From Balneolales bacterium (GTDB taxonomy: Bacteria; Bacteroidota; Rhodothermia; Balneolales; Natronogracilivirgulaceae), in contig SKWQ01000002.1 in assembly GCA_007128855.1 (NCBI GenBank), positions 4,325 through 68,324 of the forward strand: DNA of 64,000 bases, given 5' to 3'. This document shows positions 1 to 64,000 of the stretch, piece after piece (the first letter of the stretch is position 1; the number at the start of each line of letters is the position of its first letter). Under the pieces are notes generated by a model. It was not told the origin of the DNA. It saw only the letters and a program-made list of their open reading frames with translations, and searched no databases. The position numbers were made by a program, and so were the translations under genes.

Positions 1-67
1 TGAGATGGATTAGGGTTCATGGTGACTGGCAATATGTCATTTTATCCGTTCAATTTGAACAGGGGAT

Positions 68-1003
68 TCAATCGTCATCAGGAGTATCTGCCCGCGGATG
101 GGCCGTTTTGTAGACCTTTCTCAGATGTTCCACGCTCGTCCCGGTGTAAATCTGTGTTGCGGCGAGGTCGGCATGTCCGAGGAGCTCCTTGATGACCCTG
201 ATGCCGGCTCCACGATCCAGCAAATGGGTCGCAAAACTGTGCCTGAGTACGTGCGGGCTTTTCTGGCTCACTTCGCTAACGCGTGACAGGTACAAAGAGA
301 CCTTTCTCTGGATGAGCCGGGGATAGACTCGTTTTCCGGAATCGCTCAGGAAAAGTGCCTGATGGTCATTGCGATCTGTTTTCTTGCTTACAAGCAGAGG
401 TCTTTCGGCAAGATAACCGCCGAGCGCATTTGCAGCGGGGTTCCCGAACGGGATGATCCGCTCCCGTGCACCTTTTCCAAATACCTTGACACGTTTACGG
501 TTCAGGTCAACATCAGCTGCGTTCAGTCCGACCAGCTCAGACAGGCGCATCCCTGTGCTGTACAGCAGTTCCATAATGGCCAGGTCCCTTTTACCGGATG
601 GTTTTTCAGTGTCGATGGATTCCATCATCAACCCCAGTTCTTCGGGACGGACCGTTTTCGGCAGGCGATGCTCTTTTTTGGGGTTCATGAGCAAATGAGC
701 CGGATTATGTCGAATCAGTCCTCTTTTAAAAGCAAACTTTAGAAATGACCGGATCGAAGCGGTTTTTCTTGCGAGTGTGGATTTGGCGGGCCTGGTGCTC
801 ATGAGAGAGCCCAACCATAGGCGTATCATTAATCTGTCTATGCGGTTGTAGTCCAGTCTTTCGGGTTCGATTTCCCATTCCGCGCAGCAGAAACGCAAAA
901 ACTGCTGTATGTCCCGCTGGTAGGCTTCCACGGTCTTAGATGAAGCATTGCGCTCAATTTCAAGGTATCTGGTAAAGCGTTCGAGCGGGAGGAAGTCACT
1001 CAT
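68..1003 (-). CDS. Tyrosine site-specific recombinase, XerC/XerD family
   Basis: 311-aa ORF. The N-terminal core-binding region is 'FTRYLEIERNASSKTVEAYQRDI'. The C-terminal catalytic motifs 'HVLRHSFATHLL' and 'LLGHADLAATQIYT' are typical of XerC/XerD. Confidence 0.85.
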   Translation of the reverse strand: MSDFLPLERFTRYLEIERNASSKTVEAYQRDIQQFLRFCCAEWEIEPERLDYNRIDRLMIRLWLGSLMSTRPAKSTLARKTASIRSFLKFAFKRGLIRHNPAHLLMNPKKEHRLPKTVRPEELGLMMESIDTEKPSGKRDLAIMELLYSTGMRLSELVGLNAADVDLNRKRVKVFGKGARERIIPFGNPAANALGGYLAERPLLVSKKTDRNDHQALFLSDSGKRVYPRLIQRKVSLYLSRVSEVSQKSPHVLRHSFATHLLDRGAGIRVIKELLGHADLAATQIYTGTSVEHLRKVYKTAHPRADTPDDD

Positions 1004-1160
1004 AATCCGTCGTTCCTGTATTCATCCTACCATTAAGATAAACATTGCTATCTCATTTAAAAGCAGAAATTGTCAAAAGTTGAAAAAAAATGTGTAAGGA
1101 ACTGTTGCTACACTACTCAATAGAAGTACCTGTTATAGCTGCTTTTGTCTTAACAGCGAA

Positions 1161-1667
1161 ATGAACCAGTCAGAAATAATCGATAATGCCATGATTAAAA
1201 ATGAGAAACGCATGCAAGACCCCGCCTACAGGCAAATGGAAATAGCCGTTGGCATACTTATCAGGAACATTCTGGAAATCCGTAATGTGACGGAATGGGC
1301 AGCTTTCATGGGCTATTCCCGTTCGCATTTCTGCAGGAGTTTCACGAAGAGGTTTCATGAGAACCCCAAACTTGTGCTCCGCAGGGCGCGGCTCAGGAAG
1401 GTGTGCCGTGTCATACAGTCAGATTGGTCTGCCACTGCCTACAAGGTTGCCCTTGAGTCTGGTTTTGAGAATGACAAGGCACTGCACAAGTTTCTGCATC
1501 GCAACTTCAGGAAAGGGTTTCTATCATTGAAGGATGAGCTCAAAAGAAATGCCTTCCGGGCAAGGAAAATCATATCACATGCTTCTGAATCGGACTATGA
1601 ATACATCATCGGCGGAGGGAAGCAGGGGTCAGACCGACCTTCCTTTCCAGGTGGGCCTGGAATCTGA
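1161..1667 (+). CDS. AraC-type helix-turn-helix domain protein (stand-alone HTH)
   Basis: 168-aa ORF. 'WAAFMGYSRSHFCRSFTKRFHENPKLVLRRARL...ALESGFENDKALHKFLHRNF' matches the two-HTH AraC/XylS pattern. No obvious ligand domain. Confidence 0.6.
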   Translation: MNQSEIIDNAMIKNEKRMQDPAYRQMEIAVGILIRNILEIRNVTEWAAFMGYSRSHFCRSFTKRFHENPKLVLRRARLRKVCRVIQSDWSATAYKVALESGFENDKALHKFLHRNFRKGFLSLKDELKRNAFRARKIISHASESDYEYIIGGGKQGSDRPSFPGGPGI

Positions 1668-2915
1668 AAGACGGTCGCGAAGAACGACAAAGGCAAGTAT
1701 ATGGAACCACAATATCCCGGGGAGATACAATAATGCTGTTGATAATGGCCATTCCAGGAATTTTGCCACCCATATACGTTGAAGAAAAGCAACGACCACC
1801 ATAGTCGCTGAAATCCAAATGACAATACCGGCATCAGACGTGTGGGACGCTATCATCCCGGCACAGACCAACACCAGTACCGGCAAGACGAAAGCGGCAA
1901 AGTGCAGGAACCATGCAGCCAGGAATGGCAGGTACCGATAACGGAATCCAGCAAAGAAATTTTTCCGGAAACCCTGGAACAGTTCTGATGGATTGCTGTA
2001 CATGCGGCACCAGAGTCGGCCCGTACCGTGAAACATACGCATGGTCTTTCCGGCTTTGACCACATTTTTTGCAAGCATGACATCTTCCACGACCTGATTT
2101 TTCACGGACTCATGTCCACCTGTTGCATGATAGGTTTCACTTGTAAAGATCATGCACTGGCCGCAGGCACTTGCAAACAGCGGCTTGACTTTTTCACGCA
2201 GGATTTGATTTGGGATCCATAACGGAGCACGATAACTGTACCTGGTCGGGAGGTATGTCGCAACTGTGCTATAGACTGTGGCGACAACAGCCTTTTCCGG
2301 TATTGTTTCCATTACCTGATGCGGCCAGACAGTGGCGAAATCAAGATTATATCTGTTCAAACCTGCCATGATGGATGATATCGCATCGGGAGCCAGCCAG
2401 GTATCGGCATCCAGAAAGATGAAAACATCGCCTCTTGCATAATTTGCAAGCTGGTGACATGCCCAATTCTTTCCAAGCCATCCGTGAGGCTTATTCGCGG
2501 ATGAATGTACGAAGACCTCCCAACTGTCTGTGGAGTGAGGACCGGACCCGTGCACGGAATTGGCTTTCTTACTGAACTCAATCTGCTCGCGGAACGTCTC
2601 GGCAATAATTCCGGTACGGTCCTCAGACTGATCATCCAGGATGTGCACCTCCAATCGGGGCCAGTCCTGCTGCTGAAGGCTTTCCAACAATTTCGGCAAA
2701 TTTCGTTCTTCGTTTCTTGCCGGTATTAGAACGGATACCAGCGGTTGCGGGTCCCGTGTATCCGGATCACAGGATGATCCCGGCCCATCGAACACCTTGT
2801 CCCCAATCATAGCGGCCAGACCCGGAAAATGTCTGTGGTTGTGAACGATAATGAGCGTTGTGATGATAAAAAAAAGCAGGCCTGGAATCAGCAAAGCGAG
2901 CAGAAGGACATCCAT
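1629..2915 (-). CDS. Glycosyltransferase family 2, membrane-anchored
   Basis: 428-aa ORF. It has an N-terminal TM helix, then 'VSVLIPARNEERNLPKLLESLQQQDW...HILDDQSEDRTG' and 'FLDADT' (DxD), and C-terminal TM helices. Confidence 0.8.
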   Translation of the reverse strand: MDVLLLALLIPGLLFFIITTLIIVHNHRHFPGLAAMIGDKVFDGPGSSCDPDTRDPQPLVSVLIPARNEERNLPKLLESLQQQDWPRLEVHILDDQSEDRTGIIAETFREQIEFSKKANSVHGSGPHSTDSWEVFVHSSANKPHGWLGKNWACHQLANYARGDVFIFLDADTWLAPDAISSIMAGLNRYNLDFATVWPHQVMETIPEKAVVATVYSTVATYLPTRYSYRAPLWIPNQILREKVKPLFASACGQCMIFTSETYHATGGHESVKNQVVEDVMLAKNVVKAGKTMRMFHGTGRLWCRMYSNPSELFQGFRKNFFAGFRYRYLPFLAAWFLHFAAFVLPVLVLVCAGMIASHTSDAGIVIWISATMVVVAFLQRIWVAKFLEWPLSTALLYLPGILWFHILAFVVLRDRLSDSRPTWKGRSV

Positions 2916-2920
2916 TGAGT

Positions 2921-3373
2921 TCAGTTGATGGTTTCATTTCCCTTCAGGAACAGGGATCGGTCACTTCCAAGATATTCACTGTCGAAGATCATACCTGCAA
3001 CCCAATCCTTTACATCAGGAACATCGGTTACCTCATGGTCAAGCCTGAGCATTGCGTATTCTATCAGGCGTTCCATTCGACGGGCGTCCAGAATACCCAG
3101 ATAATAAAGTTCAAGTATGTATCCGTATGCTTCGGGGGATATGCGGGTACGTTCATTGGGATGAAGCACCCTGGGCACTGGCAATTTTTCCAGGCCATTA
3201 TTGTTGGCGGCGAGATCACCGGATTCATGTTTCTGGATCAGCCAGGAATAAGCGGCGCTGATTTCGGAATTGTTGTAACCCCGCAGCTTGTCGAGTTTAA
3301 TATCCTTCAGCTGAGCACCTATGTGCATCCTTTTGACCAGGTAAATGATAAGGTCGACAACGTTGTTTTGCAT
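2921..3373 (-). CDS. Smg-like protein (DUF494 family)
   Basis: 150-aa ORF. The N-terminal 'VVDLIIYLVKRM' and central 'RVLHPNERTRISPEAYGYILELYYLGILD' resemble the E. coli Smg pattern (RIYTPEE...GFLLFLEQ). Its start abuts the ybeY stop. Confidence 0.5.
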   Translation of the reverse strand: MQNNVVDLIIYLVKRMHIGAQLKDIKLDKLRGYNNSEISAAYSWLIQKHESGDLAANNNGLEKLPVPRVLHPNERTRISPEAYGYILELYYLGILDARRMERLIEYAMLRLDHEVTDVPDVKDWVAGMIFDSEYLGSDRSLFLKGNETIN

Positions 3374-3808
3374 TCAAGAGTCCTGAAAAAACTTAATGTA
3401 TTTATTCTCCAGTGCATGCATTTGATCGCGTTGGAAATCGGTGGTATCTACATGGCCGACCAGATGCAACAGTCCATGTATCACAACACGCAGCACTTCG
3501 GTTTTAAATCGGGTATTCAATTCCTGTGATTGACGCTTAATCTGGGTTATGCAACAAAAAAGGGTTCCCTCTACAGGGGCATTGTCATCATGATAAGGAA
3601 ATGTTATGATATCTGTAACGTAGTCATGGCCAAGATACCTGCTGTTTATTTCCAGAATTTCATTGTCATCGACAAAAACTACTTCGACGCGGTAAAAATT
3701 CCTGTTTTCACGCTCCTGGATCAATTCAATGACATATACCAGTTCCTCTTTACCGAAAGGGATGGATTCCGCAGTCTGATTGAAGATCTCAAAGGTGCCT
3801 TTATTCAT
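3374..3808 (-). CDS. ybeY: rRNA maturation endoribonuclease YbeY
   Basis: Zinc-binding motif 'HGLLHLVGHVD'. The ORF is open to 3886, but the internal Met at 3808 gives a typical ~145-aa YbeY, so the start is uncertain. Confidence 0.85.
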   Translation of the reverse strand: MNKGTFEIFNQTAESIPFGKEELVYVIELIQERENRNFYRVEVVFVDDNEILEINSRYLGHDYVTDIITFPYHDDNAPVEGTLFCCITQIKRQSQELNTRFKTEVLRVVIHGLLHLVGHVDTTDFQRDQMHALENKYIKFFQDS

Positions 3809-3851
3809 CCTGGGAGAGCTGAATAGTGTCTGGTCTGACAAAGGGGACGTC

Positions 3852-4328
3852 TCAGTCCTCGTCAAAGTTGAACCCCTCGAAACCAATCGATTCCGTGAGG
3901 GACAGTGCCACGCTGCACATCATGACCTCGGGAGGCAGCAGGGTGAAATCACCGCTCATAAGGGACTCACTAACATTCGCATACAGACTGCATCCAGCTT
4001 CTTTTTCCACAATCAACCCTGATATTTTGGAACCGTCTTTACCAAAAAACGTGATTTGATGGAGGATATCGCTGGCTACAAACGCGGTGCAATTGTGCAG
4101 CTGGAGAAAGGTGTCTTGTGTGAAGACCGATATCAGGTTGACGGGTTCATCATCGATCAGAAGGCCTATGTGTATCTCCAGGGCCATCTTTCGCCGGGTT
4201 TCCTGATCGGCGATCTCAAAGCGGTACACATTTCCGCTCTTTTTGGGTTCCGTTCCAAGAACCCTGGCAATTGTGGATATATTCTCCTCGGTAAATTTAT
4301 GAATCATCACGGATTGGGAGTTTGACAA
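3852..4328 (-). CDS. Hypothetical protein (158 aa)
   Basis: Clean ORF co-directional with and just upstream of ybeY. No recognisable motif. Confidence 0.5.
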   Translation of the reverse strand: MSNSQSVMIHKFTEENISTIARVLGTEPKKSGNVYRFEIADQETRRKMALEIHIGLLIDDEPVNLISVFTQDTFLQLHNCTAFVASDILHQITFFGKDGSKISGLIVEKEAGCSLYANVSESLMSGDFTLLPPEVMMCSVALSLTESIGFEGFNFDED

Positions 4329-4396
4329 GGCAGATTAATTGCTGCGTCAGGCATGCCATGTAATATAACGCTCAAAGGGGAATATTGGAACAGTGA

Positions 4397-7360
4397 TTAC
4401 TCGCCAAACATCCGGCTCACCCTGTGTCTGTTTTCTTCACGGTCACGCGGAAACGGCAGGCGCTGATCGGAAACATCCGCAATGAAATCAGCGACAGCGA
4501 CAGCTTCCTCATCCATGTCGTTCATAAAATATATCCGCTGCAGGATCATGTACCGGCTTGTCTCGAAAGATAGTTCACGGACCAGCTGCTGCCTATCGCG
4601 GTTCAGTGTCTGGATACGATTTTGAAGCTCCCTTCGCCGGCGGGTGTCCATGCGGGATCCGCCATCGTCAATACGCTGTTCGACCCTTGAAATTTCCGCT
4701 TCAATACTGTCCAGATCTCGTAAAAAGGACCGAAAAGCGATGTCAAGGTCTCGGCGGGACTTTTCCGCCAGGGCCAGGGCACGATCATTGACACCCACCT
4801 GGGCATAGCGGTAGGCATAGTTGAGGATGGACGTCGGGTCTCCTTCAATGGAGGTGAAGGGGATGTGCGCTTCCCCCCATTTGAGCCAGTAGGCCGCACT
4901 GTCCGGTTGCCCGCCTTCCAGAAATGTGGAGGCTTGCCGGTTGATGATCGTACGGTAATTATCCATCATCCGGCGGATATTTTCATCGAAATAGGCCCTT
5001 TCGTTGTTGATCTCCCGCAATCGGAATGATTTGAGCCGTTTACCGTGGATTTCGGTGTCGATTTCATTGCCCGTGCGGAAGGGCATGACCCGGAACGCTT
5101 TTCCTTCCAGCCGGAAATAGTCCTGAAGGTTCATCTGTGCATCCCTGGCGACCGTAGTGGAGAAATAGACAGGGCGCACCCATCGATTCGTCCTGAGGAT
5201 TTCAAGAACCATATCGTCCTGAATTCGCGTGTAATGCATCTCGTTGCCATCCCTGTCACGCCCAAGAAAGATACCTTCCAGATGCCAGGTCACCTCGTCA
5301 TCAAGATACTCAAGCGGAACGCCAAAGCCCATATCTTCTGGAACATCCTCTGGTGCCCAGGGGAAATCAACCTCCCCGGCCTGGACCTGCCTGAGGAATT
5401 CCCGATCAACCGGAATGGAGATATTGCCGGGACGGTGGAAGTCGGATGCGCGCCGGAACTGGAATTTTTCGTTGAGCCTGTCGACTTCGGCGTCGGTAAG
5501 GTCGATCGGGACCGGTGGCGCCTCATGACTCCGCAGGTTTTTCATCTGCTTGATATACCACTCGGTGTTCAACAGGCTCAGGTTCACCACCCTGACATCT
5601 GTCCTCAACCCCTCGACCTCCTGCAGGTACCAGAGCGGGAAGGTGTCGTTGTCGCCATTGGTAAACAGAATGGCATAGGGAGCGGTGCTGTTCAGCAGAT
5701 TGTAGGCGTAGTCAGGAGCGACATAACGCAAACTCCTGTCGTTATTTTTGTAAGTCTGCGTTCCAACAAGCACGGGTAGGGCTAGTATGGATACAGCAAG
5801 CACCCCGTAGGCTGCGTACTGATTGGATTTGAGGTACTGTTTGACCAGTTCCACAAGACCGGCAGCGCCTATGCCGATCCAGATAGAGAAAGCAAAGAAC
5901 GAGCCCGTGTACGAATAATCACGCTCTCTGGGCTGAAATGGTGTCTGATTGAGATAGGCCACAATGGCCAGTCCTGTGGCCGTGAAAAGCACAAGGACAC
6001 CCAGGGCCCGTTTCCAATCTTTTCTGAAATGGAAGAACATGCCAATGAGCCCGACTGCAAACGGGAAAAAGAAGAACCGGTTGTGGGCTCGATTGTGGGT
6101 ATGATCGCTTTGGCCGAAGCCCGATATCCACCTTGCATCCTGCAGATCGCTGTCCCGGCCGATGAAATTCCAGGCAAAGTACCTGAGGTACATATGGTTG
6201 ACCTGGTAGCTCAGGAAAAAGTGCAGGTTATTTCGGTACTGGGCATATTTTTGTTGGTGCCTTTGGTCGGGCGAGTAGCGTCTCGGGAATAGCGACGGGT
6301 TGCCCCGGTCGATTCCGCCTATTTCGTTGCTGTAGCTCTCTCCGCGAAGCAGTGGTTGCTGCCCGTACTGTTCCCGTTTCAGGTAGCTTATGAATGCATC
6401 TACAGTATCAGGAGAGTTCTGGTCGATGGCCGGATTTACCTGCGAGCGGACATAGATCATGGAGTAGCTGGAGTAGCCTATCAATATCAACAGATATCCC
6501 AGCAGTACAATATTGGCTGTACGGTGGTTTTTTTTGTGTGTATAGTAAATACCATATACAATCAACCCGCCAAACAGTACCAGGAAAGCCAGCGGGCCAA
6601 GCATTCCACCGGTCACATTGGCAAACGATCCGGCCAGTGCCGGTAGTTGGATGATCGTCAGGGGGTAGATGAGGAAGAATATGCCGATCGTGATGGCCGA
6701 AGCGATGGAAAAAGAGGTGATCTGGAACTCATACTTCTTGAAGTAGATGATCAGTCCAACGAAAAAGATGGCCAGCAGGCTCAGAAGGTGGACCCCAAAG
6801 GCGAGCCCGAACAGGAAGGTGATGAGCAGCAGCCAACGTTCATTTCGCAGGTTGCTGTGGGACTCTGACCACTTGAGCACCAGCCAGACCACCAGGGCCG
6901 TAAACGTGAGGGAGAGGGCATAGGTTTCCGCCTCTATGGATGTAAACCAGTGGCTGTCGGTGACGGAAAAGGTAAGTGCACCGATCAGGCCTCCGCCGTA
7001 CATTCCGATCCGGTCGATGACCGGATATCCATCGACATCATAACCGCGAAATTCCCGGATAAACCGTACGATGATGAGATACAGAAGCGTGATGGTGGTG
7101 GCTGAAGCCAGGGCACTCATCAGGTTGATCATGTATGCGGCGGAGAGTGGACCGGCAAACATGGAAAAAACGCGCCCAAGAAGGAGATAGAACGGAGTAC
7201 CGGGTGGATGTGGAATCTGAAGTCCATAGGCACAGGCAATCCTTTCGCTGCAGTCCCAGAAACTGGCTGTCGGAGGAAGGGTGAGTACATAGAGTATCAG
7301 GGCAGTAAGAAAGGCGAACGCAGCAAAGGCCTTGTTGAGCGATTTATGATCCGTCGGCAT
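4397..7360 (-). CDS. Large polytopic membrane protein, DUF2723 / GT-C-like glycosyltransferase family, with soluble C-terminal helical domain
   Basis: 987-aa ORF. The N-terminal ~550 aa has many TM helices with a 'SFWDCSERIACAYGLQIPHPPGTPFY' loop typical of DUF2723/PMT-like proteins. The C-terminal ~400 aa is soluble and helical or coiled. Confidence 0.65.
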   Translation of the reverse strand: MPTDHKSLNKAFAAFAFLTALILYVLTLPPTASFWDCSERIACAYGLQIPHPPGTPFYLLLGRVFSMFAGPLSAAYMINLMSALASATTITLLYLIIVRFIREFRGYDVDGYPVIDRIGMYGGGLIGALTFSVTDSHWFTSIEAETYALSLTFTALVVWLVLKWSESHSNLRNERWLLLITFLFGLAFGVHLLSLLAIFFVGLIIYFKKYEFQITSFSIASAITIGIFFLIYPLTIIQLPALAGSFANVTGGMLGPLAFLVLFGGLIVYGIYYTHKKNHRTANIVLLGYLLILIGYSSYSMIYVRSQVNPAIDQNSPDTVDAFISYLKREQYGQQPLLRGESYSNEIGGIDRGNPSLFPRRYSPDQRHQQKYAQYRNNLHFFLSYQVNHMYLRYFAWNFIGRDSDLQDARWISGFGQSDHTHNRAHNRFFFFPFAVGLIGMFFHFRKDWKRALGVLVLFTATGLAIVAYLNQTPFQPRERDYSYTGSFFAFSIWIGIGAAGLVELVKQYLKSNQYAAYGVLAVSILALPVLVGTQTYKNNDRSLRYVAPDYAYNLLNSTAPYAILFTNGDNDTFPLWYLQEVEGLRTDVRVVNLSLLNTEWYIKQMKNLRSHEAPPVPIDLTDAEVDRLNEKFQFRRASDFHRPGNISIPVDREFLRQVQAGEVDFPWAPEDVPEDMGFGVPLEYLDDEVTWHLEGIFLGRDRDGNEMHYTRIQDDMVLEILRTNRWVRPVYFSTTVARDAQMNLQDYFRLEGKAFRVMPFRTGNEIDTEIHGKRLKSFRLREINNERAYFDENIRRMMDNYRTIINRQASTFLEGGQPDSAAYWLKWGEAHIPFTSIEGDPTSILNYAYRYAQVGVNDRALALAEKSRRDLDIAFRSFLRDLDSIEAEISRVEQRIDDGGSRMDTRRRRELQNRIQTLNRDRQQLVRELSFETSRYMILQRIYFMNDMDEEAVAVADFIADVSDQRLPFPRDREENRHRVSRMFGE

Positions 7361-7544
7361 CGTATGGTTTGTTTGTAAAGAAGTGGAAAATTCCCAAATT
7401 TGCAGGATCTGTCACAGCTTACAATAATAGGAAGAGCTGATCCATTTATCAAAGCACATTTTATCTATTTCTATGGCAATTCCATCGATTTTTCCAGCCG
7501 GTTCAACCGCTCCCGTCCCGGTGTCAGCGGAAGGACACAAAAGC

Positions 7545-10145
7545 ATGGTTACCTCCCAAAACGCAAAAGCGGGATCTTCAGGAGGCGGAAAGGTTTCCAT
7601 AACCCGTAATAACGCAGTTCTGCCCGCGATTATTTTTGCAGTTCTGCTTACTGCGTCCTGTACCACGCTGTTTATTGAGGATGTGTACGATGAGCGCACG
7701 GAAGCGCAGGAGGGATGGGTGGTTCCCGATGGCCCCATGCAGGTGCTGCGAGAACGCACCTGGGACCTGCAGCACCAAAAGCTCAAGGTACGCTTTCAGT
7801 TCGATAATGAGCAGGTGATCGGCGAGACGGAGATGTTCTTCACCAGCAAGGGATCTCAGTCGGAGTTGATACTTGATGCAAAAACCATGAATTTCGACTC
7901 CCTGTTCGATGTGCGGACCGGCCGAAATTTTTCTTATGCCCAGGATTCAGCTATCGTTACCGTACAACTTGACCATGAGTACCAGGAAGGGGACACCCTC
8001 ATCCTGGGAATTTCCTTTGTCTCCACACCCCCACAGCGTGGACTTTATTTTGTAAACCCGAGAGGGGAAGATCCCGTTAAACCGACACAGGTATGGACCC
8101 TGGGGCAGCCGGAAGACAACAGCTTCTGGTTTCCGACCATTGACCATCCGGCTGAACGGGCCACGCAAGAGACCTGGATATCGGTTCCGGATCGGTTTCA
8201 GACCCTGTCAAACGGCCTGTTGCTCGACAGCAGGGTCCTGCCGGGAGATTCCCTGCGGACAGACTACTGGAGGTTGCACCAGCCACACGCACCCTATCTG
8301 TTCGTGCTTGCGGTAGGCGAATATGAGGTTGTGGAAGAAAAGAAGGGGGACTTGCTCTATCGTTACTATGTCGAATCAGATTTTTTGCAAACAGTAGATT
8401 TAATTTACAAAAATACCGTTGATATGGTTCAATTTTCGGAGCAGGTCACAGGGGTTCCGTATCCCTGGGATCCGGTATATGCCCAGGCTCCGGTCCATGA
8501 TTTCATAGCGCGCGGGATGGAAAACACTACGGCAACCTTGCTCTATGATGCCGTGCAGTTCGATCTGAGGGCCGCTCAGGATTTGTCCAACCAGGACCTG
8601 ATCATGCATGAGATCATCCACCAGTGGTTCGGCAATCTTGTCACTTGCAAAGACTGGGCCAATCTTCCTCTTAATGAGGGTTTTGCGAACTACTTTGAAT
8701 CAGCATACCGCCTGCACAATGACGGTCGCGATGAGTATCTGTGGAAAAACCACAACGATCGCCTTCGTTATTTTACCGAGGCCGAACGCTATCGACGTCC
8801 CGTCATCTTTTACAGGTACACCATTCCTGAGGACATGTATGACCGCCACACCTATCAAAAGTCCGGACAGGTGTTGCGCATGCTGCATGACTATCTGGGC
8901 GACGAACAATGGTGGAAAGGAGTCCGATTGTGGCTGGAACGCCATGCATTTGATGCCGTTGACATCTTTGATTTTCAAAGTACGTTTGAGGATGCTACCG
9001 GCCTGGATCTGTTTCCATTTATTGAACAATGGTTCCTGAAGCCGGGACATCCTTATCTGGATGTCAGCCATGAAATCTACGGAAACACGGCCGAGCTGAC
9101 GGTCCGGCAGGTGCAAGACACCACCCGTCAGCCGCTGTTCACACTCTACCCGGAGGTTCTGATCGTAACCGAAAGGGGTGAGATGAGGGAGAGAATCCGG
9201 GTGGACGGTCCCGAACACCGGTACAGTTTTGAGTCCAATTACGAGATCACGGATGTGATCATGGATCCGGAGAGGGTGCAGCTTGCCGAATACTTCCTTG
9301 ATATCTCTGTAAACTCTCTGTCGCAACGACTTCAGAGTGAATACCTTCTTGTGCGGGCCGAAGCGCTGTCCATGGCGGAGGATTTCATGGAATATCAGAC
9401 CATCAGGACATTAGTGGCCGATTTGGCAAAAGGTGATCCGTTTTGGGGCATACGGTTGACGGCATACGGCCTGCTTTCTGATTATGCCTGGCTGTATAAT
9501 CTGGCCGAAATCATTGCATATGGCTTTCATGCAACGCAAGACAATGAAGATGCATTCGAAGTTCGGGTCGAAGCATTGAACATTTTCCGCAATTTGGAAA
9601 TCCCAGACAGTACTTTGCATGATAATGTATTCAAACATATTACTTCGATGATGGCTGATACCAGCTACTTTGTTTCTGCTGCAGCAATCATTGCCGCTGG
9701 TGAACTGTTTCCCGGGAAGTCTGCTACCATGACTGAACCGTACGTAAAAATGGAATCTTACCAGGATGTCATCAAAAATGCAGTAGTTCAGTCATTGATG
9801 AATTCCGAAGAACGTTCTGGCATGGCCGTCATAGTGACATTGGCCGAAGATCCAGGAGAGCGACGATACCGTCAGCTTGCACTGGGGCACATCAGGGATT
9901 CTGCACGTCACTTGCAGCAATCGGAAAAGGTCCTGGTGGAAGGTTTGGTTGGCAGGGTCATTCACGACCCAATAAGGGAATACAGGCTGATTGCTTATGA
10001 AACAATTGGGGAATTGGGTGCCGTTGCCTATCTGCAAGAGTTACAAAAGATCATTGATGAGGGAAAACCGGACAAGGAAGAACGCCGTGCCATCAAGGAC
10101 GTGATCAGGATACTGGAATACAACAAGACCATCGACGCGAACTGA
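7545..10145 (+). CDS. M1 family zinc aminopeptidase (aminopeptidase N-like), probable lipoprotein
   Basis: 'GMENTT' exopeptidase motif plus 'HEIIHQWFGNLVT' and 'NEGFANYFE' (HExxH-x18-E). A lipobox-like 'LLTASC' lies near the N-terminus. The ORF is open from 7473; the Met at 7545 is preceded by GGAAGGA. Confidence 0.9.
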   Translation: MVTSQNAKAGSSGGGKVSITRNNAVLPAIIFAVLLTASCTTLFIEDVYDERTEAQEGWVVPDGPMQVLRERTWDLQHQKLKVRFQFDNEQVIGETEMFFTSKGSQSELILDAKTMNFDSLFDVRTGRNFSYAQDSAIVTVQLDHEYQEGDTLILGISFVSTPPQRGLYFVNPRGEDPVKPTQVWTLGQPEDNSFWFPTIDHPAERATQETWISVPDRFQTLSNGLLLDSRVLPGDSLRTDYWRLHQPHAPYLFVLAVGEYEVVEEKKGDLLYRYYVESDFLQTVDLIYKNTVDMVQFSEQVTGVPYPWDPVYAQAPVHDFIARGMENTTATLLYDAVQFDLRAAQDLSNQDLIMHEIIHQWFGNLVTCKDWANLPLNEGFANYFESAYRLHNDGRDEYLWKNHNDRLRYFTEAERYRRPVIFYRYTIPEDMYDRHTYQKSGQVLRMLHDYLGDEQWWKGVRLWLERHAFDAVDIFDFQSTFEDATGLDLFPFIEQWFLKPGHPYLDVSHEIYGNTAELTVRQVQDTTRQPLFTLYPEVLIVTERGEMRERIRVDGPEHRYSFESNYEITDVIMDPERVQLAEYFLDISVNSLSQRLQSEYLLVRAEALSMAEDFMEYQTIRTLVADLAKGDPFWGIRLTAYGLLSDYAWLYNLAEIIAYGFHATQDNEDAFEVRVEALNIFRNLEIPDSTLHDNVFKHITSMMADTSYFVSAAAIIAAGELFPGKSATMTEPYVKMESYQDVIKNAVVQSLMNSEERSGMAVIVTLAEDPGERRYRQLALGHIRDSARHLQQSEKVLVEGLVGRVIHDPIREYRLIAYETIGELGAVAYLQELQKIIDEGKPDKEERRAIKDVIRILEYNKTIDAN

Positions 10146-10280
10146 TCTTTCATTGCAGCATTGCATGGGGCCGATTCCCATATCAATAAAAGTCGCATAA
10201 TTAATATTATGTAAAGTCATATTATATCATAATCAGCTTTTTTTTAAATCGATCCTCGCATAGGGTGTTTTCCCCTCCCC

Positions 10281-10928
10281 TTAGACGAACCAGGTTTCCC
10301 TGCGGACCTGCTGGTCAAGAAGTTGTTCTTCCAGATTGTAGACCTGGTTGTAGCCTACGGTGATGATAAGAATGCCGCAGCTGACCAACAGCATCCATAC
10401 ATAGGCCGGCATAGTGAAAACGCTTTCAGGCAGCCAGTACAGTGTAAATGTGACTGCAAAAAAAACTACACCGACAAGCATATACCCATATTCGCTGTTT
10501 TGATATGTTCTGAAGCCGTAGATAAGCAGGCTGATCGTTAAGGCACTTCCCTGGAATATGGCCAGAGCCCATTGTTTCACCATGACCGTATCAATGATCA
10601 GCGGATAGATCGCGATCAGTATCAGGGGCAAAAATGCAAAGGATTTTGGGAAACGTGAAAAAACAGGTTTGAAATCCCTAATCAGCGCCCCCGCGGCTGA
10701 CAACAGAAAGGCGGAGGAAAATACGGACGACCACTCACCGATGAAGTATGGATCCAGAACAGGAAAAAACTCAGCCAGAAACGAAGAAACCCCGATAATT
10801 GCCAGAAAGGCAGCAGCCGTTCCTAGGCAGAAATGAAAAATCTTACGTCCGAGTGAATAGATACGGTAGAAATTTATCGTGGCGTAAAAAGCGACTATAA
10901 AGAGAATGATACCTGAAAATGCATCCAT
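10281..10928 (-). CDS. Hypothetical polytopic membrane protein (215 aa)
   Basis: Six to seven hydrophobic segments. No recognisable family. Confidence 0.5.
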   Translation of the reverse strand: MDAFSGIILFIVAFYATINFYRIYSLGRKIFHFCLGTAAAFLAIIGVSSFLAEFFPVLDPYFIGEWSSVFSSAFLLSAAGALIRDFKPVFSRFPKSFAFLPLILIAIYPLIIDTVMVKQWALAIFQGSALTISLLIYGFRTYQNSEYGYMLVGVVFFAVTFTLYWLPESVFTMPAYVWMLLVSCGILIITVGYNQVYNLEEQLLDQQVRRETWFV

Positions 10929-10989
10929 TTGGTAAGTATTTATTACAAAATGCTATATTATGATCGGGAATGAACGGTCTGAAGCCCCA

Positions 10990-11511
10990 TTACGGGCCTT
11001 GACGATTCAACTCCATCGCAAGCACCCGTTCCGCAATTTTTTTCAACTGCTTCCTGTCGAACCTGACCATCATTTCCAGAAGGTCAGAAACCTGAATTTC
11101 ACCCTCCTTTAACAGGATTTTCTTTTGGAAAACCTGTGATCCGCAACGCTCGAGTTCAGAGAGGAAATCACTGCGTTTGGCAATGAGCCGGTCAAGCAGT
11201 TGCTCCGGTTCATGTTCCGATAACCTGACTTGTTTGAGCCGGGACTCGAACTCCATGCTGATATCCCTTGCTATATCCCCTTCCCATTTTCGATCTCTCA
11301 CCAGGGGAAGAAAAAATGAGTCGGAAGCATGACCGATCATCGACAGCATGTCAAGCACGGACTCCTGGCCCATCGGTCGTTCGGCGAACGGGATTTCCTT
11401 GATCAGGTTCCTCAGTTCGGAAAGTTCCTCCATGAGCCAGGCAATATCCTGAATCAGGATGTCCTGTTCGGGCGGACCCGGTCTTTCCGGTGTATTTCGT
11501 TGCGGTTTCAT
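10990..11511 (-). CDS. Hypothetical protein (173 aa)
   Basis: Clean ORF directly downstream of nuoI on the same strand. Helical and charged, with no motif recognised. Confidence 0.45.
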   Translation of the reverse strand: MKPQRNTPERPGPPEQDILIQDIAWLMEELSELRNLIKEIPFAERPMGQESVLDMLSMIGHASDSFFLPLVRDRKWEGDIARDISMEFESRLKQVRLSEHEPEQLLDRLIAKRSDFLSELERCGSQVFQKKILLKEGEIQVSDLLEMMVRFDRKQLKKIAERVLAMELNRQGP

Positions 11512-11553
11512 GAGATCGCTTAACTTTTGAGATCAAAGTATCGCCAACCAGGG

Positions 11554-12240
11554 TCAATCCCGCATGAGTTCCGTCTGTTTGTCCTGCTTGCGCTGCTCTT
11601 CGATCATTTCCACCAGTGACAAACTTGTTTCCCACCGCTTGTCACGATTCCGGACCGAATGGATATTGTTCTCCTCATCAAAGTTCCAGAACTGGCCAAA
11701 CTGACGGTTTTTGTATTCACGAAGGTATTCCAGTCTGTCCTTGAGCTCCTCTTTTCTGACCAGCAGCTTGGATTTGTCATATACAGCCTCTTCCCTTGAT
11801 TCAAATACAAGGTCGTAATCCTTGCTCATCACAATGGCTTCTTCCGGGCACACTTCTTCACAATATCCACAGTATATGCAGCGAAGCATGTTGATTTCGA
11901 AAAAATTCGGGTAACGCTCCTTGGGGTCGTCGCTGTTTTCGGAGGCCTGCATGCTGATAGCCAGCGGCGGACATGCGCGGGCGCAAAGTCCGCAGGCCAC
12001 GCACCGTTCCTGCCCCTCGTCTTCCACAAGGACCGGACGGCCGCGAAAGATGGCTGGCGGTTCAAACCGCTCTTCAGGGTACAACATGGTGAATTTTGGC
12101 TGGAACATCTGCTTAAGTGTGTACCACATCCCACGGAAAATTTCCGGCAGATAGATTCTTTCCAGGAAGTTCAATGACCGCTCCCGTGCGGGATCGCTCA
12201 CTTTTGCATTGGTTCTGGGTATCTCAAGGTTATCGGACAT
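11554..12240 (-). CDS. nuoI: NADH-quinone oxidoreductase subunit I (2x[4Fe-4S] ferredoxin) with C-terminal extension
   Basis: '[12 protein letters not shown]' and '[12 protein letters not shown]' lie in the NuoI context ('[20 protein letters not shown]', '[12 protein letters not shown]'). The ORF is open to 12333; the Met at 12240 gives 228 aa. Confidence 0.85.
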
Positions 12241-12366
12241 AAAGCAATTCGGGTCGCATAGTTTAAAATGGCAAATCCTGAAAAACCTGCTTTCGGACAT
12301 CCTCAAAAATAACGCATGTACGTGTTCTATCAAAGAAAACTCTCACGGAATGCCACAGCAAAGAGG

Positions 12367-13674
12367 TTATTTTTCCTTGAATACCATGGTCACGGGTACA
12401 CCATGGAACCCAAACCACTCACGTAGCTGGTTTTCAATGTACCGCCTGTAGTTGGCCGGAAGTTCTTTGGGCATGTTCATGAAGAAAGCAAATACCGGCG
12501 GACGGCTCTTGACCTGGGTCACGTATTTGATCGTCAGCTGATGTCCCCTTGCGTAGGGAAGCGGTCGCTGGGCCGTGATCTCCTTGAGGAAGCGGTTGAG
12601 TTCCGAAGTGGTGATTTTTTTGGAACGCTGCTCCAGGACTTTTACGGCCTCGTCGATGACACGGTGGATCCGCTGTCCCGTCTTGGCGGAAATGGTCACC
12701 ACCGGCACGTACTTCAGGGTTGCCACCTTGTGGTAAACGGCTTCCATGAACTCCTTGGCCGTATTTGTCTCTTTTTCTATCAGATCCCATTTGTTCAGGG
12801 CGATGATCATGCCTTTGTTGAACTGTTCTGCCTGCCTGAGCAGGCGCGCATCCTGCAACTGGAAACCCTGCGAGGCATCGACCAGGAGTATGGCCACATC
12901 ACATTCACGGATGCTTTTTTCGGTGCGGACCAGGCTGTAGAACTCGATATTGTCGTGCACCCTGGAGCGTTTTCGGAGCCCGGCCGTGTCCACAAGGGTG
13001 TAGGTTCCGTCATTGTATTTCAGCAGGCTGTTGACCGAGTCCCTGGTGGTACCGGGAATATCGGTTACGATGCAGCGCTCATCGTTGAGCAGTGCGTTGA
13101 TGAAGCTGCTTTTGCCCACGTTGGGCCTGCCGATAACCGCCAGTTTAGGCCATTTTTCTGCTTCGGTTTCTTCTTTCTGCGCTGGAAGCACCTCTGCGAG
13201 CCGGTCAAGCAGCTCCCCTGTCCCGGTTCCCGACAGTGCCGAAACCGGGAACAGATCCTCGAATCCAAGACGGTAGAACTCCGGGGCCAACATGGCTTTT
13301 TCGCTGTTGTCGGATTTGTTCACTGCCACAATGACGGGTTTCTTCTGCTTTCTGAGCAGTTCCGCTACCGCATCGTCTTCGGTGGTGATACCCTGGAGCA
13401 CATCCACCACAAACAGGATCAGATCGGCTTCCTGTATGGCGAGCTCCACCTGGTTCCGGATACCGGTTACGATGGCATCGCCCTTTCCGGAAAGATAACC
13501 ACCCGTGTCGATGACGGTGAAATCACGTCCGTTCCAGAAACTCTCCCCATAATGGCGGTCCCTGGTCACCCCCGACTCATCATGCACGATGGCCTGACGT
13601 TCGCCGAGCAGGCGATTGAACAGGGTGGATTTACCGACATTGGGTCGGCCTACTATGGCTACTACCGGCAGCAT
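12367..13674 (-). CDS. der: Ribosome-associated GTPase Der (EngA)
   Basis: Two tandem G domains ('GRPNVGKSTLFN' and 'GRPNVGKSSFIN', each followed by 'DT.G' and 'NK.D') plus a C-terminal KH-like domain. Confidence 0.95.
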   Translation of the reverse strand: MLPVVAIVGRPNVGKSTLFNRLLGERQAIVHDESGVTRDRHYGESFWNGRDFTVIDTGGYLSGKGDAIVTGIRNQVELAIQEADLILFVVDVLQGITTEDDAVAELLRKQKKPVIVAVNKSDNSEKAMLAPEFYRLGFEDLFPVSALSGTGTGELLDRLAEVLPAQKEETEAEKWPKLAVIGRPNVGKSSFINALLNDERCIVTDIPGTTRDSVNSLLKYNDGTYTLVDTAGLRKRSRVHDNIEFYSLVRTEKSIRECDVAILLVDASQGFQLQDARLLRQAEQFNKGMIIALNKWDLIEKETNTAKEFMEAVYHKVATLKYVPVVTISAKTGQRIHRVIDEAVKVLEQRSKKITTSELNRFLKEITAQRPLPYARGHQLTIKYVTQVKSRPPVFAFFMNMPKELPANYRRYIENQLREWFGFHGVPVTMVFKEK

Positions 13675-13768
13675 ATGGATGTCAAAATTGAGATGACTTG
13701 TGACTTTGCAGGCAAAGTTTTTTTATCTTAGAAAAGATACACATGGTTACCCCAGTAAAAAAACAGAT

Positions 13769-14008
13769 ATGCTTCATATCATTCACGAGCATTTTGGAAC
13801 AGTTGGTTCCATTTTGATTGCATTGATGGCCTTTACATTTATTATCCTGTGGATTGCAGCGATTTCAGGCATCCATGAATATCCTTATTCCGAGAAACGG
13901 AAGCTTCTGATATCGGCGCTGTTCATCCTCCTTCCGCCGTATGCACTCATCTGGCTGGCCAAGGATATGTACCGGCAGTACAGGATCCTCAAGCTGGATA
14001 AGGACTGA
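13769..14008 (+). CDS. Small hypothetical membrane protein (about 79 aa, two TM)
   Basis: The ORF is open from 13700. Two hydrophobic helices. No family recognised. Confidence 0.3.
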   Translation: MLHIIHEHFGTVGSILIALMAFTFIILWIAAISGIHEYPYSEKRKLLISALFILLPPYALIWLAKDMYRQYRILKLDKD

Positions 14009-14094
14009 ACCGACCACTGTCACAATCCTTTCAGACCCTTCGGGACCCAGTTTAGCACTTGACGGACAAATTCCGGTCCCGCAGGACAACCCGT

Positions 14095-16095
14095 CTAATT
14101 GTTCTCTTTAAGCTGCTTCCGCCCGGGTTCTTCTTCCAATTGCCATGGTTCCAGCACATCCTCTGCTACATCATTCAGGAACCGCGACGGATTTGAAAAG
14201 TAATCCCCGTAAGAGCTCTCTTTTGTGACCGGATAGGATATGAACAATCTCTCACGTGCGCGTGTGCATGCCACATACAGTAACCGCAACTCTTCGTCCA
14301 GGTCGCCTGGATCATCCAAAGCGTATCCGGATGGGATGATGCCGTCAAGGCACTGAATAAGGAAAACCGTATCCCACTCGAGACCTTTTGCTGAATGAAT
14401 GGTACTCAGCACCAGGGGTTCTTCATCTTTTCTGGTTCCCTCGGTGTCCATGGCCGTGGCGTCAAGCGGATCCAATGCCAGCTCCTGCAAAAGTTGGTCA
14501 AGGTTCGAATAACCAGAGCAAAGGCCGGAAAAAGCCTCCAGGTCCTTGATCCTTTTAGGGTGGTCATCAAACCGTTTGCTGCATATCGGCTTGTAATACG
14601 CAACGATGGCTTCCACCGCGTTACCCGGTTGGTCCCGGAAACCGGCCAGTTCCGCGAGAACGACGCTGAGCTTTTCAAGCTGTTTTTGATAGGAACGGCT
14701 TACAAGTCCGGAATCAAGGAAGTCGCGGGATCTGTTCTTCCTCAGCCATGAAATCAACTCCTGTGCTGTTTTCGGACCGATGCCGTCCAGCAGCAAAAGC
14801 ACCCTGCTCCATGCAATTTGGTCATCCGGATTTACAATTACCTTAAGATGAGATAAGACATCGCGTATATGGGCCGCTTCAGCAAACTTTTGTCCTCCGA
14901 ACTTCTGAAACGGGATATTTTGCCTGTTCAACTCCCATTCCAGGTCGTAAGAGTCCCGGCCATTTCGGAACAGGATGGCAATATCCCCCAGGGATATCCC
15001 CTGCTCCCGAAGTTGCAGCAGCATTTGCGAAACAAAACGGGACTGGTCCCTCTCACACGGAGCCCTTACCAGACCGGGAAGGTCTCCCCCCTCCTTCCTG
15101 GTGAACAAGCTTTTGTTAAACTTTTGCGAAGCTTTATTCATCAAAGTGTTTGAAAGATCAAGGATCGGCTGAACCGAACGGTAGTTTTCTTCCAGACGAA
15201 TGATCCGGCAATGATCAAACTGATCCGGAAAATCGAGGATGTTTCGGAAATCTGCTCCACGAAAGGCGTAAATACTTTGAGCATCATCGCCCACGGCCAT
15301 CAGGTTTTTGTGTTCAGAACTGAACAGTTTTGCAAGATCTGCCTGGAGTCTGTTTGTATCCTGATACTCATCCACCATGACATGTCGGTTTCCCTTGGCC
15401 ACTTTCCTTCTTATATCTTCGTCATGCTGCAATAAACGGTAGGTTTGAACCAGCAAATCGTCAAAATCCATTACAGCATTATCACTTTTATATTCAGAGT
15501 ATCTCTTTTGGACCTCTTCGATGGCATCATGGTGTGAAAGAAACTGCGGGTATGCGGATGCAAGCATCTCGTAAAGGGGGAGCTGGCGGTTCACAGATGC
15601 TGAAAACATGGCCAAAAGGGTGTTTTTCTGCGGAAATCTTTTCCCACGAAGCTGTGCGGCCAACGGGGCGCGGGCAAGATGGACGGCATCGGCGGCGTCT
15701 GACTGGTCCAGCAAGGTGAAGCTGTCCGGAAATCCGATGCGATCGGCATGCATATGCAGCAACTGGTTGCAGTAATGGTGGAAGGTGCCGCCCCTGACAT
15801 GGGAGCAGCGTTCATCGAGCACCAAGGCGGCCTTGTCCAGCATCTCCCTGGCAGCCCGCCGTGTGAACGTCAGCAGCAGGATCGAAGAAGGCGGGACGCC
15901 ATCTTCCACAAGCCGTGCCACCCGATAGACCAGGGTTCGGGTTTTCCCCGTCCCGGCACCGGCTATGACCAGGGCGGGTCCGTTTTCATGCATAACAGCG
16001 GCATGCTGCTTTTCGTTAAGCAGGTCGGCGTAGGCAATGCGATAGTCCTCGCCCCTTGGGTTTCCGGAATCCTGTTGCAATACGAATCTTCTCAT
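14095..16095 (-). CDS. ATP-dependent DNA helicase, UvrD/Rep/PcrA family
   Basis: Walker A 'AGAGTGKT', motif II 'VMVDEYQDTN', 'LEENYRS', and 'TIHSAKGLEWDTVF...LYVACTRARERL'. The ORF is open to 16137. Confidence 0.9.
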   Translation of the reverse strand: MRRFVLQQDSGNPRGEDYRIAYADLLNEKQHAAVMHENGPALVIAGAGTGKTRTLVYRVARLVEDGVPPSSILLLTFTRRAAREMLDKAALVLDERCSHVRGGTFHHYCNQLLHMHADRIGFPDSFTLLDQSDAADAVHLARAPLAAQLRGKRFPQKNTLLAMFSASVNRQLPLYEMLASAYPQFLSHHDAIEEVQKRYSEYKSDNAVMDFDDLLVQTYRLLQHDEDIRRKVAKGNRHVMVDEYQDTNRLQADLAKLFSSEHKNLMAVGDDAQSIYAFRGADFRNILDFPDQFDHCRIIRLEENYRSVQPILDLSNTLMNKASQKFNKSLFTRKEGGDLPGLVRAPCERDQSRFVSQMLLQLREQGISLGDIAILFRNGRDSYDLEWELNRQNIPFQKFGGQKFAEAAHIRDVLSHLKVIVNPDDQIAWSRVLLLLDGIGPKTAQELISWLRKNRSRDFLDSGLVSRSYQKQLEKLSVVLAELAGFRDQPGNAVEAIVAYYKPICSKRFDDHPKRIKDLEAFSGLCSGYSNLDQLLQELALDPLDATAMDTEGTRKDEEPLVLSTIHSAKGLEWDTVFLIQCLDGIIPSGYALDDPGDLDEELRLLYVACTRARERLFISYPVTKESSYGDYFSNPSRFLNDVAEDVLEPWQLEEEPGRKQLKENN

Positions 16096-16242
16096 GGATG
16101 GAATATATGTAAATAATATGTTTAAGGTAACTATCACGATTTAGCGGAGCGATGCAGCCGGAATTGCAGTTTTTTGATCCTCCGTGCATGATAATCGTAA
16201 AAAAATCTTATTATAGATTCATATACACTGAATACCTGCTGC

Positions 16243-18138
16243 ATGAAAGTTCGCTTCATCCTTCCCATTACGATTCTGTTAATGCACTCGACGTTTCTTG
16301 TCCAGTGCGGAAAGGTCGATACAGACCGCGAGGCAAACCGTCTCTTTGTAGAGGCATACCAGCAAACCGAATTGGCTTTGCAAAGTGAAGCACGTGACCC
16401 TGCTGAAGCGCATGCCCACTACAGGCAGGCACTCGAGAAAATCGAGAGCATCATTTACAAGTATCCCAATACCTCTGTAGCTGTAGATGTCGCTCAGCAT
16501 CGGACCCGGATCGGTGAGATCACAATCGGCGATTTAAGAAACAAAGTTCCACATTTTGCTGCCAAGGCCGATGCACTCGAGAGTTTTCACAATCTGACCC
16601 TTTACCTGATCGACTTTGAGGATGTGGAAGAGCGTGCATTGCGGCGGCTTTCCTATGCTGCCATACTTAAGAGGCACGGACAAAACAGCCTTCATGACGA
16701 ACTCGTGCATCAGGTAAGACGTCAGGCCGACCGGCACTGGGACAGGCAGGTCATAGACCGGCTCTACTATGAACTGTCAGGGCACCATGCTTCCCAGTCG
16801 CAATGGGATCAAAGTCTGCAGCTTATTGACCGGCTTCAGGACCGCGAACTTCTTTTCGGGTCTCTGGACCACCTGCTTGAATCGGGATACTTGCGTGACC
16901 GGAGCGGCCGGGGTTACCTGGATGTAGCTGCTTATCTGGACTATCTTGATCCGGTCAACCGCATCCGGCTTGCCGGACGTCTGATCGATGACCTGATTGC
17001 AACCGGTAATCGTCCCCAGGCCATGGCCATACTGCAGGAAGGGTTCCCTGCTCCGGAGGAGAACAATGTGCTTGACTATGTCAATGCCCTTGCCCGCTTG
17101 TCATCAGTCCTGGCCGGTCATGGTGAGGTCGGGGCCAGTAAATCCGCGATAGCGCAAATTGTAAACTTCGATTCTGATTATGCTGATTTTGCTCTTCGGG
17201 ATCTGTCCGTGACGATTGCCCGATACGGAGATCTGGAAGAAGCACTTGGACTTGCGGAAGCATTCGAACGCCCCTACTTCCGCAACACGGCATTTGCCGG
17301 CATTGCCCTTGAGATGGCGCGCAGGGATAGTGTAGCCCAGGCATTGAGCTTGTTGGGCCAGATCCCGGATAATATTGACGAAAAAACGGAAACCATGCTT
17401 GAACTTGCCGGCATGGATCTCGATGGGGAATCGCTTGCCGACTCTCTTCTTCAGGTGGCGGTGTCACGCATCCAGACCCTGGACTCCCCCATTGCCAGGA
17501 CAAGCTCCCATATACAATTGGCGGACATACATATCCGGCATGACAGGCGATCCATGGCTGCGGAAGCCATGGAGGAGGCAGAGCGTCATGCATCCGGGAT
17601 TTCCGATCCTGAAAACATCAATAAGCTTCTAACCGATATCATAAAGAGATGGATTTCACTTGGAAGGCCTGATCGGGCTTTGGATATTGCCGCTTGGTAC
17701 CACATGGACCACCCATCCTTCAGGGCAGGGATGCCCGATATGTTCACCTTTGCCATTCAGCGAGGTTTCCACGATTTTGCACGAACTCTGGCCGGAATTA
17801 CCGATGACAGGGCCCGTTATATGCATGTGCTTGTATCTGTCTACCTGGAACAGGGGATGATTTCCCAACCATCCGAACTTGCCTACGAGATCAGGAATTA
17901 TTACTGGCGGTCCCGTGCACTTGCACAACTCTCAACAGAATTGAAAATAAAGGTGAACACAGCTACCGCGGAGCGGGCAGCAACCGATGCCCTGTTGACG
18001 ATTCAGAGGATCCGGGACCGGGCCGAAAAGAGGCAGGCGCTTTATCATACGGTATCACTACTTTCCGCTGCCGGGATAAACATGGACCGGGACCGGCGTC
18101 CGCTGGTCATTGAACTGATCGGTCACATCGACAGCTGA
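16243..18138 (+). CDS. Hypothetical lipoprotein, helical-repeat (TPR-like) architecture
   Basis: 631-aa ORF. Signal peptide with lipobox 'FLVQC'. The remainder is a long alpha-helical, repeat-like sequence. Confidence 0.6.
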   Translation: MKVRFILPITILLMHSTFLVQCGKVDTDREANRLFVEAYQQTELALQSEARDPAEAHAHYRQALEKIESIIYKYPNTSVAVDVAQHRTRIGEITIGDLRNKVPHFAAKADALESFHNLTLYLIDFEDVEERALRRLSYAAILKRHGQNSLHDELVHQVRRQADRHWDRQVIDRLYYELSGHHASQSQWDQSLQLIDRLQDRELLFGSLDHLLESGYLRDRSGRGYLDVAAYLDYLDPVNRIRLAGRLIDDLIATGNRPQAMAILQEGFPAPEENNVLDYVNALARLSSVLAGHGEVGASKSAIAQIVNFDSDYADFALRDLSVTIARYGDLEEALGLAEAFERPYFRNTAFAGIALEMARRDSVAQALSLLGQIPDNIDEKTETMLELAGMDLDGESLADSLLQVAVSRIQTLDSPIARTSSHIQLADIHIRHDRRSMAAEAMEEAERHASGISDPENINKLLTDIIKRWISLGRPDRALDIAAWYHMDHPSFRAGMPDMFTFAIQRGFHDFARTLAGITDDRARYMHVLVSVYLEQGMISQPSELAYEIRNYYWRSRALAQLSTELKIKVNTATAERAATDALLTIQRIRDRAEKRQALYHTVSLLSAAGINMDRDRRPLVIELIGHIDS

Positions 18139-18171
18139 ATGTGCAAATTGTAATACCTTATTACACATATC

Positions 18172-19230
18172 ATGGACATTTCATTTCGACATGGAGTATT
18201 TTTGCTGGCGGCAGCCATTGTTTTTGCATTCTCCTGCACCCGTCCGGTCGTATACTTAGGCCAGGAGCCTGGCACGGGGGAATACCTGACCGGTTATCCG
18301 GCAGGCAATGCTGCCCCGCACCTTGAAAAAATCCAGAGATCGGTCAAGAGAATCACCAGCACTTCTCACTACGAAACGTATCTCTTTGAGCCCGGAACCC
18401 GGGTTGTGCCGGCGCAGGTTGCGTCGGCTGCCTCCCTCGAATCACTTGCCAGCACTGTTGTTCAAAGCCACACCACCTCGTCCGGGACAGCTATTGTCAT
18501 CCACAACAGAGACGACCTTATCGGCATGATCACAACCCGGCACGTCATCGCCTCACCGGATACGCTGTATGAATATTTTGAAACCAGACAACCCTACCTG
18601 AGCAGCGTAACGATCAAGAAAAGTCAGGTCAACTGGCTCTTTGATGCGCCCTATGTCGGTACCTTCGAGGTGCTTGCGGAGGATGAGCTTGCCGATCTGG
18701 CCATCATTGGTGCAAGGGTGGATCCTTCCGTGCTGGATGTACCTGTCAGGGAGCAGTTTCCGGTTTTCCCGTACCCGTTCGGACGTCCGGAGCGAATGCG
18801 TGTGGGTACATTCACATACAATTTCGGGTATCCGCGTGGCTATCCCATGATCACTACTGCCATCGTCAGCCAGCCCCGTCGCGACCGGCATCATTCGTTC
18901 GTGACGGACGGGCTCTTCAATCCCGGATTCAGCGGTGGTGCAGTCGTTGCGATCAACGGCGGGCTTCCGGCCTTTGAATGGGTGGGCATGGCACGATCCA
19001 CCTCGGCATCACGTGAATGGTTCCTGGTGCCGGATGAGGATGCAGCCATGGAACATCAGCCGCACCTGCCCTTTGAAGGGGAGGTTTTTACCGAACAGAA
19101 AGCCCTGATCCACTACGGAATCACGCATGTCATATCCAGCTCCCAGATCCGCAAACTGCTTGAGGACAATGCCATATATCTGCTCTCGCGCGGGTACAAC
19201 GTATTGCCGCTCATTCAGCGACGAGACTGA
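18172..19230 (+). CDS. Trypsin-like (S1/PA clan) serine protease lipoprotein, no PDZ domain
   Basis: Lipobox 'AFSC'. Candidate catalytic triad contexts are 'TTRHVI' (His), 'DLAIIG' (Asp) and 'NPGFSGGAVV' (Ser). Confidence 0.6.
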   Translation: MDISFRHGVFLLAAAIVFAFSCTRPVVYLGQEPGTGEYLTGYPAGNAAPHLEKIQRSVKRITSTSHYETYLFEPGTRVVPAQVASAASLESLASTVVQSHTTSSGTAIVIHNRDDLIGMITTRHVIASPDTLYEYFETRQPYLSSVTIKKSQVNWLFDAPYVGTFEVLAEDELADLAIIGARVDPSVLDVPVREQFPVFPYPFGRPERMRVGTFTYNFGYPRGYPMITTAIVSQPRRDRHHSFVTDGLFNPGFSGGAVVAINGGLPAFEWVGMARSTSASREWFLVPDEDAAMEHQPHLPFEGEVFTEQKALIHYGITHVISSSQIRKLLEDNAIYLLSRGYNVLPLIQRRD

Positions 19231-19307
19231 ATGCGCGAGTGAATTCACGGGATGCCGTCGGTAATTTGGTCACCATCCGGCCTCAGGCAACACCCGGGTG
19301 AACATGA

Positions 19308-21224
19308 TCACGAGAACATGGCGCGGATATCATCCACCGTCAGCGAGCGGACAGTCCGCTTGCCGATGGGGTCCCGGAAGGGTTCGTCACAGGCGAACAG
19401 CTGATCTACCAGCGCTTCCATCTCCTCTTCAGTAAGCCTTTTCCCCCTGGGTATGGCGGCCTTGTTTGCAATGGCAAGGGCAATCCGCTCTTTTTCATCC
19501 AGTGACAGAGAGCGGGACATCATCTTGTACTGCTCCATGATGGATTCCAATACGTGCTGTTCGTTGTCCAGACGGATGTCAGACGGCACCCCCAGGATCA
19601 TGGCCGAGTTTCCGCTGAGCAGTTGGACGTTGAACCCCATCCTGGTGATGACCGGATGGAGTTCCTTCAACAAACTGAAATCACTGGCGGAAAAATTGAT
19701 GGTTTTCGGAAACAGCAACTGCTGAGTACTGGGCAAACCGCTTTCGGCCTCAGTAAGCACCTTTTCGTAGATAATTCGTTTGTGTGCGGCATGTTGATCC
19801 ATAATCAGCATGCCGTTCCTGGTTTGGGATATAATGTACTGGTTATGAATCTGGCTGAACCTGTTTTCGTGCAGCCCCAATCCCCGTCTCTTTGTATCCA
19901 GAGAGTCCTTTTCCGAAAACAAAGCTCGCTCTCCGTAATCCGTACTTACACGTTGTCCACTATTGCGGGGTGTCACGGAACCCTCACCTGCCTCCTCTGT
20001 TCCGCGTGTGCCGGTGGTGTTACCGAAATCCGCATAAAGCCGGGGTGACATATCGGCAGGTATGTCGCCGCGTGTATTTTGGTATTCTCCATAAGATAAT
20101 GCACGTTTTTTTGATCCAGGCGATTCACTGTCCTCGAAAAACCGACGCAAACGCTCATGTCGGGCCATATCCGCCGGAGGGGCATCACTGCGGGAGGGGT
20201 CCCAGACCGGCACGCGCATATGGTGATTCAGAGCTTTTTTTACGACCGACCTTGTGAATGTGGAAATCATGCGTTCATCCTCAAACTTGATTTCCTGTTT
20301 AGTCGGGTGGACATTCACATCCACGCTTTCAGGATCAACTTCATAAAACAAAGCAAAGAAGGGATATTCGTTTTGCTGGAGCCAGTCCCGATAGATTTCC
20401 TGGATAACGTAGTTCAGGTGACGGTGGAAGAAAGGGCGCCTGTTGATAAACAGGAACTGCTCCCCTCTTGTTTTTTTTGCAAGCTGGGGGTCCGAGAGCA
20501 AACCCCGGATATTGACCATGCTGGTTGATTCCGCGAGGGGGATGAGACTGGCCCTGTAGGATTTTCCAAACAGTTCAGCCACACGCGATTCCATCTCGGC
20601 GGGTGCAAGCCGGTATACGATTTCCCCGTCAGCATCAAGGTCAAATCCGATTTCCGGCCATGCCAGGGCCGCCTGGTGAAATGCAAGCAGGATGTGGCGG
20701 AATTCCGTGGCATCGGTTTTCAGGAAGGCCCGGCGGGCCGGCACATTATAAAACAGGTTACGGACGCTCACACTGGTACCGTTATCCGAGGCGGCCGGCC
20801 TGAGTCCGATCTCCTCCCCTCCCCTTATTTCGTACTCCACTCCGGCCTCGTCCTCGACCCGCTTGGTCGTAACGGAGACCTGGGCAACGGATGCGATGGA
20901 TGCCATGGCTTCTCCTCGGAACCCAAGGGTGCGAATGTTCTGCAGGTCGTCAACAGAACTCAGCTTGGAAGTGGCATGGCGAAGGAAACAGAGTGCAAGG
21001 TCCTGTTCCGACATTCCACAGCCATTGTCCCGTACCTGGATGAGGGTCCGGCCCGCGTTTTGCAGCACTACGGAGATGTGATCGGCACCGGCATCGATGG
21101 CATTGTCCAACAGCTCCTTGACGACGGATGCCGGTCGCTGGACGACCTCTCCCGCTGCAATTTTGTTCGAGACCTCCGGTGGCAGTAGTTTGATTAAAGA
21201 GGGGTGATCGCCTGATGTTGCCAA
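19308..21224 (-). CDS. mutL: DNA mismatch repair protein MutL
   Basis: GHKL ATPase N-terminus 'LPPEVSNKIAAGEVVQRPASVVKELLDNAIDAGA' and 'GFRGEALASI'-type motif ('GFRGEAMASIA'). C-terminal dimerisation domain. Confidence 0.95.
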   Translation of the reverse strand: MATSGDHPSLIKLLPPEVSNKIAAGEVVQRPASVVKELLDNAIDAGADHISVVLQNAGRTLIQVRDNGCGMSEQDLALCFLRHATSKLSSVDDLQNIRTLGFRGEAMASIASVAQVSVTTKRVEDEAGVEYEIRGGEEIGLRPAASDNGTSVSVRNLFYNVPARRAFLKTDATEFRHILLAFHQAALAWPEIGFDLDADGEIVYRLAPAEMESRVAELFGKSYRASLIPLAESTSMVNIRGLLSDPQLAKKTRGEQFLFINRRPFFHRHLNYVIQEIYRDWLQQNEYPFFALFYEVDPESVDVNVHPTKQEIKFEDERMISTFTRSVVKKALNHHMRVPVWDPSRSDAPPADMARHERLRRFFEDSESPGSKKRALSYGEYQNTRGDIPADMSPRLYADFGNTTGTRGTEEAGEGSVTPRNSGQRVSTDYGERALFSEKDSLDTKRRGLGLHENRFSQIHNQYIISQTRNGMLIMDQHAAHKRIIYEKVLTEAESGLPSTQQLLFPKTINFSASDFSLLKELHPVITRMGFNVQLLSGNSAMILGVPSDIRLDNEQHVLESIMEQYKMMSRSLSLDEKERIALAIANKAAIPRGKRLTEEEMEALVDQLFACDEPFRDPIGKRTVRSLTVDDIRAMFS

Positions 21225-21267
21225 AATGTGTTCCAGCTTCTAACGGTTAAATGACATGATACCCGGC

Positions 21268-21453
21268 TCAGGTGATGATCCACAATATGAGGAACAGCAG
21301 CAGTGCATAGAGCAGGATGGATCCACCGGTCCCACGCCGTGTCAGCCTGCGGAACTTGATACGCTCGGGGCGCAGGGGGTTCGGTTTGTAGTACCGTGGC
21401 TCGTAGTTGAAGCGTTTGTGCTGGGGCCTTCTGCCCATCAGTGGTGATAGCAT
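21268..21453 (-). CDS. Small hypothetical protein with basic N-terminus and one C-terminal TM helix (61 aa)
   Basis: ORF immediately upstream of and co-directional with mutL. 'ILLYALLLFLILWII' is a TM segment. Confidence 0.3.
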   Translation of the reverse strand: MLSPLMGRRPQHKRFNYEPRYYKPNPLRPERIKFRRLTRRGTGGSILLYALLLFLILWIIT

Positions 21454-21811
21454 GATCTGACTGGAACGTTCTTTACAATATTAGACAATGGCAACACGCA
21501 AGGTTTTTCCTTCCTCTCGGTGACCGGATAATAGTTATGTGTTGATCACACGGACTTTATCCAGCAGGTACCAATGAGAAAACGGCCAACCCACAAGGGT
21601 TATTCCCCGCAATTTCGGTCCGGGACACGAATCCGATTGCAGACCCATCCGGACACTGCAATATACTAATTATCAACGGGAACGGGAATCATATAGCCTG
21701 CCTATTTTGTTTTCTATGAAATCGACATCGTTGCCAGCACTTTGGCATGAGTTTCTTATCTTGGCTGTTAAATGAAAACAGAAACAGGATCCTTCACAAT
21801 CAGAATGCATT

Positions 21812-23059
21812 ATGAATTTCGAGAAAATTGTAGCGCCAAATGACGGAAAACAAGTAACGTTAGATAAAAATGGGGGGCTTTCCGTGCCCGATCAACCCAT
21901 CATACCCTATATTGAAGGTGACGGCATCGGGGTGGACATCTCGCCGGTGATGAAAAAGGTGGTGGACCATGCTGTCGGGAAGGCATACCAGGGAAAAAAG
22001 AAGATTTCCTGGATGGAGATCTATGCCGGTGAAAAGTCCGTCTCCTTTTACGGAGACAATACATGGCTTCCAGAAGACACCCTTAATGCGATCAAGGAGT
22101 TTCGTGTTGCGATCAAGGGTCCGCTCACTACCCCGGTCGGCGGAGGTATCCGCAGCCTGAACGTCGCACTTCGCCAGTTGCTGGACCTGTACGCTTGTGT
22201 ACGTCCCGTCCGCTACTACAATGGCACCCCCAGCCCTGTAAAGCAGCCTGAGCTTACTGACATGGTCATTTTCCGGGAGAACACGGAGGATATTTACGCA
22301 GGTATCGAGTATCAGGCCGGGACACCGGAAGCCGACAAGGTCAAGAAATTCCTCATCGAGGAGATGAAGGCAACCAACATCCGTTTCCCGGAAACGTCAT
22401 CCATCGGGATCAAACCGGTCTCCGAGGAGGGCAGCAAGCGACTTATCCGTTCGGCAATCGAGTATGCAATCGAACACGGACGGAAGAGCGTTACCCTGGT
22501 CCACAAGGGCAATATCATGAAGTTCACCGAAGGCAGCTTTAAAAACTGGGGCTACGAGCTGGCAAAGGAAGAGTTTGGGGCCAGGGAAATCGACGGCGGG
22601 CCCTGGTGTGAGCTTCCTGATGGAATGGTGATCAAGGATGTGATTGCCGATGCCTTCCTTCAGCAGATACTCACGCGACCGGCAGAGTACGACGTTATCG
22701 CAACGTTGAATCTCAATGGTGACTATATATCGGATGCCCTTGCCGCCTGTGTGGGTGGTATCGGAATCGCACCGGGAGCCAACATCAACTACCAGAGCGG
22801 TTTTGCACTCTTTGAGGCCACTCACGGTACGGCACCCAAATATGCTGGGAAAGACATGGTGAACCCGGGTTCCCTGATTCTGTCAGCGGTTATGATGCTG
22901 GATCACCTGGGATGGTCAGAAGCAGCCCGCCTTATTGAAAAAGGGATGGAAACGGCCATCAGCAGCAAGGAGGTCACGTACGATTTTGAGCGGCAGATGG
23001 AGGGAGCCACCCTGCTGAAGACGTCGGAGTTCGGGGACAAGATCATTTCATACATGTAG
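21812..23059 (+). CDS. icd: NADP-dependent isocitrate dehydrogenase (homodimeric type)
   Basis: 415 aa. '[10 protein letters not shown]', '[20 protein letters not shown]', '[13 protein letters not shown]' and '[12 protein letters not shown]' are classical Icd motifs. Confidence 0.95.
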
Positions 23060-23196
23060 GCCCGTTGATGCTCCCAACGATGTGCATCGTATCACGGATT
23101 CCCTGGTTCCATGCGTGCGGGTAACGTCCTGGTGACCACTGCTGGATATTGGGATGTGCCCGCAAGTGTCACCGCGGGCGCTGGGGCAATGCCATG

Positions 23197-23751
23197 TCAT
23201 TGTCCCATAGCTTCGCGTATGCCTTGTGAGACTGCCACTCTGTTATAAACCTGCCTTACATAGCAGCGGACCTGCTCGTTATCCCGGTGCCAGTGTACCG
23301 ATTCGGTGTGGACCTGCAGCCCGGGTACATCTTCTTCACCCATGATGAGGGCACGTATCAATCTGTCTCTCTGCCGGTTTGCCTCATCGGTCCGGGCAAC
23401 CTCTGACATCACCTCCTGCCCGTCCTCTTCCAGATACAGCAAAATTATTTCGGTGACCGCCCTGTTTTTCAATTCCAAAATTGCCAACCCGGCTATGCTG
23501 CGAGCATCGGCAGAGTCGGCGGCAACGGCGGCAGCAGTTATCACGAGAGAGTCTTCTGTAATCTGCACCGGCTCCATCGGATCATACCATGCAGGGAGTC
23601 CGGTAATTTCTTCTTCAGATTCTTCCGGGACAGGTAGTTCCTCAACAGCAACGTCCTCTTCATCGGCAGGTATTTCCCGCAAATGTCCGCATGAATGGAG
23701 CAGGAGAGTGCTCAGAACGAATAGAAAGACAGTTGTTATTTTTATTGGCAT
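23197..23751 (-). CDS. Hypothetical lipoprotein with acidic linker
   Basis: The Met at 23751 gives signal peptide plus lipobox 'LLLHSC', followed by an acidic stretch 'EEDVAVEELPVPEESEEE'. The ORF is open to 23820. Confidence 0.5.
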   Translation of the reverse strand: MPIKITTVFLFVLSTLLLHSCGHLREIPADEEDVAVEELPVPEESEEEITGLPAWYDPMEPVQITEDSLVITAAAVAADSADARSIAGLAILELKNRAVTEIILLYLEEDGQEVMSEVARTDEANRQRDRLIRALIMGEEDVPGLQVHTESVHWHRDNEQVRCYVRQVYNRVAVSQGIREAMGQ

Positions 23752-23835
23752 CAGTACATGATTTATGTATGATATATTTACCATATGCTTGCTTACTGCT
23801 TCTGGATTGGCCACAGCCACCGGGAGTATTACATG

Positions 23836-25365
23836 CTATTCAGCCGGCATGACCAGTGTAAGGGACTGATTGCTGCGACGGATACTGAGTGAGGGCTCTC
23901 CTTTCCCCAATGCTGTGCCCCAGGCATCGGTAAACTCTTTGAGGGATGGGATCGCTGACCCATTGATGTGTGTGATGACATCCTCTTCCCTCAAGCCGGC
24001 TTCATGGGAGACGCTTCCCGGATCAACCCGGACAACCACCAGTTCATTTCGCGAAAGATCCTCGAGCACAGCCAGTTCCGCAAGAGTAAACCCTCCGTCA
24101 AATGTTTGCTGCGGGACTCCGGATTCGGGTTCACTTTCGAACTCAAGGGGTTGCCTTGATGGTGGTGCGGCGCTTGCCCATTCCCGGATGGCTTCATCAT
24201 CAAGTCCCATGAGCGGAAACCGGAGTTCGGATTCCGCGTTGTCCCGCCAGACGCTGAGTGTGACCTCTTCGCCCGGACGCATCATCGCGATCCGTTCCTG
24301 AAGGCGGTTTGCGGCATCCACGGGGTAGCCGTTCACGGTCAGTATAACATCGCCCCTTTTGAGCCCGCCCATGTCAGCGCTGCCACTCGGTACCAGATTC
24401 CGCACCTCCACCCCGCTTACGTGGGTGAGTCCATGTCTCCTCGCCTGGTCATAATCCACAGAGGCGATCTCCACGCCCAGGAAGGCACGCTGTACGGAGC
24501 CGAATTCGATGATATCCTGCCCTATTTTCATTGCCATGTTGACCGGAACGGCGAATCCGTAACCCTGGTAGGTTCCGCTTTCGGAGGCAATGGCGGTATT
24601 GATGCCGATCAGCTCACCCTTGGTGTTCACCAGTGCCCCACCGCTGTTGCCCCGGTTGATGGCGGCATCGGTCTGGATGAAGCTTTCTATGCGCATGCGG
24701 TCGGTGATGATATCCACATCCCTGCCGATGGCGCTGACAATACCTGCTGTGACGGTCGACCGCAGCCGGAACGGGTTACCCACGGCCATGACCCAGTCAC
24801 CGATCCGGACCTGGTCGGAATTGCCGATGACGACAGGATGAGCGCCGGGGGTGTCGATCTTGATCACAGCGAGGTCGGTTGACGGATCGCTGCCCACAAC
24901 CTTTGCCTTGTACTGTTTCCGGTTGTGTGTCGTCACCTGTATCCGGTTGTCCGCACCCTCGATCACATGGTGATTGGTCAGTATGTATCCATCCTGTGAT
25001 ATGAGTACGCCAGAGCCGATGCTTTGGGCCCTTCTCCTCGGCAGGAAACGGTCCCAGAGCTGGTTTTCAAAGCGATGGTTTTCATCGTCCGGCACGGCTT
25101 GCTGCATGGCGATTTCCGTTTCGATGTAGACAACAGCCGGGATCACTTTTTCCGCGATATCGCCGAACAGCGAAGCAGGTCCGGAAAAAACCGGCAACTG
25201 TTCCGAATCAGACGAGCCGCGCAGCACTTCTGTGTATCGGACCTGGACCCTTTCGGGAGGGAGCCAGTTCCCGCGCATGATCATGAGGAGCGCCCCCAGC
25301 AGCATGCCGGTGAGCAGGATCAGGATGCCCGTAAGCAGTTTTTGGTGGAGTGGCATGCCCATCAT
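23836..25365 (-). CDS. HtrA/DegQ-family periplasmic serine endoprotease with two PDZ domains
   Basis: N-terminal TM anchor. Triad contexts 'TNHHVI', 'DLAVIKI' and 'GNSGGALV'. Two PDZ-like regions. The start overlaps the recO stop. Confidence 0.9.
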   Translation of the reverse strand: MMGMPLHQKLLTGILILLTGMLLGALLMIMRGNWLPPERVQVRYTEVLRGSSDSEQLPVFSGPASLFGDIAEKVIPAVVYIETEIAMQQAVPDDENHRFENQLWDRFLPRRRAQSIGSGVLISQDGYILTNHHVIEGADNRIQVTTHNRKQYKAKVVGSDPSTDLAVIKIDTPGAHPVVIGNSDQVRIGDWVMAVGNPFRLRSTVTAGIVSAIGRDVDIITDRMRIESFIQTDAAINRGNSGGALVNTKGELIGINTAIASESGTYQGYGFAVPVNMAMKIGQDIIEFGSVQRAFLGVEIASVDYDQARRHGLTHVSGVEVRNLVPSGSADMGGLKRGDVILTVNGYPVDAANRLQERIAMMRPGEEVTLSVWRDNAESELRFPLMGLDDEAIREWASAAPPSRQPLEFESEPESGVPQQTFDGGFTLAELAVLEDLSRNELVVVRVDPGSVSHEAGLREEDVITHINGSAIPSLKEFTDAWGTALGKGEPSLSIRRSNQSLTLVMPAE

Positions 25366-26180
25366 AGGATTTGTTCAAAAATGGCGTCTGACCTTCTTCC
25401 TCTGATGCCCTCAAGATGGAACTGAAGATAGGCATCCAGATGATGGATCAGATGTTTTATGTCCGAAACCGGAAAATCGGCTTTCAGCAGCAAGGAGTTC
25501 TTGCCGTCAGCAATATAACGCAGATATTTGCTCTGAGATTTTGTCAATCCAAAACAAAGGCCACTGTCGGCTTTTTCGGTAATGCTTCCGCTTTCCACGT
25601 TCAGGTAACACGTGAACTCGTTTTGAGGTTCATTTACCATATGCCCGGTATGGCTCCGGGCCGAAGTTTCTTCCGGCCCGGTTGCATTTTCTGGAAGGTA
25701 CAGCGTGATGCCGATACCTGCTATGTGGGCAAGCCGGAACTGGATATAGGGAAAAAGGAATCGGGGATTGGATTCGGTCTCGTGAAGCCATGCCAGGAAA
25801 CCTGTCAGAAAAGCGGACATGTCCGGCATGGGTTCATACTCATGGCTCATCTGTTCGCAGAGTTCCAGTGTAACCATGCCGATTGCCATTTTCTCCATGT
25901 TTTGGTGGATGCGCCACGTCGCCATTTTTTGCGTCACATCGCTCAGGTTCTGAACATCCCGCGTCGATTTGAAATAATAGGACACATCCAGGATGGCTCC
26001 CGGCTGCAGGAGTCCGCCAAATTTATTCTTGTTCCTTCGGGCTCCCCGGGCCATGACGGCCATTTTTCCATGCATTTCACTCAGCAGCGTCACGATCAGA
26101 CTGCTCTCACTGAAAGGGATGGTTTTCAGTACGATGGCGGAGGTATCGGTGATCATAGCGGTGTGGCGGATGTCAGTCAA
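25362..26180 (-). CDS. recO: DNA repair/recombination mediator RecO
   Basis: 272 aa. The N-terminal OB-fold signature 'AIVLKTIPFSESSLIVTLLSEMHGKMAVMARGARR' is typical of RecO. Confidence 0.8.
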   Translation of the reverse strand: MTDIRHTAMITDTSAIVLKTIPFSESSLIVTLLSEMHGKMAVMARGARRNKNKFGGLLQPGAILDVSYYFKSTRDVQNLSDVTQKMATWRIHQNMEKMAIGMVTLELCEQMSHEYEPMPDMSAFLTGFLAWLHETESNPRFLFPYIQFRLAHIAGIGITLYLPENATGPEETSARSHTGHMVNEPQNEFTCYLNVESGSITEKADSGLCFGLTKSQSKYLRYIADGKNSLLLKADFPVSDIKHLIHHLDAYLQFHLEGIRGRRSDAIFEQIL

Positions 26181-26198
26181 TCAAACAAACGGCCGGGA

Positions 26199-28712
26199 TC
26201 AGAACCGGATCCAGCCCTTGTTTTCCAGCAACTGAACCAGGGATGGCAGATAGGTCAGGGCCGAGAAAAGGGTCAGGCCAATGCCGACCACGGCCAGGAT
26301 ACCAATGGAAGTCAATCCGGGATGATTGGTCAGCAAAAGCCCGGCAAAACCCAGCATGGTTGTAAACGACCCGATGGTGATGTGCTGGCCAGTGCTTTTC
26401 AAAACCGCCGACATGCTTTTCTTTCCCTCCTCGCGGTAGCGGCTGGCCAGGTGTACTCCGTTGTCGTTGCCGATACCAAGGATTGCCGGCAGCACTACGA
26501 GATTGTACATGTTGAAAGAAAGCCCCATCAGCATCATGGCCCCGAAGGTCCAGCTCAGTCCAATCAGCAGTGGAAGCATCGCTATGACCGTCCATCGGAA
26601 CGAACGGAATCCGATGTAGACAAGAATAAATATCATAACAAGTGTTGCTGCTACCATATAAGGGCTCTCATCTCTCATAAGTTCGAGCATTTCGGCAGCC
26701 ACAATGGAAGTGCTTGCAGCATAATAGGTGCTTCCGTCGCTGGTCTGGATCACGCCTATCTCGTTTTTGAAGGCAATCGAATTCCGCCCGTCAGAAAGAC
26801 CTATGGCCGGATAGACCATGACAAAGCGTCCGACCTCGCCATCGCGTGTGAGAAATCTGTTTTTCAGGAACTCCGGCACATCATCCACATGGAGCGGTTC
26901 GGTTACCGCCGAAGCCCTTCTGAGGATGTCTATGTATTCCCCCTCGATATCTTCCATGAAGGGATCACTGATCAATTCACGGATTTCGGCGATTTTTGCC
27001 AGTTTGACATCTTCTTCCGCCTGGTTGACGGGAAAGCGCTCTTGGAGGGCCTCAACGGCCAGGATGGTCGTTTCCGGGTTGTTTTCCTTTTTGTCGCGGA
27101 TGGTCTGCAGTATCAGCCGCACTTCTTCGTCGGTTTCCGCAAGGATGTAGGCGGGATTCCGGCGCCCGGTCGCCTGGTCAATATTCCCCCTCAGTTCACG
27201 GTATTCCTCATATTTTGGAAACTCTGGTTCCAATTTACCGAAATTGTACTCAAAATAGAGTTTATCGGTGTTGAAAAGCACTACGGCAACGATAAACGTT
27301 CCTGCGATGAAAATGGTCCTGGCAAGCGGAAAGGGTTTGGCTTCCCCTGATTTCACATGGGTGTGAAACAGGTTCTTGTTGATGAGGATGAGCCGGTACC
27401 GTTCGAAGATGACGATGATGGCTGGCAGGATGAAGAGCATGGACAGGTAGGCCAGTACGATGCCGGTACCCGAAATGAACCCGAATTCCGAAAAGCCCCT
27501 GAAATCTGCGATCACCAGAACAAAAAGAGCTACGGCTGTCGTAGTGGCACTGGTCATGATGGCCGCACCGGTGCTGTCGTAGGTATGCAGCAGCGCGTTC
27601 CGCACGTTATCACCTGCCGAGCGTTTCTCCAGGTATCGCGCATAGAAGTGGATCCCGTAATCAATTCCGAGTCCGAAGAGGATCACGAACAGCACCGAAG
27701 TCATGGTGTTGAGCGTTCCGAAGACAAAATAGGTGATGGCAAAGGTGATGCTCAGGCTGATGAGCAGCGGAATGCCGATGACCAGAATGGGAACCGGGAA
27801 CCGGATCAGGTGGTCGAACAGGGTGTGCCTGCGATGCCGGCGGTGTCCGCGGCGGTAGTTGATGATCAGTTTGACCAGGAAGTAGATGCCCACAAGGAGT
27901 ATCACGCCGGTGATACCTGAGCCGAAGCTGGTGATCACATCCCGGATGATGGAATCCAGCTCCATAAGATGCCTTTCAAGCCGTCCGCCGGCAACCGCAA
28001 CCATTTCCGGATGGAAGGTAGCAGGTTCCATCTCCGCAATCAGATCTTCAAAAGCATGGAACAGGCTTCGGATGTATGTGAGGTCACTCTGCGATCCCGT
28101 GGGAAAAAAACTGAGGACGAGGCTGGAGCTGTCCTGGTTGACGGGATATTCGGAAGGAATGAGTTCATTGTACATCTCCTCAAACTCCCTCAGCCGCTCC
28201 TCTTCATCATCCTCTTCGTCGTCGAAATCATCCTCAAAATCGATGAAGAACGGGTTGGCCTCAAGCCGCGCGCGCTCCAGGCGGTCTTCCAGGAAGTCGA
28301 TCACCTGGTCAATCTCGTCTTCCGTTGAAAGATAAAGGGCATAGTCCCTGAGCACTTCCACATCCCGGCGGTACTCGTAACGATTCACATAAAAGTCATC
28401 GAGCCGGTTGTTGTACAATTCCATCGCCCGTGGAATGAGTGCCTCTGCAAACGCCTTGTTTGCGTCAAAATCCGGGGAATTGATGGTCACTTCCAGCGGG
28501 GTCTCCCCTCCTACGGAATCACGGAGCCGCTCCAGGGCCTGCACGCTTTCATAGTGATCCGGCAGCAGGCTTGCCAGGTCGGTGTCGATCGCAAGTCGCG
28601 TGGCATAGAACCCCGCAGCAACTGCCAGTGACAATGCTATGAAAAGCACAGCAAAGGGGTAGCGGTAGTTGATAAGAATGAGAGGCCTTAGCAGGGCGAG
28701 TAATGTCCTCAT
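26199..28712 (-). CDS. MMPL / RND-superfamily transporter (HpnN-like lipid exporter type)
   Basis: 837 aa. Two 6-TM bundles, each preceded by a large periplasmic loop. 'FGLGIDYGIHFYARY' and 'LGIGNDNGVHLASRY' are the duplicated MMPL/SSD-like motifs. Confidence 0.85.
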   Translation of the reverse strand: MRTLLALLRPLILINYRYPFAVLFIALSLAVAAGFYATRLAIDTDLASLLPDHYESVQALERLRDSVGGETPLEVTINSPDFDANKAFAEALIPRAMELYNNRLDDFYVNRYEYRRDVEVLRDYALYLSTEDEIDQVIDFLEDRLERARLEANPFFIDFEDDFDDEEDDEEERLREFEEMYNELIPSEYPVNQDSSSLVLSFFPTGSQSDLTYIRSLFHAFEDLIAEMEPATFHPEMVAVAGGRLERHLMELDSIIRDVITSFGSGITGVILLVGIYFLVKLIINYRRGHRRHRRHTLFDHLIRFPVPILVIGIPLLISLSITFAITYFVFGTLNTMTSVLFVILFGLGIDYGIHFYARYLEKRSAGDNVRNALLHTYDSTGAAIMTSATTTAVALFVLVIADFRGFSEFGFISGTGIVLAYLSMLFILPAIIVIFERYRLILINKNLFHTHVKSGEAKPFPLARTIFIAGTFIVAVVLFNTDKLYFEYNFGKLEPEFPKYEEYRELRGNIDQATGRRNPAYILAETDEEVRLILQTIRDKKENNPETTILAVEALQERFPVNQAEEDVKLAKIAEIRELISDPFMEDIEGEYIDILRRASAVTEPLHVDDVPEFLKNRFLTRDGEVGRFVMVYPAIGLSDGRNSIAFKNEIGVIQTSDGSTYYAASTSIVAAEMLELMRDESPYMVAATLVMIFILVYIGFRSFRWTVIAMLPLLIGLSWTFGAMMLMGLSFNMYNLVVLPAILGIGNDNGVHLASRYREEGKKSMSAVLKSTGQHITIGSFTTMLGFAGLLLTNHPGLTSIGILAVVGIGLTLFSALTYLPSLVQLLENKGWIRF

Positions 28713-28956
28713 GCAAAAAAGTGTTATTCCGTTATAATCGCTATTGAAGTTACAAAAAAAAGTTGAAACTTAGGCTGGCGGCCAATGTTTATCACCGTTA
28801 ATATGGACACTGGTAAAGCTTTTTTAGCTGGCGCGCCTGCGGGTAGTAATACAGGGCGCAGACAGACGTTCCATATGTTGGCTGCAGTCGCATCGAATTG
28901 CAAAGCTGTGCCTTAGGAAAGACACCGTACGACTGCCGGTCATTATCCAAAAGAAC

Positions 28957-30090
28957 TTGTATCCCATGTTTGATTTATTCCGATTGAAAAGTATTACGTA
29001 TAAGACTTCCTCGTATTTTGCGATCAGATTTCTGCCGTTCCTTTTTTTGCTGTTCCCCGCAACTGTGGCTATGGCGGAAAAGGATTCCTCTGACCGTCCT
29101 GCAGGCACTGGTTTCCCTGATGGCGGGCTGCGCCAGACCGAATGGACGGATATGCTGCCACACACAAAACAGGGGGATTACTACAACGAGTTTTGGAGTT
29201 ATCATTTTTTCCTTGAGGATGACCTTCATTTGCACATGACATTTTCCCTGGCCAATTTCGGATCCATGAAAAGTCCGGTCAGCGGGGGCAAATTGTTTGT
29301 TTCCAATTTCAAGGGGAGAAACTACAATGTCGCCAGGGAGTATGCCATAGAACACTTTGTAATAGACGAGGAGCAGGACAAAATCCGCCTCCATCCCGGG
29401 CGTGACATCTATCTGTCCGGAAAGCTCCCCTACGAGCATCATGTTTTTTTCCAGACGTCCAAGGACGGCGTCAGCTACCTGGTGGATCTGGACTTTCACG
29501 ACATCGATCAGGGATATACCTGGGGCGATGGTATTTTCCGGCTGGAAAGCGAGGATATGGGCATCTTCGTACATATTCCACGGGCCGAGGTCAGCGGCAT
29601 CGTTGCCATCAACGATGACACATTGCACGTCAGCGGAACGGCCTACATGGATCACACCTATCAGACCAACCTGTCCTCAAAAGTGGTGAACAAGGGTTTC
29701 AGGCATATCACGCATACCGACAAGGGATTTCATATCGGCTACTATCTCATCCCAAAAAGGAGATCGCGGACCGATGTAGTCGGGTTGGCACTCAAACGGG
29801 AAAATTCCCCCACCCTGCTTGAGAAGCCCGTTCAGGTCACCGTACTGGACTCGGACCGGATCGGTGGCCGGTCTGTACCGCGCCATATCGAAGTTGTCTA
29901 TAAATCGGGCAATCGCAGCGTACTCAGCAGGCAGGATGATTTTCAGCATGTCTCCTTCCTTGAGGAAATCGGGGGCATACGCCGCCGGCTTGTCAGAAGT
30001 TTTCTGGGGGGTGAGGTGATCGAATATGTCGGCACCGGAGTAATCGATGGCAGCACACCTACAAATTATAATTTTTTCCTGGTTCATTGA
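28957..30090 (+). CDS. Secreted hypothetical protein, possibly AttH/CrtC-like lipocalin/beta-barrel fold
   Basis: 377 aa. Signal peptide ending 'ATVAMA|EKD'. 'YYNEFWSYHFFLEDD' is reminiscent of the EWWY motif of AttH/CrtC-like proteins. Family assignment is low confidence. Confidence 0.5.
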   Translation: MYPMFDLFRLKSITYKTSSYFAIRFLPFLFLLFPATVAMAEKDSSDRPAGTGFPDGGLRQTEWTDMLPHTKQGDYYNEFWSYHFFLEDDLHLHMTFSLANFGSMKSPVSGGKLFVSNFKGRNYNVAREYAIEHFVIDEEQDKIRLHPGRDIYLSGKLPYEHHVFFQTSKDGVSYLVDLDFHDIDQGYTWGDGIFRLESEDMGIFVHIPRAEVSGIVAINDDTLHVSGTAYMDHTYQTNLSSKVVNKGFRHITHTDKGFHIGYYLIPKRRSRTDVVGLALKRENSPTLLEKPVQVTVLDSDRIGGRSVPRHIEVVYKSGNRSVLSRQDDFQHVSFLEEIGGIRRRLVRSFLGGEVIEYVGTGVIDGSTPTNYNFFLVH

Positions 30091-30121
30091 ATCGTATTTT
30101 GCCCTCACTGAATTATCTGTC

Positions 30122-30937
30122 ATGTCGAAACAGGAAAATATTTCAAACAGTATACCGAGGGTCAGTTGTCTGATGGTCACTGCCAACCGCATGCGCCTTG
30201 CGGAGAGGGCTGTAAATTGTTTTAAGAATCAGACGTATCCCAACAAGGAGCTTGTGGTCATAGATGACGGCAAAGAGGACTACTCCCCCCTTTTCCGGGG
30301 TATCGAACCCCGGGACATCACCTATGTCCGGATCCCCAGGACCTCCAAGCTGGTGCTTGGCACTCTCCGCAACATTGCCCTTGAATACGCACAGGGCAAC
30401 TACCTGGTTCAGTGGGATGACGATGACTGGTATCATCCACAAAGGATTGCATTCCAGGCAGCTTATCTGGATCAGGGGTATGATGCCTGCTGCCTTTCCG
30501 CATCGCTGATGCATCTGGACAATCACGACTTTTTTTCTCTTCCGTATATTGGGTATCTTCCGAATGGCATTCCCGGTAGCATTATGCACCGGCGCAGCGA
30601 CAGTATTAGGTATCCGGAGTTTCGGAGGGCGGAAGATACGGTCTATCTCCGGCATTGGATGAAACGGCGGTACGCAAAGCTTCCGGAAGAGCATGCCGGA
30701 CTTTTCATCCGTTGTTTCCACGGTTCCAATACCTGGGAGGAGGAGCATTTCACCCGCCGAATCCGAAACAGTCCTGTCAGCTGGATGAACTACATGTATC
30801 ACAAGTTTTGGAAGGGGGACCTGTCGGGGCATCCGCGTTTCCGGCTCCCCTCTAATATCCGTTTGGCATTTGAGCAGTATGTCGATGATTCGCGTTCGCT
30901 GGACCTTTTCACAGCGATCTCGTTCCAGGAAGTATAG
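30122..30937 (+). CDS. Glycosyltransferase family 2
   Basis: 'VSCLMVTANRMRLAERAVNCFKNQTYPNKELVVIDDGKED' and the acidic motif 'WDDDDWYHP'. The ORF is open from 30047; Met at 30122. Confidence 0.8.
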   Translation: MSKQENISNSIPRVSCLMVTANRMRLAERAVNCFKNQTYPNKELVVIDDGKEDYSPLFRGIEPRDITYVRIPRTSKLVLGTLRNIALEYAQGNYLVQWDDDDWYHPQRIAFQAAYLDQGYDACCLSASLMHLDNHDFFSLPYIGYLPNGIPGSIMHRRSDSIRYPEFRRAEDTVYLRHWMKRRYAKLPEEHAGLFIRCFHGSNTWEEEHFTRRIRNSPVSWMNYMYHKFWKGDLSGHPRFRLPSNIRLAFEQYVDDSRSLDLFTAISFQEV

Positions 30938-31029
30938 CGCTTTCGCAACCGGGTCAGATGGTGGTCCGTCTGATGTCACCCGGTCATGGAAGCTGCCTCA
31001 TACGTTGAAAACCCAATTCAAAGAAACTG

Positions 31030-32112
31030 ATGAACATCATATATGTACAAAGCTATCCCGTTTACCATGACCTGATCGATGAGCAGGAGTTCGCAGAAAT
31101 TGCGAATCGGGACAAGTGGATGCCTGCATTGACTTCCCAGAGAGGGTACCCTTCTCAATTGTGGGCCGGTGGACATAAGTCGATGAAAACCGAGTGGCAG
31201 TATGACAACCTGCCGGGGGTTCCGATCCGCATATTCAAAACGGACCAAAGCGAAGGAAAAAGTCGCAACCACACCTCGCAGGCGCTCATTAAGGCAGCCA
31301 GGGAATCAGAAGCCGATCTCTTTGTCATCAAGGGTATGGACGGCGGCATCGGGGTGCAATTGGCCATGGAAGTGCTCATACCCAGGCGGATCCCCTTCGC
31401 GATTGTCATCGGCGGGGAGTGGTATCATCCAATAGTGAAACATGCCGTGGCGGTTCTCTATGAAACCGAGTATCAATTCCAGCAGCTGACCCGTCGCACA
31501 CTTCGTTTCTGGCGGAGCGTCGTGCCGGTACAGAAAATGATCCGTTTGCCGAAATCAGTGGACACCCGGCACTTCTCGCCAGACCGGGAAACAGGGAAAA
31601 CCCTTGACGTGATTGCAGCAGGTAGGCTGATCTCGCATTACAAGAATTACCAGCCTCTGTTTGAGCTTTCAAAAAAGAAGAAAGTCGGGGTGATTGGAGG
31701 CGGGCCCTTGCTTCCACAATTCCGGAGAAAATATCCGGAAATAACCTGGTTCGGACCGGTCTCTTATTCTGAAGTGCCGACCTATCTGAACATGGGCAAA
31801 TTGTACTTTCACAGTGGATATCGTGACCACTACCCCAGGACCATATCGGAAGCAGCGGCATGCGGAGTGCCCCCTGTAGCCTTCGAAGACATCATCCATG
31901 AGGATGTCATTCCGGAGACGATCGGACTGCGCGTATCCAAAAAAAATTATGTGGAAGAAATATCCGCTCTACTTGACAAACCCGAACTGCTTGCAAGGAA
32001 GTCTGCGGAATCGAGGAGCTACGCCAAAAAGAACCTGCACCACCTTTCAGCCCTGCCTGCCATAAGGGAAATGATCTCACGGGTACGTTCGTTGCGCAAC
32101 GCTTCGGGATGA
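31030..32112 (+). CDS. Glycosyltransferase, GT-B fold (family 4/1-like)
   Basis: 360 aa. The C-terminal half has 'GGGPLLPQF...YFHSGYRDHYPRTISEAAACGVPPVAFED', the E-x7-E-like region of GT4 enzymes. Confidence 0.7.
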   Translation: MNIIYVQSYPVYHDLIDEQEFAEIANRDKWMPALTSQRGYPSQLWAGGHKSMKTEWQYDNLPGVPIRIFKTDQSEGKSRNHTSQALIKAARESEADLFVIKGMDGGIGVQLAMEVLIPRRIPFAIVIGGEWYHPIVKHAVAVLYETEYQFQQLTRRTLRFWRSVVPVQKMIRLPKSVDTRHFSPDRETGKTLDVIAAGRLISHYKNYQPLFELSKKKKVGVIGGGPLLPQFRRKYPEITWFGPVSYSEVPTYLNMGKLYFHSGYRDHYPRTISEAAACGVPPVAFEDIIHEDVIPETIGLRVSKKNYVEEISALLDKPELLARKSAESRSYAKKNLHHLSALPAIREMISRVRSLRNASG

Positions 32113-33047
32113 CGCACCAGATAAAACGGGCCTGGGACCGCATGTCGGCGTTTGGCAACAGCCGAAATGGAAAAAAACTGCTCCGGTTTGCGAAATATCT
32201 GATCCAGGCGGTGATTGTGCTCATCCTTATAGGGCAGATCATTCAGATCGGATGGCGGAACATCCTTTCAGAGCTGCCCGTCCAGCCCTTTTATTACATC
32301 CTGTTCCTGCTGCTCTATTTCACCCTTCCCGTCACGGAGTATTTCACCTACAGCATCCGGTGGCCGATCCGGTTCTGGCAAAGTCAGGCGGTATTTCTCA
32401 AGAAGAGAATTTATAACAAGGTGGTGCTGGGATATTCCGGTGAAGTCCAGCTATACTTCTGGCTGAGCAGCCGGATGGGGATCGACAGGACCGAGGCCTA
32501 TGAGGTGGTCCGCGACAATAACATCCTCTCCACACTTGCCTCCACGTCTGTCGCGTTTCTGCTTCTTGTTGCCTTTACCGTAACCGGAAGGTTGCGTCTC
32601 GACGAGTGGGTATCACTGGACCAGCTGTTTTTTATGGTTCCGGTTGGACTGGCCCTGCTGGCAGCGGCGCTGCTGTTGCTCCGCAAGTACCGGGCCTATC
32701 TGTTTAGCATGTCCACCAGGCCGGCCTTGCTGATCTTTTCGCTGCACTGTGGACGCATGCTTCTGCTCACGGTTGTCCAGGTGGCACAATGGTACGTGGT
32801 GATGCCCTGGGTTGCGTTCGACATCTGGTTCACCATGATCGTCCTTCAGCTCATTCTCAGCCGGATACCCTTTCTGCCCAGCAAGGATCTGGTCTTCATT
32901 GGTACGAGCCTGGAGTTTGTCCGTCATGCGGGGGTATCAGCCGCGGGGATTGCGGGTTTGCTGCTTGTAAATCAGGTGCTCGACAAACTGATGAACCTGA
33001 TCATCTTCGCCATGCTATCACTGATTGAGCGTCACAATCAGGGGTAG
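32109..33047 (+). CDS. Polytopic membrane protein, LPG-synthase-TM / flippase-like family (tentative)
   Basis: 312 aa, about 8 TM helices. The start overlaps the GT4 stop (ATGA at 32109-32112). Family assignment comes from overall topology and context only. Confidence 0.55.
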   Translation: MTHQIKRAWDRMSAFGNSRNGKKLLRFAKYLIQAVIVLILIGQIIQIGWRNILSELPVQPFYYILFLLLYFTLPVTEYFTYSIRWPIRFWQSQAVFLKKRIYNKVVLGYSGEVQLYFWLSSRMGIDRTEAYEVVRDNNILSTLASTSVAFLLLVAFTVTGRLRLDEWVSLDQLFFMVPVGLALLAAALLLLRKYRAYLFSMSTRPALLIFSLHCGRMLLLTVVQVAQWYVVMPWVAFDIWFTMIVLQLILSRIPFLPSKDLVFIGTSLEFVRHAGVSAAGIAGLLLVNQVLDKLMNLIIFAMLSLIERHNQG

Positions 33048-33054
33048 CAGCACC

Positions 33055-34095
33055 TCAGGGTTCAACCGTTGCTTTTCCGGTAAGATCCTCCCATTCCCGC
33101 TCGGCGAACCGGTCAAACCACGGCTTCTGATGGTGCCAGCCAAAGTGCAGTATATAGGGTGTGACCCAGATGTGATCATCTCCGCGCGGAAGCGCCCGGA
33201 ACAATCCGAATAGCAGGTTTCGCGCTGTGTCGTTATTTATTCCACGGAGTGAGTGGACAAATGGGTTACAGTAATACTTGCAGGAGACTTCAGAAAAATC
33301 ATCGCTGACCCTTGTCAGTGAATGAATGAAGTCGAGCTGGATGCTTTCCTGGCCATTGAACCATGGATAGACAAACAGGTTCATCATGGATACGGCCATT
33401 CCCAGGCTCCACTCGCAACTCTCCAGGTTCCTTCCCTTTTCCTTCCTCCTGCTGACGAAATGGGTCTCGGCCTTGCGTTCAAGCAGATCTCTTGCCAGTT
33501 CGTTCACTTTGCGGGTCGTCTCCCGGTCTGCAGCGTACATCACTCCTGTTTGCACCCTGGCCAGATGGCTCAGACCAAAACGCCTGAGGGTCCGTTGCCG
33601 CCGCCGCAACACGATATCTGAAATGATCCGGATGTTTTTGTGGGATCCGAAAAAAACGTCCGCTGATTCCTGACCGGTGATGGTATAGGGATATGGCCGG
33701 AGCATCTGCCATACCCTGTCCGGGTTCCGGCACCAGATCATGTCAGAATCAAGATAGAGGTTCCGTTCGAATGGCATGTAGTGGTGAAGGTTGTGCTTGA
33801 AGCCGACTATGGATTGGTGGTCCTGATGCAGGTCGATGACCATGTCGAACGGCAGTTCAAAAGAAAGGGACTCCAGCTGCTGTCTGTGCTGCGGGCTGCA
33901 GACCAGGGCAATGGGCCGGTTGCGGTCGTGGCGCTTCAGTGTGGCTGCCGAGACAACGGCATCCCTGAGGTATTCTTCCGTTCCGTAGCTGGTGTAGAGA
34001 TAGCCCTCGTGTTGCTTCAATCCGGCAGTGCCGGAAGCTAAATCCTCTTTTGTTGACTCAGTTTTGGAACCAGATACATCGGCCATTAAGGACAC
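33055..34095 (-). CDS. Nucleotide-diphospho-sugar transferase, GT8-like (tentative)
   Basis: 346 aa. 'YLYTSYGTEEYLRDAVVSAATLKRHDRNRPIALV' and 'ERNLYLDSDMIWCRNPDRVW' (DxD) match the GT8/glycogenin-like N-terminal pattern. Confidence 0.5.
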   Translation of the reverse strand: MSLMADVSGSKTESTKEDLASGTAGLKQHEGYLYTSYGTEEYLRDAVVSAATLKRHDRNRPIALVCSPQHRQQLESLSFELPFDMVIDLHQDHQSIVGFKHNLHHYMPFERNLYLDSDMIWCRNPDRVWQMLRPYPYTITGQESADVFFGSHKNIRIISDIVLRRRQRTLRRFGLSHLARVQTGVMYAADRETTRKVNELARDLLERKAETHFVSRRKEKGRNLESCEWSLGMAVSMMNLFVYPWFNGQESIQLDFIHSLTRVSDDFSEVSCKYYCNPFVHSLRGINNDTARNLLFGLFRALPRGDDHIWVTPYILHFGWHHQKPWFDRFAEREWEDLTGKATVEP

Positions 34096-34343
34096 TCCGT
34101 TGTTACTTTGCCTCTGACAGCTTTTTGAAATAATTGCGATGGATTCGTTGATGGAAGTCCGTTATTGGAAATTAAAGAAACGGAATTTCAGCACGTTTCC
34201 AAAATAGTGTTATTTTAGTTGAAAGGAAGCATGATCCACGGTCAAAACTGTTGGGTTTTTTCCTTTTTCATTCATTCTGAAAGTTTGCAATAACAGGTCG
34301 CTGCAGTGTCTTTGCGCAACGGCCGAAAAACAGGTCTGCAATC

Positions 34344-35129
34344 ATGGAACAGGGATCAACACTGGTGAGCTGTCTGTTGCCTGTCGCATCGACTCCCGAA
34401 CGGCTGGCCAGGGCGATACTTTGCTATCAACAGCAAATCTGGGAGCACAAGGAGCTGGTCGTCATCGATGGGGGCAAGATGGACCTTGCCCCACTGCTAG
34501 AGGATATCCCCACCGGTGAACTGCAATACATCCGGACTGGAGCTGACATCGACAGGGATATCATATCACTGAAGAATATCGGTCTCGAGATGGCAAGAGG
34601 TGCTCACATCATTCACTGGGACCCAGGTGACTGGCACCATCCGGAACGCATACATCATCAGATGGCACATTTTGGCGATGGGATAGAAGTCAACTGGATG
34701 TCCGGAACCCTGCTGCATATCGATCATCCTGAACTTGTTCATCATCCCTATGCCGACAGCCCCAAGGCAGGGTATGCCGGCAGTCTGATGCACATCAATG
34801 ACCCGGAAAAACGATATGCGGCAGCATTGCGCGGGCAACCCGATCGTGCTTTCCTTTCGCAGTGGGATCCATCCCTGGCGCGTCAACTGTCCATGGATTA
34901 TGCCTGGCTGCTTGTTCGAGGTCTGGCCGGCGACAAAAGAAACAGAAGACGTTTCCTGGCGGGTTTACGTGGCTCATCAGGTGATATGGCCCGTCTGATT
35001 TGGCTCAGGATGCGCGGGCGTGACCGGCTGTCGCACCCGCGTTTCCGCCTGACTTCGGAGGCACGGGACAGCTTTCAGAAATACCTGCATGAGTCGGGCA
35101 AGCTGGGTATCATCGCATCCATCTCGTAA
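34344..35129 (+). CDS. GT2-like protein, paralog of 30122-30937 with altered acidic motifs
   Basis: 261 aa. It aligns by eye along its whole length with the GT2 at 30122-30937 ('KELVVIDGGK' vs 'KELVVIDDGK'; 'WDPGDWHHPERI' vs 'WDDDDWYHPQRI'; 'SHPRFRLTSEARDSFQKYLHES' vs 'GHPRFRLPSNIRLAFEQYVDDS'). Confidence 0.7.
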   Translation: MEQGSTLVSCLLPVASTPERLARAILCYQQQIWEHKELVVIDGGKMDLAPLLEDIPTGELQYIRTGADIDRDIISLKNIGLEMARGAHIIHWDPGDWHHPERIHHQMAHFGDGIEVNWMSGTLLHIDHPELVHHPYADSPKAGYAGSLMHINDPEKRYAAALRGQPDRAFLSQWDPSLARQLSMDYAWLLVRGLAGDKRNRRRFLAGLRGSSGDMARLIWLRMRGRDRLSHPRFRLTSEARDSFQKYLHESGKLGIIASIS

Positions 35130-35145
35130 GCGGCGGGCAGCTGAT

Positions 35146-35730
35146 TCAGGCCCTGTCAGCCCTGCGGCGAAGGTTATCGAGCAGCGCATCAAAACCTCTG
35201 CGCCGGATGATGTTCTGAAAGGAGCGCTTGTAGGATTCGGCCGTCCAGGCATTGTCGATGGACATATCGGTAATCACCCACTGGCCGTCACGGTTGACCA
35301 TTTTGTAATGAACGGGGATGCGTTTACTGCCGTGTATGGCGGTGGTTACCACTTTGGCATCGCTGCCATCCACATTGATCTCCTCGTAGATGACCTCAGC
35401 CCGGTAAATGTCCAGCTGTTGAAGAGACTGGTCGCGGATGATCCGTGAAAAAAGATCCACGAACTCATCCTGATCATCCTTGTTCAGCTCATCAAACGTC
35501 TCATCAAGGGCATATCGGGCCATTTCCCGATAGTCTATCATATCGTTCACGATTTCACGCAGCTGTTCTTGTTGCTGGTCGGTGTACTCAGTTCCCTCCG
35601 GACCCAGGAGTTCCTTGATCTGGTTGTCCCGCTGCTCCAGTAATGTCCTCACCTCCCGTTCTTTTGAGGGAGTTGCGAAAACAGTTGCCGATGACACGAG
35701 CATTATGGTGAACAATACGAAATATTTCAT
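35146..35730 (-). CDS. MlaC/Ttg2D-family periplasmic lipid-binding protein
   Basis: 194 aa with a signal peptide. 'MIDYREMARYALDETFDEL...FVDLFSRII' and 'IPVHYKMVNRDGQWVITDMSIDNAWTAESYKRSFQNIIRRRGFDALLDNL' follow the MlaC pattern (compare E. coli '[21 protein letters not shown]...KGIDGL'). Confidence 0.6.
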   Translation of the reverse strand: MKYFVLFTIMLVSSATVFATPSKEREVRTLLEQRDNQIKELLGPEGTEYTDQQQEQLREIVNDMIDYREMARYALDETFDELNKDDQDEFVDLFSRIIRDQSLQQLDIYRAEVIYEEINVDGSDAKVVTTAIHGSKRIPVHYKMVNRDGQWVITDMSIDNAWTAESYKRSFQNIIRRRGFDALLDNLRRRADRA

Positions 35731-35851
35731 GACTGCGATGTTTGAATTTGGATTCGTTCCTGCTGATCCGGTGTTGCCTGCTGTCCGGATGAGTATTTGT
35801 TACTGGTTTATACGTTTCATCGGTGATTTTGTTCGATTTGGGTGCAGCAGA

Positions 35852-37267
35852 TCATCGGGCGCTGCCGCCTGGCGTCAACTCGCTGATCGGAAGTCCTGCA
35901 GACCGATGGAGTCGCGCAATTCTAAGATTGAGGTCAAACGTAAGCTGGCTGATCTCGAGTTCCAGTTCCATCTTCTTCTTAACGGCGTCCAGCAGGTTTC
36001 TGACATCCCCGAATCCGATATCCAGGTCAATTTGTTCGGTCCGGACCCACTCGCTGCTGATCTCCAGGGCCTGGACCCGGCTTTTCCTTCTGGATTCAAT
36101 GGTCCGTGCATCGCGGTACCGGTCGCTCAGTTCCAGCAAGATTCCATCCGAGGCGGCATCATGGAAATCGTCAATCTGTCGTTTCTGGATCCTGGAGCGT
36201 TCGACCTGGTTGCGGATCTGCAGAAAGTTCAGGTTTTGCTGAAAACCGACGCCTATCCGCGCAGACATGTAATTGGTGTTGTTCCGTATAAATGGATTAT
36301 TCTGTCGCGGACGGTTGGGAGTATATCCGAAACCGGCACTTAGTCCGAGAAACAGACCGGGATAGTACTGTGCCCTGGCGGCATCCACCCCGTAAGAAGC
36401 CGCATCACTGGCGGCCCGTAACCCTTTCAATTCGGAGCGGTTGAACAGTGCGCTGTTCTCATAGAATCCAAAATCCTGGATGGAAGTTGCCACCGGGTCG
36501 AAAAAACGCTCAGCCGGCAGATAGACGCGGTCGGATCCGCTTGCCAGCACCATGTCCCAGGATCTTCGGATGAAGTCACGTGTCTGCTCCATTTCCGCAA
36601 CCTGTGCTTCGAACTCTGTTTTGAGGATATAGAATTCAAAGACGTCTTTCTCTTCGATGGATGGGTCCCCTTCATCCCTGAGTCGCTCCAGCTCTCTTTC
36701 GACTTCATTGAGCTGCCTCTGTGCATCGCTGATGAGCCGCTCCAGGTCCGAAATCAGCAAGGCCGATTGATAGAGTTCAAACAACTGGAGCGTAAAAGTC
36801 TCATTTTGGGCATCCAGTTCGTAACGGGCGGCTTCTGCCCCTTTTCTGGCAGCGCGGGAAAGGTTGTCGATGGCCCCCCAGGTGTAAATGGGCTGAACAC
36901 CGCTTACCTCAGCCTGAGTAAAAATACCCCAATCTTCCCAGTCGTTTTCCAGATTCGGGTCCAGATAGTATCTGCCAGGGGTGATATCAGGGTCCTGTGA
37001 CTTGACGCCTGGCACCAGTCCATGGGCCGTAGTAAGTCTCAGGTTGGGCAGTATCCGGGCGGCTTGCGCCTGACGCACCCTGTTCTCGGCCAGGTCCACA
37101 TTCCTGCGGCGCGCGTCCAGGTTTGCCGAATACTCCTGTGCAATCTCGGCAAACTCCGCGAACGTGATGTGGACGGTATCGGGTTCCTGGGAGTGGGCTC
37201 CTGCTGCTGGATGTGCGAATAGTACCAGGAGGAACACGAAAATAAAGGGTGACGTGATCTTCTGCAT
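35852..37267 (-). CDS. TolC-family outer membrane efflux protein
   Basis: 471 aa with a signal peptide. It has the two-repeat OEP architecture, with long helical segments alternating with short beta segments ('LDLAENRVRQAQAARILPNLRL...'). Confidence 0.8.
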   Translation of the reverse strand: MQKITSPFIFVFLLVLFAHPAAGAHSQEPDTVHITFAEFAEIAQEYSANLDARRRNVDLAENRVRQAQAARILPNLRLTTAHGLVPGVKSQDPDITPGRYYLDPNLENDWEDWGIFTQAEVSGVQPIYTWGAIDNLSRAARKGAEAARYELDAQNETFTLQLFELYQSALLISDLERLISDAQRQLNEVERELERLRDEGDPSIEEKDVFEFYILKTEFEAQVAEMEQTRDFIRRSWDMVLASGSDRVYLPAERFFDPVATSIQDFGFYENSALFNRSELKGLRAASDAASYGVDAARAQYYPGLFLGLSAGFGYTPNRPRQNNPFIRNNTNYMSARIGVGFQQNLNFLQIRNQVERSRIQKRQIDDFHDAASDGILLELSDRYRDARTIESRRKSRVQALEISSEWVRTEQIDLDIGFGDVRNLLDAVKKKMELELEISQLTFDLNLRIARLHRSAGLPISELTPGGSAR

Positions 37268-37290
37268 GGATCATCCGGATTGGAAAGTGC

Positions 37291-37318
37291 AAAAAAAAAA
37301 GCTCCTTTGCGGAGCTTT
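37291..37318 (-). terminator. Rho-independent terminator downstream of tRNA-Ser and the atp operon
   Basis: On the minus strand: 8-bp stem AAAGCTCC/GGAGCTTT (37298-37305 and 37311-37318), loop GCAAA, followed by a T-run (the + strand A-run at 37291-37300). Confidence 0.8.
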
Positions 37319-37323
37319 GTGAG

Positions 37324-37408
37324 CGGAGAGAGAGGGATTCGAACCCCCGGAGCCTTGCGGCTCAACGGTTTTCAAGACCGCCGCATTCGACCACTCTGCC
37401 ATCTCTCC
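37324..37408 (-). tRNA. tRNA-Ser (anticodon UGA)
   Basis: The reverse complement reads GGAGAGATGGCAGAGTGGTCGAATGC...GGTCTTGAAAACC...long variable arm...GGGGGTTCGAATCCCTCTCTCTCCG. It has a 7-bp acceptor stem, anticodon loop CT-TGA-AA and TPsiC GGTTCGAATCC. No encoded CCA. Confidence 0.9.
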
Positions 37409-37429
37409 GGGAAAGCCAAAGATACATAA

Positions 37430-38359
37430 TTATTCCGATAACGCTTCAGCACCGGAAACTATTTCAGATATTTCTGTAGTAATGGCTGCCTGGCGCGCCT
37501 GGTTGTACTTCAGCTCAAGGTCGCTGATGATCTCCCCGGCATTTTCGGTGGCACTGTCCATTGCCGTCATCCTCGCCCCTTGTTCTGCGGCAAAGGATTC
37601 CAGGGATGCCTGCCATATCTGTATGTTGACGAAGAGCGGCAGCACCACATCAAGAATGGACTCGGCGTCCGGTTCATAGATATAATCGATGTCGGAGAGG
37701 TCTTTTTTTTCCTTAGCCGCCTCCTTGACTTCATCCGGTTTCGTTGCCGGAACCGGTTTGAATTCGTCTCCTATTTCCACCGGCAGGATTTTCTGGATCC
37801 TTCGGTGCTGCGCAATCACGGATTTGAACTCATTATATGCCAGGTGGACTTCATCATAGGTACCACTCTTGAAATCGTCGGTGATTTCGTTCATCACAGC
37901 AACCACATGCTGGTATTCGAGGTGCTCAAAGAAGCCGATTTTATGATCTATGACGGGATACTTTCTGGTCCTGAAATAGTCGTATGCCTTTTTACCAAAA
38001 CAGATCATGGAGAGGGTCCCCTCTCTCCGGTGTTCCGAAAAATCATCCTGGATCCGATGCTCCACAATCCGGAACAGGTTGTTGTTGAACCCGCCGCAGA
38101 GTCCTCGATCGGAACCCATCACCATCAAAAGGATGTGTTTCGGTTTTTCACGCTTCTTGGTAAGCGGGTGTACGATTTCAGTTTTATCTACCAGGCGGAC
38201 AACGAATTCCCTGAGTTTGTAGGTATAGGGACGTGCATCCGTCATGCGTTCCTGGGCTTTTCGCAACCGGGCAGCGGCCACCATTTTCATGGCCCGGGTT
38301 ATCTGCTGGGTGCTTTTAACCGATGCAATCCGGTCCCGTATGTCACGCAGATTTGCCAT
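37430..38359 (-). CDS. atpG: F1 ATP synthase gamma subunit
   Basis: 309 aa. N-terminus '[33 protein letters not shown]' and C-terminus '[25 protein letters not shown]'. Confidence 0.95.
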
Positions 38360-38360
38360 A

Positions 38361-39992
38361 TCAGGATACTTCCAGTCCGCTTAATAACTGTTTTTGGATA
38401 GCGATTGCCTCTTCCTCAAGCTTTACGGCGAGTTCGTCGCTGAGAACACCGGACTTGCCGAGTTCCGACATCTGGTCGGTGAACTTGAGGTTCACAGAAT
38501 CCAGATACTGCTCTTCGAATTCCCTTATGGACGTGATGGGCAGCTTATCGAGCACACCTTTGTTGTTGGCAAGAAGCAATGCGATCTGGTTCTCAATGGG
38601 TAGTGGTTTGTACTGTCCCTGTTTGAGGACTTCCACGGTCCGGGCCCCCCGGTTGAGCTGCCGTTGCGTGGCAACGTCCAGTTCGGAGCCGAATTTCGCA
38701 AACGCTTCGAGTTCGCGGTACTGGGCAAGGTCCAGCTTCAGTGTTCCGGCAAGTTTCTTCATGGATTTCACCTGGGCGGCACCGCCTACCCGTGATACCG
38801 AGATACCGACATCGATCGCGGGCCTCACCCCCGAATTGAAGAGGTTGGTCTGAAGGAAGATCTGTCCGTCCGTGATGGAAATCACGTTGGTAGGAATGTA
38901 AGCGGAAACGTCCCCTGCCTGGGTCTCGATGATCGGAAGCGCCGTGAAGGAGCCTCCGCCCTTGACCTTGTCACGCAACGGCTCGGGCACATCGTTCATC
39001 ATTTGTGCGACCTTGTCGTTGGAGTTGATTTTGGCAGCGCGTTCCAGAAGGCGGCTGTGCAGGTAGAATACATCACCGGGATAGGCCTCGCGTCCCGGTG
39101 GACGACGGAGCAGCAGGGATAGTTCACGGTAGGCCGTTGCCTGCTTTGACAGGTCATCATAAATGACAAGGACGTGGCGGCCGGTATCCCTGAATAATTC
39201 ACCGATGGTGGCACCGGCGAAGGGAGCGATATACTGCAGTGGTGCGGCTACCGATGCCGGAGCCGATACGATGACCGTGTAGTCTGAGGCTCCGTTTTCC
39301 TGCAGAGCCTGGTTAACCTGGGCGACGGTCGACCCTTTCTGTCCGATGGCTACATAGACACAGTAGACGGGTTTATCGGACTCGTGGGTGCGTTTCTGGT
39401 TGATGATCGTATCAATGGCAATGGCCGTTTTACCTGTCTGGCGGTCACCGATGATCAGCTCCCGCTGGCCGCGACCGATCGGGATCAGTGTGTCGATGAA
39501 CTTGATCCCTGTCTGGACCGGTTCGGACACCGGCTCACGGTAGATTACCCCGGGCGCCTTGCGTTCGAGCGGCAGGTTCAGGGTTTCACCTGATATGGGC
39601 CCCTTTCCGTCTATCGGTCTTCCAAGAGGGTCGACGACACGGCCAAGAAGTCCTTCACCGACAGGCAGCGATGCGATCTCTTTCGTTCGCTGCACCTTGT
39701 CCCCTTCCTTTACGTATCTGGCCCCACCGAAAAGAACGATACCGGCATTGTCCTCTTCCAGGTTCTGAACCATTCCCCGGACCGGGTTACCCTCTTCATC
39801 CTTGGAATCGGGAAGTTCCACCAGCTCGCCTGATTGTACCTTTGACAAGCCGTATACCCTTGCGATCCCGTCTCCCACTTCGAGTACGGTGCCGACATCA
39901 TAGATATCCGTTTTTGTGCCAAAGCCAGCCAGTTGTTTCCGGAGTATGGCAGATACTTCTTCTGGTTTTACGTGACTCATATTGCTGCTCAA
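38361..39992 (-). CDS. atpA: F1 ATP synthase alpha subunit
   Basis: Walker A 'GDRQTGKT', '[16 protein letters not shown]' and '[23 protein letters not shown]'. Confidence 0.97.
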
Positions 39993-40009
39993 TCAGTACT
40001 TGTGAAAAC

Positions 40010-40555
40010 TCACATTCCTGCTTTCTGGAATGTGGCTTCAAGTTGTTGTAGTTTGTGTTTTACGGTACCATCGATGACGGTGTCATCGATCCGGATGGCC
40101 ATGCCGCCTTTCAGCGAAGGGTCTTCCCGGAATGAAAGGAGGACTTTTCCACCGGTTTTCTTCTCGAGCACCTTTTTCAGGAGGTCGGTCTGGTCCGGAC
40201 CGGGTTTTCTTGTCACGAGAACTTCGATGTCCTGCAGGCCCAGCTCCTTTTTATATAGCTGTCCGTATACATATGAAATACCCGGAAGCTGATCTTCCCT
40301 GCGCTTCTCAAGGATCAGCAGGATCAGACTCCTGCTGATTTCCGAAAGGTCAACGTCGAACAGTTCATTAAGGACATTTGCCTTTGCCTCGCGCGATATG
40401 ATCTGACTTCTCAGGAAGTGAAGCAGCTCCGGTGAGCCGGATATACTGTCACTGATCCGTTGCATATCGCGGGCTACGGCATCCACATCATTCCGGCTTT
40501 TCGCCTCCTGAAACAGGGCCGTGGCATAGCGAATGGCAACTTTCTTTACTACCAT
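40010..40555 (-). CDS. atpH: F1 ATP synthase delta (OSCP) subunit
   Basis: 181 aa. 'VAIRYATALF' N-terminus and 'GGMAIRIDDTVIDGTVKHKLQQL' C-terminus. Position is between atpF and atpA. Confidence 0.9.
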   Translation of the reverse strand: MVVKKVAIRYATALFQEAKSRNDVDAVARDMQRISDSISGSPELLHFLRSQIISREAKANVLNELFDVDLSEISRSLILLILEKRREDQLPGISYVYGQLYKKELGLQDIEVLVTRKPGPDQTDLLKKVLEKKTGGKVLLSFREDPSLKGGMAIRIDDTVIDGTVKHKLQQLEATFQKAGM

Positions 40556-40568
40556 GAATCAGCGGGCT

Positions 40569-41072
40569 TTAGGAGAGTTCTTTGATATAGCGGTCCACGA
40601 TTTTCCTGTTCTTCTTTTCATCGATTTCCTCCTCCAGGATGAGAGAAGCTGCTTCGATGGCCAACTTTGCCACCTCTTCCCTGAGTTCCAGCAGGGCTTT
40701 TTTCTTCTCCTGGTCGATGGTGGACCGGGCCTGCTCCAGAAGCTTTTCGGCCTCTGCCTTGGCTTTCTCCGTGCGATCGGCACGCAGTGCTTCGGCTTCC
40801 TCAATGGCTTCTTTTCGCAACTTCAGGGAAATGGATTCGACCTGTTTCAGGGCCTTTTCATTTTCCTGTGAGATGCGCATGGCCTCCTCTTTGGCTTGTT
40901 GCGCCGCCTCAAGTGACTCCTTGATGGCTTTTTCCCGTTCGCCAAGTGCGTTCAGAATGGGTTTCCAAGCGAATTTGGTTAGAAGGAAAAGAAAGAGAAG
41001 GAAAGTGATGAGGACCCAGAAAAAAAGGCCAAAGTCCACATCAAGCAGGCCTTGAGCAAAAACAGGATTCAT
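40569..41072 (-). CDS. atpF: F0 ATP synthase subunit b
   Basis: 167 aa. A single N-terminal TM helix is followed by a long charged helix ('FAWKPILNALGEREKAIKESLEAAQQAKEEA'). Confidence 0.9.
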   Translation of the reverse strand: MNPVFAQGLLDVDFGLFFWVLITFLLFLFLLTKFAWKPILNALGEREKAIKESLEAAQQAKEEAMRISQENEKALKQVESISLKLRKEAIEEAEALRADRTEKAKAEAEKLLEQARSTIDQEKKKALLELREEVAKLAIEAASLILEEEIDEKKNRKIVDRYIKELS

Positions 41073-41119
41073 GGCAATGGTACCAGGCGGTTAGGATCGT
41101 TGAAAAGCGGGGAATATGC

Positions 41120-41338
41120 TTACTTGAGAGCAAGTACAATACAGACAACCTGTCCGAAAAGTGCCACACCTTCGATAAACGCGGCGGAGATGAGCATGGA
41201 TGTACGGATGTCACCGGAGGCTTCCGGCTGGCGTGCTGAACCTTCCATGGCACTTTTACCGATCATACCAATGCCGACAGCGGCACCGATCGTTGTGATT
41301 CCAGCTCCGAATCCAGCGGCTAAGTATGCTAATTCCAT
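41120..41338 (-). CDS. atpE: F0 ATP synthase subunit c
   Basis: 72 aa helical hairpin. 'GAGITTIGAAVGIG' glycine-rich helix 1 and 'FIEGVALF' with the essential carboxylate. Confidence 0.95.
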   Translation of the reverse strand: MELAYLAAGFGAGITTIGAAVGIGMIGKSAMEGSARQPEASGDIRTSMLISAAFIEGVALFGQVVCIVLALK

Positions 41339-41361
41339 TATGTTACCTCAGTTTATATATA

Positions 41362-42471
41362 TTATTGTTCGTATTGAGTAGGGAGAGAGTAGCGTGCGTG
41401 CTCCTCACTGTGGTCGTCCTCGCTGTGGTCCTCCACGGCCAGACCGATGAAGAGAGCAGACAAGATGGTGAATACATAGGCCTGAATAAAGCTCACGAGT
41501 GCTTTGATCAGGTAGATAAAGAGTGTCAGTAATACCCAGACCCAGGAGGTTCCATAGGCAACGCCGGGCCCGAAAAGATCGGAAAAGATGAAGATGATCC
41601 CCAGGATGGCCATGATCAGGATCTTGCCGGAAGCCATGTTCGCAAAGAGCCGGATACAGAGTGCAAACGGTTTGGTGAACAGTCCGATGAACTCCACCGG
41701 CAAGAGGATGATTTTGATGGGCACGGGGACACCGGGAAACCAGAAAACGTGCTTCCAGTGTTCTTTTGTGGCAAACAGCTGGGTGATCGAAAAGGTCATG
41801 ATGGCAAGAACGGCCGTTACGGTGATGTCAGCCGTTGAGGAGACGCCCCAAGGCATCAGGCCGAAAAAGTTCATGAACAAAATGAAGAAGAAGACGGTCA
41901 ACAGGTACGGGGTGAACATCATGTACTTCCTGGAACCGATGGTCTGAAGTGCGATCTCATCCCTGATAAAGACGACGAGGGTCTCGAATATGTTCTGAAA
42001 TGCCCCCCTGGGTTCGGTGCTGCGACCGACACCCTTCCGGTATCTGGAGGAGAGCGGGATGAAGATAAGCATGGTCAACAGGGCCGCAAACCAGAAGTAG
42101 ACCAGGTGGGATGTGATGGAGAAATCAAACTGGGGCGAAGTGCCATCCAGCCTGACGACCCGGTAGGAAGCCGGTTTGATGAGTCCATCCTTGCGCTCAG
42201 GTTCGTCCACCAGATAGGCGGCGTCGGTGAAGAGGTCGCTTTTGTTGAGCAGGGATGTGGTGCTTCGGTAGAAGTGGAACTGTCCGTTGTCGTAGATAAG
42301 CCGGGGCAGTTCAACCGTAGCCAGTGGCTTGAAGTCCAGATAATAATGGTCGACCACCTTGCCGATGAGATCGATCCTGTTTTCGCTACTCGGACCTGCA
42401 TTGGAAACAACGGCTACGCTTGCCGTAAATACAAGCGTCAGAAGGAGAAAGCGTAGAAATTGTTTCATCAC
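41362..42471 (-). CDS. atpB: F0 ATP synthase subunit a (with long N-terminal periplasmic extension)
   Basis: 369 aa. The C-terminal half carries 'FALCIRLFANMASGKI' (essential Arg) and 'FIQAYVFTILSALFI'. Confidence 0.93.
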   Translation of the reverse strand: MMKQFLRFLLLTLVFTASVAVVSNAGPSSENRIDLIGKVVDHYYLDFKPLATVELPRLIYDNGQFHFYRSTTSLLNKSDLFTDAAYLVDEPERKDGLIKPASYRVVRLDGTSPQFDFSITSHLVYFWFAALLTMLIFIPLSSRYRKGVGRSTEPRGAFQNIFETLVVFIRDEIALQTIGSRKYMMFTPYLLTVFFFILFMNFFGLMPWGVSSTADITVTAVLAIMTFSITQLFATKEHWKHVFWFPGVPVPIKIILLPVEFIGLFTKPFALCIRLFANMASGKILIMAILGIIFIFSDLFGPGVAYGTSWVWVLLTLFIYLIKALVSFIQAYVFTILSALFIGLAVEDHSEDDHSEEHARYSLPTQYEQ

Positions 42472-42494
42472 GATACCGCTGTTTGCCCTCTATG

Positions 42495-42914
42495 TTAACG
42501 TGTTAGAATATAGGTCTCGTAAGCAGATTTGCAAATATAGGAAAATAATAAAGCAACTGTAAAGCTAATTTGATGCAATTCCGTAAAAACGAACACGACA
42601 ACAACGGAGATACCGATGAAGAGCATCCGGATGAACATGCCAAGGAGCATCGCGGTCATGTAGCGGTTCATGGACCCGCCGGCCATCCGGAGAAAGGGGA
42701 AGTAGCTGGCAATGGCAAGGACAGTAGTGATCGCAAATGCGAGCGGAACAGGGAGGAACACTTCCTCGCCTCCGAACAGGTATAGGGGCAGACCGAACAG
42801 CACCAGACCTGCGATGTCCATAAGAATGACAGACCCGCTAAATCTTGCCAATCCCCTGTTGGTCAGATTCACTGTTTTTTCCTGATTCCTTGTTGCTTTT
42901 GTCCCGATATTCAA
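42495..42914 (-). CDS. ATP synthase protein I-like small membrane protein
   Basis: A hydrophobic 4-TM protein directly upstream of atpB. The longest ORF overlaps atpZ by 77 nt. An alternative Met at 42821 would remove the overlap. Confidence 0.5.
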   Translation of the reverse strand: MNIGTKATRNQEKTVNLTNRGLARFSGSVILMDIAGLVLFGLPLYLFGGEEVFLPVPLAFAITTVLAIASYFPFLRMAGGSMNRYMTAMLLGMFIRMLFIGISVVVVFVFTELHQISFTVALLFSYICKSAYETYILTR

Positions 42915-43119
42915 TTTTACCCGTTTTTGAGGCTAGTTTCAACACAATGGAGATCAAGCCTCCAAAACCCAGAAGTGCTCCAATGATAACACCCCATGGA
43001 GAGAGATTCCAGCGATTATCCACATAGATGCCAATAATAACCGGCACGATCATCGAAGCGGCTATTTGCGCGCCGAGTGTGATATACTGACCGTAATTGG
43101 CAAGGTCTCGTATTGGCAT
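42838..43119 (-). CDS. AtpZ/AtpI-family small membrane protein
   Basis: 93 aa. 'YITLGAQIAASMIVPVIIGIYVDNRWNLSPWGVIIGALLGFGGL' matches the two-helix AtpZ pattern. It is the first gene of the atp operon. Confidence 0.7.
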   Translation of the reverse strand: MPIRDLANYGQYITLGAQIAASMIVPVIIGIYVDNRWNLSPWGVIIGALLGFGGLISIVLKLASKTGKIEYRDKSNKESGKNSESDQQGIGKI

Positions 43120-43188
43120 GGCCGTAAGCCGTCCGCAACAACCAAATGGAGTGCCGCGAACGGTTGTGGTTTCAGATCACTCTGGAAA

Positions 43189-43638
43189 TCAGGCGCTGAC
43201 TTTTTTTTCCGGCTCTTTTTTCCATGAGCTGGTGGTATTCTGTTTGGCGTTGCCGGTGGCAGCTATTTCTCCCATCTTGCAGGAACCGTCAATTTGGGCT
43301 CCTTCTTCCACCATTAAAACTTTGGTCTGGATGTCGCCTGTGATCCTGGCCGAAGCACGCAGGATCAACCGGTTGGAGACTTTGAGTTCTCCCTGAACCG
43401 TTCCGGCGATATCGGCTTCCTTGGTCACGAGATCACCTTTGACCAGGCCAGATTCAGAGACGATGCATTTGCTTTCGGCCTTGACCTCACCGTCGATGGT
43501 ACCCGAAATGCGCAGATCGCTTTTGCTGTTCAGGGTGCCGGTAAGAACCGAACCGGAGCTGATGATATTGATGTTGGGTTGTCCGGGCATATCGTTTTTC
43601 ATGGCTGTTTTTTGCTGATTATTGTTTTTTCCAAACAT
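43189..43638 (-). CDS. Bactofilin-family polymer-forming cytoskeletal protein
   Basis: 149 aa. Repetitive beta-helix windings: 'ISGTIDGEVKAESKCIVSESGLVKGDLVTKEADIAGTVQGELKVSNRLILRASARITGDIQTKVLMVEEGAQIDGSCKM'. Confidence 0.8.
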   Translation of the reverse strand: MFGKNNNQQKTAMKNDMPGQPNINIISSGSVLTGTLNSKSDLRISGTIDGEVKAESKCIVSESGLVKGDLVTKEADIAGTVQGELKVSNRLILRASARITGDIQTKVLMVEEGAQIDGSCKMGEIAATGNAKQNTTSSWKKEPEKKVSA

Positions 43639-43683
43639 ACTGGAGGGTATTGTAGTTGATATTTAAGGTGTTATGGCGGGGCG

Positions 43684-44604
43684 TTAATTTACGTTCAGAT
43701 AGTACTCCGGGTCAAGGGAAACCCCGTTTTTCCACATTTCAAAATGAACGTGGGGACCGGAGGCCAGCAGGCCAGTTTCACCTACCTTGCCTATGATATC
43801 CCCTTTCCGGATGATGTCACCTGTCCGGTAGATCACTTCCGAAAAGTGCTTGTAGATGGAGACATAGCCATCTGAATGGAGTACGTGTACGGTGTAGCCG
43901 TTGTTGATCGTCCAGTCCGAGCTCACGATAACACCATCGGCGATCACGCGCACATCCGTTCCTTTCCTGGCGGCAATATCGATTCCATAGTGGCCGACCC
44001 GGGGCTGGAATCTGCCTGTAAGCGTGCCGGTCACAGGGGGTTCGGCGGGAAAGCGTATCTCACCTGAAAAAACATCGGAGTGGATGATCTGGTCACCTTT
44101 CAATGACTGAACTCCCCGGGCATGTGAGATACGGTAGGTAACGGTCTGTGGTTCCGGGTCGGGTTCCCCGTAGACCGCTTCCCATTCCGGTGTGGATCGG
44201 ATATCGAATACCGTATCGGCACGGTCTCGGATGATACGCTGTATCTCGTAAAGCTGCTGGTCACGCGCATCAAGGGAGTCCTGCAGTGCGACGACGCGGT
44301 CATGGATCTGGATCACAGAAGCCCTGATGGTCCGGTTTTCCTTGTTGAACAGGTAGCTTCCCAACGGTGTCACATAGAAAACCAGCAGGATGAGCAGCAC
44401 TACGGCCACATTGAACCCGCCCAGCAGTGCAAAAAACTTTCCGGGCTTCAACTTGTAGCTATCCTGCTGATGCGGGTTGTCATCATCAAAAAGCAGTAAG
44501 GTCACCTCTTCCCGGCGACGTTCCAGAAGTTTTTTGAGCAGCGATTTCAAGGGATAATTCCGGATAGGACCGGATAATAAGTGAGCAATTTCAAATCCAT
44601 GCAA
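43684..44604 (-). CDS. M23 family metallopeptidase, bitopic (cytoplasmic tail, TM, coiled coil, LytM domain)
   Basis: 306 aa. 'HYGIDIA' (HxxxD) and 'GPHVHFEM' (HxH) are zinc ligand motifs. TM helix 'FFALLGGFNVAVVLLILLVFYV'. Confidence 0.85.
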   Translation of the reverse strand: MHGFEIAHLLSGPIRNYPLKSLLKKLLERRREEVTLLLFDDDNPHQQDSYKLKPGKFFALLGGFNVAVVLLILLVFYVTPLGSYLFNKENRTIRASVIQIHDRVVALQDSLDARDQQLYEIQRIIRDRADTVFDIRSTPEWEAVYGEPDPEPQTVTYRISHARGVQSLKGDQIIHSDVFSGEIRFPAEPPVTGTLTGRFQPRVGHYGIDIAARKGTDVRVIADGVIVSSDWTINNGYTVHVLHSDGYVSIYKHFSEVIYRTGDIIRKGDIIGKVGETGLLASGPHVHFEMWKNGVSLDPEYYLNVN

Positions 44605-44664
44605 GACCCCGGAGTGCTACGGCCGGGACATGTGCCGTATTTGATAAACATACTGGCACAACGT

Positions 44665-46143
44665 TCACCGACCGGAATAATTGGGTGCTTCCTGTGTAAT
44701 CTGTACAGAGTGTGGGTGACTTTCGTGGATGCCGGCCGCAGATATGTGCACGAATTCCGCTTTTTGCAGCTCGCTTATGGTGGCAGCTCCGCAGTAGCCC
44801 ATGGCGGCCCGAAGTCCTCCTGACATCTGGAAGACCACTTCGGACAGGTGTCCCTTATAGGGAACGCGCCCTTCGATGCCTTCGGGAACCAGTTTTTTGA
44901 TGTCATCTTCGACATCCTGAAAATAGCGGTCCTTGCTGCCCTGGTTCATGGCACTCAGACTGCCCATTCCCCGGTAGGTCTTGTATTTTCGGGATTCGTA
45001 GATGATCGTCTCGCCGGGACTCTCATCGACACCCGCAAACAGGGAGCCGATCATAACGGCCGTGGCCCCGCCGGCAATGGCTTTGGGTATGTCCCCGGTC
45101 TGTTTGATGCCACCGTCGGCAATGAGGCCGATTCCGGCTTTGGACGTGTATTCGGCTATTTCCATGATGGCACTGAGCTGCGGGACCCCGACGCCGGTTA
45201 CGATGCGGGTGGTGCAGATGGATCCGGGTCCGACACCTGCCTTGACGACATCGGCACCCGCTTTGTGCAATGCCCTGGCCGCATCGGCTGTTGCTATGTT
45301 GCCCGCGATGATCTTCAGGTCGGGCCACTCCTTCCTGATCCGGCCCACCGTATCGATCACCCCCTGGGAGTGGCCGTGAGCCGTGTCCACGGTGATGATG
45401 TCGACGCCCGCTTCCACCAGGGCGGCGGTGCGCTCCATGGTCTCGGGGGATATGCCGACAGCGGCGCCCACGCGCAGCCGTCCCCTGGAATCCTTGCAGG
45501 CGTTCGGGAAATTCTTCTTCTTTTCGATATCCTTGAAGGTGATCAGGCCGATGAGTACACCATCGTCGTTGACGATCGGCAACTTCTCGATCTTGTATTT
45601 TTGCAGCAGCTTCTCGGCGGTCTCCAGGGTCGTTCCCTCCTTCCCGGTGACCAGGTTTTCCGAGGTCATGATGTCACCCAGTTTTGTTGCCGGGTTCGAC
45701 TCGAAGCGAAGGTCGCGGTTGGTGACGATCCCTTCCAGGATGTGGTTGTCATCGACGATGGGGATGCCCCCGATCTGCAGGCGACTCATCAGGCTGCGGG
45801 CTTCGGCGATCCTCGCTTCCCGTTTGAGGGTGACCGGATCCACGATCATCCCGCTTTCGCTGCGTTTGACCAGCCGGACCTGTTCGGCCTGGGCTTCAAT
45901 GGTCATGTTTTTGTGCAGCATGGCTATGCCGCCCTCACGCGCAAGGGCGATGGCCAGCCGGTATTCGGAGACCGTGTCCATGGCGGCACTGAGGATGGGG
46001 ACGTTCAGGGTGAGGCCGGGAGTGAGTTCCACGGAGGTGTCCACTTCACGCGGGAGCACTTTGGAATATCCCGGGATCAGAAGTACGTCGTCGTATGTCA
46101 GGCCGTTGCGGCTGATTCGGTCGGCAGGTTTTTTTGTACTCAT
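44665..46143 (-). CDS. guaB: IMP dehydrogenase
   Basis: 'LTYDDVLLIPGYS', a CBS pair, catalytic loop 'GVGPGSICTTR', 'IADGGI' and 'GSLFAG'. The Met at 46143 gives 493 aa. The ORF is open to 46407 but that extension lacks homology features. Confidence 0.95.
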   Translation of the reverse strand: MSTKKPADRISRNGLTYDDVLLIPGYSKVLPREVDTSVELTPGLTLNVPILSAAMDTVSEYRLAIALAREGGIAMLHKNMTIEAQAEQVRLVKRSESGMIVDPVTLKREARIAEARSLMSRLQIGGIPIVDDNHILEGIVTNRDLRFESNPATKLGDIMTSENLVTGKEGTTLETAEKLLQKYKIEKLPIVNDDGVLIGLITFKDIEKKKNFPNACKDSRGRLRVGAAVGISPETMERTAALVEAGVDIITVDTAHGHSQGVIDTVGRIRKEWPDLKIIAGNIATADAARALHKAGADVVKAGVGPGSICTTRIVTGVGVPQLSAIMEIAEYTSKAGIGLIADGGIKQTGDIPKAIAGGATAVMIGSLFAGVDESPGETIIYESRKYKTYRGMGSLSAMNQGSKDRYFQDVEDDIKKLVPEGIEGRVPYKGHLSEVVFQMSGGLRAAMGYCGAATISELQKAEFVHISAAGIHESHPHSVQITQEAPNYSGR

Positions 46144-46227
46144 GAAAGGGCAAACATTTGATTGGCGTTTGTGTAAATTACGAAAATATGCGCAGTGAAT
46201 GCAGTAACTTTTTAACACGTCATCCGA

Positions 46228-47388
46228 ATGCCTGAATACATACCCTTCAACCGCATTTTCAAGGACGCCGAAGAGCGCAAGGCCCTGGCAGATGCCCTGG
46301 ATGGTGATTGCTGGCACGGGGACGGACCCGCCGGCAAGCGGGTGGAGTCGTACCTGGGCGAATGGCTGGGATCCCCTCACGTTTTTCTCACAACATCCTG
46401 CACGCACGCCCTGGAAATGGCCATGCTGGTGCTTGACATCGGTGAGGGCGACGAGGTCATCATGCCGTCGTTCACGTTTGTCTCAACGGCCAACGCTGTG
46501 CGGATGCGGGGTGCCCGGCCGGTCTTTGCCGATATCCGGGACAGCGACCTGACCATGGACCCGGAGGATGTGGCCCGAAAGATAACCCCATCCACCCGGG
46601 CGGTGATACCGGTGCACTACGCCGGGGTTTCGGCGGATTTCGACGGGCTGCGGAAGGCAGTGGACGGACGGGATATCGCCATTGTGGAGGATGCCGCCCA
46701 GGCGGTGGGGGCCTACTGGAACGATCGCGCGCTGGGTACGGTGGGCGACATCGGCTGTTTCAGCTTCCACGATACGAAAAACATCACCTGCGGTGAAGGC
46801 GGCGCATTTCTTACCGGGGATGCCGGGCTGGCCGAGAAGGCCGAATGGGTCCGTGAGAAAGGCACGAACCGGTCCGCGTTCCTTCGGGGTGAAATCGACA
46901 AGTACACCTGGGTGAGCCAGGGCAGCAGCTACATTCCGTCGGACCTGCTGGCTTCGCTGCTGGAAGCGCAGTTGCGGAAAAAGGAGCGGATCCTGGAGGC
47001 ACGGGCCGGTGTTTGGCACGCTTACAGGGACCGGCTGGCATCGGCCGCCGACAAGGGATGGATCCGGCTGCCGGAAATCCCGCCATATGCCCGGACCAAC
47101 TACCACATTTTCCATTTCCACGTCAGGGACCTGTCCGACCGGGATCCTCTGCTGAACCGATTCCGGGAAGCCGGCATCGGCGCATCGTTCCATTATGTAC
47201 CCCTTCACAACGCCCCCTATGCCCAAAAGATCCTTGGCGCACAGCCGCCGCTTCCCCGTACCGAAGAGCTGGCGGGGACGCTGATCCGGCTTCCGCTCTT
47301 TCCTGACCTGGAAATAGTGAAGGAAGTGGTCGCTGATCGTGTGCTGGCGGTGCTTACGGACTATTTCACGGGGAAACGGGGAGACTGA
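46228..47388 (+). CDS. DegT/DnrJ/EryC1/StrS-family sugar aminotransferase, WecE (dTDP-4-amino-4,6-dideoxyhexose transaminase)-like
   Basis: 386 aa. 'IPFNR...CTHALEMAMLVLDIGEGDEVIMPSFTFVSTANAV', 'VEDAAQAVGA' and 'SFHDTKNITCGEGGAF' (PLP-lysine context). Confidence 0.85.
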   Translation: MPEYIPFNRIFKDAEERKALADALDGDCWHGDGPAGKRVESYLGEWLGSPHVFLTTSCTHALEMAMLVLDIGEGDEVIMPSFTFVSTANAVRMRGARPVFADIRDSDLTMDPEDVARKITPSTRAVIPVHYAGVSADFDGLRKAVDGRDIAIVEDAAQAVGAYWNDRALGTVGDIGCFSFHDTKNITCGEGGAFLTGDAGLAEKAEWVREKGTNRSAFLRGEIDKYTWVSQGSSYIPSDLLASLLEAQLRKKERILEARAGVWHAYRDRLASAADKGWIRLPEIPPYARTNYHIFHFHVRDLSDRDPLLNRFREAGIGASFHYVPLHNAPYAQKILGAQPPLPRTEELAGTLIRLPLFPDLEIVKEVVADRVLAVLTDYFTGKRGD

Positions 47389-47476
47389 CCATGCGGATGG
47401 GACGTGCTGCGAAACTGTTTTTTTGTGAGGAGAATTTCTTGCATGTGACCATGCGTGTGACAAACGGGATGGAACA

Positions 47477-48595
47477 GTGGTGAAAACGGACCTGATGCTC
47501 GAACCTGCGACGCTTGAGGAGTGGTGGAAGTCGTACCGCCTTGCCAGGACGGCTTCCTATTCCCAGTCTCCGGCCTGGTCGGAGCTTTGGTGCGGGTATG
47601 CCGGGAACCGCTTCACACCATCACCGTTGAAGGCCGTGTTCCCTTCTGGAAAGGCGGTACTTGTCCCGCTGACCGTTCAGAAACTGCGCGCGGGACTTGG
47701 TACGGTCTGGCACGGATCCCCGGCGGGAACATATGGCGGATGGCTGTGCGGGGAGGACAAGGATCTCTCCCCGGATGAGATCACTCTCCTGATCCGCGCC
47801 CTTTTCAGGTATTGCGGCTCGCTGACCTTGCGGTCCTTTCCCGAACTGCCAGGGTCAGGTTCTGTCCCTGGTGGATCGAAAAACGTGCCGGACGCCTCAT
47901 CGGAACCCGGTCCGCCATCCACCAGACCAATTCTTCAAACTGCGATTGATGACCTGAACGGCGTTACGATGACGGACGATCGCACCTGGCTGCTGGATTG
48001 CGCCGGTGGATATGGTGACATCGAGGAGAAATGGGGGCGTGAGAGGCCTGCGCTGGTGAGGAATATATCAAAAGCCAAACGAAACGGCGTCACGATCCGG
48101 CTGGCGGAGACCCGCAGGGACGTGTCGGACTATCATCGGCTGTATCTGCGCTCGGTGGAACGTTGGGACCCTCCTCCTGTGCACACATATCCGGAGTCTT
48201 TTTTTGCGGAATTGGCGCTCAGTGGCGGGGCGGACCGGGAACACGCCCGTGAATTGTGGTTTGCAGAACACGAGGGCAAAGTCATTGCCGGTGCGCTCAT
48301 CCTCAAGGGGCGCAATCACAGCGCCTACTGGCACGGGGCCATGGATCCGGAATCCGCAAAACTGCGGCCGGTGAACCTGCTGATTGCATCCATCGTGGCA
48401 TCGATGTGCGACGAAGGCATCCGCTGGTTCGATTTCAACCCCAGCATGGGTCTCTCCGGAGTGGAGAAGTTCAAGAGCAGCTTCGGTGCGGTGCCGGCGG
48501 CATGTCCGTTGCTGCAGCGAACCAGCGGCACGGTCAGGGCGGCAACCACTGCCGGCCGTTTGGCAAACCGCATCCAAAAGCAGTTTCGCCGATGA
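47477..48595 (+). CDS. FemAB/CelD-like GNAT-fold acyltransferase
   Basis: 372 aa with a GTG start in the ORF track. The C-terminal 'NHSAYWHGAMDPESAKLRPVNLLIASIVASMCDEGIRWFDFNPSMGLSGVEKFKSSFGA' matches the Acetyltransf_6/FemAB-like pattern. Confidence 0.6.
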   Translation: MVKTDLMLEPATLEEWWKSYRLARTASYSQSPAWSELWCGYAGNRFTPSPLKAVFPSGKAVLVPLTVQKLRAGLGTVWHGSPAGTYGGWLCGEDKDLSPDEITLLIRALFRYCGSLTLRSFPELPGSGSVPGGSKNVPDASSEPGPPSTRPILQTAIDDLNGVTMTDDRTWLLDCAGGYGDIEEKWGRERPALVRNISKAKRNGVTIRLAETRRDVSDYHRLYLRSVERWDPPPVHTYPESFFAELALSGGADREHARELWFAEHEGKVIAGALILKGRNHSAYWHGAMDPESAKLRPVNLLIASIVASMCDEGIRWFDFNPSMGLSGVEKFKSSFGAVPAACPLLQRTSGTVRAATTAGRLANRIQKQFRR

Positions 48596-50055
48596 GCCTG
48601 CAGCAGAAAGCATATCGGGGTGCCGGATGGAGCGGGCTGGGCGGGATCGTCTCCAACGGGCTGGAACTGCTCAAGTACATCGTGCTTGCCCGTATCCTGT
48701 CGCCGGGCGACTTCGGCCTGCTGGCCATGGCCATGGTGGTGATCGGTATTGGAAGGATTTTTGCCGATGGGGGCACCAGCAACGCGGTCATCCACTTCCG
48801 CAATCACACAAACCGCCAGCTCACCACCCTGTACTGGATAAACATTGGTGCCGGTCTGGCCCTGTTTTTGCTTGTCTATCTCACGGCACCCCTGTTTGCC
48901 GCATTCTACGGGGAACCCGAGGTAAGCCGCCTGCTGCGGCTGGGCGGTGTGATACTGCCGCTGTTCGCATGCGGAGCACTTTATGATGTATTGTTACGCA
49001 AGACATTGTCCTTCAAATACATAACTATTGCTGAAAGTACAAGCGCACTGGTCGGTTTCCTCACGGCAACGGTGCTGGCGCTCTCCGGATTTGGCGTGTA
49101 TTCGCTTATCTGGTCCCATATTGCCACCGCAGGCACACTGAGTCTGCTCTATATCGTGAACGGTGCCCGGACATGGATGCCCTCGCTGAGCTTCCACCCT
49201 TCCGAAGTCCGGCCACACATCAAGTTCGGTCTGTTTCAGATGGGCGACCGGGGACTCAGTGTCTATGCCACGCGTATCGACCAGCTCATCATCGGACGGT
49301 TTTTTGGAGCGGAGATCCTCGGAGCATATCATCTTGCATATCATCTTGTGCTGTTTCCGATCTCACGTCTGAGTCCGCTGCTCAACCGGGTTGCCTTTCC
49401 CGTATTTTCAAGCCGTCAGGACGACAACGCGATCCTGCGCAACGGCTACCTGAAACTGATGCAGGCCATGTTGTCCGTCACTGCCCCCTTCTTTTTGCTG
49501 GCAGCGCTCACCGCCCCGTGGCTGGTGCCCTTGCTGTTCGGTGACGGGTGGCAGATGGCGGCCGGTCTCATTCCGCTCATGGCGGCTGTAGGATTGCTGC
49601 GCATGGCGGGTAATCCCAGCGGCAACATCGTCCTGGCCAAGGGACGGGCGCGCCTGTTGTTCTTCTGGAACCTCGGAACGGCTATCATCAGCACACTCGT
49701 TTTTCTCGCAGGCGCGCAGTACGATGTCCATACGCTCCTGTGGATGTATTTGGCTGCCAATGTGATATACTTCCTGGTCGGACAAACCCTGATGGTCAAC
49801 AGCCTGATCGGTCTGCACTGGACAAGGTTTTTGGGGGGAGTTGCCGGCATGGCGGGAATTCTTGCCGTCTCATGGGCCATATCCCTGGCCGGCCGCGCGC
49901 TTGTTTTGTCCGGCCATTCGGAAATCAGTGACTTTCTGATGGTTGCGGTCATTGCCTCACTGTTTGTGATAGTGTACCTTCCCTTATTGTGGTGGACGCA
50001 TTCCGGATTTATCCGTGAGTTCCTGGATGCGTTACGTGCCGGTACGGACCAGTGA
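48592..50055 (+). CDS. Wzx-type oligosaccharide flippase (MOP superfamily polysaccharide biosynthesis protein)
   Basis: The Met at 48592 overlaps the upstream stop (ATGA). About 487 aa and 12+ TM. 'LELLKYIVLARILSPGDFGLLAMAMVV' is a typical Wzx N-terminus. Confidence 0.75.
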   Translation: MSLQQKAYRGAGWSGLGGIVSNGLELLKYIVLARILSPGDFGLLAMAMVVIGIGRIFADGGTSNAVIHFRNHTNRQLTTLYWINIGAGLALFLLVYLTAPLFAAFYGEPEVSRLLRLGGVILPLFACGALYDVLLRKTLSFKYITIAESTSALVGFLTATVLALSGFGVYSLIWSHIATAGTLSLLYIVNGARTWMPSLSFHPSEVRPHIKFGLFQMGDRGLSVYATRIDQLIIGRFFGAEILGAYHLAYHLVLFPISRLSPLLNRVAFPVFSSRQDDNAILRNGYLKLMQAMLSVTAPFFLLAALTAPWLVPLLFGDGWQMAAGLIPLMAAVGLLRMAGNPSGNIVLAKGRARLLFFWNLGTAIISTLVFLAGAQYDVHTLLWMYLAANVIYFLVGQTLMVNSLIGLHWTRFLGGVAGMAGILAVSWAISLAGRALVLSGHSEISDFLMVAVIASLFVIVYLPLLWWTHSGFIREFLDALRAGTDQ

Positions 50056-50158
50056 GCAGGTCCGTCATGAACGTGACCGCTTTTTTTCCTGGCCAGGACC
50101 CGCATCCACCCATGACATTACCTCACATTCATTTACCATCCAGCGATCCTGCACCCTG

Positions 50159-51319
50159 ATGTCCCTGACCGTTGCCCACAGCTTCCCGGTATGGCTGCCG
50201 CAAACCCAGACCTGGCTCTACAACCAGGTGAGGTTTCTCCCATCGGAGGTGCGGTCGCACATCCTGTGCAAGGAGCTGCAGCATCCGGAGCAGTTTCAGC
50301 TTCCCGACATCCACTCCCTGTGCGGCCCGTCGAGCCGCCTTACGCGGCTGAGCACGCGGCTGTTCCGGCACATGGATTATCACCTTTTCGTCCGGCACAA
50401 GTGCCATCGTCTTGTACCTGAGGTACTGCACTCCCATTTTGGTCCTGTTGGATGGAAAAACGACCGTGTCATGCGACTGTTCCCATCCACCCGGCTGGGC
50501 GGGATGAAGCATGTGGTGACGTTTTACGGGCAGGATGTGGACCATTTGCCAAAAGTCGATCCCGCATGGAGAAAGCGGTACGTTCAGATGTTTGAGCGGG
50601 TGGATATGGTGCTGTGCGAGGGGACCTTCATGGCCGCCAAAGTGCAGGCGCTGGGATGTCCGGAGGACCGAATTCGCGTGCACCATTTGGGGGTCGATCT
50701 TGACACCATTGCCTTTGAACCCCGCACCAGAAAGCACGGTGAGCCGTTTCGTGTGCTCATGGCGGCCGCTTTCCGTCCCAAGAAGGGTTTCCTGTATGGT
50801 TTGAAAGCGCTGGAGCAGGTTGCCGGTGAATTTGAAGTGGAGGTGACGCTGGTCGGCGATGCCATCGATGATCCGGCTTCGCTTCGTGAAAAACAGCTGA
50901 TCCGTGAATTCCTGGAGCGTTCACCGCTTGGCGGACGGGTGACCCTGACGGGTTTCCTTACAGCCGAGAAGCTTCATGCGAAGGCCAGGGGGCATCACAT
51001 TTACCTGGCTCCGAGTGTCACGGCTGAAGATGGCGACAGCGAAGGCGGTGCTCCGGTGTCGCTTATTGAAATGGCAGCCGGCGGGATGCCGGTGGTCAGT
51101 TCCAGGCATTGCGACATCCCCGAGGTGGTCCGGCACGGCCACAGCGGTCTGCTGGCCGAAGAACGCGATGTGGATGGCCTGGCCAGCTGCCTGAAGCAAC
51201 TGATGTCCGATCCGGAGACCTGGCAAGTCATGACCCGAAATGCCAGACAACATATTGAGGCACAATACAACGCCCTCACTCAGGGTGAAAATCTCTATAA
51301 TATTTATAAAATGATATGA
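50159..51319 (+). CDS. Glycosyltransferase family 4 (WcaL/AmsK-like)
   Basis: The Met at 50159 gives 386 aa. 'GGAPVSLIEMAAGGMPVVSSRHCDIPEVVRHGHSGLLAEERD' is the GT4 E-x7-E region. Confidence 0.8.
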   Translation: MSLTVAHSFPVWLPQTQTWLYNQVRFLPSEVRSHILCKELQHPEQFQLPDIHSLCGPSSRLTRLSTRLFRHMDYHLFVRHKCHRLVPEVLHSHFGPVGWKNDRVMRLFPSTRLGGMKHVVTFYGQDVDHLPKVDPAWRKRYVQMFERVDMVLCEGTFMAAKVQALGCPEDRIRVHHLGVDLDTIAFEPRTRKHGEPFRVLMAAAFRPKKGFLYGLKALEQVAGEFEVEVTLVGDAIDDPASLREKQLIREFLERSPLGGRVTLTGFLTAEKLHAKARGHHIYLAPSVTAEDGDSEGGAPVSLIEMAAGGMPVVSSRHCDIPEVVRHGHSGLLAEERDVDGLASCLKQLMSDPETWQVMTRNARQHIEAQYNALTQGENLYNIYKMI

Positions 51320-51328
51320 GGTTATTCA

Positions 51329-52570
51329 TTGCCTGATAATGTAATAGGATATCAATACAAACCGCGGATCCTCTTCGTTTCGCATAGCGGTGACCTGTAT
51401 GGCGCCGAGCGGTCGCTTCTTACGCTTGTGCGCGGATTACATCGGCTTGGCACGTATGACATCATGGTTTACCTGCCGGCTGACGGCCCCCTTGCGCGCA
51501 TGCTTGACGATGATGATATTGCCTTTCGCGTCATACCTTACACGCGCTGGATCGGGCTGCGATATCACTCATTGGCAAGATATTACCGCAGGAACAGGAA
51601 CCGGTTATGGCTCGGAGGGCTGGTCAGGGAAGCGGAACGCTGGATGCCGGACCTGATCTACACCAACACGATTGCCACGCCCGTCGGGGCCATGATGGCG
51701 GAAAGATTGTCGCCCCGGCCACTTCACATCTGGCATGCCAGGGAGTTGCCCGGTGAGCGGTCATCGGGGTTCGGCATGTTCGATTACGGTCGCGAAACCG
51801 CCATGGCCATGATGGCACGCAGCAGCGACTGCTTTATCTGCAACTCCCGTTTCCTGCATGATCGCCTGGTGCCCGGGCTCCAGCGTGCAGCGGGCACAAC
51901 AACCGGAATCCGGACGGAAATCGTTTACAATGGCCTGGAAGTTTCACATCCGGAGGCACCTTCTGCCGACAGACCGGAAAGATCCGGAGTCGAGCCTGTC
52001 CGCCTGATCATGGCCGGTGGTGTGAGCCCGGTAAAAAACTATGGCGAGGCCGTTGAGGGGATCGGGATTCTGGACCGGTCCGGGGTGCCGGTGCGACTGG
52101 ATATATACGGGTCGGGCGCGGACACCGATCTTCGGAAGCTGAGCAGAGAGATTGAAGATGCCGGGCTCGAAAAGAAGATTCAGCTGATGGGATACAGGGA
52201 CAGCCTTGAGGCCGCGTTTGGTCAGGCGGACATGCTCCTGATCACCTCCAAAATGGAAACCTTTGGCAGGGTTGCCGTCGAGGCGATGCTGGCGGGGTGT
52301 CCCGTTGTCAGTTCCAATGCCGGCGCTCTGCCTGAAATCGTGCGGGACGGGGAAACGGGCCTGATCTACCGGTCGGGCGATCCGGAGCATCTGGCCCGAC
52401 AGGTTCAAAGGCTGAGGGATGATGTGTCGCTAAGGAATACGATCATTACCAAAGCCCGGGAATATGCCATGACCCGTTATTCTGCGGAACGGATGGTGAC
52501 GGACATCGACCGGATCCTTCAGGAAATGCTTGCCGATGAAAAAGACATGGAGCCAGGCGATGACAGCTGA
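51329..52570 (+). CDS. Glycosyltransferase family 4
   Basis: 413 aa with a TTG start in the ORF track. 'ILFVSHSGDLYGAERSLL' and 'ETFGRVAVEAMLAGCPVVSSNAGALPEIVRDGETGLIY'. Confidence 0.8.
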   Translation: MPDNVIGYQYKPRILFVSHSGDLYGAERSLLTLVRGLHRLGTYDIMVYLPADGPLARMLDDDDIAFRVIPYTRWIGLRYHSLARYYRRNRNRLWLGGLVREAERWMPDLIYTNTIATPVGAMMAERLSPRPLHIWHARELPGERSSGFGMFDYGRETAMAMMARSSDCFICNSRFLHDRLVPGLQRAAGTTTGIRTEIVYNGLEVSHPEAPSADRPERSGVEPVRLIMAGGVSPVKNYGEAVEGIGILDRSGVPVRLDIYGSGADTDLRKLSREIEDAGLEKKIQLMGYRDSLEAAFGQADMLLITSKMETFGRVAVEAMLAGCPVVSSNAGALPEIVRDGETGLIYRSGDPEHLARQVQRLRDDVSLRNTIITKAREYAMTRYSAERMVTDIDRILQEMLADEKDMEPGDDS

Positions 52571-53660
52571 AACCAGGCCGGTCCGGATTGCGATACTTTT
52601 GTCGACCTGTAACGGGGTCCGTTACGTTGGGGAACTGCTCGAGAGCATCAGGAATCAGAGCTGGCCCCACTGGGATCTGTGGATCCGCGATGACGGGTCG
52701 AACGATGGCACTCTGGAGATATTGGAGGATTTTGCCAGCCGCATGGCGGAAAGTGGCAAGGGCGGGACCGGCAACCGGGTCCATCTGCTCCCTGACGAGA
52801 ACATAGGCATTGTGCAGAGTTTTTTCCGTTTGCTGGATGCCGCTGGCAGTGACTATGCCGGGTACGCATTTTGCGACCAGGACGATGTGTGGCTGCCTGA
52901 AAAACTGGAGCGGGCCGCTCTGTCCCTCAAACGGGACGTGGGCGTACCCTTTCTGTATCACGGCCGGCAGTGGCTGACTGACCAGGAAGGCGGGAAAAGA
53001 GTCCTGAGCCCGGTTCCGGTCCGGGTGGGATTTGCAAATGCATTGATCCAGAACCAGGTCGTCGGCTGCACCATGGTCATCAATGCACGGCTGCGTCAGT
53101 GTGTGATGCATTCATTGCGTGACAGTGACGGGACAACCTCTTTCCCGGGAATCATCATGCATGACTGGTGGTGTTATCTCCTTGCCAGCGGGACCGGGCG
53201 CATCCACTATGATCCGGAACCGCAGATCCTTTTCCGCAGGCATCAGGAGAGTTCGACCCCTGCAGCAACGGGCTCGTTACGGGCACTTCGCGGACGGCTG
53301 TCCGGCCTGGGGAAACGCAACTGGTCGCTTTCCCATATCATGATTCAGGCAGAATGCCTCTCCAGGCATTATTCCGATTTTGGTAATCGCTCCGCTTCGA
53401 AAACGGATGCATCGGAGGCATCCGGCAGAGGCGGGTCCAAACCGGATTTCAAAGCAGCCGACAGCGAAGAGAAGCCGCTCCTGCATGATGCGGCCTGCTC
53501 GTTGCCGGAGAGAAATCACCGGCTGCTGGATTCCCTGCTTGTGCTTCGCAGGGCCGGATTGATCAAACGGGCCGTCTATCTGTTTGCTGGCAGGCACAAA
53601 AGAGCCGGGTTGGCCGATACCGTTGTATTTCGGCTGCTGGTACTCCTGCGACGTTTCTGA
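52560..53660 (+). CDS. Glycosyltransferase family 2
   Basis: 'VRIAILLSTCNGVRYVGELLESIRNQSWPHWDLWIRDDGSNDGT' and 'FCDQDDVW'. The Met at 52560 overlaps the upstream gene by 11 nt. An alternative start lies at 52530. Confidence 0.8.
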   Translation: MTAETRPVRIAILLSTCNGVRYVGELLESIRNQSWPHWDLWIRDDGSNDGTLEILEDFASRMAESGKGGTGNRVHLLPDENIGIVQSFFRLLDAAGSDYAGYAFCDQDDVWLPEKLERAALSLKRDVGVPFLYHGRQWLTDQEGGKRVLSPVPVRVGFANALIQNQVVGCTMVINARLRQCVMHSLRDSDGTTSFPGIIMHDWWCYLLASGTGRIHYDPEPQILFRRHQESSTPAATGSLRALRGRLSGLGKRNWSLSHIMIQAECLSRHYSDFGNRSASKTDASEASGRGGSKPDFKAADSEEKPLLHDAACSLPERNHRLLDSLLVLRRAGLIKRAVYLFAGRHKRAGLADTVVFRLLVLLRRF

Positions 53661-53793
53661 TCGCTCTGGCCGGCATTTATGATGCTGACCAGCATTTCAG
53701 ATTACTGTCCGTACCATTCTTACAGGACGCCCAGCAAGTCCACCAGAAAAATACAGTAGACAACTGACTCGCCATGCTGCACTGTTTCCGGGT

Positions 53794-54132
53794 TCAGGAT
53801 CCGATTGTGCAGCCGAGGGCGCTGATCGCTGTTTGTTCGGAGCAAATACCATCACGGTAAGCCCGGACCCAGTAGGATACACTTTTCCTGCGATTCCTTA
53901 CACCGGCATCGCATGTGGAATAGAGTCCCAGAAGCTCGTCGCGATACGCTTCCATGTCCGATCGGATCACGTTTCTGAGCGCATCCGGCAGGTCGTGCCA
54001 GCCAAACAGGGAGAAAACATCCGTTTCCCGGACCCTTTGGTCGGAAATGAGCGCCAATCTGCGGGAGTTGACGGTAATATCTTCGGTTTGCTGTGATTTA
54101 GCCGGGTATGTAAGGGGGAGTGCCGTATTCAT
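53794..54132 (-). CDS. Hypothetical protein (112 aa), possibly a gene remnant
   Basis: Isolated ORF with untranslated flanks of 133 and 213 nt. No signal peptide and no motif. Coding status is uncertain. Confidence 0.3.
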   Translation of the reverse strand: MNTALPLTYPAKSQQTEDITVNSRRLALISDQRVRETDVFSLFGWHDLPDALRNVIRSDMEAYRDELLGLYSTCDAGVRNRRKSVSYWVRAYRDGICSEQTAISALGCTIGS

Positions 54133-54345
54133 TGTTTTTTCTCCATTATGTGGTTCCTTGGTCGTTCAAAAGCAAGTTACCGGCATGGTGTGACAGCATA
54201 GTGTCACCCCAATCGAATTTTTATTTTTTTCACATTGAGGTGGCCAGCTTGCATAAAAGATCTGGCAGAAATTCCTTAATTTTGCAAGCATTCCGACAAC
54301 TGATCCCAACATCCACCCGGCAGCCTGAACCAACACTCCTTTTTC

Positions 54346-56901
54346 ATGCAGTTATTTGATTTTATGGATTTTCCGATCAGTGATCCTGTGCTGATTTTCG
54401 CACTGGTCATGATCGTTTTACTCATCGTGCCACTCATTGCCGACAAGTTGCGGGTCCCTGCCATTGTGGGCCTTATCTTAGCCGGTGCATTGGTCGGACC
54501 GGGAGCTTTGGGATTGCTGGAACGTGACGCCACCATAATCCTGCTCGGCACGGTGGGTTTGCTTTATCTGATGTTCATCGCCGGTGTGTCCATAGATCTG
54601 GAAAAGTTCAGCAAATCACGCGGACAAAGTTCGCTTTTTGGGGCGGTGTCCTTTGGGATCCCCATGGCCGGCAGTTTGTTGCTGGCGCCGCCGTTGCTGG
54701 CCTACTCCCTGGAAAGCTCCCTGCTTCTGGGCGCCATCGTGGGTTCGCACACGCTTCTGGCATATCCTATTGCCAATCGCCTCGGCATTGGCAAAAACAA
54801 GGCGGTTACGCTGAGCCTTGGGGCAACCATGGTGACCGATGCCCTGTCGCTGACCATTCTGGCCATCGTAGCGGCTACGGTCCACGGGGAGATCAACCTC
54901 TACTTTTGGATCACCTTCCTCGGATCGGTCGCCGTATACCTTGCTCTTGTGATTTTCACATTGCCCAGACTGGGCCGATGGTTTTTCCGGAACGTCCGGG
55001 ATCAGACGAACATTGAGTACATCTTCCTGCTGACGGTGTTGTTCGTTACGGCCTACGCCGCCCAGCTGGCTGGCCTGGCGGCCATTATCGGGGCATTCCT
55101 GGCCGGACTGAGCATGAACCGGCTGGTGCCTGAGAGCAGCACATTGATGAGCCGGGTCCAATTCGTGGGCAATGCGCTGTTCATACCCTTCTTTCTTATC
55201 TCCGTAGGCATGCTGGTGGACATACGGGTGCTTACCGCCCTGGATGTCTGGCTGGTCGCCCTGTTTTTCTTTTTACTGGTGATCATTGGCAAGTACCTTG
55301 CTGCCAAAGCGGCTCAGCTCTATTTCCGGCTGACGGCTGATGAGGGTTGGGTGATGCTGGGGCTCACAAGTCCTCAGGCGGCAGCCACACTTGCCGTAAC
55401 CCTGATCGGTTTTGAACTGGGATTGCTCAATGAATTGGCGGTCAATGCCGTGGTCCTGCTGATCCTGGCTTCCTGTTTTGTGGGACCATACCTGGTTGAC
55501 CTTTACGGAAGGCGCGTGTTACTGGCAGAAGAAAAGGCATCCCTGAAAGTTTCGGATTCCCCGGAACGCATCCTGGTACCCCTCTCAAATCCGGATACTT
55601 CTGAGGCGTTGATGGACATCGCCATCATGATACGTGGCAACAAAAGCACCGAGCCCATCTTCCCTCTCACGGTGGCACGGGAGTCCCGCTACGTAGAGGC
55701 GGCCGTGGCGTCTGGTGAAAAACTGCTCAGCCACGCCGTGGTTCATGCCGCGGCTGCCGATGTCCCCGTAATTCCGGTAACGCGAGTCGATTTCAACGTT
55801 GCTTCGGGCATAATAAGGGCAACGCGCGAACTTCGCATTTCCGATATCGTGATCGGTTGGAACGGGGTGGTGACTGCCCGTCAGCGGATATTCGGGACCG
55901 TGCTGGATCAGCTCATGGAGCAGTCCGACGAGACGATCCTGGTGTCAAAAATAGATCAGCCCATCAACACCACCGAGCGCGTCATCCTTGCCGTCCCCCC
56001 GATGTCACAATATGAACCCGGGTTCGGGGACAGTTTCCAGACGGTAAAAAAACTGATCAATCAGCTTGGTGCGCGCCTCATCGTCCTGGGCAGCGAGAGC
56101 AACCTGAACATCCTCAAACCTTTTATAGAAAAGCAGGAACCGGAGTTGACGGCCCAGTACAAAATTGTTAAAAACTGGAACAGGGTTGCCGATTCCATTG
56201 CCGGGCTGTACAATGACCAGGACCTTGTGATCCTGTTCAGCTCCCGTCGGGGCGGGGTTGCATGGCAACCGAGTCTTGAACGGTTGCCGGGACAGGTAAT
56301 AACACAGGTGAAACCCGAGAATTTCATCATCGTGTACCCGGCGGAAGTGGAAGAGCACAAAAAACCCACGGCCGTCCTCAGATTCGATGAATCTCCCCTC
56401 CTCCCGGACATCTCCGCCAATCAGATCTACATAGCTGCCGATGGTGAATCCAGCCATAGCAACGCCATCGATAAAATGGTATCGGGTCTGTTTGCCGACC
56501 GGGCCGATGTATCCACCGAGATTGCGCAGAAACTGAAAGTACTTGAGCCGGATAATCTCCCAAGTGACCTGCCGGGAGTCCTGCTGACGCATCTGAGCAC
56601 CCATTATGTAAACAAACCGTCGCTCCTTCTGGCAATAAGTGAGGAAGGATTCCAGGAGGAACTTGTGGATGAAGCGGTCCAGATCATTTTTATACTTCTG
56701 AGCCCCACGCACATGAGCTTTCAGCGAAAACTTTTGATCCTGAATCGCTTGGGGCGTCTTATCGGAGGCAACAACATAAAGGACCGGTTGGCCAAAGCAA
56801 AAAATATCGACGAAATCCGTAAGACGCTTTCAGCAAAACTGACCATATTGCCGGGAGGCGATGCCGATGAGGAAGCGACAGGCGGTGATTCTGGAAACTA
56901 A
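54346..56901 (+). CDS. CPA2-family cation:proton antiporter fused to two USP-like domains and a C-terminal PTS EIIA(Ntr)-like domain
   Basis: 851 aa. The N-terminal ~390 aa is a Na_H_Exchanger-type 12-13 TM core. 'ERILVPLSNPDTSEALMDIA' and 'ERVILAVPPMS' begin two USP-like modules. The C-terminus 'LPGVLLTHLSTHYVNKPSLLLAISEEGF...VQIIFILLSPTHMSFQRKLLILNRLGRLI' follows the EIIA type-2 pattern. Confidence 0.8.
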   Translation: MQLFDFMDFPISDPVLIFALVMIVLLIVPLIADKLRVPAIVGLILAGALVGPGALGLLERDATIILLGTVGLLYLMFIAGVSIDLEKFSKSRGQSSLFGAVSFGIPMAGSLLLAPPLLAYSLESSLLLGAIVGSHTLLAYPIANRLGIGKNKAVTLSLGATMVTDALSLTILAIVAATVHGEINLYFWITFLGSVAVYLALVIFTLPRLGRWFFRNVRDQTNIEYIFLLTVLFVTAYAAQLAGLAAIIGAFLAGLSMNRLVPESSTLMSRVQFVGNALFIPFFLISVGMLVDIRVLTALDVWLVALFFFLLVIIGKYLAAKAAQLYFRLTADEGWVMLGLTSPQAAATLAVTLIGFELGLLNELAVNAVVLLILASCFVGPYLVDLYGRRVLLAEEKASLKVSDSPERILVPLSNPDTSEALMDIAIMIRGNKSTEPIFPLTVARESRYVEAAVASGEKLLSHAVVHAAAADVPVIPVTRVDFNVASGIIRATRELRISDIVIGWNGVVTARQRIFGTVLDQLMEQSDETILVSKIDQPINTTERVILAVPPMSQYEPGFGDSFQTVKKLINQLGARLIVLGSESNLNILKPFIEKQEPELTAQYKIVKNWNRVADSIAGLYNDQDLVILFSSRRGGVAWQPSLERLPGQVITQVKPENFIIVYPAEVEEHKKPTAVLRFDESPLLPDISANQIYIAADGESSHSNAIDKMVSGLFADRADVSTEIAQKLKVLEPDNLPSDLPGVLLTHLSTHYVNKPSLLLAISEEGFQEELVDEAVQIIFILLSPTHMSFQRKLLILNRLGRLIGGNNIKDRLAKAKNIDEIRKTLSAKLTILPGGDADEEATGGDSGN

Positions 56902-57791
56902 TCGTCCGGATAGATGGATTTCTTTGCGGCCAGCAGGGTGTTTTTCATGAGCATGGCCACGGTCATGGGTCCGACCCCTCCCGGCACCGGGGTAATCAGG
57001 CTGGCCTTTTCCGCCACACTGTCGAAGTCGCAATCCCCGACCAGCCGGTAACCCTTGTCCGAACTGGAATCGGCCACGCGATTGATGCCGACGTCGATCA
57101 CGACCACCCCTTCGCGCACCATGGGACCGGTTATCAGTCCGGGAGAGCCCACGGCGACCACCAGGATATCGGCCTGGATGGTATGTTGCGTCAGGTCGCG
57201 GGTATATTTATGGCACAGGGTCGTTGTGGCTTTGCCGGTATCGTTTTCCCTGGAGAGCATGATGGCCAGGGGCGAGCCGACGATGTTGCTGGCGCCCACT
57301 ACAACGGCGTGCCGTCCTTTCGTCATCACACTGTAATATCGGAACAGTTCGAGGATGCCTGCGGGTGTGCAGGAGCGGAACGTGGGCTGTCCGACCGTCA
57401 GACGACCGACATTCATCGGGTGGAACCCGTCAACATCCTTGCGATGGTCGATTGTTTCAATGACCTGGTTCGGATGAAGGTGGCCAGGCAGAGGAAGCTG
57501 AAGAAGGATGCCATCGATATTGTCGTCGTCATTGTAGCAGCGGATGGCCTCCTTGAGTTCCCGGACAGACATGGTATCAGGGAAGGCAACCGTCTCGGAT
57601 TCGATGCCGACCTCTTTGCATGCCCGTGTCTTGGCGCCGACATAGGTACGGGATGCGGGATCGTTTCCGATCAGGATGGCCTGCAGCCTGGGCGGCCGGT
57701 TACCCCTGCTGACCCATTCCCGGACATCATCGCGGACCTGCTGCCGCAGGATTTCCGCCACTTTTATACCGTCAATGATATTTCTGGCCAT
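56898..57791 (-). CDS. folD: Bifunctional methylenetetrahydrofolate dehydrogenase / methenyl-THF cyclohydrolase
   Basis: 297 aa. 'ILIGNDPASRTYVGAKTRACKEVGI', 'GILLQLPLP', 'GASNIVGSPLAIML' and 'PVPGGVGPMTVAMLM'. Confidence 0.95.
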   Translation of the reverse strand: MARNIIDGIKVAEILRQQVRDDVREWVSRGNRPPRLQAILIGNDPASRTYVGAKTRACKEVGIESETVAFPDTMSVRELKEAIRCYNDDDNIDGILLQLPLPGHLHPNQVIETIDHRKDVDGFHPMNVGRLTVGQPTFRSCTPAGILELFRYYSVMTKGRHAVVVGASNIVGSPLAIMLSRENDTGKATTTLCHKYTRDLTQHTIQADILVVAVGSPGLITGPMVREGVVVIDVGINRVADSSSDKGYRLVGDCDFDSVAEKASLITPVPGGVGPMTVAMLMKNTLLAAKKSIYPDD

Positions 57792-57832
57792 GGAGAAGGC
57801 TTGCCTCTTGCTTTTCAGATTCGCATTTCTTT

Positions 57833-58303
57833 TCAGATTCGCACGAAATGCTCTTCTTCGGACTGGAAGAGCTCTATGATAGTGCGGGCATCTTTGCTTT
57901 CCAGCAGTTTTTCGCGAAATGCCGAGCTGTTGAGAAGACGGGATATGCGGCTGAGCATTTTGATATGCACACTGTTCTGTGATTCAGGCCCGACCAGCAG
58001 GAACAGGATCACCACAGGCTCCCCGTCTATGGCATTGTACTCCACCGGCTGGCGCAGCTTTCCAAAAGCGGCAAAGGTTTCCGAAAGGTGCTTGCATTTA
58101 CCGTGCGGTATGGCCAGACCCTTCCCGACACCGGTCGACATGATGTTTTCCCGTTCCATGACCGCTTTTCTGACGGCGGCAATGGTTTCGTCATCCAATC
58201 TGGTGGACAGGGAACTCACCAGGTTGTTGATCGCTTCCTCCTTGTTCTCGGCGGAAAGATCCGGAATGACATTGTTGGTGTCCAGAAGATCACTGATTTT
58301 CAT
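57833..58303 (-). CDS. ptsN: PTS EIIA type-2 protein, nitrogen-regulatory PtsN-like
   Basis: 156 aa. 'RENIMSTGVGKGLAIPHGK' (phosphorylatable His context) and 'VVILFLLVGPESQNSVHIKMLSRISRLL'. Confidence 0.85.
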   Translation of the reverse strand: MKISDLLDTNNVIPDLSAENKEEAINNLVSSLSTRLDDETIAAVRKAVMERENIMSTGVGKGLAIPHGKCKHLSETFAAFGKLRQPVEYNAIDGEPVVILFLLVGPESQNSVHIKMLSRISRLLNSSAFREKLLESKDARTIIELFQSEEEHFVRI

Positions 58304-58540
58304 GAAAAACTCTTTTTATCAAACCCGAAAAAAAACATATCAAATATACTGATCGTGCGACATTATTCCATAACTTATTCTGCCCCTTTCCACACCGGAC
58401 AGCACCTTGTCATCGCGGACATGCAACCGGAGTACCAAATGGCACTTTGCATCCTATCCGGTCATGCTTCCGTGATTAAAACCGCTGGCATTAAAACTGA
58501 TACGGTATTACTTTTAGTATAATCTGTTACTCCTTTATCC

Positions 58541-59209
58541 ATGCCGTTCCATTCTCAATCTATAGCTGTTTTCTTGAAAGATTTTCGTCTTGAATGGCGA
58601 TCAAGGTTCGGCGTGAGCACCGTCCTGGCTTTCATTGCATCCACAATGCTGATCGTGCTGTTTTCGTTGCGCGCCGATCTTCTGTCGGTTTCCGTCCAGA
58701 GTGGCCTGATGTGGATCATCATCCTGTTCGCATCGCTGACCACGCTGTCCCGCGTTTTCATCAGTGAAAGCGAGCGTGGCACCATGGACCTGTTGCGCAT
58801 GAATGCACCAGCCATGAGTGTGTTTATTGGAAAACTACTATACAATTTTCTCTTCACCTTACTGATCACCAGTGTTACGCTGTTCCTGTTCGCGGTCATG
58901 GTGAACATGCCGGTGGTCCGGCCGCTCCTGCTGGTCGCCCTGGTCCTGCTTGGTTCATCAGGGCTGGCCGGTGCCACGACCATGTTGGGAGCGCTGGTTT
59001 CCCAGGCGGTCCGCAAGGGTGCCGTCTTTCCGGTCCTGGCCCTTCCCCTGCTCATTCCCCTGATGCTCCTGCTGGTGAGGGTGACCCAGGTGGTATTCAC
59101 CTCCGGCGAGCCGGAGCCCTATGCGAATGACCTGGCGGCACTTGCGGGTTTCAGTGGTGTCACCATTTCCGCCTCCATACTCCTGTTCGACAATCTCTGG
59201 GAAGATTAA
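58541..59209 (+). CDS. ccmB: Heme exporter protein CcmB (ABC-type permease of cytochrome c maturation system I)
   Basis: 222 aa, 6 TM. 'FLKDFRLEWRSRF', 'GLMWIIILFASLTTLSRVFISESERGTMDLL' and 'VLALPLLIPLML' parallel E. coli CcmB ('GIIWVAALLSSLLALERLFRDDLQDGSLEQL', 'LVLPLTIPLLI'). Confidence 0.75.
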   Translation: MPFHSQSIAVFLKDFRLEWRSRFGVSTVLAFIASTMLIVLFSLRADLLSVSVQSGLMWIIILFASLTTLSRVFISESERGTMDLLRMNAPAMSVFIGKLLYNFLFTLLITSVTLFLFAVMVNMPVVRPLLLVALVLLGSSGLAGATTMLGALVSQAVRKGAVFPVLALPLLIPLMLLLVRVTQVVFTSGEPEPYANDLAALAGFSGVTISASILLFDNLWED

Positions 59210-59218
59210 CGCACGACC

Positions 59219-60469
59219 ATGTCTGAAAACATTTCCAAATCAAACGGTAACACACCCGAAGCGCACCCGCAGCAAAAGGGCATCATTGGTGCACGGAGGC
59301 TTATTGGCCAGGAGCGCCTGCGAGAGCAGATGTGGCGCATTCTGGCGGAAGACCGCATCAGCCACGCCTATCTGATCAGCGGGCAGCCCGGATCGGGCAA
59401 AAAAGCATTGGCACTTGCATTCGCCGAGGCCATAAACGGTGTCTCGAACCTGGGGGACCCTGCTCCCGGTATCCGGTCGGACCGCCGTTCCTGGTATTAC
59501 CATCCCGACATCCATGTCTATCTTCCGCTGCCCTCGACGGTCACACGTGACGAGCTCAGGGCCCGTGTGGAGCTGCTGGCCGCCGATCCCTACGAAATAG
59601 TGGACTTTGCCATGCGACCCTCACTCACCTCACAGGAAGACTCGAAAAACCGGCGGGCATTCTATTCGGTCGAGTACTTCAATTCCGAAGTCCGCAAGTC
59701 GGCCTATCTGAGACCGAATGAGGGTCGGCGCAACATCGTGATCATCACCAACATAGAGACGATGCGCAAGGAGGTGGTCAATTCCTTCCTGAAGCTCCTG
59801 GAGGAGCCGGGCGAGCAGGTCATGTTCATTCTCACGACGGACAAGCTCAATGCCTTGCTTCCGACCGTCATCTCGCGCTGTCAGCTGCTTGCCTGTCAGC
59901 CCCTGCAGCCCGATCAAATCTTCCATGGGCTCACGGCCTATGATGGCATACCGGAAGACGATGCCCGGTTTCTTTCCCGCATTGCCGGTGGAAACTACAG
60001 CTACACCCGTTTTTATGATCTGGAGACCCTTCAGGAAAACCGGGAGGATATCATCCGGTTCCTGCGCATGTCCTACACGGTGGATGTGGAGGGAATCCTG
60101 GAAATGAGCCAGAAATGGCAATCGGGCTACAGCAAGGAGGGTCAGCTTGCGATCATCAACATGATCGAGGTGTTCCTGAGGGACATTGCACTCTACTCTG
60201 CCGGTGCTGATGAGTCGCTGATCACCAACAGTGACCGAATGGAAGTGATAAGCAATTTCTGTTCCGGCCTGAAAGATGCCAGGATCCGGGAGATGCTTGA
60301 AACACTGGAGGAGGCGCGCATGCTGCTTTCCCAGAACATACAGCCGCGGCTGATCTACACCGTCATGGCAAACCGGTTTGCCGCATGGATGCGTGGATCG
60401 GAAGCGCCGGTCCTGGCCGGCCAGCCCTGGAAGCACATGCCGTCGGTTACGGAAATCAGGGAAAGCTGA
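59219..60469 (+). CDS. holB: DNA polymerase III delta-prime subunit (clamp loader AAA+ protein)
   Basis: 416 aa. 'ISHAYLISGQPGSGKKALALAFAEAIN', 'SFLKLLEEPGEQVMFILTT' and the SRC motif 'VISRCQLL'. Confidence 0.85.
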   Translation: MSENISKSNGNTPEAHPQQKGIIGARRLIGQERLREQMWRILAEDRISHAYLISGQPGSGKKALALAFAEAINGVSNLGDPAPGIRSDRRSWYYHPDIHVYLPLPSTVTRDELRARVELLAADPYEIVDFAMRPSLTSQEDSKNRRAFYSVEYFNSEVRKSAYLRPNEGRRNIVIITNIETMRKEVVNSFLKLLEEPGEQVMFILTTDKLNALLPTVISRCQLLACQPLQPDQIFHGLTAYDGIPEDDARFLSRIAGGNYSYTRFYDLETLQENREDIIRFLRMSYTVDVEGILEMSQKWQSGYSKEGQLAIINMIEVFLRDIALYSAGADESLITNSDRMEVISNFCSGLKDARIREMLETLEEARMLLSQNIQPRLIYTVMANRFAAWMRGSEAPVLAGQPWKHMPSVTEIRES

Positions 60470-60513
60470 GCGGATCCACATTACACCATCACTGAACTTC
60501 AGAGCTCAAATAC

Positions 60514-61362
60514 ATGCCAAAGCACATCGAATTCGTAAAAATGCATGGAGCCGGCAATGACTTCGTTGTCATGGATGGCCGTGCCGCGGACTTCCCGCTT
60601 GCCGAAATCCTGCAGCGGATACCGGAGTTGTGCCACCGCAGGACCGGCATCGGTGCCGACGGAGCCCTCATCCTTCGCCCGTCTGACCGGAGCGACTACA
60701 CCATGCATTACCTGAATGCCGATGGCAGCGAGGCCGGCATGTGCGGCAACGGGGCGCGCTGCCTTGCACGCTTTGCTACTGGCCTGGGGTTGCCCGATAC
60801 ATTGCAATTCCATGTCAACGATCTGCTATATCGCGCCGAGGTTTTCAAACACTACGTCTCCGTTCACTTTCCTGTTGAGCCCGTGCCGGTAACTATGGAA
60901 ATCGATGGGGAAGTCTGGTACCAAATCAATACGGGCACCGAGCATGTGGTGGCCATCGATCCGAAGTTCCTGAAGGCGCCAAAGCGCCTATTCCGGGAAA
61001 AGGGAAGGCTGATACGCAACCGTATCGATCTGTTCCCTTCCGGCACCAATGTGAATTTCGCATCCACCCTGGAACAGAACCGGCTGCAGCTCGTCACCTT
61101 CGAGAGGGGTGTCGAAGACCTCACGTTGGCCTGCGGCACCGGCGCCATTGCCACCGCCATTGCCCGGTGCCACACCAATACCTTGGAGAACCCGGAGGAC
61201 TCCGGCCCGACAGTCAAAGAGCACCACATGCAGATAGACTGTCCGGGAGGTCCGCTCGAGGTATCGTTTTCCGTTGCACGGGACAGGGTTCAGTCCATTT
61301 ACAAAAATATCATCCTTCACGGACCGGCTGTGAGGGTATATGAGGGACAGTTTATCCTGTGA
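60514..61362 (+). CDS. dapF: Diaminopimelate epimerase
   Basis: 282 aa. 'FVKMHGAGNDFVVMD', first catalytic Cys 'AGMCGNGARC' and second catalytic Cys 'TLACGTGAIA'. Confidence 0.95.
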   Translation: MPKHIEFVKMHGAGNDFVVMDGRAADFPLAEILQRIPELCHRRTGIGADGALILRPSDRSDYTMHYLNADGSEAGMCGNGARCLARFATGLGLPDTLQFHVNDLLYRAEVFKHYVSVHFPVEPVPVTMEIDGEVWYQINTGTEHVVAIDPKFLKAPKRLFREKGRLIRNRIDLFPSGTNVNFASTLEQNRLQLVTFERGVEDLTLACGTGAIATAIARCHTNTLENPEDSGPTVKEHHMQIDCPGGPLEVSFSVARDRVQSIYKNIILHGPAVRVYEGQFIL

Positions 61363-61366
61363 GCGT

Positions 61367-62662
61367 ATGCAATACATCTTGAAGATCACACCTTTAATCT
61401 GCACATTGTTGTTTGCGCTTACAAATTGCAGTGTCGAACGTGTTACATACAGCGAACGGACCGATGAGCCCTCACAACTGGAAAACAGCCCGATGGTGCA
61501 GGGACAGGTGCTCCCTCCCGACCAGATCAGGAGCATACAGCTCTATGAGGGGGACAGAAAACAGGCGCTGCCGTCAATACGCCTGGGAGGCGGTGATTTT
61601 CTGACGCTGCGGTTTGACGAGCTGGGAGGAACCTCGCGGCTGTACCGCGTGCGTGTCCGCCACCGGAATGCGGACTGGTCGGACAGCCGGCTGCTTTCGG
61701 ATTTCTATCTTCGTGGATACCGGGAGGACCTGATCGAAGGGGGCCGGCCAAGCAGTGTCCAGGATCCGCACTACATGCACTACCACTACCGTTTTCCCAA
61801 CGAGAACATGCAGCTGCGCCTCAGCGGCAATTACCTGCTTGAAGTGCTTGATTACGAGTCCTCACGCGTCCTGTTCTCCCTGCCTTTTTTCGTCCATGAG
61901 AATACAGGGAATCTGGATGTGGAATTGGAGGAGATATATGGCCTGGATGCCCGGTACGGGGTGCATCACCAGCCGTTTTCCCGGTTCCGCTATCCGTCCT
62001 TTGTCGTCTCCCCTGTCACCGATCTGGATGTCTATTTCGTGCAGAACCGTTTTTGGGGGCGCGCAAGGAAAGCGGATGAATACGACATGTCGGAATCCGG
62101 TGTCTACCGGACCTACCTTTCCCGTCCCGAATCGTTCATTGGGGTCTATGAATTCCGTCCACTTGACCTGCGAAGGTTTGACGCCGCCGGGCCGGAAGTT
62201 GTAGAGGTCCGCAGCGGCACCATCCCGCCTCAGGTTTGGCTGTTCCGGGACGTGGTGAACCTGGATGTAAACCCACGCAGACGCACATCTGTGACTCATG
62301 GTTTTCCGCGGGACGATCACCGTGCCCGCTATGTGGATGTGCGCTTTGAGCTGGAGCTTCCGGAGAGGGAGGTGACCGATCTGCCCATATACGTCTACGG
62401 CCCTTTCAACAACTGGACGATAAACGAGGCGAACCGGATGGAATACCAGTCCGCCACCGACTCCTGGGTCGGCCGGGCGATCATCAAGGAGGGACAATAT
62501 GACTATAAATATGCCCTGGTGGACCGCGGCCGGATTGACGATCTGCGACTGGATGCCAGTTTTTCATCCACAGCGCAGGAGTACACCACGCTGGTCTACT
62601 TCCGTGATCCGGGATTGCAGGCCGATCGCCTGCTGCTGCTCGACTCGGACCGGGCCCGCTGA
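61367..62662 (+). CDS. DUF5103 / type IX secretion plug-like lipoprotein (tentative)
   Basis: The Met at 61367 gives the lipoprotein signal 'LICTLLFALTNCS'. About 431 aa and beta-rich. The C-terminal 'VYGPFNNWT...GQYDYKY' is a CBM48/AMPK-like beta-sandwich signature seen in DUF5103 proteins. Confidence 0.55.
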   Translation: MQYILKITPLICTLLFALTNCSVERVTYSERTDEPSQLENSPMVQGQVLPPDQIRSIQLYEGDRKQALPSIRLGGGDFLTLRFDELGGTSRLYRVRVRHRNADWSDSRLLSDFYLRGYREDLIEGGRPSSVQDPHYMHYHYRFPNENMQLRLSGNYLLEVLDYESSRVLFSLPFFVHENTGNLDVELEEIYGLDARYGVHHQPFSRFRYPSFVVSPVTDLDVYFVQNRFWGRARKADEYDMSESGVYRTYLSRPESFIGVYEFRPLDLRRFDAAGPEVVEVRSGTIPPQVWLFRDVVNLDVNPRRRTSVTHGFPRDDHRARYVDVRFELELPEREVTDLPIYVYGPFNNWTINEANRMEYQSATDSWVGRAIIKEGQYDYKYALVDRGRIDDLRLDASFSSTAQEYTTLVYFRDPGLQADRLLLLDSDRAR

Positions 62663-62696
62663 AAAACCGGTCTCCGGGTCGGGTTAAGTGTAAAGA

Positions 62697-64000
62697 TCAG
62701 AAATCGAGGCCAATGCTGAAGTAGTGCACTCGACGCCCGAAACCGTTGCCATCTTCCATGTCATATGGCCAGGCCAGGTCATACCGGAACGGGAGTCCCA
62801 GCAGGATGGTCCGCAGACCGAAACCGCTGCCGGCCAGCACGCCATCCCTTTGTGCTCCATCCCATGCCGCACCCACATCAAAGAAGATGGATCCCTGGAT
62901 GTTGTAGAGGGGGATGAACGGGATTGGGCCGGGCAGCATGGCTGCGATCAGGGGGAACCGGAATTCGGCATTGAACAGGCCAAAGCGGTTGCCGATGGCG
63001 GAGTTGAAGAAATGTCCGCGCAGGGGCAGGGCCGGAATCGTGAAGAAGATGTCCTCAAGACGGTCGGTCTGCAGGGAGCCTTCGGCCCAGCGGAAGTTGA
63101 TCCAGTTCTGCATCCCGCCCATGAAGAAATTCTGGGCATCCGGTCCGAATGAGGCGGCACCGGAACCGCGGAAAGCGAACACGTACCCCATTCCAAGATG
63201 GAAATAGCGCCGGAAATCACCGATGACCGATGCAAAGCCGATCACATCCGAGGAGACGGGCGGACTTCCGGTCAGGCTGATCGCATATCTCGTACCGGAG
63301 AGCGGAGACAGGAATCCGGGGCGTGTAAGGTCCCGCGTAAAGGTTACTTCCGGATAGAGGAAATAGGTGTCCTCAGAATCCGAAACGTTGGCATAGACCA
63401 GACTGAAATCCCGGGATATGTTGATCAGGCTCAGGCCGTAGTCGATCCGGGTGAATTTGTTGATGGGATACTGGAACTGCAGTCCACCACCATAAAAACG
63501 GAAACGCACCTGCTCAAAGTCGGAGAAGTCCCGGCTCAGTACCAGGAAATTGCGCGAAGTGTGGAAATAGCGCACCAGGTAGTTGGTCCTGTTGGCGTAA
63601 TACCCATAGCTGACCTCGTAATCACTGTTGCGCAAATCAAACTGCAGGTTGGTTATCAGGTTGACGCGGTGATTGCCAAGCAGATCGGAGAAGGTGAAAG
63701 CCGCAAGTGCATAGGTCCCGTAGAATGTGGAGACTCCCCCGGCGGCATATGTGATATCCGGTGAGAATTCCAGACGGTACCGGCGCGGGATGAAACGTCC
63801 ATCATCGGTCCGTGTCTCACGATCCTCCCGGGCCTTTTCCACATGTGTGGTGGTTACCAGGTCGTCAAGACCGTCGCCGAAGACGTAATTCCGGAAATCG
63901 ATCACATCCTCATCCACTCCGACGGTGTCAGCTGCAACGGCATCCTCTTCCGGATCAGCAGGGGTCTCAGGTTGTTCCTCCCGGATCAGATCCATAATGG
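62697..64000 (-). CDS. Omp85/BamA-superfamily outer membrane beta-barrel protein, 5' end outside window
   Basis: The C-terminal barrel ends in an aromatic beta-signal, '...RRVHYFSIGLDF'. The frame is still open at the window edge, and the visible N-terminus has no signal peptide, so the gene is truncated by the window. Confidence 0.7.
   Translation of the reverse strand, partial: IMDLIREEQPETPADPEEDAVAADTVGVDEDVIDFRNYVFGDGLDDLVTTTHVEKAREDRETRTDDGRFIPRRYRLEFSPDITYAAGGVSTFYGTYALAAFTFSDLLGNHRVNLITNLQFDLRNSDYEVSYGYYANRTNYLVRYFHTSRNFLVLSRDFSDFEQVRFRFYGGGLQFQYPINKFTRIDYGLSLINISRDFSLVYANVSDSEDTYFLYPEVTFTRDLTRPGFLSPLSGTRYAISLTGSPPVSSDVIGFASVIGDFRRYFHLGMGYVFAFRGSGAASFGPDAQNFFMGGMQNWINFRWAEGSLQTDRLEDIFFTIPALPLRGHFFNSAIGNRFGLFNAEFRFPLIAAMLPGPIPFIPLYNIQGSIFFDVGAAWDGAQRDGVLAGSGFGLRTILLGLPFRYDLAWPYDMEDGNGFGRRVHYFSIGLDF

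Follow-up and report, generated by a model that had tools for sequence, protein, structure and literature searches.

A soda-lake Balneolales locus that looks like an undescribed surface-glycolipid route to the outer membrane

Mycobacterial MmpL glycolipid exporters are encoded beside glycosyltransferases, methyltransferases and sulfotransferases, as in the cases of MmpL3 (TMM), MmpL8 (sulfolipid-1), MmpL4 (GPL) and MmpL12 (LOS), and in loci for group 2-type capsules and for other glycans conserved export regions flank a serotype-specific region. The RND protein HpnN and the MlaC-like protein HpnM have been proposed to transport hopanoids, and hopanoid loci also include the GT2 enzyme HpnI and the polytopic, LPG-synthase-like HpnL (PMC12324291). 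The RND protein ApeM, the LolA-like ApeL and the LolB-like ApeN have been proposed to serve aryl-polyene lipids, with ApeJ being a glycosyltransferase (PMC8253772). Here we describe a soda-lake Balneolales locus in which swappable sugar-adding enzymes lie amid conserved lipid-transport genes and which, judged from its sequence, looks like an undescribed surface-glycolipid route to the outer membrane.

Gene content of the locus

Within the 64-kb window (the whole stretch of DNA that was analysed) nine ORFs are present at 26199-37267 with the coordinates and strands of the original prediction, and all nine are judged to be real genes, each having hundreds of homologs or conserved orthologs. The features are as follows.

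26199..28712, minus strand: HpnN-like MMPL/RND (HAE3-type) inner-membrane transporter, 837 aa (Pfam MMPL, 3.6e-42)
28713..28956, no strand: divergent intergenic region between MMPL and the p377-GT2a-GT4-TM312 run, with putative promoters (from ORF coordinates)
28957..30090, plus strand: p377, secreted AttH/CrtC-lipocalin-like protein, candidate periplasmic lipid binder (weak profile matches)
30047..30937, plus strand: GT2a, GT2 glycosyltransferase, likely start 30122 (PF00535, 1.5e-15)
31030..32112, plus strand: GT4, GT4/GT-B glycosyltransferase (PF00534 Glycos_transf_1, 1.8e-9; PF13692, 1e-6)
32109..33047, plus strand: TM312, polytopic membrane protein of an unnamed family, possible MprF-flippase-like fold (predicted fold)
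33055..34095, minus strand: p346, conserved GT8-like (GT-A, DxD) glycosyltransferase (Foldseek on AF2 model)
34344..35129, plus strand: GT2b, lineage-specific GT2a paralog with degenerate DxD (PF00535, 22.3 bits)
35146..35730, minus strand: MlaC-family periplasmic lipid-binding protein (PF05494, 6.7e-29)
35852..37267, minus strand: TolC-family outer-membrane protein, OEP (PF02321, 1.9e-28)
37298..37318, minus strand: terminator-like hairpin and T-run between atpG and the OEP gene (pattern match only)

Profile HMM searches against Pfam support the MMPL, GT2 (Glycos_transf_2), GT4, MlaC/Ttg2D and TolC/OEP families that had been predicted for these proteins, and the predicted ATGA, in which GT4 stops and TM312 starts, is found at 32109-32112. 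The choice of start codon leaves 3-25 codons in doubt for p377 (TTG), GT2a and p346 (GTG); public gene calls give GT2a lengths of 271-296 aa, and p346 likely starts at the ATG at 34086, which yields 343 aa (346 aa from the GTG). Hydropathy reveals hydrophobic signal-like N-terminal segments in p377 (residues 21-39), MlaC and OEP, multiple TM segments and two large loops in MMPL, and no TM segment in the glycosyltransferases. The hairpin between atpG and the OEP gene has an 8-bp stem, in which 4 pairs are GC, and T8 comes after it. Our argument is built on what was observed of gene families, folds, topology signals of this kind, synteny and operon-like packing.

The OEP-MlaC-GT8-like unit and its MMPL neighbour

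In 49/60 Balneolales loci the OEP and MlaC genes immediately precede the GT8-like gene, and the same three genes are kept in 5/5 Rhodothermales loci, where every other neighbour is different and the gaps within the triad measure 30-240 bp (mostly 30-100 bp). p346 is always downstream of OEP-MlaC, in the 49 Balneolales as in the 5 Rhodothermales loci, and shares 50-55% identity with its Rhodothermales counterparts. As far as gene order can tell, OEP-MlaC-GT8-like is a conserved operon-like unit that is ancient and common to the two orders. Two minimal loci (L054 and L075) consist of OEP-MlaC-GT8-like-MMPL with a gap of only ~350 bp.

The prediction of a GT8-like transferase stands at the level of the fold and gains no HMM support. 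p346 carries the predicted LYLDSDM motif and its AF2 model (pLDDT 70) matches glycogenin, GlyE and LgtC in Foldseek (E 2.6e-7, prob 1.0), but it has no Pfam or NCBIfam match, including PF01501, for which bridging homologs also remain below the cut-off, and we call it GT8-like by predicted fold only. With the GT8 family (glycogenin, LgtC, GlyE) it shares the predicted GT-A fold and an invariant DxD (D116-x-D118), and its C-terminal HFG…K motif, part of an HFGW-H-K pattern likewise invariant across the family, resembles the HxxGxxKPW motif of GT8 enzymes. Unlike these, p346 has a ~90-residue C-terminal extension and an Arg-rich insert. Its family is limited to Balneolales and Rhodothermales, forms 2 full-length 50%-identity clusters only among 1.84 billion representatives, and comprises 809 homologs, every one of them annotated as 'hypothetical'.

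The OEP matches PF02321 in two stretches and TIGR01844 at 6e-16. MlaC matches PDB 2qgu (2.4e-7) and the HpnM model TIGR03481 (3.5e-14, 52.6 bits, cut-off of 160.1 not reached), and reaches no more than 17.7 bits with the E. coli-type MlaC equivalog. The MMPL protein also matches Patched/sterol-sensing domains in Pfam; its nearest solved structure is B. multivorans HpnN (5khn, 7e-24) and it matches the NCBIfam HpnN model at 2.8e-71 (240.7 bits, cut-off of 751.85 not reached), while similarity to MmpL3/4/5 is weak (1e-12 to 1e-3) and multidrug HAE1 models reach only 1e-5 or worse. The hopanoid system itself was rejected on the HpnN and HpnM equivalog scores, which lie far under their cut-offs.

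In 43/49 Balneolales loci the MMPL gene is found downstream of the GT8-like gene at a distance of 0.3–9.7 kb (limit 10 kb). As had been anticipated, transport genes bracket glycosyltransferase genes in almost every Balneolales genome. Housekeeping neighbours are less stable (AtpG 41/54, RecO 17/41 in Balneolales), and the genes beyond MMPL differ elsewhere (TrkHA, beta-lactamase, Tex). The flanking housekeeping genes are nevertheless fairly syntenic within Balneolales, and part of the conservation of the locus may therefore be inertia. In none of the 5 Rhodothermales loci does an MMPL gene lie within 10 kb of the triad, and the Balneolales link could thus be a lineage-specific co-location.

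Variable glycan genes between the triad and MMPL

Judged by its gene content across relatives, the stretch between the triad and MMPL is a strain-variable glycan island; of the glycosyltransferase genes of the locus only the GT8-like one is conserved. The glycosyltransferase set as a whole had been expected to stay syntenic, and here the prediction fails. The island of this window holds p377, GT2a, GT4 and TM312, with GT2b lying within the old operon; those of relatives hold different GT2 and GT4 genes, the TM312 family, DUF3047, Wzx, Wzi-like proteins, methyl- and sulfotransferases and Glf. GT2a is present in 18/52 islands, TM312 in 30/52 and GT4 in 7/52, the last in the closest relatives only. 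The IDDG and WDDDDW motifs ascribed to GT2a are indeed there, and across 23 orthologs DDG and WDDDDW hardly vary, a single ortholog having DNG. GT2b is, as proposed, a GT2-like paralog (32% identity to GT2a over 97% of its own length), although its score stays below the PF00535 cut-off of 23.3 bits. It shows the motif variants DPGD, DPAA, DASD, DESD and HESD, is restricted to L005-L012, and interrupts the OEP-MlaC-p346 operon.

The p377 protein appears weakly AttH/CrtC-lipocalin-like from its profile matches: 10/12 family members weakly match the CrtC N-terminal lipocalin domain (best 7.7e-4, below the Pfam cut-off), and the sole PDB profile match of p377 is AttH (2ich, E 0.16). Orthologs of p377 lie between the MlaC and GT8-like genes in five loci, directly and on the same strand in three (L022, L024, L029) and with 1.9-3.4 kb of other sequence in two (L020, L033), an arrangement that we count in favour of a glycolipid route.

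TM312 was originally assigned as a flippase-like protein of the LPG_synthase_TM type, and this did not hold. None of 43 family members has a Pfam or NCBIfam match, PF03706/LPG_synthase and HpnL included, and the AF2 model (pLDDT 88, all-helical, polytopic) finds MprF (9goe_A) as its best Foldseek hit at non-significant values (prob 1.0, E 0.11, TMq 0.47), a weak fold match that counts against a glycolipid route. On the other side, a family member from the alphaproteobacterium Blastomonas sits between GT2 and GT4 in a GT2-TM-DUF2141-GT4 operon, which we count in favour of such a route. Complementarity of TM312 and Wzx across islands is not significant after collapsing identical architectures (p 0.2).

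In several relatives GT4 or TM312 genes run in the same direction as DUF3047-MMPL and are closely packed with them, at short gaps or overlapping, which is also counted for a glycolipid route. In L037 the GT4 and DUF3047 genes share 4 nt and are separated from MMPL by 93 nt; gene order is identical in the related loci L044, L046, L049 and L053, where the gap to MMPL is again ~92-93 nt. In L095, TM312, DUF3047 and MMPL are co-directional, DUF3047 and MMPL overlap by 1 nt, and three GT4 genes flank them.

The locus had been said not to look like a polysaccharide locus. In support of this, Pfam and NCBIfam searches of 26.2-37.3 kb find no domain of Wzx, Wzy, PCP, OPX or an initiating phosphoglycosyltransferase. 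A classical Wzx locus lies apart, at 46-54 kb of the same window. The argument is weakened, however, because the islands of relatives hold Wzx flippases and Wzi-like proteins.

Candidate functions and comparison with described systems

We give even odds to a composite envelope-lipid locus of three layers, namely the old triad operon, a Balneolales-linked HpnN-like MMPL and a variable glycan-tailoring island. With the same middling confidence we favour as its product a strain-variable, lipid-anchored glycan made at the inner membrane and exported via MMPL, MlaC and OEP. That the substrate is a glycolipid, and which one, is inferred here, as are the transport direction, a flippase function and the part of OEP as acceptor. 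In such a scheme the cytoplasmic GT8-like enzyme would perform the conserved step, adding sugar to a lipid acceptor in the membrane, the island glycosyltransferases would lengthen or vary the head group, and TM312 might help bring the lipid-linked sugar to the outer leaflet, a role that Wzx may take over in other genomes. The proton-driven MMPL would then pull the product out of the inner membrane, and secreted carriers (MlaC-like and lipocalin-like p377, with DUF3047 in relatives) would take it through the periplasm to the TolC-family outer-membrane protein. Consistent with a glycolipid product, unidentified glycolipids are consistently seen on TLC in Balneolaceae type strains (PMC12260241). 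Counting against it, neither the island nor the 64-kb window holds a lipid-anchor biosynthesis gene (acyltransferase, ceramide, polyprenyl, SHC), and the window and all related loci lack a membrane-fusion/HlyD adaptor. We also know of no precedent for a TolC-family protein taking lipid from an MlaC-like carrier.

The main rival, possible but doubtful, is that a lipid-trafficking module and a glycan hotspot are neighbours without being related. Whether or not MMPL belongs to it, OEP-MlaC would then be a general module of outer-membrane lipid homeostasis, for example in phospholipid trafficking with OEP in place of MlaA, the island would be a variable locus of ordinary surface-polysaccharide or LOS/O-antigen type placed at a recombination hotspot, and the GT8-like enzyme would be an LPS-core-type transferase and merely an operon companion. 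We regard this as somewhat unlikely. The Wzx, Wzi-like, Glf, methyl- and sulfotransferase genes of relatives are typical of polysaccharide loci (a conventional polysaccharide pathway would account for Wzx and Wzi just as well), gene content varies strongly, as in a serotype region, LOS/LPS cores are the substrates of characterised bacterial GT8 enzymes such as LgtC, the backbone synteny extends to housekeeping genes, and MMPL is not linked in Rhodothermales. Against these points, the GT8-like gene is bound to OEP-MlaC across two orders while all else changes, a bond that would be difficult to account for if they were not functionally coupled. Furthermore, several genomes have GT, TM312 and DUF3047 genes that overlap MMPL or stand right next to it, MMPL keeps its link with the triad (43/49) better than with RecO (17/41), and the island of this window is without Wzx, Wzy, PCP, OPX and an initiating transferase, the classical Wzx locus at 46-54 kb being a separate one.

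Trafficking of a polycyclic or isoprenoid lipid (hopanoid-like or a glycosylated carotenoid) by an hpnI/hpnL/hpnM/hpnN analogue, with p377 as CrtC-like enzyme or carrier, is improbable: HpnN and HpnM are the best NCBIfam models, HpnN is the nearest structure to MMPL, hopanoid loci likewise have a GT2 and an LPG-synthase-like membrane protein, and the p377 family has its CrtC matches, but the equivalog scores fall far short, no SHC, squalene or carotenoid gene occurs in the window or the related loci examined, TM312 members match neither HpnL nor LPG_synthase models, and the CrtC matches stay under the cut-off. Least probable is a conventional RND and TolC-like efflux pump for solvents, drugs or metabolites with incidental glycosyltransferases, a reading that draws on an OEP and an RND-superfamily protein in one neighbourhood and on MlaC/Ttg2D proteins having originally been named for toluene tolerance, and that is opposed by the missing adaptor, by a transporter of MMPL/HAE3 type nearest to HpnN and MmpL, and by an OEP gene operonic with MlaC and a glycosyltransferase and not with the RND gene.

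The locus shares parts with several described systems and differs from each. With Mla (MlaFEDB-MlaC-MlaA) it has in common a secreted MlaC-family lipid carrier, but no MlaE, MlaF, MlaD or MlaA gene is present in the window and the MlaC gene is operonic with OEP and a glycosyltransferase. With the proteobacterial HpnN-HpnM(-HpnS) system (HpnN structures 5khn/5khs) it shares an HAE3/MMPL-type RND and a secreted MlaC-family protein; unlike that system, it has no SHC or hopanoid genes nearby, its outer-membrane partner is TolC-family instead of the MlaA-like HpnS, and it adds the invariant GT8-like partner and the variable glycan island. The proposed logic of ApeM/ApeL/ApeN, from inner-membrane lipid to RND exporter, periplasmic chaperone and outer-membrane acceptor, with transport parts encoded in the biosynthetic cluster, is likewise what we propose here. 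The chaperone, however, is MlaC and not LolA, the outer-membrane part is TolC-family and not LolB-like, and the biosynthesis part is purely glycosyltransferases, with no KS, ACP or dehydratase genes. As in mycobacterial MmpL loci, an MMPL gene stands beside glycosyltransferase genes, and the methyl- and sulfotransferases of relatives may similarly tailor a lipid-linked glycan for the outer envelope, but the envelope is that of a diderm of the FCB group and not a mycomembrane, there are no Pks/acyl-chain synthesis genes, and MlaC-like and TolC-like partners are present. Finally, whereas group 2-type capsule loci and other glycan loci differ in their means of export (an ABC transporter, or else Wzx, PCP and OPX together, in place of MMPL, MlaC and OEP), their architecture is shared, with conserved transport genes placed around a hypervariable block of glycosyltransferase and sugar-modifying genes.

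The OEP-MlaC-GT8-like unit across Rhodothermia

All nine ORFs described in the original prediction are present in the window, and the part of the locus conserved most widely is the unit formed by the genes for the TolC-family outer membrane protein (OEP), the MlaC-like carrier and p346, the GT8-like transferase. Re-querying with a divergent member of the p346 family gave five Rhodothermales loci (from Rhodothermus profundi, Salisaeta longa, a Rhodothermaceae MAG and two further MAGs), and in 5/5 the order and strand of the three genes are preserved, 30-240 bp (30-100 bp in most cases) separating adjacent genes, with all other neighbours differing from locus to locus. Identity to the window proteins is higher for p346 (50-55%) than for MlaC (38-44%) and OEP (30-34%). 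This conservation of the triad in Rhodothermales is the strongest single result of the analysis, and the shared order and sequence identity argue that the three proteins form an ancient functional unit. None of the five loci has an MMPL gene within 10 kb of the triad, and MMPL is a partner of the triad at the level of the Balneolales. Two neighbours of the Rhodothermales triads were also recorded. A 535-547-aa protein without a Pfam domain is encoded, in two of these loci, convergently with the GT8-like gene, whose end it overlaps (L090:10967-12574 and L092:10944-12587, both on the - strand; the two copies are 35% identical), and may be a further conserved partner, and in one MAG an IS605 OrfB/TnpB (Cas12f-like) gene lies ~1 kb upstream of the triad (L092:5608-6951, +).

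The GT8 profile PF01501 does not match p346 even at E=10, and the distant bridging homologs that form its nearest out-group score 17-20 bits, under the 24.3 cut-off, so the GT8-like call of the original prediction has no direct Pfam match behind it. The AF2 model of p346 (pLDDT only 70), on the other hand, superposes as a GT-A fold on GT8 structures, with glycogenin 3usq matched at a Foldseek E of 2.6e-7 (prob 1.0, TM 0.41/0.54) and GlyE and LgtC also among the matches, which points to p346 being a divergent GT8-like GT-A enzyme. The DxD motif (D116-x-D118, read as DSD, DVD or DAD) is invariant in the family, which also carries an HFGW-H-K motif. The family comprises 809 database proteins, none of them named, and only two full-length 50%-identity clusters among 1.84 billion representatives, followed by a tail of GT-A proteins whose GT8 matches fall below threshold. 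Public gene calls put the p346 start three codons after the GTG, and exact look-up of the GTG-start 346-aa form gave no match.

Pfam upholds the assignments originally made for the other two members of the triad. The MlaC-like protein scores 101.3 bits with PF05494 (cut-off 26, E 6.7e-29) and the OEP 100 bits with PF02321 in two stretches (cut-off 22, E 1.9e-28). Signal-like N-termini are found on both, that of MlaC being hydrophobic at residues 1-19, and on p377, the 377-aa secreted protein of the locus. HpnM is the best NCBIfam model for the MlaC-like protein, under its cut-off (TIGR03481, 52.6 vs 160.1), and neither the window nor the related loci encode an Mla partner (MCE, MlaE, ABC or MlaA domain). 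Searching PDB sequences with the OEP gave a single haemagglutinin match, which we judged spurious.

The Balneolales backbone and its variable island

Scanning one genome per species yielded 324 p346 relatives, and the best 80 of these 324 loci, ~20 kb each, were compared by tblastn. The Balneolales backbone consists of AtpA-AtpG-OEP-MlaC-p346 and, beyond a variable stretch, MMPL-RecO-HtrA. Of 60 loci (from the best 80 of 324), 49 have OEP-MlaC directly upstream of p346, and in 43 of 49 Balneolales loci MMPL is found 0.3-9.7 kb downstream. AtpG remains adjacent in 41 of 54 loci and RecO in only 17 of 41, with TrkHA, beta-lactamase or Tex following MMPL in some. At its shortest the variable stretch disappears, p346 and MMPL being ~350 bp apart with no gene between them in two loci (L054 and L075). 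In the window itself the locus is flanked on one side by MutL, isocitrate dehydrogenase, HtrA and RecO and on the other by the atpBEFHAG operon. Most closely related are 'CSSed' Balneolales and Cyclonatronaceae metagenome-assembled genomes, and the exact gene set of the window, i.e. p377, the first GT2 (GT2a), the GT4, the 312-aa polytopic membrane protein TM312 and the second GT2-like protein (GT2b), is confined to the closest relatives L006-L013. Two features beyond the nine ORFs bear on this setting:

37298-37318, terminator-like hairpin between atpG and the OEP gene
46228-53660 (+), second, classical glycan locus with a DegT-type aminotransferase, Acetyltransf_6, Wzx (Polysacc_synt), two GT4 and a GT2

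The content of the stretch between p346 and MMPL was read from 223 island ORFs, which were clustered and their representatives scanned with Pfam. The TM312 family occurs in 30 island loci and the GT2a family in 18, there are several GT4 types, and Wzx flippases (17 of 52) and Wzi-like proteins (~17 of 52) are found in the islands of relatives, as are methyltransferases, sulfotransferases and UDP-galactopyranose mutase. Two paired membrane proteins without a Pfam match, one of ~163 aa that carries a conserved GEFWPFSIYPMFSQAGNPW motif and the other of ~298 aa, recur in 15-16 islands (e.g. L041:14672-16059, -). DUF3047, which has a signal peptide, occurs in 31 loci and directly precedes MMPL in 24 of 52 Balneolales loci; it is absent from the window, where p377 holds the MMPL-adjacent position. 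Examples are:

L041:16185-16916 (+), DUF3047 gene
L095:2469-3176 (+), DUF3047 gene

This position beside MMPL hints at what an uncharacterised Pfam family may do; a literature search turned DUF3047 up in only one metagenome-correlation paper. Several genomes show physical coupling of glycan genes to the transporter. A GT4 gene in L037 overlaps DUF3047 by 4 nt, with 93 nt between the pair and MMPL, an order and gap repeated in four related loci, and in L095 TM312, DUF3047 and MMPL are co-directional among three GT4 genes, DUF3047 overlapping the MMPL start by 1 nt. As the backbone is kept and the island content varies, the bracket is conserved and its filling is a swappable glycan-building island. 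The synteny originally proposed thus holds for the transport bracket, but not for the glycosyltransferase set, which is variable. An apparent mutual exclusion of TM312 and Wzx (p 2e-4 per locus) was not used as evidence because it is lost on collapsing to unique architectures (p 0.2).

The GT2 and GT4 calls stand for GT2a and the GT4, which are above the Pfam cut-offs (GT2a: PF00535, 58 bits vs 23.3, E 1.5e-15; GT4: PF00534, 37.8 vs 26.4, E 1.8e-9, and PF13692, 29.5 vs 27), but not for GT2b, which at 22.3 bits is under the 23.3 cut-off of PF00535. In GT2a the DDG motif is near-invariant (one ortholog has DNG) and WDDDDW is kept in 23 of 23 orthologs. GT2b, 32% identical to GT2a and a recent paralog of it, has a degenerate DxD, the position reading DPGD, DPAA, DASD, DESD or HESD among orthologs, and may be an inactive or regulatory pseudo-enzyme. 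Its gene (34344-35129, +) sits between those for MlaC and p346 on the opposite strand, splitting an otherwise contiguous OEP-MlaC-p346 operon, an insertion confined to the closest relatives. All four transferases are without a TM segment, and the GT4 stop and TM312 start share an ATGA overlap.

TM312, p377 and p346 are the three proteins with no HMM match at normal thresholds. TM312 had been assigned as flippase-like (LPG_synthase_TM), and every HMM test of this was negative: 0/43 family members match PF03706 or a flippase-like NCBIfam model, HpnL TIGR03476 included, at E≤1, 0/43 match any Pfam or NCBIfam model, and the window protein has no flippase-type match in Pfam at E=10. A PDB sequence profile search likewise gave no match. 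The AF2 model of TM312 is confident (pLDDT 88) and its top Foldseek match is the lipid flippase/synthase MprF (9goe_A, prob 1.00, TMq 0.47, 326 columns), but with a weak E of 0.11, the next matches having TMq ≤0.31. Given the negative HMM searches and this E value, the flippase-like idea for TM312 stays a lead rather than a finding. Among the 59 detectable homologs, the sole relative found outside the Balneolales/Rhodothermales group is from Blastomonas (Sphingomonadales), in the following operon:

L086:9225-12668 (+), GT2, TM312 homolog, DUF2141 and GT4 of Blastomonas sp. AAP53

Since its homolog sits in such an operon, the TM312 family appears tied to GT2/GT4 chemistry in general; the operon architecture alone is in common, the Blastomonas GT2 and GT4 not being orthologs of the window enzymes.

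A second reading, the main rival to lipid-linked export, may also account for this arrangement: the island would be a hotspot with an ordinary polysaccharide or LOS locus, and the lipid-homeostasis module beside it would be unrelated. The Wzx and Wzi genes in the islands of relatives are in its favor, as are the partly syntenic housekeeping flanks and the separation of MMPL from the triad in Rhodothermales. However, a classical Wzx-type locus is present in the window apart from the island, at 46-54 kb, so that the organism does not depend on the island for a conventional glycan. Within 26.2-37.3 kb, Pfam and NCBIfam detect no Wzx, Wzy, PCP, OPX or initiating phosphoglycosyltransferase. GC is 0.57-0.59 from ~44 kb onward vs 0.51-0.54 in the locus, and a sigma-70 promoter scan gave no excess of sites (11 vs 9.7 in shuffled sequence), the scan model being unsuited to this lineage.

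Elsewhere in the window, a TMEM260-like polytopic protein of 987 aa (4397-7360, -) and a 428-aa GT2 with a weak match to GT21, the ceramide/DAG glucosyltransferase family (1629-2915, -), are encoded ~1.5 kb apart, with the small genes YbeY, DUF494 and an unnamed one between them. The TMEM260 family is linked to protein O-mannosylation in eukaryotes, and the two genes may be another lipid- or protein-glycosylation pair. A 631-aa ORF without a Pfam match (16243-18138, +), also a gene call on the public contig, lies beside a trypsin-like protease gene.

The MMPL transporter and the secreted protein p377

The transporter assignment is confirmed, with Pfam MMPL (PF03176) matched in two stretches at 144.9 bits against a cut-off of 20.5 (E 3.6e-42) and Patched/SSD matches on the same protein. 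Its hydropathy profile (an N-terminal TM, a ~230-aa loop, a TM cluster at 266-479, a ~200-aa loop and a TM cluster at 684-818) agrees with the ~12 TM and two large periplasmic loops expected. On the strand opposite RecO and MMPL, a 644-aa ORF (25416-27350, +) is a mechanical ORF-listing artefact, the public contig calling no gene there.

HpnN is the top NCBIfam model for the transporter, and Burkholderia HpnN is its closest solved structure, yet the HpnN equivalog cut-offs are missed by far (TIGR03480, 240.7 vs 751.85; NF052374, 136.1 vs 1100) and neither the 64-kb window nor the related loci examined hold shc or hpn biosynthesis genes; membership in a hopanoid system was rejected because of these low scores and the missing shc. 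A classic tripartite RND efflux pump was likewise rejected because no membrane-fusion (HlyD-family) adaptor domain occurs in the window region or the ~90 related loci inspected.

For p377, PF07143 (AttH/CrtC lipocalin) is reached at 16.6 bits, under the 22.5 cut-off, 10 of 12 family members weakly match the CrtC N-terminal lipocalin domain (best 7.7e-4) and the sole PDB profile match is AttH 2ich (E 0.16). These profile matches suggest that p377 is a secreted double-lipocalin lipid binder.

A candidate route for a lipid-anchored glycan

The evidence from the locus fits a lipid-anchored glycan. In the mechanism that we propose, a conserved GT8-like step and variable glycosyltransferases would build a glycolipid at the cytoplasmic face, and MMPL, periplasmic carriers (the MlaC-like protein, p377 and DUF3047 being proposed) and the OEP would then carry it outward to the outer membrane. 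No lipid-synthesis genes are present in the window. The original interpretation, an envelope glycolipid synthesis and export module, is supported in part: its core is OEP-MlaC-GT8-like rather than the glycosyltransferase set, MMPL is the partner in Balneolales, and the glycosyltransferase island is variable. Taken to its full extent, this would be an undescribed trans-envelope pathway of Rhodothermia, in which an adaptor-less TolC-family protein accepts lipid from an MlaC-like carrier, a GT8-like enzyme initiates the glycolipid, and in Balneolales an HpnN-like MMPL feed and a glycan-diversifying island are added, a proposal that we put forward tentatively and consider rather unlikely as a whole. 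Its product would be a lipid-anchored, strain-variable surface glycan, parallel in function to O-antigen or to mycobacterial MmpL glycolipids.

Non-LPS lipid transport to the outer membrane is generally little understood in diderms outside the Proteobacteria, and the locus offers a compact candidate with an RND/MMPL extractor, an MlaC-like carrier, a TolC-family partner and a dedicated, highly conserved glycosyltransferase. If the proposal is true, functions would be assigned to a ~800-member family of 'hypothetical' proteins (p346), to DUF3047 and to the TM312 family, the unidentified glycolipids routinely reported in Balneolaceae would be explained, and serotype-like glycan variation could ride on an MMPL-exported lipid in halophilic/alkaliphilic Bacteroidota-related bacteria. 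If it is wrong, a glycan hotspot beside a lipid-homeostasis operon is ordinary biology, and the OEP-MlaC-GT8-like triad still needs explanation. Fodinibius type strains (Balneolaceae) uniformly have unidentified glycolipids (PMC12260241), which is compatible with the model and not tied to this locus.

A literature search on MlaC, MMPL and glycosyltransferase together returned nothing relevant, no description of the combination came up in the searchable literature, and we know of no precedent for an MlaC-like carrier paired with a TolC-family outer-membrane partner. Mycobacterial MmpL glycolipid loci share the same export logic. Precedents for the relay itself are the routes proposed for hopanoids, HpnN-HpnM(-HpnS) (PMC12324291), and for aryl-polyene lipids, ApeM/ApeL/ApeN (PMC8253772). 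Among known systems the locus is best classed with MMPL/HpnN-type lipid export, as a variant not previously described.
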